From the NCBI GenBank assembly GCA_023213395.1, contig CM041465.1, forward strand, positions 58,907,741 to 58,971,740: a DNA stretch of 64,000 nt, read 5' to 3'. The stretch comes from Cycas panzhihuaensis (Eukaryota; Plantae; Cycadophyta). The notes beneath the pieces were generated by a model. The model did no database searches. It saw only the letters and a list, made by a program, of their open reading frames with translations, and had not been told where the DNA came from. Both the position numbers and the translations under genes were made by a program. Below, piece by piece: positions 1 to 64,000 of the stretch (positions within the stretch are counted from its first letter, which is position 1; the number at the start of each line of letters is the position of its first letter).

Positions 1-383
1 TGAGAAAACAATGGTGAAAAAGGCCCCTTCATGGCTCCAAAGATTTCTAAAAGGACCAAAAGGAAGTCAAAAAAAAAAGGAGGGAAGCGCTTCCTTTAGG
101 AGCCTCAAAGGCTTGAACAGGCAACAAAAATGGATCCAGAGTGGCGAAACGAGTCAAAGGAGTATAAACATAGGTATGTTTTGGGGCAATGCAAAAAACG
201 AGATAAAAGGGATCTGGAGGAGGCTGGAGAGGTCATCATAAATATGCCAAAAAGCTAGAAATGGAAGCCATGGAGGTGAAACAGAAGATGGACCTAGAAG
301 ACAAAGGTGATAAGGCTAAGAAAGCGATCTCAAGGGCTATCATGGCAAGGGAAAAGGAGAAAGTACCCCTCAGGGCCCCTGCG

Positions 384-391
384 TATATAAA
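384..391 (+). promoter_or_regulatory. Putative TATA box of element B's PMD gene
   Basis: TATATAAA ~165 bp upstream of ATG 552; equivalent TATA in A (14232-14226, -) and C (44712-44706, -). Confidence 0.55.
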
Positions 392-2078
392 GGAAGGAGG
401 GTGAAAATGAGATTCATTGTCACGGGCTTGTGATCGATCTGGAGCCCTTCCTTCTGCAGAGCAGAGTCTTACCTGACTTCAGGAGCACAGAGCGAGAGAT
501 TCGATCATTGGATCAAGGAAAAGAGATAGCCAATATAATCAAGACGATGAGATGGTAATGGTGATGTTGGATTTAGTAAGTTGATCGTCCCCTATCCCCT
601 TCATTTCATTGTTTATGTTTAGTGGCTTTTTGAGGTTTTTGTAGCTTGGTTTAGGCCCCTTAAGGGTGATTTAGGACCCTCTGGAGCTTGAACGAGGCCC
701 AGAGTGGGGGACAACTAGGGCATTAGGTAGCCCTGGTCCTACTGGGCTAGGCCTTAGCCCACTCAGACAAACTTTTGAGGTCTATTGGGCATCCCCCTCT
801 CCCCCTCCCTTTTTATAGGGGGAAACAATGGCCTTGCAGCAAAGATCACAGTGCCACAGAGTTTGCCGCAGGGTTGTTGATGGGACATGAGAACCTCAAT
901 GGGGCTCGTGTTAAACTTCATGGTACCACAGAGTTTGATGTGGGGCAGAGAGGACATAGTGGAAAAAAGAAGAAAAGAGGTCCATGGGGATGGCTAACTC
1001 AACCTACTGGAGCATGAGACGTCCTAAGGACGACTAAGCATGGTATAGAGAGTATTTGGACTGATACTCATGTCATTTTACAGGTGGTTCTTGTGATCGA
1101 TAATTGCGAGAACATATGAGTCACGATGATGAGATTCATAGAGATGATGTTACAAGGAGACAGGTAGATATTGAGATGTTGTGGGCTCTTGAAGATCATT
1201 AGGATGCCCCAATATGCGTTAGACCAGCATCTCCTAATGGATATAGTCTCTCACTGGGATTGTAGACAATACGTTTTCCACTTCCCCTGGGTAGGAGATG
1301 TGATTGTCATACTAGGGGACATCAAGAGGATTTTAGGGGTACCAATACGATAAGCGCCAGCATCGTTAGGTACATTGCCTAGCACAAACGTTACACACAC
1401 AGAGGCAGCGACATACTTCACAGGCTAGGGTAGGTAGGATCGATGAGGGGTGTCAGTGCAAACTATGGTGATGTCCAGGATTCCTCGAGTGAGTAAGTTC
1501 ATTACACTAGGCATTTTGTTTTGGATCTCCCAGAAATAGAACTACATGGATATTCTATGCAGATGGATGGTGTTTCATGGCTACCAGGAATGGACTTGAG
1601 ACAAGCAGGCTCAGGTAAGCACAGGTATATACTTCTCACTTTTATCCTCACTTTCGCTTGTTAGAAGTTGTTTAGAGTATTGTTTGATGCATGTTTGCTT
1701 GCCTTTTATGTGATCGCATTGCCTTCTCTGCTTGATCACGTTGCTTGCACCTGCCGCACACTATTTAGCCTATGACGACCCACCATGGAGCACTCCTTAG
1801 TGAGTCATGCACCCCATATGGCACTCAGTTGCATGTAACACCTCCACAACTCCTTAAACATTGTTGTTGGTAGCGATCCGCTCACATCAGCACTCCTATC
1901 ACCACTTTGAGCCCTCTTCTAGGTGTGATAGGACCTCTCTGAGACTTGTTTCTCTCTTTCGGCCATTTGCGAGCTACTTGGGCATGAGCTCCCAGCCTGC
2001 TAGGCCTTTGCACACCCCTCTGTTTGGCTCTAGGCCTTGGTTTTAACCTTATTTTGGCTTTTAGTCATGCACTGCTGC

Positions 2079-2134
2079 AAACTAAGTGGTACCGTGAAGT
2101 TTGCCATGGTGCCACAAAGTTTGCTGCGGTGCGG
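2079..2134. promoter_or_regulatory. Palindromic GGTACC-core motif array (20-bp period) in LTR U3
   Basis: AAACTAAGTGGTACCGTGAAGTTT with cores at 2088, 2108, 2128; same array in the 3' LTR at 16058, 16078, 16098. Regulatory role is inferred. Confidence 0.5.
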
Positions 2135-2259
2135 CTGTCTAAATTTATTTTCTTTAATCCATCATGGAAATTCTCACTCTTTTCGCAGAATTGCCATGTG
2201 GTGCCTTCGATTACTCACCCCCACCATAACCCTAATCGTTCGTTTAGGGTTGGGATGAG

Positions 2260-2266
2260 TATAAAA
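2260..2266 (+). promoter_or_regulatory. Putative LTR TATA box
   Basis: TATAAAA followed by a pyrimidine-rich leader; conserved in the 3' LTR (~16230). Confidence 0.55.
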
Positions 2267-4289
2267 CCCAAAAATGAATTCATTTTGCTCTCTTCTTCAC
2301 TCATTTTTGCTCTCTACTCCTTACATTCTGCCATTTCCCCCAGATCTACTCCTCTACTCTAGCTCCTCTTTCACAGGTGCATCTACTGCATCTCAGGCCC
2401 TGCTGCAGCGGCTCCAAGCTTCCCTTTGCAGGTCCTATCCATGGAAGGAGAATACTCTCAGTGCGCTAGCAAACAAGCTCTAAGGACTAAGAGCGACGTC
2501 CACGTTTTGCCTCCCCTTCAGCCCAAGTCTGAAATGCCTTCTTGACATAAGTTTTTCCTCTGGTTTTTGGAAGAAAAGGACTCTCCTCTTCTACCCTATA
2601 GGTACCCTTTCAACATCCCTTAGGTTTTCCTGTGATTTCTTTCCTTTATGAGAAGTTCTTTGGTCAATTTTTGCTCCTCTCTTTTCACTCCGAAGGAGCT
2701 TGTCTCTTTGCTTCCTGTCCTACACTGTTTTTCCTCTCTTTTCCTGCAAGCCTACTCTAGGGTGGCTGTGTAAGAGGGTTGCATAAGGTTGGGTGAAGGG
2801 AGAAAGGCGGGATCCATCCCCTTGTTGGCCTTCTGCCCAAGGGTTTACCCTTCCCTTCCTTCCTCTTCTACTCTGTGCCTCCCTCTGGAGTTGGGTTAGG
2901 GATAGCAAGAGGCTTATCTCAGTTCTAAATCAGCATTGGTAGCCCTCGCCACACTAGTTTCAAACTTGCACCCCTGAGTTTTAGGCATCACAAAAGCCCC
3001 AAAACCTGTCTCGGTTCAGTTTTGATCTTTAGATTGCCCCAACGTGATGATTTGCTGTTTGTAGCACCTTGTCCCTTGGGTCTACCCGTGCACCATCTCG
3101 TTGGTTTGTTATCTCTTCTACTTACTGTCCAGAATAGCCATCATACTCTTGTCTTTTCCCATTGAGGCTATGTGGAGGTATTTACGGGTAGGTTGGCCAT
3201 TCCGAGGCTAACCTTCCTATCTTAGTTATTACTTAGCACTGCTTAGATCTGAGATTTGTTTGGTGGTTTTTGGAGTAGAGTGCATTACCTTTTAGCTTGA
3301 TTTATTAGCCATCTTTTACATTTATATACATATTAGATGTACTTAGCAGCCCCCTTCTCTGGAAGGGAGAAACCTTTTCTTGTAATTGACAGGTTCACGG
3401 CGACAAAAGCACGGAAGAGGTGGACTTCTTTGATAGGTAAGCCCTTCGCTAGTGGTGCTTTCAGTTTCTTCCTTGTCTCCTTTTTTTGCTATTTTGCTTT
3501 CACATATCAGGGAAGGTACGGTCACCCCTCATCCATTTTAGCAACCATCGCCAACTAGTCCCACACCCATGTAGCAAGTTCAAGTGGACGAGTGCAAAAG
3601 GAGTGAAAGGGTGCGACGTTTCAGCCATGCTTCACTTCTAGGTACGCCTCCTCCCTTTCTTGTCTCTTTTTTGTGCTTTTGATGTTTACTTGCAAACTTT
3701 GCATGATAAGTCACATAAGAAACAAAAGAGAAATGAACACATCTTTTGCATTCATAAGCTCTTTTCTTTTTGTAATCGTTTACTTCGTATGTAGATAGGA
3801 TTTAGACATGAACCGTGTACTCTTTAAGCCCCATCTCATCCATATGTAAGACAATTTGTCCCTTAGTCTTGCCTTTGATACTTCGCACACTCTTGCTTGA
3901 CATACTACATAACAACCTAATCCTAGTCTACATCCCTCTCCTACTTGAGCTAGGTCGTCACATATCACATGTACCTACTTGCACGTTGCCTTCTCCCTCC
4001 TGTGAGAAGATGCAACCTTCTAGAGTCCCCCCTCCTCTTCCCAGCCATCCAAGGGGTAGGTGGGCCTCCTCCTTTAGGGCAACCTAAGGCCTTGCCTTGC
4101 ATCCTCCTTCCAAAGGTTATCCTAAGGTAATTGGGCACCATTCGTGGGTCCCGAACTCGTGCTCTGATGCTCGGACGCCTTGCATGGTGTTCTTTCTTAC
4201 CATTAGGATCCCATCCATAACTCGACCACTACCATTGATAGTTTATTCCCTTCTAAGTATAGAAGACCATCCCGTAGATGCGAATCCAT

Positions 4290-4307
4290 TGGCGACCATA
4301 CTAGGGA
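4290..4307 (+). other. Primer binding site of A (tRNA-Arg type)
   Basis: TGGCGACCATACTAGGGA, 1 nt after the LTR end; TGGCGAC start is typical of Tat/Ogre tRNA-Arg PBS. Confidence 0.8.
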
Positions 4308-4484
4308 CCTATCAGTAGGGGAGCTAGTCTCGTTTCTCTTTCTGTTGGTGCTATTACTTTCTGGTAATCTTCCTTATTTCCCCTTTCTATTGGGCAGCCC
4401 CCAACATGTGCTTCATACCCCCTTTCCTTCTAACAACTTTGGCAAAGGCGTTACATACGACGTTTCTCATGTCATTTACGAGGT

Positions 4485-7400
4485 TTGCCACCTTTGTTAG
4501 AAGACCTTTCATATCACCTACTTCCATCGTCAGATTCTGATTCAATAATGGAGGGCTATCCTTCTGACTGGGCATATCACACCTTCACTTCGGAAACTCA
4601 TGAGCTCCCTACATCATTCCCAAGGTCTACCCAAGATGGTAGTGACCCTATTTACTATCCGGGTGATCAACATCACCCGCTTGATGCCCATCCCTCTACC
4701 CACGTAGTAGAGGATTCATCTTCTCATGAGACTCACCTCCTAGGGGGTGATTCTTATGAGGAGCACCTTGAGGGGTCTACTTCATTTGAGATCCCGTCTA
4801 CCTCCTACGATCATGTAGTCACCCCTCCCCTTGACATGGTTAAAGCTCTCAATGAGTGCTTCTAAGCTACTCATCTTCAAACACGTTCTAGGTGGTTTGA
4901 AGATGTTTTGCGTGGTGGGACGTCTTCCTCATCCATATCCATTCCACCATCTTCATCTGCACCTACTCCTCCTACAACTAGTAACCCTTTCGTACCTTCA
5001 CACCAATCCCAGTTGCTTTCCACGTCTTCCTTGGGAACAACCATTACACCTCCTACCTCCCACCATGGTCCTAATACTTCGGGACCTCCTCATGGCATAT
5101 CTTTCTCCCAGCTAGGAGTTAGCTTGCCTTTTCCCAGCCAAGCCAACGTGCCACCTCCTAATATGGCACACGCATTCCCTAGTATGCCTAGAGGTCCTAC
5201 TAGCACCCCTTTCATTAGTCATGTGGGGCCTGCCCTCACATGGACTCAAATGCAACCCAACGATCCATCTCTTTACATACCCCCATGTTGTACATCTCAA
5301 CCTTAAGGGCAGGGTAAAGGGAACCCATTCCGCTTTATGGGGTGGACCCTCTTCACCCATATGGGGTCGTGCCTCCTACAGGTGGCCCATATGGACAAAA
5401 CCCCATCTCTTATTCTACATTTCCATCATCCTACATAGTCCCTCATGCTGTGCCTTCGTAAGAAAACTAGGTTTCTTTCCAAGGCACTTATCCACAAATC
5501 CCTTCTCAGCAAGGGACGTTTCCTCAAGGAGGGATGGGCCTTCCTCCTCCATCCGCTCCTTGTCCAGTTCCTCTTACTTCATTTGCCGATCCTATGATCC
5601 AAGCAAGGGCACGGCCCTTCATGGATTACAGGTTGACACCACTATCCGTTGAGATGCTAAGAACTAACTTACCACCTCATCCCCCTGAAGTTCCCAAATT
5701 CGATGGAACTTCGTCGCAAGACCCAACCGAATACGTGCGTAGTTTCTCTATGGTGTGCATTGATTACTAGGCTTACAACCACATATTGATAAAGCTATTT
5801 CCATGATCTTTATAGGGTGATGCCCTTAAGTGGTTTTATCACCTCCCTGCCCACTCTATCTTCTCATTCCAGCAATTGGTGGGCGAATTCATCAACTACT
5901 TTGATATAACTCGTCTATTCGAAAGCAGAATGAAATCCCTCCTTTCGCTCAAACAAGGTCATGATGAAATGAATCATGACTTTGTGCGACGATTCCATGA
6001 CCTCCTCCATTCCACCAAGGCTACCTTGCCTGAGGAATTGAAGAGGGATCTCTTCGTTAATGTACTGTGTCCCGAAGTCTATATAGAAGTCCTCAAGATG
6101 GGAGCAACTACGTGTGACTCCACTATTGTGAAGTGCTTAGCGTTAGAGGCTATTGAGATCCAAGCTGGACTCAAAAGGCCTCCCAAGCCCTCATAACATC
6201 GTGAGGTACCTCCCTCAACCAAGAAAACTAAACCTTCACAACCCACCAGGTCTACTTCTCACCTGACTGAGAAGACTTTAGACCCCCTTACTTCTGCCAT
6301 ACGCTTATTCGAGCACATGATGAAGGAGCTTAAACTTTAAGCCCCTTCATCACCAATGACGAACAAACAAATTCAATAGGCTTCTCAAGCTGCTCCTCCT
6401 AAGGGGGGTAATACCCAACCTTCTCAAGCAAAGAAAGCAGATCCTTCACTTGAGAAGAAGTGGTATTCCATCAATGGGGAGTGCTTCCATGATGACTCGC
6501 GTTGTCGGGTGCAACACCCTCGTGATGTCCCATAATGTGATTCGTCTCCTAGGCAGGCCTCGAGGCCCAATCTTGATCAACCCATCCATAAGGATCTATT
6601 CCCCAAACATGGGGAGTGTGATCGCAATACTCAACAAAGAAACAACCGAAACCAGGGTAGACCCCCTAATTCTCATCCTTCACACGGTAGAGGGAAGGGT
6701 GCATGAGATTCATCATCCTCCTCGCATTCCCCTAACCGCCATACTCCTTCACATTTGTGATCCTGCAATAAGAGAAAGAAGGTAATTTAGATGCTTGAGG
6801 CCACTCCCCTATATGCCCTAACTTAGTCTCAAGCTGCGAAAGAGGTAGCTGGCACCTCTACATCTACATCACACCTTGATCCTCCTCTGGAAGTCATTCC
6901 TCTGGAAATACCTTCGCTTCCCAAGAACATTCTCATCCACCCCGGTTGCTTCAACTTTAGGAGAGCCCTTACCCAACCCACAGGGAAGGGTAAGCCATTT
7001 TCCATAGTTGAAGAGCTTCACACCGTGGCCATCGGGATGTCCATCATGGATGTCTTGAAAAGCTATCCTAAGCAACAAACGCTCCTTCTGGAGGCTTTAG
7101 GGTTAAACAACGCGCCCGTTCACGCTTTGGGCATTGCCCAAGGTCGTAAACCCATCATCTCCTTTGATCCTAAAGATCTTCCCCCAGTTAGTGAAAGGCA
7201 ACGCTAATGGAACTTCCCTTTCACCATCACCATAGACACACATGATTGTACCTTGCGAAGGAACGTCGTTGACAATGGTTCTTCTGTTAATGCTATGCCC
7301 TTGCGTATCATGCAAGAGCTTGGCATCTCTGGCTTGGAACCCGTTCCATGGCAATGTCAAGGCTACGATGGTAGCGAGAAGACTCCTTCGGGGTCTGTCT

Positions 7401-10400
7401 CAATACCTCTCACTCTCGAGGATAAGACCATCCTCACTGACATCATTGTCCTTGATGTGGACATTAATTACAACCTCCTCTTGGGTCGACCATGGTTTGA
7501 CCAAATGGGAGCCGTGTGTTCCACCTGTTGGGGGAAATTTAAGTTTGTCCATAATGGGCAAATGAGAGTTGTCTCCCACGAGCGACCACCCGCAAAACGA
7601 ACCAGACCACCCACTCAAGTAAGCCATGGCCATACAAAGGGGAGTAAACGCCCTTCTACTTACACCTTAGCTTGCTCCATCGGTATTCTCGATCCTTCTA
7701 GCTATGAAGAAGATCCTACATCTTCTTATTCAAGTCTAACCCATTTCACCCCTATTAGTATTGGAAGCTACGGGTACCTCGTCATGTTTAGCAATGATGG
7801 GTCCCATGGCGAGGACGAGGACCTCCCTCACCCAGTTTCCTTCCTTCACGCTAGTAGGGGGTATTCTTCTCGTTCTAGGTCCCAACTTAGGACCCCTCTT
7901 GTTGAAGAGCCCAATCACTCTCTCATGTCACATGTTATTGCACGTGTTAACAGTCAGACCCCTGGCTCTTCCCTTCCATCACCTCTCACAAGTGATGGTG
8001 TCAAGAGTTTTCCTTATGCCTCTTACGAGAGGCCTTTCCTCGACTCTCCCTTAGAATCCCTTAGGGATGTTGGGCAGCTTACGGGTCATCCTGGTCCTAT
8101 TGCTCCCATTCCATCTTACACCTCATCCATTTGAAGTAAAGTCATCCATGGGGTGGATTACTTCGAAGACGACGAGGCCTTGCTAGAGCACTTAGCAGGC
8201 TCCACACCCAACTTACCTTCTGGTCACCATAAGCTTGGCCACCAGAAGGTCCTGGTGATTGGATCCACATTAGCCAACCCAATCCCATCCTCCATTCCAT
8301 CTCCTCCCGTTGACCTTACCCCTCTCTATTTCGAGGAGGGGAACTCCATGTGTATGGGAGCAACTCAGGACATAGTCCTCACCCTGGGCAAGGTCATTAA
8401 GGTAGGGGCAGAATGTACCCCTAATAAAGCAAGAGAATACTCCCTTTTGTTCCAAGAGTTTCGAGATGTCTTCATGTGGGACTACTTTGACATGAAGGGA
8501 ATTGACCCTTCCATTGTCACCCACAACCTCACCACTATTCCTGGCACTCGCCCTGTGTGCCAGAAGTAGCATCCTCTCCATCCTAAACTCTCGGCCACCG
8601 TCAAGATGGAGGTTGAGAAACTCTTGGATGTAGGACTTATCACTTCTATCAACTACCCCAAATGGGTATCAAACATCGTCCCCGTTGCCAAGAGGAATAG
8701 GACCATCCAGATATGTGTTGATTTTTACAACATTAATAATGCATGTCCCAAAGATAACTTCCCACTCCTCTTTATCGATCAAATCATCAATCGAACCGCT
8801 GGATTTGAAGTCATGTCCTTGATGGATGGCTTCTCTGGTTACAACCAGATATAAATTTCTTCTGAAGACCATCATAAGACGGCCTTCACTACTCCATGGG
8901 GTACTTTTGCCTACAAGGCAATGCCTTTCAGAATTAAAAATGCAAGAGCCACATACTAGAGGGCTATACATTTTATTTTCCATGACCTCATCAACAACAC
9001 ATTAGAGGTCTTTATGAATGACATGATGGGTCTCTCGCGTACTAAAGCTCATCACCCTTCAGACTTGTGGGCCATCTTCACACGATGCCATAAGTATCAT
9101 GTTAGTCTCAACCTGCTTAAATACATGTTTGTTGTTACTTCTGGCAAACTCTTGGGGTTCCTTATGTCAAAGTAAGGGATCCAAATCGATCTAGATAAAG
9201 TTAAGGCAATCCTTGACATACCTCCTCCTAGAACGCAATGACAAATCAAGTCATTTCTAGGTAGGCTCAGTTTCCTTAGGTATTTTTTGGCAAACTTCGC
9301 CATAAATGCCAAACCCCTTACCAACCAATTAAAGAAAGGAGCCCCATTTGTTTGGTCGATTAAGGCCCAACAAGCCTTTGAAGGACTAAAGGAAGCACTC
9401 ACCTTTGCTCCAACGTTGGCGCCTCCTCGCTTTGATAGGCCCTTCATCTTGTATACCTCGGCAACCGATGAATCCTTGGGCGCAATGCTCATGCAAGAGG
9501 ATGATTTAGGAATTGAGAGAGTGATCTATTTCATCAGCTGTACCCTTGTGGCTGCTGAGCTTAACTATCACCCCATCGAGAAGGAATGTCTCTCCTTGGT
9601 CCATGCGACCAAGAAGTTCAGACATTATTTACTTAGAAACACTACCAAGGTGATCGTCTAATCTGATCTCCTGCGCTTCTTACTTAATCGATCTGACCTA
9701 ACTGGTAGGACTGGTTATTGGGCCATCGTACTCCAAGAGTTCAACCTTCAAATCATTAATAGGAAGTTGAAGAAGGGAATGATAGTGGCAGAGTAACTAG
9801 CCGATGCCCCTATTCCCAACATATGCGACGTTCCCGTTGATAATTCTCTCCCTGACGAGTCTATCCTGACCAGCCAAGGCACCTCTCCTCCTCCGCTCAC
9901 TGATAGTGAGTGGTATGATGACATTGTGCGGTATCTCACTTAGTAGCAATACCACCCTGAAGCTAGAAACAAAGTCAGGTCATGCATCTGCGCCACCGCT
10001 AGACTATACTTCCTCATAGACGAAGTGTTGTATAAAAGATCCTTTGATGGGATCCTTCTTCGCTGCATCGCTTTGGACGAAGCGGACCATATACTCTGCG
10101 AATGCCATCATGGAACTTGTAGGGGGCACTTTGGGGGCCAATCCATGGCCCAAAGGATCCTCTGCATGGGCTATTATTGGTCGTCCCTTTTCAAGGATGC
10201 CCATGCCTATGCCCTGAGATGTTGATGATGCCAAGAGTATACCAATATATCTCACGTGCCTTCCGAGGCCCTCCATCTTATCATATCTCTATGGCCCTTT
10301 GCTCAATGGGGTTTAGACCTCATTCGTGCCATATCACCACCTTCTTCGTCACAACACAAGTACATCTTAACTGCCACATAGTATTTCACAAAATGGGTAG

Positions 10401-11155
10401 AGGCAATCTCTCTGTCTATTACGCCTGGCAAGACGACAACCACCTTCGTCTACCAACACATCATTTGCCACTTCAGGATTCCAAACGTCTTGATCACAGA
10501 CAATGGAACCCCCTTCTGTAACAAGGAGATGGATGAGCTTGGTGAGAAGTTCAAGATTTCTCATAAGACCTCGTCTCCTTATTACCCTCAAGCAAATAGA
10601 CAGGTTGAATCATTCAACAAAACCCTTATTAACATTCTAAAGAAAACTGTCACGCAATCTCAAAGAGATTAGCATCTTTAGCTCCCTTCCACCTTGTGGG
10701 CCTATCGTACTTCTCTCCGTATAGCTACTAGAATGACACCATTCTCCTTAGTCTACAGAACCGAGGTGGTACTCCCACTGGAAGTGGAGATCTCCTCTCT
10801 ATGAGTCTCCCTTAGAGGTCTTATCGATGAGGAGTCTATCTGTCAGGCTTGCCTCTTAGACCTCGAGGCTCTGGATGAGAGATGTTTAGTAGCTTACCAA
10901 GCAAACCTCGCTTCGAAAGCCCACTCATAAAGGACTTACAACAAATATCTTCGTACCTGTCCTTTATACCCTAGGGACTACATCCTCAAGCTAGAATATC
11001 TCCATGATCTCCTAACCAAATTTGGGCCTAAATGGATTGGTCCCTTCATAATTCTTGAGAGCCTTGATAATGGCACTTATAGGATTGCCACCTTACAAGG
11101 CCTGGAATTTGAGAAGGCGGTCAAGGGAAAATTCCTCAAGAAATTTTATGCATGA
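4485..11155 (+). pseudogene. gag-pol polyprotein of A (gag, aspartic protease, RT, RNase H, integrase) with many stops and frameshifts
   Basis: gag PKFDGTSSQDPTEY..LKQG; protease VVDNGSSVN..LLGRPW; RT WVSNIVPV..CVDF..PKDNFPL..MDGFSGYNQI and FMNDM (decayed YMDD); RH YTSAT..NYHPIEKE; INT HHG..GH, ITDNGT, YPQAN.QVE, GPKWIGP. Start approximate. Confidence 0.95.
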
Positions 11156-11902
11156 TCCTCTCGGTGATCCCTTTGCCACGCTCTGAAATGAGCCTAAACT
11201 ATCGCCCTAAGCTTGTTCGCATTCCCCCTACCCTTAGGTGGAATGGATAGCTTAGGTCCTCATTCTTTTTTGTTCCTTCCGTAGGACCCTTGTTCCCTCT
11301 TTCTTGGGAACCTCGCCTCCATGTTTGGCCATCCCCCAATTAGGGTGACTCTTGAGGTGTCGTCACTTCCTCCCATCGCTATTTCCTTTGCATATCCCGC
11401 TATGCTCCCATGTGGACATGCATGTCACCCTGTCTCTTAGCCTTGCGTGTAGCCATCGCTACTACTCGTGGTGATCATATGTATCCCTACTAGAGATATA
11501 GTCCTACATGAAAGGAAATATACGTCTAGCTCATAATGAATAACACATCACATCCACATCAAAAACAAGCATAACTCTAGCTATACGATAGTCAAAACAT
11601 CACCTACTACATCATCATGCATCCGTGCATACTCACACTCATATACATATACTCTTATATGTACATACCAAGACCAAAACATCATAAACATACATATCCA
11701 TTGTGCATCCATTGCAATGTATACCACAAACACCATCTCATACGTTAAATGGGATACCAATCACCCCATCTATATACACAAAATCAATCCTCATAACATA
11801 CAAATGATAGTACATCATCCATGGGAAGCCGGTGTCCTTGCATGGGGGGTACAATCCTATGTCTCTACATGGTGACCCCCTGGAGGCCCATGCTTTCCCT
11901 CA

Positions 11903-14063
11903 TCACATCCTAACCTGCATCATACCCGACTGCTGCCCCTCTCCGGAGGCGTCATCTCCTGGTCGGTGTGATCTCTCTCCTGGGGACCACATGCCTCCTA
12001 GACTTCTCTGTAGCCTCCGGGAGCTCCCAGCCTCGTTTCCCCCATCGCGTGGCCTCCTCGGTGTCATCGCCGCTGTGTAGGTATGTGTCCTGTTCTGGCT
12101 CAACCTTGACGTCACTTGATCCACCAGCTGATCGTATCGAGCCTAGATATGATCTCTCTCACCCTCTACTCCCCAGAGTCTCTCCTCCATGCTCCGGAAC
12201 TTCTCCTCCATCCCTCGGAGATGCTCCTAAGGGAACATCTCCCTCACCACAACCTCCACCAACCATTGGATCTCTGTAGTACCTGTAAACCCAACATGCT
12301 ATATGTTAGTATATATCTAGCCACATACCAAACTGAAACCAAATCAAAGCGTGTGAGCATCTGGCTATCAAACAACGAGGAAAGTAAGGCCTCACCTACT
12401 GCGGTACCGGCTCCTCACTTTGTCTGATGGCCTCGCCTGCAGCACTCCACCCATTGCTTGGTGCCTCCTCCTATGCAACTACCTCCACTGCTAGAGCTTG
12501 CATCCCTCCCTTTCCTGGTGGAGCTATCCCCCTACGTCTCTCCACAATCCTCAATCTCTGAGCTCATGTCACAGGCCCCCTCATCTCCTTGACAGTCCCT
12601 GATGGGCCTGCCTCCTCTATAGCTCATGATGGGCTGGCCCCATCTCCTCCATCGCCTCCATCTCCTCCATCACTGCCGTCATCGTCTCCGGGGGCAACTC
12701 CTACCACTCCTGCTTCCTCGTCACTATCCCATCTCATCGCTCAATAGGGATCTGAGTTGTAGTCAGTCATGGTAAGGAGATCTAGCGACATAGCGTCCAC
12801 GGACCTCCTGACGTGTGCTTGATCCTCAACTCCCCTAAACTGGGTTTGCCATTTGTGTACCATGGGTGCCCACTCTAATATGGGGTGTGGTCCCCCTGGT
12901 GGTGCCATTGCTACAAAGTGATTGAAGAACCAGCACTGCAAGAGGGTGCTGTAAGACAATCCACCTCTACCCGCCATCCTAATAGCGTCCAACTGAGCGG
13001 CAAGGTTCACCGCTACGAGGGTGGCCCAATCCAATTGCTCCCCAGCGTTACACCTCTGTACCGCATCGATCCAGCGACCTGGGATGTCTCTATAGTTCTA
13101 TTTCTGGGATATCTGGAACATAAGGCATAGTGTGATCAGCTTCCTCACACGAGGAATCCCAGATATCACCATACTCTGCAGAGGCACTCCTTACCTCTCC
13201 CACCTGTCTTGGCCCATAAAAAACATAGCTGCCTCTCGATGGGCTGCCTTGTTGCTAGGCAATGCTCCTAGCGAGGCTAGTCTCCCTGTCACTGGCAATC
13301 CAAGGATCCACCAGATATGTTTGGGTGTCACTGTCACGTCCCCTACTTGGGGCAGATAGAACACGTGTCTCCGCCTGTCCCAATGCGACACGATGTCTAA
13401 CAACAACCTCTGATCCGATATGTACTGTGGCATCCTTGTGACCTTCAGTAGGCCACATCGCGCCAGGATCTACCGATCCTCCCTTATCATCAACTCTATA
13501 AAACTCAACATAGCCATACCAATGTTCTCGTGGTTCTCCACTGCGATCACCACCTGTAAAAGGCCATCAAATGTGTCAATCTATAGCCAACACCTACTCT
13601 CGGCCTCTTAGGGCTCTCCCTCAGCCTCATTTGGTCGAGACTTGGGGATGCTTGGGGCCTCCTTTTCATTTTTCACTCATTCTATCTTCGCACCGCGTTA
13701 AACTTCGTGGTACCGCTGAGTTTAGGCCAGGTCCCACGACGATCAGGGCCCCGCGGCAAAGATTGTGGCACTGCGATCTTTGCTATGGTGCAAACATCGC
13801 CCCCTAAAAGGGGGGGTTCCCAGACCCAAAAAACCCCAAAAATTCCTTGTGGTAGGCCACAGTTAGGTCCAATAGGACTAGGGCTGCTTAATGCCTTGGT
13901 CCCGCCCCTCTCTGTGTCTAATTCAGACTCTGGGAGGTTATTTTTCGCCCTTAAGGGGCCCAAAAATTACATTAAAATTTCATAAAAAAGAATCAAAACT
14001 CAAATGTGATTTCGAGAGGGGTTTTGGCAATCCACTCACTGGATTAGGCCGTGCGGTTATCAT
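11903..14063 (-). pseudogene. Antisense three-exon PMD gene of element A
   Basis: Exons 14063-14040, 13553-12396, 12282-11903 with GT-AG introns. PMD motifs LLLDIVSHWDRRRHVFYLPQVGDVTVT..ILGLPVTG and DWATLVAVNL...LLQCWFFNHF, then an acidic/Gly/Arg low-complexity tail. Contains stops. Confidence 0.85.
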
Positions 14064-14772
14064 CTCGCTCTCCCAGTCGCACTGGCTGCCTCCTCGCTTC
14101 GATCCAATGGCCAGATCTCTCACTGCGTGTCCCGAAAATGGGGTAGTGCTCCGCTGCATAAGGAACGAGCTCTGGATTTCGTACGAGAGCTCGTGAAAAT
14201 GAAATCCTTTTTCGTTCGAGTTTTCTTATATAGGCAGGGCCCCCCTTGGGCACTTCCTCATTTTTCGCCTTTAAAGCAGACTTTAAGACCACATTTTTGC
14301 CCTAGCCAACATTGCTTTCTGGCCCAGTTCCTCTTTTTCTCTCCGTGGTCTCCTTTCGATCGTTTCTCTCGATGCATTAATGATGCCCCAAGTGGCTCAT
14401 TTTTGTCGAAGCCCCCCTTATCTCGTTTTGCGTGCCACTCCCATGCATGCCTGAGTTTATACTCGTTTGGCTCATTTCGCTGTCCTAGACTCGCTTTCAC
14501 AACCTATTTTTGCTCTTAGCACTCCCATAGGGAGTGTCCCCTCTGGCCGGGCACCCCTTTGTGCTTCCTTAAGCCAGTTTGGGCACCCTAAAGGCCCCTT
14601 TTTCCACCATTTTCTTCCCCATTGGTGGGGTAGCTTTCCCTACCTTTAGGTCACCTCATTGCCAGGCCTTCATACCCCTTCATGGCTATCGTTACTAGCC
14701 ACATAGGGTCCTCTTCTTACCTCTTTCTTCAGTTATATTGCACTTCTTTCAGCAAAGAAGTCGTTCTTACTC

Positions 14773-15180
14773 ACGGCTCTTTTCATTTTCACCGATGGCA
14801 GAAGCCACGGTAATCCTGGTCCTTCTACAACCGCATGGATAATCTGTGATTCCTTTAGGCATGACTACCTATGCTCTAGAATCTTCCTTCCTGAGGCAAC
14901 CAATAATGAAGCTGAGTAAACGGCCATTATTAAAACCTTCACCAACATATTACGTTTCTATCACATACCCGTCATCCTTCTTTGCGACTCCCAAGTAGTG
15001 GCGTCTCATCTCATCCAAGTTACCAGGTGTGGTACCTATGCTTGAGAGCCTTAGCGTCGATCGTGAGGTCACTATTGGCTCACTTCTAGTCCTTCGACAT
15101 TTGCCATATTCCTCGGGCCCTCAATGCTGAGGCTGACAGCCTCGTTCGCCTCATCCTTGAGCATCGCCTCCCTCTTCTCA
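14773..15180 (+). pseudogene. Free-standing archaeal-type RNase H (aRH) of element A
   Basis: Translates to FIFTDGRSHGNPGPS...ATNNEAE*..A...CDSQVV...HIPRALNAEADSL; one stop, a frameshift, and ACG where C has ATG. Confidence 0.88.
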
Positions 15181-15549
15181 GTGACTACCTTTGAGAGACT
15201 TGCTTGGCCTGCCCGTTGCCCAAGTCTCTGGCTGCCTTTCTCCCAACTTGTTTGTCTAGTCTGTTGGTTGTCCTTATATTATCCATTGCATTTTAGTGAT
15301 GGGGGCATCCCCCCTTTTTCATTCCTTTCATCTTCAGGTCGACTTCCAGATGACACATAGGCAGCCCCTATGTTGCCCTCGTCTTTGTTTCCCTTATCTA
15401 TGCATTCCGCCACGACACTCACCGACACCCTTGGTCTATATTCTTTTCATGATTTATATATACACATGTGCTACTAACAGTTTTTGGTTGCCAACATTCG
15501 CCATCACACCATGCTTCCAAGCAGTGAGACTCTGCTGCCAATGGGACAG

Positions 15550-18261
15550 TGTTTCTCGGCTATCGGGAATGGACTTGAGACAAGTCAACTTAGGTAAGCA
15601 CATGTATATACTTCTCACTTTTATGCTCACTTTCGCTTGGTAGAAGTTGTTTAGAGTATTGTTTGATGCATGTTTGCTTGTCTTTTGTATGATCACATTG
15701 CCTTCTCTGCTTGATCACATTGCTTGCACCTGCTGCATACTATTTAGCCTATGACGACCCACCATGGGGCACTCCTCAGCGAGTCATGCATCCCATATGA
15801 CACTCAGCTACCCGCAACACCTCCACAACTCCTCAAATATTGTTGTTGGTAGCGATCTGCTCACATCAACACTCCTGTCACCACTTTGAGCCCCCTTCTA
15901 GGTGTGATAGGACCTCTCCGAGACTTGTTTCTCTCTTTCAGCCATTTGCCAGCTACCTGGGCATGAGCTCCCAGCTTGCCAGGCCTCTGCACACCCCTCT
16001 GTTTGGCTTTAGTTCTTGGTTTTATCTTTATTTTGGCTCCACTGCTACAAACTAAGCGGTACCGCGAAGTTTGTCGCGGTACCATGAAGTTTACTGCGGT
16101 GCGACTATCTAAATTTATTTTCTTTAATCCAACGTGGAAATTCTCGCTCTTTTCATGGAATTGCCATGTGGCACCTTCGATTACTCACCCCTACCATAAC
16201 CCTAATTGTTCGTTTAGACTTGGGATGAGTATAAAACCTAAAAACGAATTTATTTTGCTCTCTTTTTCACTCATTTTTGCTCTCTACTCCTCCTTACATT
16301 CTGCTATTTCCCCCAGATCTGCTCCTCTACTCTAGCTCCTCTTTCACAGGTGCATCTACTGCATCTCAGGCCCTACTGTAGCGGCTCCAAGCTTCCCTTT
16401 ATAGGTCCTATTCATGGAAGGAGAATACTCTCAGTGCACCAACAAGCAAGCTCCAGGGACTAAGAGCGGTGTCCACATTTTGCCTCCCTTTCAGCCTAGG
16501 TCTAAAAAGCCTTCTTGACACAAGTTTTTCCTCTGGTTTTTAGTAGAAAAGGACTCTCCTCTTCTGCCCTACAGGTACCCTTTCAACATCCCTTAGGTTT
16601 TCCTGTGATTTCTTTCCTTTATGAGAAGTTCTTTGGTTAATTTTTGCTCCTCTCTTTTCACTCCAAAGGAGCTTATCTCTTTGCTTCCTGTCCTGTACTG
16701 TTTTTCCTCTCTTTTCCTGCAAGCCTACTCTAGGGTGGCTGTGTAAGAGGGTTGCATAAGGTTGGGTGAAGGGAGAAAGGTGGGATCCATCCCCTTGTTG
16801 GCCTTCTCCCCAAGGGTTTACCCTTCCCTTCCTTCCTCTTCCACTCCGTGCCTCCCTCTGGAGTTGGGTTAGGGATAGTGAGAGGCTTATCCCAGTTCTG
16901 AAATCAGCATTGGAATCCCTCACCACACTGGTTTCAAATTTGCACCCTCAGGTTTTGGGTGTCACATAAGCCCCGAAACCTATCCCAGTTCAGTTTTGAT
17001 CTTTGGCTTACCCCAGCGTGACGATTTACTGTTCGTAGCACCTCGTCCCTTGGGTCTACCCGTGCACCATCCCGTTGGTTTGTTATCTCTTCTACTTGCT
17101 ATCCAGAACAGCCATCACACTCTTATCTTTTCCCATTGAGGCTACTTGGAGGTATTTACAGGTAGGTTGGCCATTCCGAGGCTAACCTTCCAATCTTAGT
17201 TATTGCTTGGTGCTGCCTAGATCTGAGATTTGTTCGGTGGTTTTTGGAATACAGTGCATTACTTTTTAGCTTAATTTATTAGCCATCTTTTACATTTATA
17301 TACATATTAGACGTACTTGGTAGCCCCCTTCTCTGGAAGGGAGAAACCTTTTCTTGTGATTGACAGGTTCACAGTGGCGAAAGCACGGAAGAGGTGGACT
17401 TCTTTGATAGGTAGGCCCTTTACTAGTGGTTCTTTCAGTTTCTTCCTTGTCTCCTTTTTTCGCTATTTTGCTTTCACATATAGAGGAAGGTAAGGTAGCC
17501 CCTCATCTATTTTGGTAACCATCTCCAACTAGTCCCACACCCATGTGGCAAGTTCGAGTTGACGAATGCAAAAGGAGTGGAAGGGTGCGATGTTTCATCC
17601 ACGCTTCACTCCCAAGTACGCCTCCTCTCTTTCTTGTCTCTTTTTTGTGCTTTTGATGTTTACTTGCAAACTTTGCATGCTAAGTCACATAAGAAACAAA
17701 AGGGAAATGAACACATCTCTTGCATTCATAAGCTCTTTCTTTTCGTAATTACTTACTTCATATGTAGATAGGACTTATATATGAACCGCGTACTCTTTAA
17801 GCCCCATCTCATCCATACGTAAGACGATTTGTCCCTTAGTCTTACCTTTGATACTTCGCATACTCTTGCTTGACATACTACATAACAACCTAATCCTAGT
17901 CTACATCCCTCTCCTACTTGAGCTAGGCCGTCATATATCACACGTACCTACTTGCACGCTGCCTTCTCCCTCCTGTGAGAAGACACAACCTTCTAGAGTC
18001 CCCCCTCCTCTTCCCGGCCATCCAAGGGATAGGTGGGCCTCCTCCTTTGGGGTAACCCAAGGCCTTGCCTTGCGTCCTCTTTCTGAAGATTACCCTAAGC
18101 TAATTAGGCACCATTCGTGGGTCCCGAACTCATGCTCCAGTGCACGGATGCCCTGCGTGGTGTTCTTTCTTGCCATTAGGATCCCATCTATAACCCAACC
18201 ACTACCATTGATAGTCTATTTCCTTCTAAGCATAGAAGACCATCCCGTAGATGCGAATCTA
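15550..18261 (+). repeat. 3' LTR of element A
   Basis: TGTTTC...GAATCTA, followed by TSD GATGG; preceded by a weak PPT (AATGGGACAG). Confidence 0.96.
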
Positions 18262-18920
18262 GATGGCTATGGTGAGGAGATACGAGGCCAGAGAGAGGTT
18301 GGATTAGGCTACCTTGATAGCGATAAATATGGTGGCACAGTTAGACATGATCCAAGTGGTAGGGAGAGGTAATTTTTCATATTTCACCCTACTGCAATAC
18401 TAGTTATTTGATTACTTTAGGGCAATGGCACCACCTAGAGGGCCTCATCGTATCTCAACATGAGTGCCCATGGTACATAGGTGGCAAACTTGGTTAAGGG
18501 GAATCGAGGATCAGGTACACATCAAGAGGTTCATGGAGGCAACATCCTTAAACCTCCTCACCCTGGCAGACTATACAATAGACCCATATTGGGGGGTGTA
18601 TTGGAATAGTGATGATGTAACATGGGAGTTGGGAGATGACCCAGATGAGGGTGGAGATGATGACAGAGGTGATGGGGCAGGCCTATTAGGAGTCACAGGA
18701 GGAGAGGTAGGTCCTTTAAGAGTTATAGGAGGAGAGGCAAATCCTTCAAGAGTTGTAGGAGGGGATAGGCCACTAGCACAGAGAGAGAGAGTAGCAGGTA
18801 GAGCTCCAGAGGCAGTAGTGGCAATGGCAGCAGCATGGAGACTAAAATAACCATAATAGATAGAGAAGAGGAGGTAGGACAGGCCCCAATAGCCCAAGAG
18901 ATAGGAGAGGTGGTATCAGA

Positions 18921-19597
18921 TGTTAGGTAATGTGACAACAATAGTTGGAGGCTAAACTTTTGACATGTTAGCAGCATGGTTTCCCCCCCAAACCTTCCTC
19001 GGGGGGTTCCAAGGGGGGTGGGAGGCCCCCTTGGCTAGGGGAGTGCGGGGGCTGTGGAACGCCCCCCACAAAGAGGGGGTTCGGGGGTGATAGCCCCTGA
19101 CCCAAAAATTTAGCATTGGAAAGTATATTAAATTGTAAAGAGAATCATGGTCATTCGCTCAAAATACCATAGATTCTACGGTCGAGATTTATGCCTTGGA
19201 TGACCCTCTCATGTAGCCCGATTTAGGGCATTTTTCATTATGTTGATAGTGTTCAATATACTGTGAGGTGTTGGGCGGCTGGTTGTTGTTGTTGTGAGCA
19301 CTCTGCTACAGGATTATGTACATTTTCTCTATTCTTTGATAATAAAGATCGATACCTTTCTTGTGTAGATGTTTCCCTAGCACACTGCTAGGGTTTTACC
19401 ATGTTATATTGGGTGTATATGTGATGTTTGGCTTTCTTATTTATTTTATTATTTTATCTCTAGTTTTAAGAACTTACATATTAAATTTTAGTTTTGATTC
19501 CTGTAACTAGTTACAAGAATAGTTTAGATCTTGGTGGTAGTTTAAGGGTTGGGACCTTATCTTCTCAACACCCGAGGTCGAGGAAGGTGGTCCAACA
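18921..19597. mobile_element. Putative solo LTR of an unrelated family, inserted in B's PMD gene
   Basis: TGTTAG...CCAACA ends, GC-rich G/C-run block then T-rich tail; absent from the A and C PMD genes. No clean TSD; left end could be 18931. Confidence 0.5.
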
Positions 19598-21215
19598 AAT
19601 AAGGGAGCTCCTGTGAAGGAGGTGGTTGTCAGAGTTGAGGAGCCAGCTGTCCCAGGAGGTGAGATACTACCCTTACTCGACATCTTTCGACCACTAGCTG
19701 CTTAGATAGCTTCCTTCAATTTAATTTTGATGCTTTCATATATACATATATATGTATAGACTAACACATGGTATGTGTAGTTTGGCAAGTGCAATAGAGA
19801 TGGGGAGGTTATTGGAGGTGGTAGTCTAGGAAGTATTCCCCCAGGGTCTATGAGGAGGGACAACCTTCCATCTAGGCTAGAGAGGAGCCTCAATCAACAA
19901 GAGCACACACAACATCATTCACCCCATTAATCAGGGCCAGAGATATGTGGGTGACGGAGTCCCAAGGATACCAAGTGAGGGTAGGACAACTATACGAGGA
20001 GTTGGATGGACCCCGCACATAGAAGGACATGCAGTTACCAAGAGGGATACCCTACGAGGCTGGGCCCAGGTGCTAGAGGCCCAGGGAGGAGGAACAACAA
20101 GCAAGGATATAGGGATCTAGATCCAGATCTCCATACTGGAGGAGGGACTCTAGAGAGAAAAGGAGGAGAGGGATTGTATCTAGGCAAAATACAATTAACT
20201 AGTGGAGTAGGTTACCACTAGATCATCATGAAGTAGGTCTCATACACACACGATAACGACAACCTAGAGGAGGCCTCGGGATGAGGGGAGCGAGTTAGGG
20301 AGCTTAGAGCGGTGCAGGAAGAGCCTAGGAGGCATGTGGTCTCCTAGCGAGGGGTCTTGTAGATGAGGAGATGATACCCCCTCAAGGCAGGACCCTGATG
20401 AGCTAGATACACGATTAGTTTTGAGTAGGAAAGCATTGGACCTTCAGGGAGTTACTCCATATATAGACATATGATTGTACTTTCTCCCTACAAGGATTCC
20501 AACTTCATGAGGATGATGTACTATATGGCTTTGTATAATATGATTCATTATATATATATGTAGATGGGGGTCAATTGTCATCCCATTTGACTGATGATGA
20601 TGGCGTTGTGATGGTTTTATGATGTTGTATTGCTATATTATTTATTTATTTATTTATGCATATGCATAGAGAGATGGATGCATGGAGATATGGGTGCATA
20701 GGTGCATGAGGGATTATTCATCATGATGATTTTAGTTGATTTGTTATATATGGCTTTTGTTGTTAAATCACTTGGATGACACTTGTGTTTCCTTTCATAC
20801 AAGACCACACTTGTAGTGAGTACACACGACCACCATATATGTAGGTAATAGGTACGTAGTGGCTAAGAGAGGGAGATCCACACATGTCCATCAAGGGAGC
20901 ATAATAGATATGCAAAGGAAATAATGGTAAAGAGGGAGTACAGGTACTCAAGCAAGAGGTCCTAGTTGAGGTATGATTCTGAGCTCATGAGCGATGAAAG
21001 TTTATACATCCAATTAGGAGGAGAGGTTTCCCTTGGGAGGGAAACAAAAGGATGCCATAGAAGAGATGGAATTATAAAGGTGAGAGGCCACACTAAGCTG
21101 CCATCCCACCTATGCTTAGGGGGAATGAAGACACACTTAGAGTAGTGGTTTAGGCTCATTTTGGAGTGAGAAAGGAAGAAGGCGGTGCGCCTAATCTACT
21201 CAGGAGTAGGGAAGG

Positions 21216-24200
21216 TCACACATAAAATTCCTTTAGGAACTTACCATTGACAGCCTTCTCAAACTCAAGACCCTTTAGAGTTGCAATCTTGTAGGCATCA
21301 TTATCAAGACTTTTAAGAACAATGAAAGGACCAACCCATTTAGGCCCAAATTTAGACAAGCGATTGTGGAGATACTCTAACTTGATGACATAGTCCCTAG
21401 GATGCAAAGGGTGAGGGCAAAGGCATTTATCGTACATTCTTCACGCCCTAGATTTAGAGGCAAGATTCGCTTGATATGCGATCAAGCATCTCTCATCTAG
21501 AGATTCGAGGTCAAGGAGGCAGGCCTAACGATTGGATTCCTTGTCGATAAGACCTCAAAGGGAAACTCACAAGGAGAGAATTTCAACTTCCAAAGGGAGG
21601 ACTACCTCAGTTCTGTACATGAGGGAGAATGGGGTCATCCCTATGGCTGTGCAGATCGAAGTGTAATATGCCCATAAAACTAAGGGAAGTTGAAGGTGCC
21701 AGTTTTTTTGATATTGAGCAATGATTTTCTTCAAGATGTTTATGAGAGTTTTGTTGAAAGATTTAATGTAGCCATTGGCCTGAGGGTAATAAGGAGAGGA
21801 AGTCTTGTGGGATATCCAAAACTTCTCACAAATCTCATCCATTTCCTTCTTACAAAAGGGAGTTCTATTATCTATGATCAAGATATCAGGAACCCTAAAT
21901 CAACAGATAATATTCTAGTAGACGAAGGTAGCTATCACCTTACCAAAAGTAGAAGACAGGGGGACCACTTTGGCCCATTTAGTAAAGTATTCTATCATAG
22001 TCAAGATAAACTTGTGCTATGACGAAGAAGGAGGGTTATACCTCTAATAAGGTCTAATCCCTATTGGGAGAAAGGCCATGGAGAGATAATAAGGTATAAG
22101 AAGGCACTATTTTTGTGACACAGGGTGAGTGCCTAGAATGGTAGTGAGGTTATGGGTGATAATAGAAGAATATATTCTCTTCATGTCAATGTAGTCCCAT
22201 GCGAAGACGTCACAGAACTCCTGAAAAAGAAGGGTGTATTCCTTTATTTCTTCAGGAGAACATTCCCCTCCCACCTTGATGACCTTGTTGGGAGTAAGGA
22301 TAATGTCCTTGGTTTCCTCCATGCACATGGCATTCCCTTCCTCGAAGTGAAGGGGGGCTTGGTCAATAGGAACTGGTGAATAAGAGGAAGTTAGACTTGA
22401 GTCGGCTAAGGACAACCTAAGGGCTAAAATCTTCTGGTAACCAAGTTTATGGTGACTAGGAAGGAGATTGGGTGCAAAGCCTGCTAGATGCTTTAACAAG
22501 GCCTCATCATTCTCAAAATAATCTATCCCATGAATAGTTACACTTAGAGGAGATGAGGAGTGTGGAGTAAGAGGAGCTGTAGGACCATAGCAGTCGACCC
22601 ACCACTCAACATAGTCAGGAGACTCTTCGGAAGAGTCAGAGGGTGACCTCTTATGATAGATGATAAAAAGTTCCCTCACATCATTGCTCGAAGAGGGTGA
22701 TGAGGCAGGAGATGAAGTGAGATGGGAGGTCATATGAGAGACGGGAGTAATGATATGTGACTTGAGAGGAGGATTAAGCTCCTCAATAGAAGAGGCTTTA
22801 GGTTAAGAACTAAAATGAAGGGAGCACCCCCTACTCATGTTTAGGAGGGATATGGGATGATGGAGGTCCTTATCCTCACCGGTGGACTTATTGTTGCTCA
22901 GCACAGTGAGGTACCCATAACTCTCCACACCAATAGAGGCAAAACGAATGAGGTTAGAGGAAGAAAAGGGGGGCCTTATTCCGAGCAAGATGGACTAGGA
23001 ATGTCGATGGAGCAAGCAGAAGCATGGGCAGATGGGCTCTTGTTGCCCTTCGCCTAGTCATGAATCACTTGTCAGGATTGGTGTAATTACTTGGTAGGAG
23101 GAGGCTCCTAGGAAACAACATTCATTTGTCCTTCTTGGATGAATTTAAGTTGACCCAATGGGATGAACACATGACTCCCATCTGATTGAGCTATAGACAT
23201 CCCAACAAAAGGTTGTAATCTATGTCTACATTGAAGACTATAATGTTAGTAAGAGGAATGGAGATTGACCCCAAAGGCATCTTTTCACTACCATCATAGC
23301 GTTAACAATGCTATAGGATAAGCTTAAGAGCTATTATGCCCAACTCTTGCATGATTCGCAAGGGCATAGCGTTGACAGAAGAATCGTTGTCTACAATAGT
23401 CCTTCAAAGGGTACAGTCAGGAGTGTCTATGAATATAGTGAAAGGGTAGTACCATTAACATTCCCTTTCACCAATTAGAGGGAGATCTTTAAGGTCAAAT
23501 GAGATGACATGTCCATGGCTTGGGACAACACCCAAGACATGAACAAAAGCATCAACTAACCTTAAAGTCTCTAGGAGGAGAGTACGCTACTCTAGACAGA
23601 TTTTCAAGATGTCTATCATGGACATTCCTGCAACCATGGTGTGAAGCTCATCGATGATAGAGAAGGGCTTCCCCTTTACGATGGGTTGGGGAAGCACCCT
23701 TCAAAAATCATAATGATCAAGGTGAATAGGGATTGTTTTGGGAAGTGGAAAGATCTCCAAAGGAGGATTCTCCAAAGGACGGTCAAGATGAGAAGAAGAA
23801 GAAGCACATATTACTTCTTTAGTTGCTTGGGATCGGGTCAAGGCATATAAAGGCATGGTCTCAAGCATCTAGATGACTCTCTTTCCCTTATTATAAGATC
23901 AAGAGGGAGAAGGAGTTCAATGGTGGGAATCAGAAGAGGAAGAGGGGTTCCTTGCCCCCTTTACCTTGGTTTGCATGGGATGAGGGTTGGGGGACCTTCC
24001 CCTATTTCAATTCTCTTTTTATTAGGTATGATGATCTCGTTCCCTATGTTTGGGGGAAGGATCTCTATGAACGAGTTGGTCTAAATTGGGCCTAAATGCC
24101 TATTTAGGAGAAGAGTCATGATGTGAGGTGGATTTGGGATGTTGTGCCCTACACTGTGAGTCCTCATGAAAGTACTCACCATGAGTGGAACACCATTTTT

Positions 24201-26240
24201 TCTTCAAGGAAAGATTCATCTTTCTTGCTTGAGAAACTTGGGTATTACTGCTCTTGGGAGGTGTGGCTTGAGAAACTTGATGAATAAGTTTATGGAAAGT
24301 AGGTGATAAAGGCACCTAGAGTTTAAGCTCCTTCATCATACGTTCAAAAGAATGTATAGAAAAAGTCAAGGGGTCCAAGGTCTTCTCTATCGAATGAGTT
24401 AAAGACCTAAAAGATTATTGGGTTTTGGTGTCGTGGGATGGAGGGGATGCCTCATGTTATTGCGATGACCTAAGAGGCCTCTTGAGACCTACTTGGATCT
24501 CAATGGCCTCAAGGGCCAAGCATTTAGCTATGGCAGAGTTGCATGTTGTTGCCCACATCTTGAAGACTTTAACATGCACCCCGAGATGAAGGGCATTTAC
24601 AAAAGGATTTCTTCTTAACTCTTTAGGCAGAGTTGCCTTGGTGGAGTGGAGGAGATCATGGAAACACCTCACAAAGTCATGATTCATTTCATTGTAACCT
24701 TATTTGAGGGATAAGAGAGCCTTCATTCCACTCTCGAAGAGATGAGCAACATCAAAATAATTAACAAACTCGTAGATGAGTTGTTGGAATGAATGGATGG
24801 AGTGCACGAGAAGGCGATAGAAATATTTGAGGGCATCACCTTACAGATAGTGTGGGAAAAGTTTTATCAGAATGTGATGGTATGCCAAATAGTTGATACA
24901 TGCCATAGAAAAGCTTCTAACGTGCTCCGTTGAGTCTTAAGAGGAGGTCTCATCAAACTTAGGTACCTTAGGAGGGTGAGGCAATAAGTTAGTTCTTAAC
25001 GCCTCAATGGATAAAGGACTTGAGCTATAATCTATAAAGGGACATCCCTTTGGTTGGGCTATAGGGTCAATGAAGGATGAAGGAGGAGGTGGGAAAGGGT
25101 GCCCAAATCCTCCTTGGGAAACTTGGCCCGAAAGGGGATATGAACTTCCTCCCGCTTGGTGGGAGGGAACTAATTCTGAATATGAAGGGACTGGAAAAGG
25201 AACAGATGAGTAAGAAGGACCCATCCCCCCTTGAGGGTATGCCCCTTATTGAAAGGGAGCTTGAGAGAGGGTGCCTTGAGAAGTGGCTTGCCCTCCTTGC
25301 GAAGGCACCACATAAGAAGAAGCATGAGAAGACAAGATAAATGAGTGTGGAACCAGATTTTAGCCATATGGGCCACCTATAGGTAGTGCGACACCATATG
25401 GATGCAATGGGTCTATCCCATAGATAGGAAGAGGATTCCCCTTACCATACCCCCATAGTTGGGAAGCATATCCTGGGGGCACGTAGAGGGAATAATCCCT
25501 AGGTTGAGTTTGGGAGTGCATAGGGATTTATTCCATGCGACTGAAAGTAGAGGGATATATAGGTCCCCCAGATCTAACAGGAGGTGGATGGACTATGTTT
25601 GATTAGGGTATAGTTGCTTGGCTAGAAGGAGGTATACTCAACCCAAGTTAGGAAGTGGGTATGCCTTGGGTGGCCCCTAAGGAATATGGGCCACAAGAAA
25701 AAAGAGGACACAATGAGGGATGCCCCCATTGTGGATAGGAAATTTGAATGAGATAAATGTGGAGATACAGATGTGGAGGAAGGGAGCACTATACTTTGTA
25801 AAATACTATCTAACCACTTGGGATATGGTTGGAGGCTAGCCACTTGGAAGCACTAATTAAGTGCTTCCACCACATCTACGGGAGGAGTATCCACCTACTC
25901 ATATGAGGTCAAAGGATCCTCATATGAAGTGGACCTTACAAGGAAGTCCTCATGGATGTTGTCACTATAATGGTGATATCCCATGGGAGAAGATGCTTCC
26001 ACTTCATGAGTAGAAAGGTGATGGACCTTCGGGTGCTCTTGGTTACCTAGGTAGAAGATAGGGTCCTCACCCTCTTGGGTGGGCCCTTATAAAGAAGTAG
26101 AAGGTTAATGAGATTCATAAACATAAGCATGGTACACCGAGTCCGAAGGAAATCCCTCTATGGTTGATTCAGAATCTGACAATGGAAGGGGATAATAAGG
26201 AGAGTCTTCCAACGAAGGAGGGAGACCTTATAAATAATGA
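21216..26240 (-). pseudogene. gag-PR-(RT/RH deleted)-INT of element B
   Basis: ORF fragments 24937-25224 and 24457-24687 (gag), protease ~23100-23450, 22107-22733 (pre-RT), 21567-21881 and 21216-21437 (integrase), all homologous to A. Confidence 0.92.
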
Positions 26241-26393
26241 GAGAATCGTCGCATACAAGTCTTTCTTAAAGGTTGGAAGAAAAGGAAATAACAGGATGAT
26301 AGATATTGGGTGTTGCACAACGAATTGACGAAGGCTACTAAAGGAGAAGTAACACCAATAGAAAAGGGAATAGAATAGACCTCTTACTGAAGA

Positions 26394-26412
26394 GTCCCAA
26401 ATATGGTTGCCA
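26394..26412 (-). other. Primer binding site of B
   Basis: Reverse complement TGGCAACCATATTTGGGAC next to the LTR end ...GCTTTCA. Confidence 0.8.
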
Positions 26413-26413
26413 G

Positions 26414-29400
26414 TGAAAGCACACCTCTGGGGGTCACCAGATATGAAGAGATCAAGTCAATACAATCAATAATCTTATGGCTAAGGGATCTATAGAAGCA
26501 AGGAAAATGATTATCCACAAAGGGCATCTGTGCATTAAAACGCAAGTTCGAGGACCCACAAATGGCGTACAGACCTTCCCTCAAGGCAAGCACCTTCTCA
26601 ATTTAAGATGGGCAAGAGAGGGGCTTCCTCGATTTGCCAAGTAGCCTAAAAAAAGAGACCCTCCTATCCTGGATGGCCAAGGAAGGAGGATATAAACAAG
26701 ATACACCATTCCCAAGGAGAAGGAACATGTGAGGTAGGTCCTAACCAAAAGAGGAAGTACCTACGAACAAACAATGGGTGGTTGGTAGTGTGGATGAGAA
26801 GGAGAAGTTGGGCTGAAAAGGGGCCAACTTCTAAATAAAGGTAAGGCAAAGTAAGCCCTTACCAAAAGGGGAGAGGAAGACCTTAAGAGGGAGTGCTCCT
26901 AAGATGCCCACACCTGAAACAGATAGTTATATGTAGGGGATGAGGCAATACATTTTGTTCCTTTGTTTTTTGTTATACAATGAGGTGGGTGGTGCTATGA
27001 GTTGTTGTTGTTTCTGTTTTGTATTTGAATTGAAAAGGGGAAGTAAACAAGACAACAACTCTATCTCTCTTCGTAAACCCTAGACTCTCTCTCTTTATCT
27101 TTTATAAGTATAAAAGGAAATGAGTAGGCGGGAAGCGTAAGAAGAGGATGTAAAAACTAATATAAGTCAACCCAATAGCACATGGGGAAGGACAATAAGT
27201 TGAGAGTAGGGAGACTCACACCCCTTTAATGCTAGCGAATATGAGAGTCAAGTGAGGAGAAGGGGGGTAAAGATGCAACTAGTGAGGGTTGACACCTACT
27301 TATGCAAAGTAATTACCCTCTCTCCTATATAATCAAATAAGTCAAACAATGAACAATGAAATACAAAACTATCTTTTCTTTTGTGAAATATCAAAAACTA
27401 TCTTTTCTTTTATTCTTTCTTTTCTTCTTTTAGGAGTAAGGGGGGGAAAGAATGGGTGAGAGGATAGAAGGGAGTGCGCCTGAAAACCAGACGGTCGATG
27501 TAGAAGCCCTTTCTCCCACCATATAATCCACTTTCATCCACCCAATGTTCCTTGTTATAATTGATGTGGCAGAAAGAAACACTAGCATGGCTTCCTTACC
27601 TTCCCCAAAGGCGAAATGTAGAAAGAATTAAAAGAAGAAGAAGAAAAGAAAGGATTACTTCCAATGAAATTTCAAGGTAATGTAATAACAATGGGAGAAG
27701 TATGCGTACCTATAATGAAGGCCTTTGTTTATCCCAAAATAGATGAAATCAGCATAACAAGCTACTTACCCTTTCCCAAGGGGCACTAAACATGCATAGG
27801 AGCAAGCGTGTATATATATATATGCTTTTAGAAGAAAGAAATAAGGAAAGTAACCCTATACAAATGTCCTTTGAATAAGTAAAATATGCAATGTTAGTTT
27901 TACTTATCATACATACATAGTGATCCAATGATTATCGGAAAGAGGGGAGAAAGGAAAACCGAAGGATAGACTTAGAATGGATAACCCTCCTAATGGGACA
28001 TCTCCACATTCCTAAGCACTCAAGAAAGCAAATCTAGATAGGAGCCAAGTTTCTTTCAAGGGTAAAAGAGCAACAAACTTTGTATATAGAAAAGTTGCAA
28101 GGAAATATAAAAGTCGCAAAAGTTGTAAAAGCTGCAATGAGCAACTTTTACAAGATTTTGAAAAGATAAGATTGAAACAGTATAAATATCAAGAAGCTAC
28201 TACTAAAAACCATATTTTTTGAAGCTATGATGGCTGGTTATAGGTGTAGCAAGGTGCTGTTAATGTTGAAACCAATAAATCTCCCTACCCCAAGGGTTTC
28301 CAGGCAGACAAGAGAGGCATTAGGAGGAAAAAGAGCGAAGAGTAGGGGGCTACCCTTAAGGAGATGGCAAGAGGGTACAGAAACCTGCCTGAAACTCATT
28401 TTTCTCTTCGTTGGACTCTTTTCTCTCCACCTCCTTAAGTGGACCTGAAGGAAACCTCAACGTGCAAGGGATTAAGCCTAAGAAGGTAAAGGGTTTGCCT
28501 TCTAGAGTGGACAAATAGGAGGTAGTTTCACACAGCGAATTGAAATAGCAAGCAGGAAAACCCTTATGCTTGAGGAAAAGGATGATATAGAAACTTGTAG
28601 ATACCTGATAAGAGTAGATCTGAGGTGGATCTACCTTGTGTAGTGGTTGAGAGAGAGGTTCCCCTTGAGGACTGGCAAAGAAACCCTATAATGGCACCAG
28701 CAAAGATCATGACCTGTAAATAAATTTGATGCTTATGCCTGGATGGGATATTTGTGGAGGAGATTTATCTTAAAGCTCATTGTTGTAGACCTATAACTCA
28801 AGGTTTTACCTTGAGGGAGATGGTGGAAAGAGTGGAGGATAGGTACAGCAGGTGAGAGCCTCTATTTCAAAAATTTTCCTTCTAGGTGAGGAGGAAGAAG
28901 AGGAGGAATGAGGGAAATTTTGTATTTTTTAACCCAACCCTAGCTCAACGGGCGATCAAGGCTTGCCCTGAGTGAGAAACAGACCAACCCCATATGTCAA
29001 TTTTTCATTTAATGTGAAATTGACCATGGACAAACAAAAAAAAAAAATTGAAAAGTTGCACTGCAGCAAACTTTATGATACCATGGAGTTTTCTGCAGTA
29101 CTACGGAGTTTGCAGTGGTGCACTCAAAACTAGATGAAAACTAAGGAGGGAAGCCCAAAAGGCTCCTTATAAAGGAGCCCCTAGACCCTGAAAGGATAAT
29201 AATATAATGACAATATGCCAAGGGGAGGGTTATAAGACCTAGGGGGACCATGATGAATGAGGAGAAGGTGGCAACAAAGCCACAAAGGGAGATAATGGCG
29301 AATAAGGGTAACAACCAGACCTAGATGGGATGTTAGGGGTCATGTCATGCCAAGGAGCGATAAAGGATGGGCTACGGGAGCCAAGAGTTCTTGGAGATGT

Positions 29401-29653
29401 TGTGGAGACACGGCAAAGGGTCATAAGATGCCATGGGATACATATCCCAAGCCGTCATAGGGTAAAGTGTTAAGATGCAACATGAGTATGCAAGTGAGCC
29501 AAGCACAATGATCATGCAATCAATCAATCAATGTGCACTGTGCATCTATTGACAATCCAATAGCATCTTAAAGCCAATGAAAGTGAGGATAGACACATAC
29601 TTGCACTTACTTGAGGTGAGTCATCCATGTCCATTCCTAGTAGTCAAGAAATA
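26414..29653 (-). repeat. 5' LTR of element B (~3.2 kb)
   Basis: Minus strand starts TATTTCTTGACTACTAGGAATGGAC (compare A TGTTTCATGGCTACCAGGAATGGAC) and ends TTTCA before the PBS. Confidence 0.85.
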
Positions 29654-30289
29654 ATTGCAAAAGGGTCAATAATTTTCTCTTGTAAACACTAAGTTTACTT
29701 ATAGCCAATGGTAAAAACCAACCATCTCTTGGTTTTAAGTAAAAATTCTTATCAAATCCTTTACTTCCTTGCTATTTGACTTGTCTCTACTTAGTATATA
29801 GCTTGAGGAAGCCATATTACACCTTCCTATTTATATTTTTCCACTTACAACCTTTGAAAATCTTTCCTCTATGAACTAGAGACCTCTCACAAAATACTTT
29901 AGAGTGTTGGAGAAGAGGGTGAGTAGGGTATTAGTTGGTTGGAGGAGTTTAGGGAAGGGAAAAGAGGTTCAAGTTCTAGATTTCGCACCTCCTTCCATTG
30001 GATAATCCCCTCCTAATACCACAAGATGTCATGTTTCATTATGCATGCATATTCTTCTTCAATACAAACCTAAACCACTACACCATTTCATGAGTAATCT
30101 GCTGCTCACTCTTGAGATTCTATATCTCATATTCATGCACCTTTTTTAATTTGGATTATTACCCAAAAGTTGTAAATCGAGTGATACTTCTTACCACTTG
30201 AGAGACCACTTCTACGTAGGGGGCCACACCATTCTGAGACACTCTCTCTTGCATCCCTCTTCTTCTCCTTTTCATGTGTATGGATCTTT

Positions 30290-30602
<313 letters not shown>

Positions 30603-31902
30603 CACCTCTTTTGGGTAAAATTTGTCTTATATACACAAGTGGAGGACTTGTCTCAATTTACTAGCCTACAAGGCAAGAGAAAAGGCTTTGTCACTAGGTA
30701 ACATTAGTTCATGGTTTAGCATTATTTCTTTTATTATGCATTTTTTCTCTTTTCATTATTCTATTTCCTTTATTTGTTTGCAATATTTCTTTTAAGTTTG
30801 GGGAAGGTAAGAAATCCCCCTTACATCTTACAATGTTCAAAACAAAGGAGCTTACACTATTGGCAAAGGAGGAGCAAAGTAGGAATTAAGTCAAAGTTGC
30901 CCTCAAGCATTGCTAATCGGGTATGATCTTTCCAAGCTCTCTCCCTCTTTCTCCCCCTCTTCCTCCAAGCTCACCTTCTTGCCATTGTTGCTTGTATGCA
31001 CGTAAACCATAAAAGTAAAAGGATTGCTTTATTACATAACATACCTCTTGCATTCATAAAAGAGAAATAGATCCCTCTATTTTCCCCCTTTTCTCTTCAC
31101 AAAAGAAAATGCGTTGTAAGAAAGGACTCTTCCCTTCATTTTGCATATGTATATGCACATAGAAACAAGTTTAGGAAACATAGCTTGACTGAATATATTT
31201 CTCTCTTACATAAAAATAAACATATATTAAAAGAAAAAAAGGGCATTACATAAGCATTGAAATAATACTCATCTCTCTCCTCCCCATTGCATCTTCTTCA
31301 AAACACAAGGTTGACTCTTGCACTTCTTGAAGTAGTTTTCTTTAGTCAAAAGTAAAGGAGAGAGAGTTTGAGAGTGAGATATTATAATTGATATGCATTG
31401 TTAAATAACTATTTTGTAAATGACACAACAACACTTTATATAAAAACATCATACCTCAAATAAGATAATATTACCTCCCCTCACAACTAAAAGAAACTTC
31501 AGTAAAACCTTGTGCTATAACCAAACCCTAAAGGTAACCCTTTACGCAAAAATAAACAACCTGAACCCCTTATCTTACATTTTGTTTCCCACCCATACCA
31601 TACTCCCCTTTTTTGAAAGGGAGCCTTTAATTCCTCCCTTCCCAATGAGGATAAGAGAGCCTTATCTAGGCTACTCAGTGATCCAAGAATGATGATCCTT
31701 TTACCCCCAAAGCATATCATAACCCCCTAAGGTAGATAGGGTAACATGCGTGTTGTGGGTCTGCAAACCTGTGCTTTGGCACACAAATGCCCTTCGAAGG
31801 TTAGCTTGACCTCTATTATACCTCTGGTTTTTTATTCCTTGACATTAGCAGCTAACTGGAGCATAGTAATTCCTAGTAACCCCCTAGAGGGCACGCTTTC
31901 AC

Positions 31903-31920
31903 TGGCAACCATACTAGGGA
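31903..31920 (+). other. Primer binding site of C
   Basis: TGGCAACCATACTAGGGA, near-identical to A's PBS. Confidence 0.82.
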
Positions 31921-33494
31921 GCCACTAGGAAGGAAATCTTAACATCCCTTTGGTTTCCTAGTGTTATCCCTCATCTACTTCTTAATATCTCTATAGTATG
32001 TTGGGTAATCTCAAAATCTTATCCTAAAGTTAATCTTTACACTTTTGTAGTCCCTCGGGTAGGGCGTAAATATGATGTTTCCCTCGTCGCTTACGTGGCT
32101 TCCCTCCTACAGAAGAAGAGCCCTATTCCTCTATTGTAGCATCTAAACTAGGTATCCAATGGAGGGCTATCTATCATATTGGACATACCACTCTTATGCC
32201 TCCAATTCCCATCCATAAACATCATATCCTCTTCAAGATCTGGCCCAAGAGGGTGAAGACCCTATTTACTACCCAAATAACTAAATGTATCTGGATTTTC
32301 ATCCATATCTTATGCATGATGTAGGGGGACTTCCTCTCTAGATCACTCTCATCCTAATGAGAGGACCTATGATGATCGTCCTTTAAGTTTCACTTAGCAT
32401 GAGGAGCCTTCCACCTCATACAAGCAAGTTGGAACTCCTCCAGAAGAGGCAATAGAGGCATTGAAGTAATGCTTCAAAGTTATAAGTGACCAACCACCTC
32501 TAAAGTAGTTAGAATGCTTCCTTAAAAGCACTACCCTACTTTCTTCCACCTCCACTCCACCTGTTTCATCCCAACCTATGCCCTCTTTGACAATAAGATC
32601 TATTCATGTAGTCCCTCCACCTATGAATGTTCCCTTGCCCCAAGGGATACTTCAAGGCATCCTAATCTCCCAAATAGGGCTAAGCATGCCCCCTCCTACC
32701 CAAGAAACCATGCCATAATCAATTTTAGCTCATGCCTCTTTAGTTTGACCCTAAGTGCCTTAATACTCCCATACTTCAGGTCATGGAGTATCCATCCCCA
32801 TGCGCCCTCATCCACAACCCATGGACCCTTCACTCTACGTGCCCCCAGGTTATACATCCCAACCTTAGGGGCATGGCAGGCTAAACCCTCTCTCAACCTA
32901 AGAGGTGGATCTGTTCCATCCCTATGGGGTTATGCCTCTTGTAGGTAGACCCTATGGGCAAAACCCTATCTCTTATCTCATATCATCTTCTATATGTACA
33001 ACTTCATGCACAATCCCTTTGTAAGGGGGATTCATTCCCCCATCCTAACCCACATTCCTATGTACCAACATCCCAAGGGTATACCAACATGTTATTGCTA
33101 CACATGTGGTGTACCCCCTTGGTGGGATAAGACTCTCTTACCCATATTCTTTTGTGGCCTACCCCCAAATGGGGGTGGCCCCTTCTCATCAAATAGGTGG
33201 AAATCCTTATGCCTCTTATACTCAATCTTCTTATAGTGGGAGTGAGTGCCTATACCCATCTCTCTCTACTCCTCAAGTTGATCCCCTAACTCAACCTAGG
33301 GTTCATCCCTTTGTTGACTATCGATTAACTCCCCTCTCCATTAAGGCTCTCAGGACTAACCTGCCACCTCATCCACCTAAAGTGCCTAAGTTTGATGGCA
33401 CTTCATCATAGGACCCTATTGAGCATGTTAGAGGCTTCACCATGGCATGCATCGACTGTTGGGCCTATGACAATATTTCTAAGATCCTTGTAGG

Positions 33495-33705
33495 TGTTAG
33501 AAAAATAACTTGTAATGCACATTTGTAGTTAGCTTATAAGGTTCATATCTTTGTAATACTATACCATTAGTGGTCGAATTACTTTATGCTCATGAATTTA
33601 TGAGTATATAAACACTTTGTACTTTGTATTATTTTTAAGCAAGGTAAGGTATCTCATGATACCATTTTCGATCCTAGAGTTTTCATTTGAGTTGTAGATC
33701 TAATA
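33495..33705 (+). repeat. 5' LTR of D
   Basis: TGTTAG...CTAATA; about 12 mismatches versus 38956-39166. Confidence 0.96.
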
Positions 33706-34871
33706 TGGTATTAGAGTGAGGTTAATTGACATTGAACCAAGAGCGATGAGTATTCTGATCAAAGGCAACGTGGTTTGAAGCTCTGAGATCAAGGGCATTG
33801 CAACTGCCATTTCTTCTCAGCTTCCTTCAAATAAAGGTACTTTATTATCTGTTAGTTCTTATCTTATTTTTTAGACCCATGCTTATCTTCCTATGTTGAA
33901 TGATTTGTAATTTGTTTAGTGGAATGGTATTGAGCTATTCATTTATTTCTGATTTATTAGTAGTTTTGCTCTGAGTAATCATTACCTTATGTTTTGTATT
34001 TCTACCTAGATCTTTGTAGTTATATTGTTATCTCTCACCCATTTATTAATCCTTAATTCTCACCAGTCAATTCATCATACTTGCATCTGGTATCCTATCT
34101 ACTCATATGGATTTCATCATTATCATCTATATTCTATTTGTGGAATTATCACCATTTGAATTTCTTGCATAGATTTCATCATCATCAGCTACCTTCTATT
34201 CACATGATTTTCTCTTTGGCACCTCCTGTGTTCATCGACTCTTTGATTCGCTGTTGATTATTGAATATAATTGTATTATTAACATTGGATTCAAGCCACC
34301 TTAATTTACCTGCATTTAGTTTATGTTTAGTCTACCTGGGTTTAGTCTACCTTAATCTGCCCTAAATCAGTTATTTCTGTCTTACGTGGCTGTGATATGT
34401 GCGTAATCATATGTCTTATATGTCTACTTCGTCTTGACGTCTATTCTGCATTAATCAATTTAAATCATTCACTTGGATACTTGTGCCTTTATATCACTTG
34501 CCTTTGATATATTTCAATCGATAAAATCACTATTGATAGCCATCGATCCACTTTAATTTATTATTTATTGATCAATATTGATAACCGACATGCACTTTAA
34601 GTTGTTATTCATTGATTAAGTATTTAATATTTCTTGCTTGTATCACTTAGCCCCTTGAACATTGATTCTTGATTTGTTTTTGATATTATCTTGAAATTTG
34701 ACCTTGTGCTTGTATAATTTTAGATCTTAATTTTGTACTTAATATTGTCTTTGAGTTGCTTTTGTTTGAAAAACCAATTTTGTACTTGTATAATCTACTT
34801 ATTTTCTCCCAGTACCCTTCTCCTTAAAGGACTATCATAAACTACCTTTAGGGCTTAGGAAGCAAGAAATT

Positions 34872-37800
34872 ATGGCATCATATCAAATTAGACAGTCTCT
34901 ACCAAAGTTTAATGGATCTAACTATATTCCATGGTCAAGACAAATACAAGTCATTTTACAATCAAAGGGTTTATGGAACATTGTTGCTCATGGTTTTAAT
35001 CTTCCTCAACCAACTTTACCTGGTGGAAAATTAACATCTAATCAAGAGTTAGAAAAGGAAGAACTATTAAGGAAGGATAGTGATACACTGTTGATCATAT
35101 ATATGTCTGTTGCTGAACAAATTTTTCCTCACATATATGGGGCCTCTACCTCCCATGAAGCTTGGAACATATTAAAAACTAGTTATGAAGGGGCCATACC
35201 TCAAAGACTCTAGAATCTGAGATTAAACTATGAAAATTTAAGGATGATGCCTTTAGATTCAATTAATGAATTCATTACAAAAATGTAAGATCTAGTCAAT
35301 CAAATGGTATATTTGGGAAAATAGGTCTCTGAACAGAGAATGGTCAAGAAAATATTGAGAAGTATAAGTGAAATCAGTAAATTTGAAAATATTATGACTA
35401 CCATTGAAGTAACCAAGAACTTGATTAATTGTTGTCTATATTACTCAACATGGAAGAAAAATGTAAAAGCAAGGCTACAAATAAAGATTTGGATCAATCC
35501 TTTGCATCAACTTCTAACTTAAGGGAAAGGGCTAAATAAAACCAAGAGTTGAATCAATCTCAAGAAGCAAATGTACAATGAAACCTTCAATTCTCAAGAG
35601 GAAGATCAAAAGGATCCAATCAAGGAAGAAGCTGGAATTGGTTAGGTACAAATGAAGGAAGATGATGGAATTCTACAGGGCCAAGTCAAGGTTAGAACTC
35701 TATAGGATCAAGTTAGAATTCTTCACCTTTTGGTAGATGTACCTCTTGAGGAAGAGGCAGGGGTTATGGTTCTCAATGCTACCAATGTGGGAATTTTGGA
35801 CATTTGGCCAGAAACTGTTATTCAACAAACACAATTACAGAGACCCAAGATAATACTTCAAAAGGTGAGAGCTTATTCTATACTAGCTTAATGGAAAATT
35901 CCTTGACAAATGATGAATGATTTATTGACTCTGGATGCTCAACTCATATGACTTACAATACTAAATCTTTTTCAAAAATTGACAAGGATCAGAAAGGAAA
36001 ATTTGTATTTGGAGATGACAATACCCAAGAAGTACAAGGAAAGGAACTATCTTCATTAAAACAAATGATGAAGAAAACAATGATATTCACAATGTTTTGC
36101 TTGTCCTAGGATTAAAGAAAAATCCATTTTCAGTCGGCCAAATGATGGAGCAAAGATACAGGTTAGTATTTGATAATGGTGAATGCAAGATCTATGATAA
36201 GAAAAAGAATTTCTCTTTGATTACTAAAGGGATAATGACTAAAGATAGATTATTCAAATTAGTTCTATGTCCTGAAAATATTACTTTGAATGCATCGATT
36301 AATAATGATAGTATTCTATGGCATCTTCATTATGGACATTTAAACTATGGCAACCTAATCAATCTGAGAAAGAAAGAAATGGTTAATGGTCTCACTTTTA
36401 TTCAAAGCAACAATTATGTATGTGAAGGATGTGTTTTTGGAAAACACCATAGAAACAACTTTCTTAAATCTAGTTTTCAATCTCAAGCTCCATTAGAATT
36501 AGTTCATGTTAATTTATGTGGCCCATGAAGAATGTGTCACATGGAAAAGCAATATATTCCTGATTTTGGTTGATGATTTCACAAGAAAGATTTGGGTTTA
36601 CTTCCTTAAAGAAAAATCAGAAACATTCTTAAAATTTGTAGACTTCAGAGCTATGTCTAAAAGACAAAGTGGAATTAAGATAAAAATTCTTCATTCTGAT
36701 AATGGGGGAGAATTTATCTCCAATGACTTTAAGGATTTTTGTAGCAAAGTTGAAATAAGGAGACAATTTACAACTCCTTATACTCCTTAGCAAAATGGTG
36801 TGGTTGAAAGAAAGATAAGGACTGATATAGAAATGGCAAGATGTATGCTAAAAGGAAAAAGATTGGATGACTCATTTTGGGCTGAAGCAATAAATACTAT
36901 AGTATATCTACTAAATAGAAGTCCACCCAAATCATTGAAGGATGTGACTCTGGAGGAAGCATGGATAGGTAAGAAGCCTGATGTAAGCAATTTAAGAGTG
37001 TTTGGTTATGTTGCTCATGCACATATCCCTGATCATAAAAGAACTAAATTGGAAAGCAAAAGTATTAAGTGTATCTTTATAGGCTATTCAGGTGAGAAAA
37101 AGGCCTATAGACTTTATGATCCAATTGTAAAGGTTTTTTTTATGAGAAAAGATTGTATTTTTGATGAACTCAGTGAATATAAGAGTGAGAATAACAAAGT
37201 CAAGGAAGTCTTGATTGAATTTGGGACCTCAAAAAGGAAGACGAATACAAATCTGATTGAAGATTCAAGCTTAAATCAACAACAAAGACAAGATCCCAAA
37301 TGGGTTTTAAGAAGTCATGATCCCAAAAATATTTTGGATAATGACTTTAATAAAAGATTCACAAGATCACAAGCTAAGGTAAACTACGCCTTAATGTTTC
37401 AAGTGATACATAAAGATGAACCTCAAACTTTTGAGGAAGCTACAAAAAGTAATGAATGGACTCAAGCAATGGAAGCAGAATGTGATGCCATAAATCAAAA
37501 TAAAACATGGGATTTGATTGAATTACCACCAGACAAGAATGTCATTGGAACCAAATGGATATATAAGACAAAATACAAAGCTGATGGTACTATTAACAAA
37601 TATAAGGCAAGACTGGTTGCAAAGGGCTATGCTCAACAAGAAGGTATAGATTATGAAGAAAACTTTGCTCCAGTTACTAAGATGATTACAATTAGGTGTA
37701 TCTTATCTCTTTCTACTCATCTTGGTTGGAAGGTTTATCAGATGGATGTAAAATCAGCTTTTCTCAATGGTTATGTTGATGAGGAAATTTATGTCTCTCA

Positions 37801-38969
37801 ACCTCAAGGTTTTGAAGTTAAGGGACATGAACACTTAGTGTGTAGACTCAAAAAGGCTCTATATGGACTAAATAAAACACCAAGAGCTTGGTATGCAAGG
37901 ATTGATAAATATCTTTAGGATAAAGGATTTCAAATAAGTAATTTATATTCAAATCTTTACATAAAGACCTCTAAGAACTCTATTTTGATTATTGCAGTGT
38001 ATATTGATGATTTAATTTACACTGGTAACGATGATGAGTTACTTCAAGAATTCAAGGAGATATAAATTCTAAATTTGAAATGACAAACTTAGGACAATTA
38101 CATTATTTTCTTGGAATGGAAGCCTGGCAAGATAACAATGGAATATATTTGTGTCAAAGCAAATATATTATGGATATTTTAAGGAAATTCAACATGAGCA
38201 ATTGTAATCCCTATGCCACTCCCATTGAAGTTGGATTAAAGCTAAGCAAGCATGAAGAATCCACATTAGTTGATCCCACTCTATATTGTCAATTAATTAG
38301 AAACCTCATGTATCTTACTAATACAAGACTAGATATAACATATGTTGTCAACCTAACTTCAAGGTTCATGGCAAACCCTAAGCAAAAACACTAGAATTCT
38401 ACCAAGAGAATTCTCAGATACATTAAGGGAATGATTGATCATGGTTTGTTTTATAACTCTTTAAACAAATGCAACTTGATTCGCTATTCTGATGCAGATT
38501 AGGCTAATGATATAGAAGATAGGAAATCTATCACAGGTTATATCTTCAACATTAGTTCAATAGCAATACCTTGGAATAGAAAGAAACAACCCACTGTGTC
38601 ATTATCCACAATAGAAGCAGAATACAAGGTAGCTGAAGCGACAAGTCAATAAGTTGTTTGGATTAGAAGACTACTTAAAGATCTACATCATACGCAAAGT
38701 GATCTTATGGTAATTCATTGCGACAATCAAAGTACAATACAAATGTCAAAAAATTCAGTCTTACATGCAAGACCAAATATATCAAGATTAAACACCACTA
38801 CATTCGAGAGTTGGTTCAAGAGGGACAGATTAAACTTATACATTGCAGAATAGAGGATCAAATTGCTGATATATTTACAAAGGCTCTACCAAGGATCAAG
38901 TATTACAAGCTTAAGGAAGGGTTGGGAATTCTTCCAAATGTATATTATGGGGGAGTGTTAGAAAAATAA
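34872..38969 (+). pseudogene. copia gag-pol of D (gag, Zn knuckle, PR, INT, RT, RH) with stops and frameshifts
   Basis: [85 protein letters not shown]. Confidence 0.96.
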
Positions 38970-39166
38970 CTTGTAATGCACATTTGTAGTCAGCTTATAA
39001 GGTTCATATCTTTTTAATACTATACCATTAGTAGTCAGCTTACTTTATACTCATGAATTTATGAGTATATAAACACATTGTACTTTGTATTATTTTTAAG
39101 CAAGGTAAGGTATCTCACGATACCATTTTTGATCCTAGAGTTTTTGTTTGAGTTGTAGATCTAATA
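38956..39166 (+). repeat. 3' LTR of D
   Basis: Direct repeat of 33495-33705, followed by the TSD. Confidence 0.96.
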
Positions 39167-42100
39167 GTAGGGAGATGCCCTAAAATGGTTTTACTGCCTC
39201 CTTGCCCACTCTATCCATATCTTCTAGTAATTAGTGGATGAATTTGTCAACTATTTTGATGTAGCTTATGCTTTCAAAAGTGGAGTTAAAGCTCTACTCT
39301 CTCTCAAACAAGGTCATGATGAACTCAATCATGACTTTGTGAGATGTTTCCATGATCTCCTTCATTCTTCCAAGGCTACCTTGCCTGAGGAACTAAAGTG
39401 AGATATCTTTGTCAATGCCCTTTGCCCTAAGGTCCATGTAGAAGTCCTCAAGATGGGGTTGACAATGTGTGACACTACTATAGATAAATGCTTGGCATTG
39501 GAAGTAAGTGAGGTCTAAGTCAATCTCAAAAATCCTCCTAAGTAATCACAATGTTATAAGAAATCCCCTCCTTCATGTGACTAAAGAAACTAACAATAAC
39601 CTCTAAGGCCTTCTACTAGTACATCTAATAGGACTTTAGACCCCTTAACCTCAGTTGTACGTTCTTTCAAATGTATGATCAAGGAGCTAAAGCTCTAGCC
39701 TTCTGAATCTTTATTAGAGTTACATAGACCTATCCATAAAACTTCCCACACCATGCCACCTAAAGGTGGGAATACCTAAACATCTTAGGGAAGGAAGATA
39801 AGACCTCCTCCTAAGAAGAAGTGGCGTTCCATGTATGGGAAGTGTCTCCATGAGGACTCGCAATGTTGGTCACAATATCCCAAGATTATGCCATGTCTTG
39901 ACACCTCTCCTAAGAGGGATTCTAAGCCTAATTTAGACCATCCTATTCACAGAGATCCTTTCCTAAACCATGGAGAATATAACTGATCCACTTAGAATAG
40001 GAGGACAAAGAATAGGGGAGGATCTTCTAACCCTTCTTCTAACCAAGTAAAGGGAAAGGGACCAAGAGATATGTCCTTTATGCCAAGCCCTAGATCTCAA
40101 TATCCTTCATCCTCTCAACCCAAAAACAAGGGGAAGATAGTGATTTAAATACTTTAGACCACCCTCTTATACCCTATTACAAGGTCTTAAGCTATAAAGG
40201 AGGTTGTCGAAGCCTCTACATCCCAACAAAACCCTTCTATAGGAAATCTACCTACAGAGATCCCCGTCATCTCCAAGACCATTCTCATCCATTTGAGATA
40301 CTATGATTTCAAGAGGGCCCTTCCCTAACCCACAGGGAAAGGGAAGGCCTTCTTTATCCTTAAAGATTTACACTCTATGTCCATGGACATGTCCATGATG
40401 GACGTCTTCCAAAGTTGCCCCAAGCAAAATACTCTTCTTTTATAAGCTCTTGGTCTATAAGATGCCCTTATCCACGTTGTAGGTACCACTTACTGTGGAC
40501 TGCCTATCATCTCATTTAACCCACAAGATCTTCCATCTCTTAGCAAATGGGAATGATTTTGGAACTACTTGTTTGTCATTACTATTAATACCCTTGACTT
40601 TACCATAAAGAGGACCATAATAGACAATAGTTCCTCAATTAATACTATGCCTATATGCATGCTAAAAGAGCTAGGCATAGAGGCTCTCAAGTTCATTCCT
40701 TGGAAATGCCAAGGATATGATAGAACTAAAAAGTCTCCTTTGGGGATGGTCACCCTCTCACTCATATTAGGAGGGAAGAGAGTTTCTATAGATGTTATTG
40801 TGCTTGATATTGATGTCAAGTACAATCTCCTATAGGGGCAACCATTGCTCAATTAAATGGGAGCTATTTGTTCCTCATGCTGGGGGCAACTTAAGTTTGT
40901 TCACAAAGGACAAGTTAAGGTTGTCACCTATGAGTCTCTACCTTCTCGTACTCCTCATAGTACTTGCTAAGCTATCTTTGATACCAAAGATAGTGATCTT
41001 GATGAGGCTATCCCCTCCACAGGGAACCTTATTTAAGGGGCCAAGTCTTACCAGGATGAACTCCTACCATATCTTGAACCCAATCTAGTTAGGTTCATAC
41101 CTATTGGCATAGATAACTATGGTTGCCTAGCTATCATGAGTGACCCTAAGTTGGATGTTGAGGACCATGAGCCTCCTTCCCAATGTGTTGATATGATTTC
41201 CTACACACCTAGGAAGGCTCCCCATATGGACCTTCCCTCGCATGATGGTTCTTTGATGCCTTTTGAGTCATTGGCTCTGAAACAACTGCTCTTCTCATCT
41301 TCCCACTTTATGCAAATGACTCCTTATAGGTATACATGCCAACATGCCACTCATAAGAGGGCATCACCCTTATTCCTTAGATCCTCATCTAGGACTAGAT
41401 CTTGTTGTACTTATATGTAACCTCACCACACGATCTATCATGTGTCAAGTACCTTGTGTTAGTTTGGTTCTGACCATTAGTTTGGTTCTGACCATACTTT
41501 CCTTACTAGTGGGCCTAACTATACTAAGCCCACCTTTCCTTTGAACTCTAAAATGAGCCTAAACTACCATTCAAATGCAATATTAAATACCCTCATTGGG
41601 GGAATAATGTATATTAGAGTTTTTAATAACTCCACTTGTTAACCGAGATAATTATGTCCCTTTATGAAGGTGTCATGCCTTTCCCCAACAAATGAGGTAT
41701 CTCTTTTAGTCCATGGGTAGTGGTGGATGCATTACCATGGTAAAGCACCCCCTCAATGCTTATGTTTGACTGTTTCCTAGTCGATCTAGAGCCATGAGTA
41801 AGATCGAGCCCTCTAAGAGGCAACTTTACTTACCTCTAAGAGTGAGTTGCCACCTAAAGAGGGACTTCTTTGATAAATCTTATCTCCCCTTGAGACTCTT
41901 AGGGTATCCAAGCCTATTTTGCTTCTTTTTCTACTTAGATCACTACATTCCTTCTGAGGCATCTGTGATCCTCTCACCCAAGTGTTGCATGAGATTACCT
42001 AACCTACTCGATGATTGTGTGTGCCTTGTATGAGCTCTAAGTCATATAAAGAAAATATACATATAAGTAATGCAATATAACAAAATCTCTATAAATTTAC

Positions 42101-42329
42101 ACATCTACATCATGCATTCGTGTGTCCATACATCCACAATAACCAACATAAATTAACAACTCATATCAAAATGGGGTACCAATTTGGTCCCTATCTCTAT
42201 ATACATAATCATCAATAATAGTACAAAATGTGTTGGCACAATGTACCTTAGGAAGCTGAAATCCTTGTAGGGGGGATGTATAATCATATATATGGTATAG
42301 AACCCCCTAGAGATTTGAATCTTTCTTCT

Positions 42330-44640
42330 CATTAAAATTATGATACAAAATGTCCCATGTGACATGTTGTGGTTATGGGGTATCCCCCTTGGGCCACCCT
42401 GCTCTCTCACTCAAGGACCAGGCTCCACTAGCATCTCTACAAGGTCCCAACCTCATTCTCCTCATCTCTTAGTCTCCTCTAAGATGGCGTGGTTGTATGG
42501 GTGCAGTAAAAAGAGGACCTAGCTTCCATCTGGTCCATTAGCTTGTCATAGCATGCCTGTAGATGGTCTCACTCCTCTTGGAGCTCCTTGAGCCACTCCT
42601 CTAGCGCTGTGATCCTCATCTGACCTCCTAGATCTGCCTCTCTATTATATGCCTAGGCCTATAACTCTTACACTTGAGCCTATAGCTGGTCCTTCTTAGT
42701 CTAAAATCAATCCCTCTCAGCATGAAATTGGTCCCTTTTCACCTAAAGCTAGTCCCTCTCTACTTGTAGGTAATCCTCACTCATCTATCTCTCTTGGGCC
42801 TCCACAACCCAGATATCTTAGACACAGACAATGGGAGAAAAAATAGTAGCATGAGGTTGTGTCGAGTCTGGATCCCTACTATCTATGATAGGAGGCTAAC
42901 CCTCCTTGTATACTCATGGGAACAACTCGGCTTTGGCCCTTCTAATCATCTCCCCAGTAATCCCTTTGCCTACTAGCCATATAAATCCATATGCCAGTGT
43001 GGAGTGTAAACAAAAAATCCATAACCATGAGCAATGATAACATCATAAGTCCATTAATAAAATGTCTATAAATCAAAAGCATAGCTAAAAAGGGGAATAA
43101 CTCACCTCTTAGAGCAACTGGTGCATCTCTAGCCATTGCCTCTTTTGATCCTAGGATCTTTTGCCCCTAGAGTAGCTAGTGCCTCTCCAACCACTTCCTC
43201 CTCTACTCCTAGGATCTCCTACCCTACCCTAACTATGGATGCCTCTCCTTTAGCTGCTAACATTGCATCCACCTATGAATTAGTAGCTACCTCTCCTTAG
43301 TCATCATCCTTTCCTAGCTCTGCTACTAGGTCCTCTTGCAACCTCTCCCTCTTCTACATCACTATCCCAATGAACAATGCAGTATGGCTAGCTCCTGTAG
43401 TTATCAATCATGAGCAAATATAAGGATATCATTAAAACCGATCTCCTAACCTGTGTCGGCTCTCCTATGCTCCTAAACTATGATAACCATCAATGGGGAA
43501 GGGGACTTTTACTTGGTATCAGCTGTGGCCCTTCACCAATCCCACTCCCTAGAAGTGGTCAAAGAACCAACACTGTAATAAGGAACAATATGAGAGTCCT
43601 CTCCATTTGTTAAATCAGATCTAGTCAAGCTAAGCAGTGAAGTTGGCCACTATCAAATTTGCCCAATTGAACCTCTGTCCAACCTCACCCCTCCTAATGG
43701 TATCCATCTAGCCTCCCAAGATATCGTTGTAGTTATATTTCTAGGAAATCTAGAACATAATGATAAAGATGATCATCTTCATCACTTGAGGAATATTCAC
43801 TATTATGATAGTCCTAAGATATAACTCTATCTTATTCTAGTGACCCTTGCTATAGAAGAACCTAGTTGCCTCTCTGTATGTTGCATCAATACTAGGCAAA
43901 GTCCCTAGCAAGACTAGTGCCCCACTAGTAGGGACCTCCATAAACCTCCTCACATCTACTAGGATAATAGTGATATCCCCCACATATAGGAGATGGAAGA
44001 TGTACCATTGACAATCCCAGTGAGAGACTATATTAATTAAAAGTACCTAGTCTAAAGCATACTACCATGAATAGACTATCTAAAGCAAACCACAATACCT
44101 CAATATCACTCAATCATGGCCCTCCATCAATTTTGTAAAGCCTAACATTGGTAATATGATGTTTTCATAGTTGTCCACCACTATAACAACCTAAAAGAAC
44201 ATCCATCGCATTATCAATCAATCATCTATTACCTTATAGAGTAAAGAGCACTCCTCAGTGAACTTAAGTAATTAAGAAACCAAACCAAATTAGGAATTTT
44301 TTATAAATTTCCCTTTTCTACCCTTGCCCCGCAAATTCTCTCTGCACCATGTGGGAATATCTGTGGTACCATAGAAAAATCTATAGTACCATATAAATCC
44401 CACTTAAAAAATAAAAAATAAATAAAAATAAAATTAAGATGGACTAAAGACCTAGTCCATTGGGACTAAGGCCTCCTAAAGCCCTGGTCCAACCTTTTTT
44501 TGGCCCCCAATTAGGTCCCATTAGGCCTCCTACCTCTCTAAATGAGTATAATTTAGCTAAAAAAAGCACATGATAAAAAGATATTAATAAAAAGTTCAAA
44601 GTTAAGATCTATGTACTAGGTCTAGTCTAAGCACTGCCAT
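42330..44640 (-). pseudogene. Antisense PMD gene of element C (heavily decayed)
   Basis: Exon 1 44640-44617, intron 44616-44191, exon 2 begins VVIVVDNYEN; IVSHWDCQWYIFHL at ~44030-43990; second donor at 43105. 3' end approximate. Confidence 0.78.
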
Positions 44641-45266
44641 CACTTATCTATGATCCTGATGACCCCCTCCATGTAATGAATCTATTTCTCATCACTCGTC
44701 CCTCTTTTTATAGGTCCCTCAAGGCTCTGTGGCCTTTTCGCATTCTGATGGAGTCATCTGGACCACCTCCTTAAGCCTATCCTTATTCCCTTTAGGGGCC
44801 CAACCCTTCCTGGTTCTCTAATGCCACTTTTCATTAGTTTGTAAGCATTTATTGCACCCTATTGGTGTTCACTAAGAGCCTTTTATCCTCAATTTTTACC
44901 TGCTCAAAATCCTATCTATGTTTATACTCTATGGACTTGTTTTGATGAGCTAACTTTATTTTTTATGACTATTTTGACCTATTTTTCTCCCAATGGAATC
45001 CAATCCCCTGGTCGAGTCCTTCATTGGCCCTGTACCAACCTTGGATCTTAGTCGATGAGCCTATTTTTACTATTACTCCTTTCCTTCTATAGGGCGGGCC
45101 CTTCAAGAGCCTAGAAGCCTAGTTATAGGTCTCTTCTATCCTCTTCTGATTTATTGTTTTTGCAATTATAATCCTCAGGACTCATCATCCTTCATACAAC
45201 TTCTTTTCCTTAGTGCCTTTTATTTGAGAAGGAGCATCCCTCCTCCTTTTTCTAGAGATTTTGGTT

Positions 45267-45674
45267 ATGGCTCTACACATCTACATAGATGGCAGTAGTC
45301 ATGGCAACCCAAGACCTTCTGTTGTAACTTTGATCATCCATGATCTCATTGGGCATGATTTCATGCATTATGGGATCTATTTACCTAAGGCCATAAACAA
45401 TGAAGTGGAGTACAAAGCTGTAATTAAGGCACTAACTGATGTACTTTATTTACATCATGATCCTATCATTCTACACTATGACTCTCAAATTGTAGTGTAC
45501 GAGTTAACCCAAACTTATAAGGTCCTTTGTCCCAGATCGAGTACTCTAGCTACAACTGCTAGGTCTCTATTATCTTGCTTCTCCTTGGTTAATATTCAAT
45601 ATGTCCCTTGTAATCAAAATGCTAAGGCTAATAGCTTAGTCAACTTTATTCTCCAGCATCACCTTCAGCTCTAA
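45267..45674 (+). CDS. Free-standing archaeal-type RNase HI (aRH) ORF of element C
   Basis: Open frame MALHIYIDGSSHGNPRP..INNEVEYKAVIKAL..YDSQIVV..YVPCNQNAKANSL; D/E/D catalytic residues present, last Asp reads Asn. Confidence 0.88.
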   Translation: MALHIYIDGSSHGNPRPSVVTLIIHDLIGHDFMHYGIYLPKAINNEVEYKAVIKALTDVLYLHHDPIILHYDSQIVVYELTQTYKVLCPRSSTLATTARSLLSCFSLVNIQYVPCNQNAKANSLVNFILQHHLQL

Positions 45675-46209
45675 GGTGACTCCTTATCTACTTAATAGGT
45701 CATCCCTCAGAGAACCCCTCAAAGAACCTATAAGGGTGACCTTCCCTTCTCAACCTTTACTTTCTCTTTACCTCTGAATAATGGTTGCTAATGATGCTAA
45801 AATATGGCGACTAAAACCTTCACTTACTTGATTAATATCCTACCTTAGTGTGATGAGACATATTTTTATTTCCCCAAGGAGTCTCCTTGGGTTTCTAAAC
45901 CCTACCTTTAGGGTCATGCTACCCGTTAGGTGTGCCACTAAGGGCATCCACCTTAGTCACCCCTTCCCTATTTTATCTGCATGTGCTTTGAGTTCATGGC
46001 CCCATGCCTTAAGCTTAATTTGGTCATAAACCTATATCCCCCTTTAGCACGTGCCTCCTATCCATACATCCATTGCAACAATTATAACCCTCCTTGGTTA
46101 TCGACACACTTGCTTCTTGGGTATCATGTCTACTAATGACATTTGTGTTGACAACATTCACCATCATCTCATGCTCTAAAACGATGAGGTTTTTCTACTA
46201 AGGGGGTAG

Positions 46210-46690
46210 TGTTTCCCACCTATCGAGAATGGATTTGGAGTTTATCATATAGGTAAGTAGAGGTTTGCATTCTATTTCATACTTTTATTACATTATTTTT
46301 AGTCATTGCTTGATATGATGCTTGTTTGGCTACTTGGATGTATGATGGTTTAGTTTATTTAGCTTGCCTATGCTTGTTACCTACCTATGATGATCAGGAC
46401 TCTAGTCCAATGGAATCATTAAGCCTCCATAGTGGTCTTCTAGTTGGCAAGAGGTTCATTACATGCTCCTACAGCCCAGTCTCAATTGAGTTCTAACTTA
46501 TTTTTGCTACTTTGTTGCATCTTTTCCACTTTTATCTCACCTTATTGACGACTTGGGTAGCCCATGGTAGTTTGTCGAGACCTTGGGGGGATTTTTTACC
46601 TTATTATTTAGACCCCATATGATTTCTTTATTAATTTTTATAGATTCCTCTCAATTGTTATTGTTCCCATTGAGTTTTGACTTGATTTCA
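46210..46690 (+). repeat. Truncated 3' LTR of C
   Basis: TGTTTCCCACCTATCGAGAATGGATTTG aligns to the start of A's LTR, directly after the PPT; right end uncertain. Confidence 0.7.
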
Positions 46691-48184
46691 TAATGTGTGG
46701 GACCTACCACATTTATGGCTTTCATAGATAAATCTACATTATCTAAATCATCTCCTTATTTTTCTCTAATAAATAAATATTCTAATAGGAATGAGGCATT
46801 AGAAAATAGTTCAATAGATAATGTTCAAATAGCCCAAACCTAAAGAATCTTATTTACAAAACCATAGGTGATACTTAGGTTTAGGGCATAGGTAATTAAA
46901 TTGGTTTGTATCTTAAAAAAGAAACTAATAGATATGAGTTAGTAACAAAGATGTGGCCTTGACCACTTTCATCCATAGGTCAATAAAGCCAAAGAGAAAA
47001 TCCTCCAACTTGTCAATACACTTTAGCTATCTAACATACACAATTGGTATAGCTTCATCGTATATATCTCATCTTTATCATCAATTTTATAGTATGATGA
47101 AACTTTGTGTGGCTACTCCACTACAATAAATGCCCTTACATCTAAATTTAATAAACAATCCTCCTCCATAGGTGGAATAAAAACTCAACTTGAAGCCATA
47201 TTTATCATTTTTATTCTATAATAAATGAAATAAAAACTCAACTTAATGGATCTTATACTCTTGATGAAGATTTGGACCAATTGCAAACTATGTGTGAATA
47301 ATTAGATCTCTTAGATTAGTTAGGTGGTCTAATGAACTAACTACTAATGAGAGTTTAAGGATTACAATAATATCTAACACCAAAAATAATGAATAGGAAT
47401 ACATAAATGCTATAAAATTTCATTAATATATTTTACCACTTAGGTTTGATATAGATGATAGATTTTATATCCTAAGATATGATATAATTTATGTTTAGTT
47501 CTATAGTATGCATTGTTCATTAATAACTTTAGTTGAGATGAATGACTTCTCCGATATGCCTAATAAACACATTTATTTTCTCAACTAGACATTTTAATGA
47601 ACTATAATATATTAATGAAATTTTAAGTATTTAGAAAGATTCAATACTAAAAACAATTAATAAGAATACATAACTTCTATTAAGTTTGATAAACATAATT
47701 TACCTCTTGTGTTTGCCATAGATGATAAAATTTATATTAAGGGACTTAATATAATTTTTGGTTGTTCTTATAATGTGTATTATTTATTAATATCTTTAGT
47801 TAATATGGTTAAATCATCTAACAGTCCTAACAGATCTCTCAATTGATTGAGAACTATCTAACAATTACCACATCTATTCAATGAGTGAGCTAAATTCATG
47901 AACTATATATAAGTGAAGGTTAGAGAATTGTGATAAGATTCAATATTAATGGGAGTTTAAGAACTTAGTTTTCCATGATATAGTCCTTATAGATTAAATA
48001 TTATTAGGTTAGAATGTTATGACTAGTTAAGATCCATCTATGAACATCCATATCTCTCTAATGCATCACATAGTCTAATTGTATTACTTCACCTAATTTT
48101 ATCTTAATATTCACACATGGTCTTAAATGGACTAATCCCCAAAGGTGGAACTTAATGGTAGAGAGTTTAGAAATATGATTTACA

Positions 48185-50540
48185 TCTTAAAACCCCAAGA
48201 TTAAATGGAAATTAATTATTAATTACTATGTTAAGTTAGTTTTATATAATGTTACACTAGTTTTGTAAGCTTTTATATATACAAATATCTTTGATTCCAT
48301 CATAAAAAACATGTTTTTATCTATAGATAAAATTAAATTTTAAATGCTCATAAGATTCTAATTACTTCTACTATATATTTTACATTTTTAATATATAAAC
48401 CCCATCAAGGTTTATCATAATTAGAATCAAAGTATGATCTTGGTCAATGAGGATTTCTATCAAAGAAAGGCCATTTAGGAGGTTAAAACAATCAAATTTG
48501 GTGAAAAGAACCATAGAATCAAGGTAACTATATCTTCATTATAAATTTTGGCATATTATCTTACATATTCTTTAATCTAAATTGAGAATAATATAAGGGT
48601 TCTAATTTTATCTTGTTGTTTGTCCCTTCTATAGACTTGAAATCCTACTACCTCAACTTACAATGACTATCATAGAGTTTATAGATACCTAATTTACATT
48701 TTTTTTTCTTTTCTTCTTATTTCTTTAAGATGCATCTTAAGGTTATTTTATAGTAAAATATCTTTCACTCTAATTAAGTATGGGGAGAATAAGTTATTAT
48801 CATTTTTATGGAGTGTATCTATATTATTCTAAACACTTAAAATATTATATTATCTTCCAAATGTAACTATAGACGCTACAAACATCCAAAACGCATTGAA
48901 TTAGATCCATTAGAGGTGTCTCTGAGTCCTTTTTCTATTAAGAAATATGTAGAACTCAATTTGGATGGCTATAAGATAAGTTATTTCTATATTACGTAAG
49001 AAATATTAATTTTGTTCTAAACTTTCTAGATATATTAGTTCATGTTAGAGATCTATAAGATTTTAATAGAAGTGTTTTTAAATATAAATATTTAAGAAAT
49101 TTAATACACATAGATAGAAATAATAGATCCAATAGATCATAATCCCATAAATTTTAAGCAAGTGAAAGACATAGCATCCATGTTTAACATACTAGGAAGG
49201 ACTGATAAACTTCAAGATAAATGGAAATAAGAGATAAAATAACATTTTTTGAAGATCAAATATACCAAAGTACAATGAAAAAAAGGGTATTCTTATGATT
49301 CTAAATAGTTAATTAGATAGATCCCATATCAAGATTGAAGAATTTGGGGAAAGATAAGAACAATATAATGCATGATAATGTACTAGAATAAAATATGAAG
49401 GTTTAACAAAGATAAACAAGAGGTTGAAAATCAAGTTAAAGATGAAAAACAAGAGACGATAAAGGAAAATGAAGAAAGGTAAGAATAATATAAAGAATAA
49501 GCATTAAAAGAGTAACATGGACCATAATAAATCATGAAATATATAAATAGAAAAAAACAACAAAGGAAAAACATATTATGAATCCCAACTTAGAGATTAC
49601 ATTATCATCAATAGTAACTAGGAGGAAAATAATAAAAGATAAGTGCAATCCACTAAAAAGAGATACAACTTAGACAAGACTAAATCCAAAAGATACAATG
49701 GCATCAATAAGAAAGCTAATAGCATCCTTGACATTTAAATAATCATAAGTCTAGAAGATAAATGTGTGTATTAAAGGGGAGGTAATAACATTTCTTATTA
49801 ATCCAATAATGACTCATAATGTACAGACATATTCATAAGGCTCAAAACTACATTATTAATATCATGAGTTAATAAGGAAACTATCTTAGGAAAGCACATA
49901 TGTTAAAGGTCAAGCTAAGCATGGATAAGGTTATTCTTCATATTAATTTCTATTGTTCCTATTAAAGGTATTCAAGTGGTGTTAATGTCATAATGGTTAC
50001 AAAACTTGGGTGCTTTCTCTATGAACTTATAAGGGAAGTTCATGAAATTTGCATGCCAAGGTGAATAGGCCACATTACAATGAATCTACCATGTTTAAGA
50101 TGTAAAGGGGGTGTCATTATAAAAAGAAGAATGGAAGTAATAAATTAACTAAGGGAAAAGAAGTAACAATTTAAAGACACTCTATAAGATTTGACTAGAG
50201 TTCCAAAATCATTACTATCTTGTTGGTATAATTAAGAAGGAAGTTTATATCAAGGACAAAGATAGAAGTTAACATATAACAAGTAATCATTAATAAAGGA
50301 AGATGATCCTTGGAGATCCTTAAAGATCAAATTTACAAATGGTTCAAGGATAAAGCATCTTAAGGTGGGGAGACTTGTTATGAAACCCTAAGATTACATG
50401 GAAATTAATTATTAATTATTATGTTAAGTTGGCTTTATATTATGTTTATTTAGTTTTATAAGCTTTTGCATATGTAAATATCTTAGAATCCATTGTAAAT
50501 ATATACAAATATTAGGGTTTTTCATAATCTAATATGCTTG
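48185..50540 (+). mobile_element. Element E: very old, short gypsy-like LTR element remnant
   Basis: Diverged direct repeat 48185-~48310 and 50376-~50500; second copy starts TGTTATG after PPT-like TTAAGGTGGGGAGAC. No long ORF; extent uncertain. Confidence 0.5.
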
Positions 50541-51447
50541 GTGAAGGTTGGGACTAATTTAGATATTTATTTTAGACATATATGATCATAATGATCATCT
50601 AGAGATTTCATATATTTATTGTCACAACATTAATTAGACATTCCATTAGCTTATAAATTATGCTTTCAAAATCTTTGAATATTAAAACTTGCCTTAGAAA
50701 AGATGCAATGGTCCTTATATAGAAAAATTAATCTTAGTTAATTATAGAAAAGTAGACAATATGATAGTTTTAGAGATAATGGATATTATTTGAGATTTAT
50801 ATTCTTACTTAGGTATTTATCAATTATATACTAATCTAATGGAATGCCTATATGATAATGGTAATAAAATTAAATTATATACATTTGAGTGATAGACTTA
50901 ACAAAGGTTAAAAATTATTATCTATATATAATTTATGGATTAGGCTATATACAACTAAGCATGATTATTCAGGCACACAACTATATCATGCATGGAAGTG
51001 TTTCCTAATATTACTAGCACTAAACAAAAGGTGCTTTATATTATTTAAGAAATTCATTTACATAATTTTAGTTAGTGTATAATAAGTTATGTAAGAAGAA
51101 GCCATATGATTCGTAGGCTAATGGAATGCTTAACAAAATAACTTTAAACTAAAGTGCTCTATATGGGTGTGTTGATTTTATACTATGTAAGGTCAAGGTC
51201 TTATCTTATGTATATGATGAGGAAAGGCCCTAATTGGGTTTGAAGGGACAACTACTCTAGTAAGGTCTTAGGGGTAATATCCTTAGTAGAGTTTAGAATT
51301 GTACTCAATGAAACCCATAATGTAATGTCGCTAATAACATCTAATGATATGACCTCTATATAAATTTAAAATATGAGATCATAATTTCAACTAAATTATG
51401 GCCTAAAATGTTTTTAGTTATTGTAGTAATTATTAGACTAACTTATT

Positions 51448-54400
51448 TATAAGAGTTTTAAATTGAAATTACAACTAAATAAACACTTGACATAGGTTTA
51501 TTTGGTAGAATTAGTCTACCTTCAAACTAAATTTACATTCATTTATAATCAATCTACCTCAATACAAAATATAATACTATACACATACATATACAATCGA
51601 GATCGACAATAGTCCATACACAAACTCATAACTACCTTGACATGTGTTAGAAATCTATTAATGGTTGAGTGACTCACTTACCCAATTTGTCATATATAAA
51701 CATTAATCTAACACTCTCCCTTAATGTTCATATCATTGGCTTTAATATTGATACAAGATTTAAATTTATCAAACTTTTCCTTGGATAAATATTTAGTGAA
51801 AATATCATCAAGATGGTCCCCTATCAATCTATATAAAAGCTCAACTTCTCTATTCTAGATCTACTCATAGATCAAATTATGATGCACCTTGATGTGTTTG
51901 GTGTGAGCATGGAACACTAGATTCTTAATAATTTTTAAAGTACTTTGATTATCATAATATAGTGTAGGCACTTCATCTTGATAAGGTTCTAAATCTCCAA
52001 GCACCTATCCCAACTAGAAGGCCTCATAAGTTATTACAATAGTAGCTTTATATTCTATCTTAATATAAGATACAATAATATTAGGCTACTTCTTGCTACT
52101 CTAAGTGACAATAGTAGAGCCTAAATTTAAGCAATATCTTAAAGTGGACATTATATTATCTTCACATTTAACCTAATTAGAATTTGAATACCTTGTTAAC
52201 AAAAAATTATTATTCTATCTAATCTCTAATCCAAAGTGCAATGTCCCTTACAAATATCTTAGGATCCTCTTTGTAAATTTCTAATGGATCAACTTTGATT
52301 CAATCATGAACCTTGATACCATATCAATTGTAAAGGAAATATCAAGTCTAGTAGTAGTAAAGTAGATCAAACTACTAACTAGTTATTTGAACATTGTGCC
52401 ATCAACTAATTTCTCATCATCTAGAGTTATCAACTTTAAACCTATTTCAATGTAGGTATGTATAGTTTAGGCTTCCTCCATGTTGAATTTCTTTAGAATT
52501 TTTCAGTCATGCTTAGCCTATGAAATAAAGATTTTACTAGTCTTCTTCCATACTTTTAGTCCCAAAAAATAATGGAGTAATCTAAGATCTATCATCTTGA
52601 ATGTCTTCTTAAGATCATCCTTTAGGTGTTCAACTTTTGAGGTGTCATTCCTTATGGTCACAAGATCATCTACATATAATACTATAAAGATTATTTAATT
52701 TCCTTCAACCTTGACGTATAAGTTTAAATCAATTGGTGACCTTTCAAACTTATCATCTAGAAAATACTAATTAATCTTAGAATAGTAGGATCTTAGATCC
52801 TACTTGAGGCTACACAGAGCCTTCTTCAAGTGATATACCAAATGTTATTTGCCTTTAGTCACATATTCAAGTAGTTTCTCCATATAGACTTCCTTTTTAA
52901 GATCCACATTAAGAAAGGTACTTTTGATATCAAACTAGTATAACTTCTATATCAACTAAGTAGTTATTATCAGTATCAATTTAGTCATCACCGTGTTACT
53001 ATTAAAGTGAATATCTCCTGGTAATTTATCCCTTCTATATGCTTGAATACTTTGGCTACTAACACATCCTTGTATTTATCAACAAAGCCATTAGATCTAA
53101 ATTTGGTCTTACAAACCTATTTATAACTAATCACCTATTTACCTACTAGTAAATCAAACAAATCTTAAGTTTTGTTCTACTCAATGATACAAATTTTAGC
53201 ATCCATTATTATTCTCCACTTTTACTATTAGTTTGCCTTCTTAAAACTCGAAGGCTCATCAACATTCAATACATCTACTACCAAAGAAAATTTGATTATA
53301 TTAGGTCTCATCCTCAACTTATATTTTTATTCTATCTTGAGTAACTAAGCTTCTTCCATAGTTTTTAAATACCATTTGGGGAACTTCTTAATAGGTGAAG
53401 TGACCTTATGGTACTTCTATGGCTATGACTCCTGAGCATCTTCATACTCTTACTCCTTAATTTCTTCTTTCATTTTAACTTCTTTCCACTTCTTTGGCTT
53501 AGTCTTAGGCTCACCAAACTATTATATCGAAGAACTGGATTCAAATTATTCTTTGATGTATTTCCCTTTGTCTCACCAAATCTTCATAATGTCTAAGTCT
53601 TGATCCTAATATAAAATCTATTTCCCAACCTCTTAAAAGATGACATCTTAAGTTGTATGTACCTTCTTAATTACCAACTTATATACATAGTACACTTTTC
53701 CCTTTTTGTTGTATATCACAAGGATATACTTAGATCTTTTATTATCAAACTTCTAGTGTTTCTATTTTGGAACATGCATATCATTAAGGTTCCAAAGATT
53801 CTAAGATGGATTACTATAGATTTATGTCTTGACCATGTTTCTTCAGGTGTTTTATTCCAAATAACTTTAATTACATTCTTGTTAGTTAGGTATATTATTA
53901 TATAAATAACTTTAGTCCAAAATATATCTAATAGGTTATTTGCCTTCATCACCAACTTGGCCTTATTGACTGTTGTTCTATTCATCCTCTTAGTTATATT
54001 ATTCTATTACAAGGTGTATGATGTCATTAACTACTTTATACCATGGTCTTTTTAGAACTAGACCAACGTATTAGAGGTGTATTATCCCCCATTGTCTAAC
54101 CTTAGTATCTTAATCCTTTGAGTGCTTTTATTCTCCACTTTTACCTTAAACTCTTTGAATATATTAAATGCCTAATAATTCTCCTTTATGGGATATATCT
54201 AGACTTTCCTAATAAAATCATCAATGAAGGTTAAGAAATATCTTGCACCTCTAAGGAAGTGGTTGGCATAGGACCACATATATTAAAGTGGATCAGGCTC
54301 AGATTTTCAGTTGCCCTCTAAGACTTGCCTTTAGGAAACTTCTCCTATGTTCTTTCTTATAAATATAAGGTTCATGAATACCCTTTTCTATCTTAAAACT

Positions 54401-56545
54401 TTGAGAGACCATACACCATATTTAACTTGTTTATCAAACATAGGCTAAGGAAGTATGAATGCCCCAATCTCTCATGCCATAACTAGATTTTATTTGGTAC
54501 ATCTATAGTTAAATATGCTCTTTGGATTACTTACCTACCTAAGAGCCTACAAAGATAGTTTTCTCTCACTCTTTCTGTGACCATTTTCCCTTCATAATTA
54601 CTAATAATAGCCTTTTTCTCTTTAAAATAAATACTTATCCCATTGCCTTCTATCTAATCATAGAAATTAGGTTCATCTTTAGTCTAGGCATATATAAAAC
54701 ATCCTCTATATAGTAATAATCTCTATTAAGAGTTATAACTAAGACCTCCAATATGCCTTTAATAGGTAAAACTTTATTATTTTTCAAAATAAAAATATAT
54801 CCAATATCTCTCTATATGTGCCGGAACTAGTCAAGCCTACCTATCATATGTCTAGAAGCATATAAATCTATGCATCAAATATCATTAGACTCTCTTTGAT
54901 GTACTGTTATATTTTGATGATTGATTCTACCCTACAAATTATTTACATGCTAGTAACCAGCCTATGATAATCTACAAATTTTCTTGATGTGACTTGACTT
55001 GTTGTAATTATAGTAAGTCTTCTAAGGTAGATTTTTAAGATGGAAAAACAAGTATTTTCCACCTATTTTAATGTTCAAAATTAATAAAAGTCATGTAATA
55101 AACTACAAAATAGTGGGCATTAAATAGCCTTGTCATGGAACATACTATTTTATTAAAAAATAAATTATGTATGGTCCTTAGTCACCATGAAAGAAGCTAA
55201 AAACTCATCATATGGCTATGTTCAACATAAAGAACATTAAAATCTATAGTGAAAAGGTATTTTATTATTTTACAAAAGGCTCTTCAATAAGCCAAAAATT
55301 GACTCAACACTTCTATATAATGTGACTTGGGGGTAAACTTAACAAGGGGGCTAATTGGACTTCAAATTAAAATTAAAAACACTTTAATTTAATAAAAACT
55401 TTTAAAAAATTTTTATGTTAAGTTAAAACTACTAAAAATTATTGTGTGTTGCATGTAATAAATTGATTAATTTGTATTGATCAAATTTACTTAAGGCAAT
55501 TTGTCTCTTCTATTAGATTCTTTGATGATGGCATCAATGGATTTTTCCTTCATGGTGTTATTTCACCTTAAGCATTAAGTAAATGCATTGTGTATGGCTT
55601 TGCATTCATGATCATTTATTTTTATTTAGTAGCTTTAAGCTTTAATCATATGAGCATCTCTAATATTATCTTATATGCTAATCATAGGGGCTTTGTGTTA
55701 CCTGATGGCATGATCAACTGATATGTTTGTACTGGGTATTTTCATTGAGCTCCATCTTATTAGCATTATTACATTATCTTTCAACATTTATAGGTATGTG
55801 TATATAACATGCCTATGGTCTTATTACTTCTACCTCACACATTAATAAATGTTCGATGATGTCCTACTTATAGATCGTACGAAGGTTATGTATTTTCATC
55901 TCTCATGTTGAATGAGGCCTTTTTTAAATTTTAATCATGCAAGTTGTATACTCCTTGTTGTGTTTGCCTCTATAGGCCTATTCATCTCACACTTTAGGAA
56001 TGGCTCTAATAGAGCTTTAAACTTTAATAAAAACTAGGTAATGACTCTATAGACAAACCCCACCCCTCCCCTTGCCCCCATTTTTTTGTTTTCCTTTTTA
56101 ATAAAAAATTATCCACATAAGCTTTAACTAGATTTGACATAATAATCTATTTTGACAACATAACCTAGTAAATTTTTGAATTAAAATCATCTACAAACAT
56201 TGACAAAAGAAAACTCACTTGGATCCACATGTTACTAGTCAAGGAATTAATCAATAATATATAATGAACATTCCTCTAATACCATATGAGAGTTTTAATC
56301 CAAAATTAGAACCAAACAAAGACTTGACACAAGTTTATTTGATAGAATTAGTCTACCTTTAAACTTAATTTACGTTCATTAAGAATTAATTTACCTTAAT
56401 CTAAAATACAAAATTATACATATACAAGTGAGATTGATAATGGTTCATACACAAACTCATAACTAACTTGACTTATATCACAAGCCTATTAAGGGTTTTA
56501 ATGACTCACCTACCCAATCTGTCCTATATGAATATTAATCTAATA
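51448..56545 (-). mobile_element. Element F: old Ty1/copia element
   Basis: Diverged ~260-bp LTRs 51448-51713 and 56285-56545, PBS (rc TGGTATTAGAG) 56274-56284, PPT (rc AAGGGAGAG) 51714-51722. Decayed RH/RT/INT/PR at 51730-55015 (e.g. FWTKVIYIIIYLTN..KTPEETWS). TSD not clean. Confidence 0.88.
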
Positions 56546-56883
56546 ATTTAATGAGCATATATTTTTATGAAAGTAAAAAATATCAACATATAGACAAGTG
56601 CTAATAAGATATCCATACTATTATTATTCTTAATAAAGGATTTCTTAATCAATTATATTAATTGCCATATCATCACTAGGCCTTGAATTTTCAATATAGA
56701 TAATCACATTATTTCTTGATTAAAATACTCTCAAATGAGAGATGATATTCTTAATAAAATACTCTTAATAAGAGATAAGATTCTTAATCAAGCATATTGA
56801 TTACCATGCTATCAACAACCTTGGTCTAACAAGATACCAAATCATATTATTTCTCAATTAAAGGTACCTCAATTGAGAGATTA

Positions 56884-59800
56884 TGGGACGATTCTTCTCA
56901 TAAGTGCTCCTTGGTATAATAGAAAAATAGTAATTCACAACTACTTTATTCAAACCAATAAAGACAAATAGATTATCAAAAGAGTCTTACAAGCATAAGA
57001 GCACCAATTTAGCACTAAATAAAAGTAGCTAAGTATAATCTTTTTCAGAAGTAATATCAAGCTAACCATCTTTTACAATCCACGACCCTTATATAAATAA
57101 AATAGGGTCTTTTCTATGTAATCCTATTGGTGGCCCAGGTGGTCTTGCGTTCTATTGAATAACATAACAATCTTGTATACCATTGGCCAGCTTATTGGCC
57201 CATGCACTAAGTTTCATAACTAACCTTATTACTTAACCTTATGATATCTTTTCATGTATTATTGTTTTATATAACTTAGCAAGATAAGTTATGTAATAGG
57301 TCCCCCCCTTGAGATGCTAAGTCCTTGAGGCATTTAAGGTGCGAGTACTTCTTGATGAAATTATCAAATTCCCAAGTTACTTTATCAGAGGTACAACCTG
57401 CTCACTATATTAAATATTCTAAAATTGACCAATTCTAGAGATGGCATTAACTGCTAACTAGTATATATTCTAGAGGTATGGTTAGGGATTGCTCTTCATC
57501 CAAATTTGATAGGGTTATCTAGGGGACATGGATTTTTCTTAAACACTTTTGGAGATAGGAAACATGATAAACATTATGGATGTTGGTTGGGGGGAGGTCA
57601 AGGGCTTATGCAACTTCACCAATACATTTGAGGACTTTGTAGGGACCATAATATTGAGGGCTAAGTTTGTGGTTCTTTTGGTGGTAGAGAGATTATTGCT
57701 TATAAGGTTATAGATGAAGGAATACAAGATCACCAATGTTGAAGGAGCAATCAGAATGATGGTGGTTTACTAATTCTTTTATTTGATTCTAGGCCATGGA
57801 TAAGTTTTATTTGAGGGTGTGGAGAATTTAATCCATACGTTATAATTTTTATTATACTATTTCCATGAAAAGGTTCATGGACAAGGTGTGATGGGAAGGT
57901 AGGGGATATCCATAAAGGGCAAAAAATAGGGATATTCTAATGGTTGAATGATGTGAGGAGTTGTACCAATACTTAACCAGGGCTAGTCATGTTGTCTATT
58001 TAGATTGGTGGTTAGATGCAAAGTAGTGTAATTCTTTAGAGTTTTGTTAAGGACCTCTGATTGGCTATTAATCTATGGATGGTATACCAAGCTCATATTA
58101 AATGATGTTCCTAAGGCACAAAATAACTATTGCTAAAAGGAGTGAGTGAATTTAGGATCTTGGTCACACATGATAATGGATAGGAAACCATACAAGCAGA
58201 ATATTATTTGAAGATAAACATTAGCAATGCATGGTGCATTATATATTGTGTATGCATGTAAGAAGTGGGCATATTTTGTCAACCTATTTATGACTACTAA
58301 AATAGAGTCATACTAATAGATAATAGTAGGCTGTTACAAAATCCATGGCAATATCTTACCATTTACCTTGGGGGATATGTAAAGGTTGAAAGAGAGCTAA
58401 TTGAGGGTTTGTATCAGCTTTATTGCAATAGCATGTGTCATATTCAAAGACAAAGGTAAGGATGGTGGATTTTATTTCTATCCAAAAGAAGTTAAATTGT
58501 ATCCTACAATAAGTTTTATCAAAACTAGAATGGCCACCAAGTGGGGAAGAATGATATTCTAATAAAATCCAAGGAATGAAAGTTGAGTGGGGGTGTACAA
58601 ATATGTGATTTTGGTATAAGAGAAGATTATTATAGATGGAATAATCCTTATGAGTATGGACCTTATCAGCCTAGTTAAAAAAGTCTAGTTGGGATTGGTT
58701 AGCCACTGCTAAGTCTTGTATCCATGTTAGTTGCAGGAAAGAGATGCCATAAATGATAGGATCCTTAGTGTAACAGGCATTATCATCAAGCATAGGGGAG
58801 GATAGTTGGGAGAGGGAATCTACTATAATGTTATCTTTTTCCTTTTTATATGTGATTGTAAAATCAAAGACTTAGAGGCAGTTGACCCATATGGCCCACT
58901 CTTTTAAGAGGACTAGTTGATCTAGTAAGCAGTGAAAATTATAATGATTAGTGAGGATAGTAAATTTAGAACCAAGTAGATATTATCACCATTTATCAAT
59001 AGTGTGAAGGATGGTCTACATGCCTTTTTAATAGGTAGATAGTCTACACTTATGCTCCTTGAGTTTTTGACTTTCAAAAGTGATAAGGTGGATGTCCTAC
59101 ATTAAGACTACACCTAGCCTAAACCTAGAGGCATCGTATTCCAGTTAGAGGCATCGTATTCCAATTATAATAGCCAAGTAAAGTCAAGTAATGCCAAAAC
59201 CAAAGTGGTTGTCCTGACCTCCTTTAGATGGAGGAAGGCTTCGTTGGTTGAGGGAGACCATTGAAAGAAATCTTTCCTAAGCAGGTGGGTTAAAAGGGTA
59301 GTTAAGGTGGCATACTTTCAAATAAATCGATGATAAAATCTAGTAATCCTTAGGAAGGCCTATAATTGGATAAAGATTTTAAGGGTTGGCCAACTAGTGA
59401 TGATTGAAATTTTATATAGATCCACCCAAACCCTTGCAAATGATATAATGTAACCAAGGTATTGCAGTTCATATTTTCCAAACTCACATTTGGAGAGTTT
59501 GGCATATAACTTATTCTTCACCAAGATTTAAAGAACTATTTCTAAATATGAGATGTGAGTAGGCATGTTTGAGTTATAGATAAGAATATTATTAAAGAAG
59601 ATAATGAGAAATTTTCATAGGTATGGGGAAAAGATTTTGTTCATGAGGGCCTAAAAGGTAGTCAAAGCAGTAAACAGGCCAAAGGGCATGACTTGGAACT
59701 CAAAGTAGCCATGGTGGGTTCGAAAAGCCATTTTATGTTGATCCTCTAGCAAGATGAGGATCTAGTAATATCCTAACTATAGATTAAGTTTGGTAAAAAC

Positions 59801-62227
59801 TATCACACCATGGATCTCATCTAACATATCATTAATTTGTGGTATAGGGAACTTGATTTTAATGGTGATTTTATTTAATACGTGATAATCAACACAAAAA
59901 TTAGAAAGAGCCATTCTTTTTATGAACCAAAATGATAGGTATAACATACAAGATCTTACTAGGCTAAACAATGCCCATGTCTATTAATCCCTTGGTGATT
60001 TTTCTAAGTTCATTTTTTTAGAAATATGAGTTCGTATATGGTCAAAAACTAATTAGGTTATCTAAATTTTGTAACTCAATACTGTGATAATAACCTCAAT
60101 TAGGTGGGGCACTAGTAGGTAGTAGAGCAAATACTGATTGATCTTGATCAAATACTTACTGGATATTGAGGTGAATGCTTGAAGGGGCTTGGATATAGTT
60201 GAGATGAATGATATATCCTATATTTCCATTGAGTTATTTGCGCATTCGAGTGGGTGCGATTACTTTATTAGGAGGGGCTTGCATCCCATAAAGTTTATGT
60301 AAGTGGCCCATGTGATCTTTGAATATAATGAATGGGGTTATGGGTGAGTTATTGATGTTATAGGTTCCTAGTATCTAGAGCCACTATACACTGAGAATTA
60401 CATCTAACCCACCTATGAATAAGGCATAAAAATTAGAGACAAGGATATATGAGCTAATGTAGACCGTTAGGCTTTAATTGTTCCTATATAGTGAAGGGTT
60501 TAATAACTAGGTAAGGAGTAGGTAAAGCATGTCTTAGATTCTATGTAAAGATTCAACTATTAGGTGATGGATATATCAATGAAATTTAGCGACGTGCCAC
60601 TATCAATCAAAATGGTGATTAGGATTTTTCGAAGTATTTCTTTAATCTAGAGCGGTTTAAGACATGAGGTGGAGGTAACAACTGATAAGGAAACTTCATG
60701 TTTGGGATTAGAAACTAGCTCATTAGTAGGGTGGTAAGGCCCACTAGTGATAAAAAGTAAGTTGGAGGTGGTGGAGACCACTAGTATCCTAAGTACTAAA
60801 AAACATAGAGAATGCTTATATGAACTAACTTGGTGCAAAATTACCAGTATAATGTGCAGATTGAAATAAGGTATATAAGTTGTAAAGGTAGTTTTTGAAC
60901 TAAGAACTTCCACCAAGAAGAGTGACTAAGTTTTTCTTTTTTTGTGTGATGAGTCTGACTGCCCTTATAGGTTCTAAATTCAAGCAGTAAGTGAAAATTA
61001 GTTTCTATTTTTTTTTTTCTTTAATGTTGTGGCTTGATATCGTAATCAAGAAATGAAGCATGTGAAGTAGGGTATCCTACCAACCACTAGATAAGGTATG
61101 CTTGGTCATGTAGGTTTGCCAATAAATTTCTGATATAGAAGTTCAAGGCAGGTAGCTCCATGGTGCTAACCACTAATCACTCCACTATAGGTCTTCGGTG
61201 GCTAGTATTTTTCTTATGCTAGGAAAGGTATGAAACCTATAAGGGTCTTCCTATATAACGGAGGTACATAGAGGCATACTTTTGTAGCTAGGTTCTACCT
61301 AGGGCTTAGTTTAGGAGTGTTATCTCTAGTCCATCACATAAGGGGCATAATAGCCATGATACACTTAGTTATAATTATAAATCCTTATGATTTTTAAAGA
61401 CCCCTAGTATAGGGTCTCTACCTAACTACTTAGGTAACTACCAAGCAATGTTATCTACCTAGGAAAGAGAGGTGGGAGGGAGAAAGGGTAACCACCACGC
61501 AGTGTTATCTACCCTTGGATTGACGACCCAATATAGAAATTGAAATAATTAAATTAAATTAAAAAATAAATAAATACAAAGAAAAATAGAGTACTAGGTA
61601 TTACCTAAGGGAAGAAATTACCCTTCCCTCATGACTCTTGGATTGTGCTCATTTTACTCCTCAATCTCCATGGAGAGAGTACTAAGCAAAGGTATTTCCT
61701 TAATCTCTACTTAGGTAGAGAGAGTACTCAATCTATCAAAGGAAAAAAAGAAATCGATTCCTTTTAGCCTCATAAGTAACTTCCCATGATTCAAATGCAG
61801 CTTTGATACTACTTGGGGTGATTCTTCTCACAAGTGTTCCTTGGTATAATATAAAAATAGTAATTCATAACTACTTTATTCAAATCAACAAAGACAAATA
61901 GATTATCAAAAGAGTCTAATAAGCATAAGAGTGCTAATTGATCACCAAATAAAAGTACCAAAGCATAATCTCTTTCAGATGTAATATCAAGCTAACCATT
62001 TTTTATAATCCATGACCCTATATAAACAAAATAGGGTCTGTCCCACATAATCTTATTGGTAGCCTAGGCAGCCTTACATTCTATTAGACAACATAATAGT
62101 CTTGCATACCATTGGCTAGTTGATTGGCCTATGCACCAAGTTCGATAACTAACCTTATCACTTAACCTTATGGTAGTTCTCTACGTATTATTGCTTTACA
62201 TAACTTAATAAGATGAGTTATGTAATA
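56884..62227 (-). mobile_element. Element G: Ty3/gypsy chromovirus (Reina-like), decayed
   Basis: ~415-bp LTRs 56884-57298 and 61814-62227, TSD GATTA (56879-56883 and 62228-62232), Met-i PBS remnant 61800-61811, PPT GGGGGGG ~57302-57308, RT FCVDYHVLNKITIK..FPIP, chromodomain remnant EYLI..G.....TWE ~57330-57480. Confidence 0.93.
59126..59165. repeat. 20-bp tandem duplication inside G's RNase H
   Basis: TAGAGGCATCGTATTCCAGT TAGAGGCATCGTATTCCAAT. Confidence 0.9.
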
Positions 62228-63243
62228 GATTAGGCCCTCAATGAAAGTGCTCTTAATTAAAAGATTTATTGATGATGTGACTAAGGGTGACGTCTAATAT
62301 TTGCATCTGATTATAGTAGCTATAATTTTAATGTTTATAGCCATTGGTTATTGATAGCTTATATGACTAAAATGTATCAAACCTAACATGTTAATGTATA
62401 TGTATTTTTTAGCCTATACCTTATTTCTTACTTATTTTAGCTTTATTAAGACATCATTTCTTAATTATCTTATAATCATTTTATGAAGGGCTTTATTATA
62501 TTTTATAAAAATTATGGCAAGTGGCCTTACTACCATCTATAAGGGGTTTACACCTTATCATGAAGGTGCTATAAGTTAATTTAACTATAATCAAGGGATT
62601 TTAAGGTGGGAGTTGGTATGAAAGTATATTATATGTATGAATTTATATAAATAAATATAGATGTATTTACTTTAGAGAATATCAAATTATTTTGAAATAT
62701 AAATATAATATATTTATATTAATTAAAAAGATATAATGTAAGTGAAAGTATATTTAGTGTCTAATAGTGTACTAAGATATATTAAGGTTTATAAAGGGTG
62801 TTATGGTTTTTCTCTTACCCTACCTTTTCAATCTGTTATTCAATTTAAAGAATGTATGGATTGGTTTTCTAAGGATTTTAATAGGAGATGCAAATATTGA
62901 AAATATAAGAATCTACTTTCATATGTTGCTCATTATTTGAGTCTCTTATTTTGCCCTTCCTTTTCTAGGTTTACTCTCTAAGTTCTTACTTTTTATATAT
63001 AATGAAGCATCTTTGAGGAGGAAGCAAGTATGTTTTGAGGAATTTATGGAGTGTAGGTTCCAACAATTGAAGTGGGAAGAGTATACAAAGAATTAAATAG
63101 GATATTAGTTTTTAATAGGAAGCTACTCCTCTAATCTTTTAATTGTATTGAGGTTCTTTCTTTCTCTTTTATTAAATTTTTGGTAAAAGTATGTTGGAGG
63201 AGAAAGTAAGTTTGGAGATATCATATTTCTTGAATTATATTTT

Positions 63244-63324
63244 TGTGTGTGTGTGTGTATACATACACATACAAAAAAGGAAAAAAAAAAAAAAACATGT
63301 ATATATGTGTATGTGTGTGTGTGT
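63244..63324. repeat. (TG)n / poly-A / (TA)(TG)n simple repeats
   Basis: Directly visible. Confidence 0.9.
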
Positions 63325-64000
63325 TACAAATCCTAATTATCTTTCTATTAAAATAGTTAGTTTGAAATGATTTGGGTAGGAAGAGTTGTATCTTTTGGTA
63401 GGATCCCATCAAGGAGTATAAATATATACCTTTTATATGAACTCATCATCTTTTATGAATATATTTATTTGGATCTAATCAAAGTTTTTTCTTACATATT
63501 ATTGTGAGTTCTCTTAGAATTATTAAGTCTTATATCAAGTGGTGTCAAAGCCATGCTTCTACTATGTGGATTTAGAGATATATGTATATATAATACATAC
63601 TCTCCCATCACATTCTCTCCATTTCAACACCCTACCAAAATTTTTATAATGTTGTGTATTTAATTTAAAAATAAAAATAAAAATCTCCACCTCTGCATCG
63701 AGGTTGCCATGAAAATAATTTATTATTAACATATTACATGTTATAATATATGTTGTATTAAATATACATAAATCTACATTGAGTTATCACTATAGATTTA
63801 TTGAAAGGCACAATCAAGTAACTATTGTAATACATTGTTAGCCTACAAAGTCAAATGTCCAAAATATATATCTATAAAATACATCATGCCATTGAACCAT
63901 CAAAAATATATATCCATATGGGTTTGTACTACATAATTAAGCTTGTCTACAATGGTTGTTATATAAGCTTCATAAATATCAAGATGAAGATCTCACCTAA

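What the first reader, a model, noticed from the sequence alone, without database searches (positions are those of the whole stretch)
2079..2134. Palindromic GGTACC-core motif at 20-bp period shared by the LTR promoter and PMD intron 1: candidate target of a TE-encoded factor
Seen: a ~24-bp imperfect palindrome AAACTnnRYGGTACCRYnnAGTTT, with cores repeating every 20 bp, lies ~130-180 bp upstream of the LTR TATA (A 2088/2108/2128 and 16058/16078/16098; B ~29057/29077/29097/29117). It recurs in PMD intron 1 of all three copies (A 13689-13723 and 13756-13792; B 839-866 and 913-936; C 44343/44365/44385), although the flanking DNA is unrelated. Inference: palindromic symmetry at about two helical turns suggests a dimeric protein binding one DNA face. 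Presence at both promoters fits an autoregulatory or anti-silencing loop run by the element's own PMD protein, analogous to VANC proteins and their motif arrays in VANDAL DNA transposons. Host PMD proteins MAIN/MAIL1 are known chromatin and silencing regulators.
Basis: partly seen in the sequence, partly recalled or inferred. Interest (0 to 1): 0.85.

Follow-up and report, generated by a model that had tools for sequence, protein, structure and literature searches.

The report
Shared palindromic motif array in retrotransposon
A plant retrotransposon family carries the same short, 20-bp-spaced palindromic DNA motif upstream of its LTR promoter and inside the first intron of its own antisense PMD gene. 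This most likely marks a shared regulatory binding site, but the sequence alone does not show which protein binds it.

Summary
An array of GGTRCC-type cores at a 20-bp period, separated by AAACT/AGTTT(GC) arms, lies 130-190 bp upstream of the TATA box. It is present in both LTRs of Tat-like element A and in the LTR of related element B. It recurs in intron 1 of the antisense PMD gene of A and B; copy C keeps only a diverged version.

- **Specificity:** a weight matrix trained on the LTR units alone places its five best other hits in the 64 kb (17.5-20.1 bits; null maximum 17.7) inside those introns.
- **Conservation:** between A and B, the array plus proximal promoter is the only conserved island of U3, and its distance to the TATA is unchanged.
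- **Structure and decay:** the LTR arrays also fold into long hairpins. They are among the fastest-decaying parts of A's LTR pair, mostly by transitions.

My reading is a family-specific cis-regulatory binding-site array shared by the element's two transcription units. Whether the binder is the element's PMD protein or a host factor cannot be told here.

The closest known systems are VANC motif arrays, PMD-C/M2M modules and Sirevirus LTR palindromes. Other first readers of this scan noted the same motif in at least five other windows of this genome; I could not check those notes.

The parts
1571..4288 (+). Element A, 5' LTR (TG..CA; 5-bp target duplication GATGG at 1566-1570 and 18262-18266)
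2068..2133 (+). A 5' LTR array: four cores (TGCACT, GGTACC, GGTGCC, GGTGCG) at an exact 20-bp period, with three arms (AAACT, AGTTT, AGTTT). It lies 192 to 127 bp upstream of the TATA
2260..2266 (+). Putative LTR TATA box of A (TATAAAA); its counterpart in the 3' LTR is at 16230
   Evidence: sequence only, no transcript data
15550..18261 (+). Element A, 3' LTR (9.0% diverged from the 5' LTR; 211 of 244 differences are transitions)
16049..16103 (+). A 3' LTR array: cores at 16058, 16078 and 16098; TRF period 20
26414..29653 (-). Element B, 5' LTR. Its start and promoter region are homologous to A's LTR; the PBS junction is at 26414/26413
29057..29122 (-). B LTR array: four cores at a 20-bp period, 190 to 130 bp upstream of a TATA-like TTAAAAAATA at about 28932-28923
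13689..13734 (-). A, PMD intron 1, module 2: the exact 24-bp palindrome (13700-13723) flanked by degenerate cores
13747..13792 (-). A, PMD intron 1, module 1: cores GGCCCC, GGCACT and GGTGCA (plus strand) with arms AAAGAT/ATCTTT
830..875 (+). B, PMD intron 1, module 1 (orthologous to A 13747-13792)
902..947 (+). B, PMD intron 1, module 2: the exact 24-bp palindrome at 913-936
44343..44390 (-). C, PMD intron 1: module-1-like array (TGCACC, GGTACC, AGTACC at 22 and 20 bp) with different arms; module 2 is absent
12744..14063 (-). Antisense PMD gene of A (degenerate). Exon 1 is 14063-14040 (ATG plus 7 codons); intron 1 is 14039-13554 (GTGAGT...TTTTACAG); exon 2 runs from 13553. PMD Pfam fragments lie at 13433-13191 and 13034-12741
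14226..14232 (-). TATA box (TATATAA) about 165 bp upstream of the PMD ATG in A; C has TATAAAA at about 44713

Best explanation
The arrays are a family-specific cis-regulatory module: a cluster of binding sites for a sequence-specific protein that probably binds as a dimer or multimer.

**Anatomy (shown).** The repeating unit is about 20 bp. It consists of a GGTRCC core, a variable 4-bp spacer and an AGTTT(GC) arm. One inverted unit creates the 24-bp palindrome. Core and arm centres are about one helical turn apart, so all contact blocks face one side of the DNA.

**Positions (shown).** One array sits at a fixed distance of 130-190 bp upstream of the LTR TATA. Two modules sit in the first intron of the element's antisense PMD gene. 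The conservation pattern is also shown.

**Function (inferred).** The same factor would act on both transcription units of the element, as activator or as protection against silencing. That a protein binds, and that it regulates, are both inferences.

**Binder (unresolved).** I put about 0.2 absolute on the element's own PMD protein and about 0.3 on a host transcription factor.
For: - **Non-random and specific:**. The LTR-trained matrix finds the PMD introns as its top hits in 64 kb, above every null maximum.
- **Conserved island in U3:** A and B LTRs are too diverged for blastn at word size 11. A-B identity is 0.65 in the array and 0.57 from array to TATA, against 0.34 upstream and 0.37 downstream (local hits).
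- **Conserved geometry:** array-to-TATA distance is 192-127 bp in A and 190-130 bp in B.
- **Ancient in the intron:** intron arrays occupy orthologous positions in three lineages whose PMD pieces are only about 41-57% identical.
- **Block pattern:** AAACT, GGTACC and AGTTT are invariant, while the outer two positions of each N4 spacer vary and are not complementary. Intron module 2, the best motif match, has no hairpin stability (z -0.3 and +0.3).
- **Precedents:** VANC21 motif arrays lie in VANC21 and VANB21 introns and upstream of VANA21 (PMC5735166). MAIL1/MAIN and MAIL2 associate with the M1M motif and the palindromic M2M motif (preprint).
Against: - No binding, expression, chromatin or small-RNA data exist here. 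The only run of the species is a small set of contigs and shows no splice or start.
- Within the intron, A-B identity in the arrays (0.52-0.63) is no higher than in the rest of the intron (0.54-0.58).
- The LTR arrays are strong hairpins in all three LTRs, and one consensus hairpin fits all three. A structural or RNA role is therefore not excluded.
- Only two independent LTR lineages and three intron lineages are available.
- The LTR and intron arrays could share descent through an old duplication rather than selection for a common factor.
Confidence: 0.5

Rival explanations
1. Hairpin or palindrome structure, as in Sirevirus LTRs. The arrays would matter as inverted repeats that form RNA hairpins or DNA cruciforms. 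The genomic RNA carries both arrays in its 3' part, and the PMD pre-mRNA carries the intron copy. The hairpins would yield miRNA-like or 21-22-nt small RNAs that feed silencing, or would otherwise act structurally. This does not exclude a cis-regulatory role as well.
For: - LTR arrays fold far better than shuffles as RNA: A 5' LTR -45.7 kcal/mol (z -7.5), A 3' LTR -34.8 (z -4.8), B -26.6 (z -3.9). The copy C array gives z -4.0 and A intron module 1 gives z -2.8.
- As DNA the z-scores are -5.3, -3.3 and -3.3.
- One consensus hairpin fits A and B LTRs with most pairs kept.
- The array is among the most diverged stretches between A's two LTRs: 20% against 9% on average, top 4% of windows. This matches the 'hotspot of sequence evolution' described for Sirevirus palindromes (PMC4728375).
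Against: - Any array of near-palindromic units folds well by construction.
- Intron module 2 (both copies) and B's module 1 have no excess stability (z -0.3, +0.3, -0.4), yet they keep the motif blocks.
- The covariation term is not supportive (+1.57). The two double changes lie between A's own LTRs and look like post-insertion CpG decay.
- There is no Rfam family. Only sub-threshold generic miRNA-hairpin hits appear, at 15-20 bits against gathering scores of 51-95.
Confidence: 0.25
2. One reading: the element's own PMD protein binds the arrays in the LTR and in its own intron. It would run an autoregulatory or anti-silencing loop, making this an LTR-retrotransposon analogue of VANC. This is a sub-case of the best explanation.
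For: - The layout matches VANC targets, with arrays in the factor gene's own intron and upstream of other element genes (PMC5735166).
- PMD-C proteins associate with specific promoter motifs, one of them palindromic, and are reported as structurally similar to VANC's DUF1985 domain (preprint).
- Telobox-like AACCCTAA/AACCCTAG sits next to the LTR TATA in A and B. Teloboxes accompany M1M and M2M in the published promoters.
- Copy C, which has the most divergent PMD, also has different arms.
Against: - The preprint itself says that direct DNA binding by PMD is not demonstrated.
- Retrotransposon PMDs belong to clades A1/A2, not C.
- The M1M and M2M logos are not available as text, so no motif comparison was possible.
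- All three PMD copies here are broken.
- The covariation hint rests on one lineage whose LTR array is outside the window. The telobox count is not enriched window-wide (13 against 7.7).
Confidence: 0.2
3. A neutral relic. A short slippage-prone palindromic repeat was duplicated once from U3 into the internal region, or the reverse, and has simply been inherited without function.
For: - The arrays are short and repeat-like, and such sequences expand by slippage.
- The intron arrays are no better conserved than the surrounding intron.
- Copy C lost module 2.
Against: - The arrays are retained in both places across lineages with about 30-60% sequence divergence.
- They form the conserved island of U3, at a fixed distance from the TATA.
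- The invariant blocks are separated by spacers whose outer positions vary freely.
- The arrays decay fast once copies are silenced, so their persistence in the lineages implies selection in the active masters.
Confidence: 0.1

Closest known systems
VANC anti-silencing proteins and their motif arrays in VANDAL DNA transposons (Hosaka et al. 2017, PMC5735166; Sasaki et al. 2023, PMC10398659, title and abstract start only)
   Same: A short family-specific motif is clustered in noncoding parts of the element. It lies in an intron of the accessory gene itself and upstream of another transcription unit of the element. The arrays are repeat-like and evolve fast.
   Different: VANC motifs are 9-bp, non-palindromic and arrayed in one orientation at high density. 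Here there are 3-6 units of 20 bp with inverted symmetry. The host element is an LTR retrotransposon and the accessory protein is a PMD rather than DUF1985. Neither binding nor demethylation is shown here.
[quoted passage not shown]
   Same: A PMD protein is paired with a specific motif, sometimes palindromic, near the start of transcription units. Teloboxes lie nearby.
   Different: Those are host genes of clade PMD-C acting on host promoters. Retrotransposon PMDs are clade A. The motif sequences could not be compared, and direct DNA binding is unproven even there.
Palindrome-rich cis-region of Sirevirus (Ty1/Copia) LTRs (Bousios et al. 2010, PMC2829016; 2016, PMC4728375)
   Same: Clustered palindromes lie upstream of the LTR TATA. 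They can form hairpins and are a hotspot of sequence change, and they form the conserved backbone among families whose LTRs otherwise differ.
   Different: This is a different superfamily (Ty3/Gypsy, Tat-like) with a different motif. The Sirevirus papers as read here (abstract and one discussion section) mention no second copy of the palindromes inside an accessory-gene intron. siRNA targeting was not testable here.
Retand/Tat elements with antisense ORFs and tandem arrays between pol and the 3' LTR (Vicient 2025, PMC11963269)
   Same: There is a long pol-to-3'-LTR region with an antisense gene proposed to bind DNA and regulate the element. Repeat arrays occur in that region.
   Different: Those antisense ORFs mostly carry the TRP28 domain, and PMD is not mentioned in that paper. 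No motif shared with the LTR promoter is described there.
Classical U3 enhancer repeats of plant LTR retrotransposons (for example Tnt1 BII boxes and the Tto1 13-bp repeats; from my own knowledge, not checked here)
   Same: Short tandem repeats upstream of the TATA act as binding sites for host factors.
   Different: Those are direct repeats bound by known host MYB-type or stress factors. None is duplicated in an intron of an element-encoded gene.

Membership tests
VANC-type element-encoded sequence-specific anti-silencing system | The element encodes the candidate DNA-binding accessory protein | tested here: met
   PMD fragments lie on the antisense strand of A, B and C. Pfam PF10536 gives E 9e-5 and 3e-5, below the gathering score because the copies are broken. 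Atlas neighbours are PMD clusters.
VANC-type element-encoded sequence-specific anti-silencing system | Motif clustered in noncoding regions of the same element, including the factor gene's intron and upstream regions | tested here: met
   Arrays lie in LTR U3 and in PMD intron 1.
VANC-type element-encoded sequence-specific anti-silencing system | Motif dense only in the cognate family and rare elsewhere in the genome | tested here: inconclusive
   This holds within the 64-kb window. All strong hits are in A, B or C, and there are none in the other LTR pair at 56884-62228. The rest of the genome could not be read.
VANC-type element-encoded sequence-specific anti-silencing system | The protein binds the motif and causes local loss of silencing marks | not testable with these tools
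   Needs EMSA, DAP-seq, ChIP and methylome data.
VANC-type element-encoded sequence-specific anti-silencing system | Co-evolution of protein and motif among sub-families | tested here: inconclusive
   A and B share the arms. C has the most divergent PMD and different arms, but it is a single lineage and its LTR array is outside the window.
Sirevirus-type LTR palindrome region | Palindromes clustered in U3 upstream of the TATA | tested here: met
Sirevirus-type LTR palindrome region | Hairpin-forming potential above shuffled controls | tested here: met
   z -7.5, -4.8 and -3.9 for the three LTR arrays
Sirevirus-type LTR palindrome region | Hotspot of sequence evolution within the LTR | tested here: met
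   20% against 9% divergence between A's LTRs; top 4% of windows
Sirevirus-type LTR palindrome region | Hotspot of 21-22-nt siRNAs | not testable with these tools
   No small-RNA data; none was listed.
Sirevirus-type LTR palindrome region | The element is a Sirevirus (Ty1/Copia) | tested here: not met
   Domain order is gag, RT-RNase H, integrase, plus a stand-alone RNase H. This is Ty3/Gypsy, Tat-like.
PMD-C / M1M-M2M module | The protein belongs to clade PMD-C | not tested
   The preprint assigns retrotransposon PMDs to clades A1/A2. No tree was built here.
PMD-C / M1M-M2M module | The motif resembles M1M or M2M | not testable with these tools
   The logos exist only as images.
PMD-C / M1M-M2M module | Telobox near the motif in the proximal promoter | tested here: inconclusive
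   An inverted AACCCTAA pair lies at 2228-2251. A single copy is at 16198 and an AACCCTAG at 28936, each just upstream of a TATA. The window-wide count is not enriched.
SBP-box (SPL) host factor sites | GTAC core | tested here: met
   The central cores are GGTACC.
SBP-box (SPL) host factor sites | Preferred flanks CCGTAC / TNCGTACAA (consensus recalled from memory) | tested here: not met
   The base before GTAC is G in all central cores, giving (C/T)GGTACC(G/A). Many outer cores have GTGC rather than GTAC.

The most novel reading that the evidence does not exclude
A plant LTR retrotransposon lineage encodes its own sequence-specific regulator. The antisense, spliced PMD-A protein would bind the 20-bp-period palindromic arrays in the LTR promoter and in its own first intron. 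This would protect the element from silencing, by Polycomb or DNA methylation, and coordinate sense and antisense transcription. It would be a retrotransposon counterpart of VANC, and the ancestral state from which the host MAIN/MAIL motif modules derive.
Probability: 0.2. Interest if true: 0.85.

Novelty: new variant of a known kind. Interest (0 to 1): 0.6.

Why it matters
Most plant LTR retrotransposons are thought to depend on host factors for transcription. Element-encoded sequence-specific anti-silencing has been shown only for VANDAL DNA transposons.

Host PMD proteins have just been linked to specific DNA motifs that counteract Polycomb silencing, and the authors ask whether transposon-encoded PMDs do the same. 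This element family offers a concrete test case: a PMD gene together with a defined candidate target motif that sits at the element's promoter and in the gene's own intron.

Even if a host factor turns out to be the binder, the array defines the conserved core of the promoter of an abundant Tat-like family. It also gives a clean cis-element for reporter, footprinting and small-RNA studies.

Tried and rejected
- **External co-occurrence test, failed.**
  - A full-library HMMER search with a PMD piece returned only three unnamed Logan fragments.
With P0002 it found nothing in the metagenome contigs.
  - An extended motif pattern found nothing there either.
- **Expression and splicing.** No RNA run holds the stretch. 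The single run of the species is contigs only, and it gave no joint at the predicted intron and no start sites.
- **M1M/M2M comparison.** Not possible, because the logos are images.
- **Copy C's LTR array.** Not found. C's 5' LTR appears truncated by B's insertion, and no 3' LTR partner is detectable.
- **SBP-box reading.** The GTAC core is present but the recalled flank preference is not met.
- **E2F-like TTTSSCGS.** There are only 2 matches in the window against 3.05 expected. Both lie at the orthologous intron module 1 of A and B, so this is a lead and not an enrichment.
- **Known RNA family.** None at gathering score. Only weak generic miRNA-hairpin similarity appears.
- **Strict-core periodicity test.** With GGTACC at one mismatch or fewer it gave only pairs (5 against 1.8 expected). 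The periodic signal comes from the whole 17-20-bp unit, not from the hexamer alone.

Full report
**Architecture of the window**

Self-comparison shows three nested, related Ty3/Gypsy elements.

- **Element A** is on the plus strand at 1571-18261.
  - Its LTRs are 2.7 kb long, at 1571-4288 and 15550-18261. They have TG..CA ends and a 5-bp target duplication, GATGG.
  - The two LTRs differ at 9.0% of positions.
- **Element B** is on the minus strand, and A is inserted inside B's PMD gene.
  - B's internal region is 18385-26251. Its 3' part continues at 1-1570.
  - Its 5' LTR is 26414-29653.
- **Element C** is on the plus strand. Its gag starts at 32159, its PMD is at 44106-43382 (minus strand) and its RNase H is at 45198-45674. 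C's 5' LTR ends at 31901 and appears truncated by B.

Pfam finds gag, RT-RNase H, integrase, a stand-alone RNase H and antisense PMD fragments. The language-model atlas also places the PMD pieces among PMD clusters. This fits a Tat-like lineage.

**The observation**

The 24-bp palindrome AAACT-N4-GGTACC-N4-AGTTT is present exactly at 913, 2079, 13700 and 16049, and with one mismatch at 29068. At up to three mismatches 0.35 matches are expected, and no shuffle reaches 5. The half-unit gives 15 hits against 1.7 expected. TRF reports a 20-bp period in the 3' LTR.

The strongest test is a weight matrix built only from the nine LTR units.

- Outside those arrays, its five best hits in the whole window (17.5-20.1 bits) are all in PMD intron 1 of A and B.
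- Ten of the best twelve hits are in the intron arrays of A, B and C.
- The best hit in each of 100 simulated 64-kb sequences averaged 13.5 bits and never exceeded 17.7.
- An extended pattern with 20 specified bases has no exact hit in the entire metagenome collection.

**Refined anatomy**

The repeated unit is about 20 bp: a core GGTRCC, four variable bases, AGTTT, then usually GC and three more bases. One inverted unit placed before a direct unit makes the 24-bp palindrome.

- **LTR arrays.** These have four cores at exactly 20 bp and three arms. The central core is a good GGTACC and the outer cores are degenerate.
- **Intron of A.** It holds six cores in two modules. Module 2 is the AAACT/AGTTT palindrome. 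Module 1 has arms AAAGAT/ATCTTT.
- **Intron of B.** It has the same two modules, with a longer gap between them.
- **Copy C.** It keeps only a module-1-like pair of GGTACC/AGTACC cores with different arms. The 24-bp palindrome is deleted.

The 'RY' positions next to the core look like decayed CpG. The copies read CG, TG or CA there.

Of the 244 differences between A's two LTRs, 211 are transitions. The array is 20% diverged against 9% overall, which puts it in the top 4% of windows. The silenced copies in this window are therefore eroding the motif quickly.

**Conservation in the active lineages**

A and B LTRs are too diverged for an ordinary blastn hit. A sensitive search aligns three stretches:

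- the LTR starts;
- the stretch from just upstream of the array to the TATA;
- the array against itself in reverse, because it is nearly palindromic.

In the MAFFT alignment, A-B identity varies by segment:

| Segment | A-B identity |
|---|---|
| Upstream of the array | 0.34 |
| Array | 0.65 |
| Array to TATA | 0.57 |
| Downstream of the TATA | 0.37 |

The distance from the array to the TATA is 192-127 bp in A and 190-130 bp in B. A conserved island at a fixed distance from the TATA is what a cis-regulatory element looks like.

In the intron the arrays sit at orthologous positions in all three lineages. However, they are no better conserved than the rest of the intron.

**Is it really an intron?**

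The gene model is supported by sequence but not by RNA. Three features are shared by A and B, and more weakly by C:

- an ATG plus seven further codons;
- a GTGAGT or GTAAGT donor in phase 0;
- a TTTTACAG acceptor followed by conserved coding sequence.

TATA boxes lie upstream of exon 1 in A (14232-14226) and in C (about 44713). The arrays therefore lie 135-238 nt before the acceptor, roughly 430-540 bp downstream of the PMD TATA. They are not at a promoter.

The only run listed for the species is a small set of contigs. It shows relatives of the family, with more C and G where this copy has T and A, but no splice joint and no starts.

**Hairpins**

- The LTR arrays fold into long hairpins far better than shuffled controls: -45.7 kcal/mol (z -7.5), -34.8 (z -4.8) and -26.6 (z -3.9). 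The same holds with DNA parameters.
- One consensus hairpin fits A and B, but without covariation support.
- In contrast, intron module 2, the best motif match, has no excess stability in either copy. B's module 1 has none either.
- In all five palindromes the inner two spacer positions are usually complementary, but the outer two are not.

So the motif blocks are what is kept everywhere, and hairpin potential is kept only in the LTR. No Rfam family matches.

**Comparison with what is known**

- **VANC.** VANC21 of VANDAL21 binds a 9-bp motif that is arrayed in the introns of VANC21 and VANB21 and upstream of VANA21. The motif evolves by tandem-repeat turnover (PMC5735166). The layout here matches: the accessory gene's own intron plus the upstream region of the main transcription unit.
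- **PMD-C modules.** A 2025 preprint reports that host PMD-C proteins MAIL1/MAIN and MAIL2 associate with the motifs M1M and the palindromic M2M, often beside teloboxes, and oppose Polycomb silencing.
  - It places retrotransposon PMDs in clades A1/A2, not C.
  - It notes structural similarity of PMD-C to VANC's DUF1985.
  - It says direct DNA binding is still unproven.
- **Sireviruses.** Their LTRs carry palindrome clusters upstream of the TATA. These form hairpins, are siRNA and mutation hotspots, and are the conserved backbone among families (PMC4728375).
- **Retand elements.** They carry antisense ORFs proposed to bind DNA, plus tandem arrays between pol and the 3' LTR (PMC11963269).

**Verdict on mechanism**

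I commit to a shared cis-regulatory binding-site array (0.5). A sequence-specific factor, probably dimeric, would contact cores and arms on one face of the DNA. It would act both at the LTR promoter and from the first intron of the antisense PMD gene. The anatomy, specificity and conservation are shown; binding and regulation are inferred.

Whether the factor is the element's own PMD (about 0.2 absolute) or a host protein cannot be decided. The rivals are:

- a Sirevirus-like hairpin/small-RNA role (0.25), which may coexist with the cis-regulatory role;
- a neutral inherited repeat (0.1).

**Other notes and what failed**

First readers of other windows of the same genome reported the same motif, shared by LTR and PMD intron, at five or more distant places. 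I could not check these notes. If they are right, the feature is family-wide.

The protein and metagenome searches found no usable relatives. The decisive co-occurrence and co-evolution test therefore remains to be done.

A naturally intact copy can serve instead.

Noticed in passing
window 1-31901: Triple nesting of related Tat-like elements. A (1571-18261, target duplication GATGG) is inserted in the PMD gene of B. B (5' LTR 26414-29653, minus strand) abuts, and probably truncates, the 5' LTR of C, which ends at 31901 with the same type of PBS (CTGGCAACCATA...).
   Followed up: partly
window 2228-2251, 16198-16205, 28936-28943: Telobox-like AACCCTAA/AACCCTAG sits just upstream of the putative LTR TATA in A and at the aligned place in B. 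In the 5' LTR of A it is an inverted pair. The window-wide count is not enriched (13 against 7.7). This is of interest because teloboxes accompany the PMD-C motifs M1M and M2M in Arabidopsis promoters.
   Followed up: partly
window 862-869 and 13753-13760: The only two matches in the window to the E2F-like pattern TTTSSCGS (both TTTGCCGC) lie at orthologous positions in intron module 1 of B and A. There is no overall enrichment. The E2F consensus was recalled from memory.
   Followed up: partly
window 14064-14700 and 44640-45200: The PMD gene and a stand-alone RNase H gene (RVT_3/RNase_H; intact 137-aa ORF in C at 45261-45674) are arranged head to head. The spacer of about 0.6 kb carries a TATA box for the PMD side, so it may be a divergent promoter region.
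   Followed up: no
window 30290-30602: Inside what should be C's 5' LTR there is a large inverted structure. Arms of 77 bp (93.5% identical) enclose (AT)n(AG)n and (TC)n(TA)n microsatellites. Its origin is unknown.
   Followed up: no
window 33494-33705 and 38955-39166: A 212-bp direct repeat (94% identical) flanks a segment of about 5.2 kb that interrupts C's gag region. It could be an insertion with long flanking duplication or a small LTR-type element.
   Followed up: no
window 56884-57299 and 61814-62228: Another LTR-like direct repeat pair, 4.9 kb apart and 81-88% identical. It has no hits to the motif matrix above the null level.
   Followed up: no
window 2189-2206: A further isolated core-like GCCATGTGGTGCC lies between the array and the TATA in A's LTR. 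It is partly conserved in B (GACATATGGGG).
   Followed up: no

What the first reader, a model, noticed from the sequence alone, without database searches (positions are those of the whole stretch)
11903..15180. Head-to-head accessory cassette in a Tat retrotransposon: antisense spliced PMD gene and a stand-alone archaeal-type RNase H
Seen: between the integrase stop (11155) and the 3' LTR, element A carries a minus-strand PMD gene (ATG 14063) and a plus-strand aRH (start 14773) ~710 bp apart. Element C repeats the layout (ATGs 44640 and 45267), and B has the PMD gene plus the intergenic region at 1-550. A's pol has no aRH between RH and INT or between PR and RT. Known: Tat elements carry aRH at variable positions (downstream of INT in a gymnosperm clade, as I recall), and PMD-type extra ORFs occur in Tat/Ogre 3' regions. 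Inference: aRH is 3.6 kb from pol, cannot be part of the polyprotein, and probably shares a bidirectional internal promoter with PMD. That would be a two-gene module pairing a chromatin factor with an RNA:DNA-hybrid nuclease.
Basis: partly seen in the sequence, partly recalled or inferred. Interest (0 to 1): 0.85.

Follow-up and report, generated by a model that had tools for sequence, protein, structure and literature searches.

The report
Known Tat retrotransposon accessory genes, decayed
The region is the tail end of an old, broken plant retrotransposon of a published type (gymnosperm 'TatIII' or 'post-integrase' Tat elements) that carries a backwards-facing PMD gene and a separate small RNase H gene; both once worked, but the layout is largely known and the shared-promoter idea is untested.

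Summary
Element A (1571-18261, 2.7-kb LTRs 90.5% alike, 5-bp target duplication) has, between the pol stop (11153-11155) and the 3' LTR, a minus-strand PMD gene (14063 to 11903) and a plus-strand archaeal-type RNase H (aRH, 14773-15194). The same order recurs in elements B and C. In A both genes are pseudogenes. PMD has at least four in-frame stops. aRH has ACG where ATG should be, one stop and one frameshift. Only C's aRH (45267-45671, 135 aa) is intact.

Between the three copies, which are 54-65% identical in these coding blocks, both genes show strong purifying selection in the coding frame only. Both were therefore real genes of the active lineages. A short first exon and a phase-0 intron in PMD are supported by comparison.

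The architecture is published. Reported features include aRH after INT in gymnosperm TatIII, an antisense PMD extra ORF, and aRH as a separate ORF ('structure #3', 'solo aRH'). What may be new is that PMD lies between INT and aRH, that it has an intron, and that it has a conserved TATA box.

The bidirectional promoter is untested. Conserved TATA motifs face PMD only, and no usable RNA data exist. The scan had already noted this cassette at least 30 times elsewhere in this genome.

The parts
1571..18261 (+). Element A: a full-length but degenerate Ty3/gypsy Tat-type LTR retrotransposon, 16,691 bp. It is flanked by the 5-bp target duplication GATGG (1566-1570 and 18262-18266) and is inserted into the PMD gene of element B.
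   Evidence: Self-BLAST. LTR ends and target duplication read directly. Pfam hits to gag, RT, RH and INT.
1571..4288 (+). 5' LTR of A. It starts TG and ends CA. A primer-binding-site-like TGGCGACCATA follows at 4290-4300.
15550..18261 (+). 3' LTR of A, 90.5% identical to the 5' LTR.
11153..11155 (+). Stop codon (TGA) of pol/INT. B has TGA at the homologous position.
   Evidence: Alignment of A and B. The INT pieces hit Integrase_H2C2 and rve.
11903..14063 (-). The PMD gene, antisense to the element and a pseudogene in A. It runs from ATG 14063 to the stop at 11903-11905.
   Evidence: Pfam PMD hits in two colinear pieces. Frame-specific conservation against B and C. The protein atlas's nearest named cluster is PMD.
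14040..14063 (-). PMD exon 1: ATG plus 7 codons, followed by GTGAGT. B has the same plan at 552-575 (+) and C at 44617-44640 (-).
13554..14039 (-). PMD intron 1, predicted: GT..AG, phase 0, 486 nt. The homologous introns are B 576-1083 and C 44191-44616.
   Evidence: Donor and acceptor are conserved in all three copies. Coding conservation starts exactly at the acceptor. Upstream of the acceptor the exon-2 frame meets a stop before any ATG in all three copies. There is no RNA evidence.
12657..13553 (-). PMD exon 2 onward, holding the plant mobile domain. In-frame stops lie at 13470-13472, 13191-13193, 13098-13100 and 12741-12743.
   Evidence: A-B per-site difference is 0.77-0.91 at synonymous sites and 0.24-0.25 at non-synonymous sites in the three main blocks. 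The 30-codon block 13101-13190 gives 0.42 and 0.18.
11906..12190 (-). Conserved C-terminal tail of the PMD protein, in a different frame from the domain body. An intron or an indel must lie between about 12200 and 12650; the structure there is unresolved.
   Evidence: tblastx and tblastn against B (20136-20375) and C (42443-42556). Per-site difference 0.63 synonymous and 0.24 non-synonymous. No Pfam hit.
14225..14234 (-). Conserved TATA box (CCTATATAAG) about 165 nt upstream of the PMD ATG. B has it at 382-392 (+) and C at 44704-44714 (-).
14455..14464 (-). Second conserved motif, GAGTATAAAC, identical in A, B (160-169) and C (44920-44929). It is TATA-like in the PMD orientation.
14064..14772 (.). 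Spacer between the two divergent genes. Conservation is patchy: 57% identity A-B over the part B holds, against 38% for shuffled controls, and 48% A-C against 40%.
14773..15194 (+). aRH, an archaeal-type RNase H of the RVT_3 family and a pseudogene in A. It has ACG in place of the ATG, TAA at 14917-14919, a frameshift near 15018-15030 and a stop at 15192-15194. The DEDD catalytic residues are still readable across the pieces.
45267..45674 (+). aRH of element C: an intact 135-codon ORF with its stop codon. The fourth catalytic residue is N instead of D.
   Evidence: Pfam RVT_3 44.3 bits against a cut-off of 21.6, covering profile positions 3-122 of 123. Best solved relative is chain 4e19_A, E 8.6e-13. 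Alignment.
42443..44640 (-). PMD gene of element C. It is heavily decayed, with 14 stops in 247 codons of the domain part.
1..1570 (+). Element B, in minus orientation. This stretch holds part of the spacer, the PMD TATA box, exon 1, intron 1 and the start of exon 2. The gene continues at 18267 beyond the insertion of A, and its tail lies at 20184-20378.

Best explanation
The stretch 11903-15194 is the 3' accessory region of an old, dead copy of a gymnosperm-type Tat retrotransposon (REXdb TatIII; 'structure #3' or 'post-integrase'). It carries two extra genes in addition to gag-pol.

1. An antisense PMD gene with introns, an extra ORF of the 3'-reverse type. It has its own TATA-box promoter inside the element. 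Its first intron can persist because splice signals on the antisense strand are not read in the sense-strand genomic RNA (inference).

2. A 135-codon stand-alone aRH just upstream of the 3' LTR. It most likely supplies the catalytically competent RNase H for reverse transcription in trans. The native RH of Tat elements is reported to be catalytically degenerate, and in A it reads S for the first catalytic D and E for the last.

Shown here:
- the identity of both genes and their order;
- that the order is kept in three diverged copies;
- the past purifying selection on both genes;
- the conserved pol stop;
- the conserved splice-site and TATA motifs.

Inferred only:
- that PMD is transcribed from the internal TATA promoter, by analogy with gene23 of maize Grande;
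- that aRH is expressed from a 3'-coterminal subgenomic mRNA. An internal sense promoter in the spacer and splicing of the LTR transcript are about equally likely, roughly one in three each, with the remainder for other routes.

The two genes lie side by side most simply because the interval between pol and the polypurine tract is the only place where an LTR element tolerates cargo. They need not act together.
For: - Pfam PMD hits in colinear pieces. Pfam RVT_3 above its cut-off for C's aRH. Nearest solved structure is ribonuclease H1/HI, chain 4e19_A.
- Ty3/gypsy domain order.
- 5-bp target duplication and 16.7-kb size, matching the REXdb TatIII table: 5 bp in 92%, 12.7-17.3 kb, aRH in 92%, a 3'-reverse extra ORF in 18%.
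- pol stop shared by A and B.
- The same gene order in A, B and C.
- Selection test (Nei-Gojobori counts). In the coding frame the per-site difference is 0.63-0.91 at synonymous sites and 0.23-0.37 at non-synonymous sites. In most other frames the ratio is near 1. The exception is the antisense frame that shares third positions with the coding frame, which gives 0.29-0.46.
- The exon 1 and intron 1 plan is conserved. The exon-2 frame cannot start without it.
- A TATA box is conserved about 165 nt upstream of the PMD ATG in A and B, and 64 nt upstream in C.
- Literature: PMC4408406, PMC6317226, PMC10508981, PMC13468544, and PMC7264820 for Grande gene23's own promoter.
Against: - There is no RNA evidence. 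The only run offered was a small set of contigs of uncertain type and showed no usable splice joints.
- The RT/INT phylogeny that formally defines the Tat subclades could not be run.
- The host organism is coded, so 'gymnosperm' is inferred from the architecture alone.
- All the copies here are dead. Function is inferred from selection between families, not from any intact element.
- The degenerate native RH was read in one decayed copy only.
- Ustyantsev 2015 describes lineage III aRNH as the C-terminus of Pol, with the PMD ORF at the 3' end. That order differs from the one seen here.
Confidence: 0.85

Rival explanations
1. The roughly 0.7-kb spacer is a true bidirectional promoter that co-expresses PMD and aRH independently of the LTR, so the two genes form one functional module.
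For: - The two genes diverge head to head at 710 bp in A and 627 bp in C.
- The spacer is conserved above shuffled controls, even though synonymous sites are saturated.
- Element C lacks RT, RH and INT but keeps both genes.
- aRH is the only ORF in C without a stop.
- Grande gene23 is a precedent for an internal promoter.
Against: - Both conserved TATA-like motifs face PMD, and none was found facing aRH.
- Upstream of the aRH ATG, A and C are poorly conserved.
- The spacer's conservation could serve PMD alone.
- No RNA data exist.
- Adjacency is expected anyway, because cargo is tolerated only between pol and the polypurine tract.
Confidence: 0.3
2. aRH is expressed by splicing of the LTR-driven genomic transcript, like a retroviral env mRNA or the Ogre intron. 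An acceptor just upstream of aRH would remove the region that holds the antisense PMD gene. The product could then start at aRH's own ATG or be a fusion protein.
For: - A pyrimidine tract followed by AG lies 15-21 nt upstream of the start in both A (…CTTCTTTCAG, ending at 14752) and C (…CCTTTTTCTAG).
- Both would be phase-1 acceptors, and the frame is open from there to the ATG.
- Splicing within a Tat element has been shown by experiment for Ogre (cited in PMC4408406).
- It would explain the 'controversial reports' of aRH as part of pol or as a separate ORF.
Against: - No conserved donor lies at the end of INT. B has GGTAAGT there and A does not.
- The plus strand is pyrimidine-rich throughout, so such acceptor-like sites are expected by chance.
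- The ATG directly before the first beta-strand is kept in C and in the nearest database relatives.
- No RNA evidence exists.
Confidence: 0.3
3. The layout is accidental. The PMD and/or RNase H pieces would be remnants of unrelated insertions, for example a MULE carrying PMD or a host RNase H fragment, and not genes of the retrotransposon.
For: - PMD also occurs in MULE transposons and in host genes (PMC4408406).
- Nested insertions are frequent in this window.
Against: - The same order, orientation, exon-intron plan and spacing occur in three copies that are 54-65% identical in the coding blocks.
- Both genes show frame-specific purifying selection between these copies.
- No terminal repeats or target duplications surround either gene.
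- The scan noted the same cassette at least 30 times elsewhere in the genome, though those notes are unchecked.
Confidence: 0.02

Closest known systems
TatIII (REXdb, Neumann 2019), also called lineage III (Ustyantsev 2015) and structure #3 or 'post-integrase' Tat H/I (Biryukov & Ustyantsev 2023; Prokopeva 2026), found in conifers, Cycas and Ginkgo
   Same: Ty3/gypsy domain order, aRH downstream of INT and outside pol ('solo aRH'), an antisense PMD extra ORF in the 3' region, a 5-bp target duplication, a size of about 15 kb and long LTRs.
   Different: The 2015 paper describes aRNH as the C-terminus of Pol, with the PMD ORF at the 3' end. Here PMD lies between INT and aRH, and the two diverge head to head. 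The PMD intron, the conserved TATA box and the selection test are not in the texts I could read; their figures are not held. Clade membership by RT tree was not tested.
gene23 of maize Grande (Retand/Tat lineage), an antisense 3' extra ORF
   Same: An antisense gene between pol and the 3' LTR, transcribed from its own promoter just upstream of the gene (PMC7264820). This is the best precedent for how the PMD gene here would be expressed.
   Different: The review notes no clear database similarity for the proteins of these antisense ORFs. Grande is an angiosperm element with aRH inside pol, so it has no divergent partner gene. Its promoter activity was shown by experiment; here it is only inferred from a TATA motif.
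PMD plus coiled-coil extra ORFs of Ogre and lineage V Tat elements
   Same: A PMD-encoding accessory ORF in a Tat element. It is antisense and 3' in lineage V. A conserved C-terminal tail follows the domain.
   Different: Those are angiosperm elements with aRH between RH and INT. A coiled coil in the tail here was not tested, and the tail has no Pfam hit.
Retroviral accessory-gene expression, such as the antisense promoter in the HTLV 3' LTR (named in PMC7264820) and the foamy-virus internal promoter (from my own knowledge)
   Same: Cargo genes in the region between pol and the 3' LTR of a retroelement, expressed from promoters other than the 5' LTR or on the antisense strand. This is a 'works like' analogy only.
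   Different: The proteins, hosts and lineages are unrelated, and no homology is claimed.
Host PMD proteins MAIN and MAIL1 of Arabidopsis
   Same: They share the Pfam PMD domain. This is the only basis for calling the TE protein a 'chromatin factor'.
   Different: Those are host genes acting in silencing together with a phosphatase. No function has been tested for any TE-borne PMD protein.

Membership tests
TatIII / post-integrase (structure #3) Tat LTR retrotransposons | Ty3/gypsy domain order: gag, PR, RT, RH, INT | tested here: met
   Pfam hits to Retrotrans_gag, RVT_1, RT_RNaseH_2, Integrase_H2C2 and rve, in that order.
TatIII / post-integrase (structure #3) Tat LTR retrotransposons | An additional archaeal-type RNase H located downstream of INT | tested here: met
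   aRH lies at 14773-15194 in A and 45267-45671 in C. RVT_3 scores 44.3 bits against a cut-off of 21.6. No aRH was found elsewhere in A's pol.
TatIII / post-integrase (structure #3) Tat LTR retrotransposons | aRH in an ORF separate from pol | tested here: met
   The pol stop is shared by A and B. An antisense coding gene lies in between. aRH has its own ATG in C, with in-frame stops 13-22 codons upstream.
TatIII / post-integrase (structure #3) Tat LTR retrotransposons | RT/RH/INT phylogeny places the element in the TatIII (Tat H/I) clade | not testable with these tools
TatIII / post-integrase (structure #3) Tat LTR retrotransposons | 5-bp target duplication and element size of 12.7-17.3 kb | tested here: met
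   Target duplication GATGG and a size of 16,691 bp, against the REXdb table.
TatIII / post-integrase (structure #3) Tat LTR retrotransposons | Primer binding site complementary to tRNA-Arg (64% of TatIII) | tested here: inconclusive
   TGGCGACCATA starts 2 nt after the 5' LTR. No tRNA gene in the window is available for comparison.
TatIII / post-integrase (structure #3) Tat LTR retrotransposons | Native RH with a degenerate catalytic core | tested here: inconclusive
   In A the first catalytic D reads S and the last reads E. This rests on one decayed copy and an alignment made by eye.
Plant mobile domain (Pfam PF10536) | A match to the PMD profile | tested here: met
   A's two colinear pieces score 23.4 and 28.0 bits at profile positions 8-61 and 129-242. 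B's piece scores 24.0 bits. Each is below the whole-protein cut-off of 34.9 because stops split the gene, and the joined protein was not searched. The protein atlas's nearest named cluster is 97% PMD.
Type 1 RNase H, archaeal/RVT_3 type (aRH) | Profile match plus the DEDD catalytic residues | tested here: met
   RVT_3 covers profile positions 3-122 of 123. Best solved relatives are chain 4e19_A (ribonuclease H1/HI; I recall this entry as the Halobacterium enzyme) and chain 3u3g_D. D, E, D and D are readable in A's pieces. C has D, E, D and N.
Bidirectional promoter | Divergent transcription starts less than 1 kb apart, with transcription shown in both directions | not testable with these tools
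   The spacing fits (710 and 627 bp). No RNA run was usable. Conserved TATA-like motifs face PMD only.

The most novel reading that the evidence does not exclude
The spacer is a real bidirectional promoter, independent of the LTR. PMD and aRH would then form a trans-acting two-gene module that elements keep even after losing RT, RH and INT, as C has done while keeping aRH as its only ORF without a stop. aRH would be a shared 'public good' RNase H for a whole community of Tat elements, co-regulated with a PMD protein that acts on the host. This would answer the published question of how an aRH outside pol can work.
Probability: 0.15. Interest if true: 0.55.

Novelty: new member of a known kind. 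Interest (0 to 1): 0.3.

Why it matters
The published literature leaves two points open. One is whether the post-integrase aRH is part of pol or a separate ORF (PMC13468544). The other is how an RNase H outside pol could serve reverse transcription (PMC10508981).

These copies bear on the first point. An antisense gene under selection lies between INT and aRH, and pol ends at a conserved stop, so aRH cannot be read through from pol. The copies also show that both accessory genes were kept by selection while the families diverged by about 40% in sequence.

That is a useful refinement for people who annotate gymnosperm-type repeats. It is not a new kind of system.

Tried and rejected
- **The search for homologous proteins** with C's aRH returned no hit. 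The length window and word index probably miss these sequences.
- **The search of protein representatives** with C's aRH. The nearest relatives (61%, 52%, 48%, 45% and 43% identity) are short unnamed proteins on contigs of 0.6-3 kb. The other listed hits are 27-40% identical, and the two of them that carry a source name are ribonuclease HI. This supports the 'archaeal/prokaryote-like' type but gives no genomic context.
- **The look-up of sequencing runs and read laying.** One run of 50 million letters was offered, kept as contigs, with its RNA status a guess. It covers the family at mostly under 90% likeness, and its 'joints' have no GT..AG ends. This is no evidence for or against expression or splicing.
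- **Sigma-70 and terminator scan**. It is not meaningful for a eukaryote.
- **An intron between the two shared stops at 13191-13193 and 13098-13100.** Rejected: the donor is not conserved in B, and the length would break the frame.
- **A conserved splice donor at the end of INT.** Not found.
- **The three stops shared by A and B as inherited.** I consider parallel C-to-T decay of CAG, CGA or CAA codons more likely, because the gene shows purifying selection after the A-B split.
- **The spliced PMD model** was searched exon by exon or piece by piece, by reference only. The joined protein was not built or searched.
Full report
**What is in the window.** A self-comparison shows three related Ty3/gypsy elements.
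- Element A lies on the plus strand. Its LTRs are 2.7 kb long (1571-4288 and 15550-18261) and 90.5% identical. It is bounded by TG..CA ends (the last CA reads TA in the 3' LTR) and by a 5-bp target duplication, GATGG, at 1566-1570 and 18262-18266.
- A is inserted into element B, which lies in the opposite orientation (1-1570 plus 18267 to about 26285). The insertion site is inside B's PMD gene.
- Element C lies on the plus strand, from about 32365 to 46300. It is AT-rich and is interrupted by a 5.7-kb element with 212-bp LTRs (33494-39166).
- A's internal region reads gag (5816-6193), PR (from 7208), RT (8570-9172), native RH (9242-9658) and INT (9947-11152) by Pfam.
- All of these genes are broken by stops. 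The longest ORF in A's pol is 293 aa.

**The observation.** Pol ends at TGA 11153-11155, and B has TGA at the homologous codon.

*PMD, minus strand.*
- Stop-free pieces 13194-13469 and 12744-13097 match Pfam PMD colinearly, at profile positions 8-61 and 129-242.
- B's piece 1168-1350 matches positions 1-56.
- The protein atlas places the larger piece beside a plant cluster that is 97% PMD.

*aRH, plus strand.*
- A 135-codon RNase H begins at 14773 in A and at 45267 in C.
- C's copy is an intact ORF and matches RVT_3 over the whole profile, at 44.3 bits against a cut-off of 21.6.
- Its best solved relative is ribonuclease H1/HI, chain 4e19_A, which I recall as the Halobacterium enzyme, at E 8.6e-13.
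- Beyond a handful of short unnamed proteins at 43-61% identity, the listed hits in the 1.8-billion-protein library are 27-40% identical. The two of them that carry a source name are ribonuclease HI. That is what 'archaeal-type' aRH means in the Tat literature.

- PMD has in-frame stops at 13470-13472, 13191-13193, 13098-13100 and 12741-12743.
- A's aRH has ACG where C and the nearest relatives have ATG. It also has TAA at 14917-14919 and a frameshift near 15018-15030.

**Were these ever real genes?** I compared the copies codon by codon without mending anything. Stops were skipped in the counts, or written as X for alignment.
- In the coding frame the per-site difference is 0.63-0.91 at synonymous sites, which is saturated. 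At non-synonymous sites it is 0.23-0.37. This holds for the PMD body, the PMD tail and aRH, and for all three pairs of copies in the PMD body.
- The same DNA read in most other frames gives ratios near 1. The exception is the antisense frame that shares third positions with the coding frame, which gives 0.29-0.46.
- Both genes were therefore under purifying selection while the three families diverged to 54-65% nucleotide identity in these blocks.
- A's own decay since insertion accounts for only about 5% per copy, half of the 9.5% difference between its LTRs.

**Gene structure of PMD.**
- In all three copies an ATG is followed by seven codons and a GT donor: GTGAGT in A, GTAAGT in B, GTACAT in C.
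- 426-508 nt further on, a pyrimidine run ends in AG (TTTTACAG in A and B, TTTTAG in C).
- Protein-level conservation starts exactly at that AG. The first 26 codons of exon 2 differ by 0.25-0.31 per non-synonymous site and 0.87-1.07 per synonymous site, with synonymous third-base changes visible by eye.
- Extended upstream of the AG, the exon-2 frame meets a stop after 0-22 codons without any ATG, in each copy. Exon 2 therefore needs the upstream mini-exon.
- The comparative support for a phase-0 intron at 13554-14039 is good, but there is no transcript evidence.
- A conserved C-terminal tail (12190-11906; B 20136-20375; C 42443-42556) lies in a different frame from the domain body. A second intron or an indel must lie between about 12200 and 12650. 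I could not resolve it, and B carries about 1 kb of extra sequence there.
- The exons were searched separately by reference. The joined protein was not built.

**The spacer and the promoter idea.**
- The spacer is 709 bp in A and 626 bp in C.
- A TATA box (CCTATATAAG in A, CGTATATAAAG in B, CCTATAAAAAG in C) lies upstream of the PMD ATG, on the PMD strand. The distance is about 165 nt in A and B and 64 nt in C.
- A second motif, GAGTATAAAC, is identical in all three copies and lies about 220 nt further upstream, also TATA-like on the PMD strand.
- The spacer aligns better than shuffled controls: A-B 57% against 38 ± 3%, A-C 48% against 40 ± 2%. With synonymous sites saturated, this argues for constraint.
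- I found nothing equivalent facing aRH. The 200 nt upstream of its start are poorly conserved between A and C.
- Both copies do have a pyrimidine tract plus AG 15-21 nt upstream of the start, in the same phase. This would equally fit a splice acceptor of an LTR-driven subgenomic RNA. However, the plus strand is pyrimidine-rich throughout, and no conserved donor lies at the end of INT.
- RNA evidence could not be obtained.
- An internal antisense promoter for PMD is therefore well motivated, and has a precedent in Grande gene23 (PMC7264820). A shared bidirectional promoter is an open hypothesis that I put at about 0.3.

**Comparison with what is known.**
- Ustyantsev et al. 2015 (PMC4408406) describe a gymnosperm 'lineage III' of Tat elements. 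In it aRNH lies downstream of INT and an antisense PMD extra ORF lies at the 3' end.
- Neumann et al. 2019 (PMC6317226) define TatIII by: gymnosperm hosts, aRH after INT, a 5-bp target duplication, 12.7-17.3 kb, mostly a tRNA-Arg primer binding site, and a 3'-reverse extra ORF in 18% of elements.
- Biryukov & Ustyantsev 2023 (PMC10508981) report aRH in a separate ORF ('structure #3') in conifers, Cycas panzhihuaensis and Ginkgo. They ask how it can work from outside pol.
- Prokopeva et al. 2026 (PMC13468544) call this structure 'post-integrase', with a 'solo aRH'. They mention conflicting reports on whether it belongs to pol.
- Element A meets every feature I could test: domain order, aRH position, separate ORF, target duplication, size, and an antisense PMD ORF. 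The RT phylogeny and the tRNA type of the primer binding site could not be tested.
- The pieces of the finding are thus published. Not stated in the texts I could read (their figures are not held) are: that PMD lies between INT and aRH, so that the two genes diverge; the mini-exon and intron; the conserved TATA box; and the selection test.
[quoted passage not shown] It favours the separate-ORF reading of the later papers.

**How it most likely works.**
- The genomic RNA starts in the 5' LTR, and gag-pol translation stops at 11153.
- The native RH is probably catalytically dead. In A it reads S for the first catalytic D and E for the last, which fits the published 'tether-like' decay. This comes from one broken copy only.
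- The stand-alone aRH would then supply RNase H activity in trans. It would be made from an mRNA that shares the 3' LTR polyadenylation site. The route, internal promoter or splicing, is undecided.
- PMD would be made from an antisense, spliced mRNA driven by the internal TATA promoter. Its introns survive retrotransposition because they are not introns on the sense strand.
- The role of the PMD protein is unknown. Calling it a chromatin factor rests only on host PMD proteins.
- Nothing indicates that the two proteins act together.

**Other copies in this genome.** The scan's first-stage readers noted the same cassette at least 30 times on other windows of this genome. Those notes are unchecked and were not counted as evidence. 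One of them (s1-822548) describes a family that lacks RT, RH and INT but keeps the cassette. Element C here fits that description.

**Verdict.** The classification as a Tat element with an antisense PMD gene and a stand-alone aRH is supported and already known. The bidirectional-promoter and functional-module readings are untested. Interest is modest.

Noticed in passing
window 1566-1570 and 18262-18266: Element A inserted into the PMD gene of the older, oppositely oriented element B, producing the target duplication GATGG. B's PMD reading frame runs on across the junction once A is removed.
   Followed up: yes
window 39167-46300 (element C), with 33494-39166 nested inside it: C has gag, PR, PMD and aRH but no detectable RT, RH or INT. 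Only about 1.5 kb lies between PR and the end of the PMD gene. A 5.7-kb element with 212-bp LTRs (94% alike) is inserted in C's gag region.
   Followed up: partly
window 45267-45671: aRH is the only gene of C without a stop. C's gag, PR and PMD carry 25 stops in 617 codons, so about 5.5 would be expected in 135 codons (P about 0.004; about 0.02 if only stop-prone codons are counted). The fourth catalytic D is N. This may be chance, or selection on aRH after insertion.
   Followed up: partly
window 13470-13472, 13191-13193 and 13098-13100, and B's homologous codons: Three of A's four in-frame stops in PMD fall on codons that are also stops in B (TAG/TAG, TAA/TGA, TAG/TAG). Parallel C-to-T decay of CAG, CGA or CAA codons is the likelier cause, but inheritance from a common ancestor is not excluded.
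   Followed up: partly
window 13101-13190 (minus strand): A 30-codon block inside PMD has far less synonymous divergence than its neighbours (0.42 per site against 0.77-0.91 for A-B). This hints at an overlapping constraint at the nucleotide level.
   Followed up: no
window 11156-11480 and B 20830-21213: The non-coding stretch just after the pol stop holds blocks that are nearly identical between A and B, for example AAATGAGCCTAAAC, TATTTCCTTTGCATAT and CTCTCTTAGCC. Mean column identity across the aligned stretch, which also takes in the last 116 nt of INT, is 78%, higher than A-B identity over the coding regions (65-72%). It may be a cis-acting element.
   Followed up: no
window 22093-22107 (element B): B lacks the equivalent of A's 8569-10277, that is the end of RT, the native RH and the start of INT. 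This is an internal deletion.
   Followed up: no
whole window: GC skew follows element orientation: about -0.2 over the plus-oriented A and C, and about +0.2 over the minus-oriented B. Contigs of run X1 mostly carry C or G where copy A has T or A, as expected if A has decayed by C-to-T deamination.
   Followed up: no
window 56884-57299 and 61814-62228: Another pair of direct repeats, 84% alike and 4.9 kb apart, lies in the AT-rich right part of the window. It is probably the LTR pair of a further small element.
   Followed up: no
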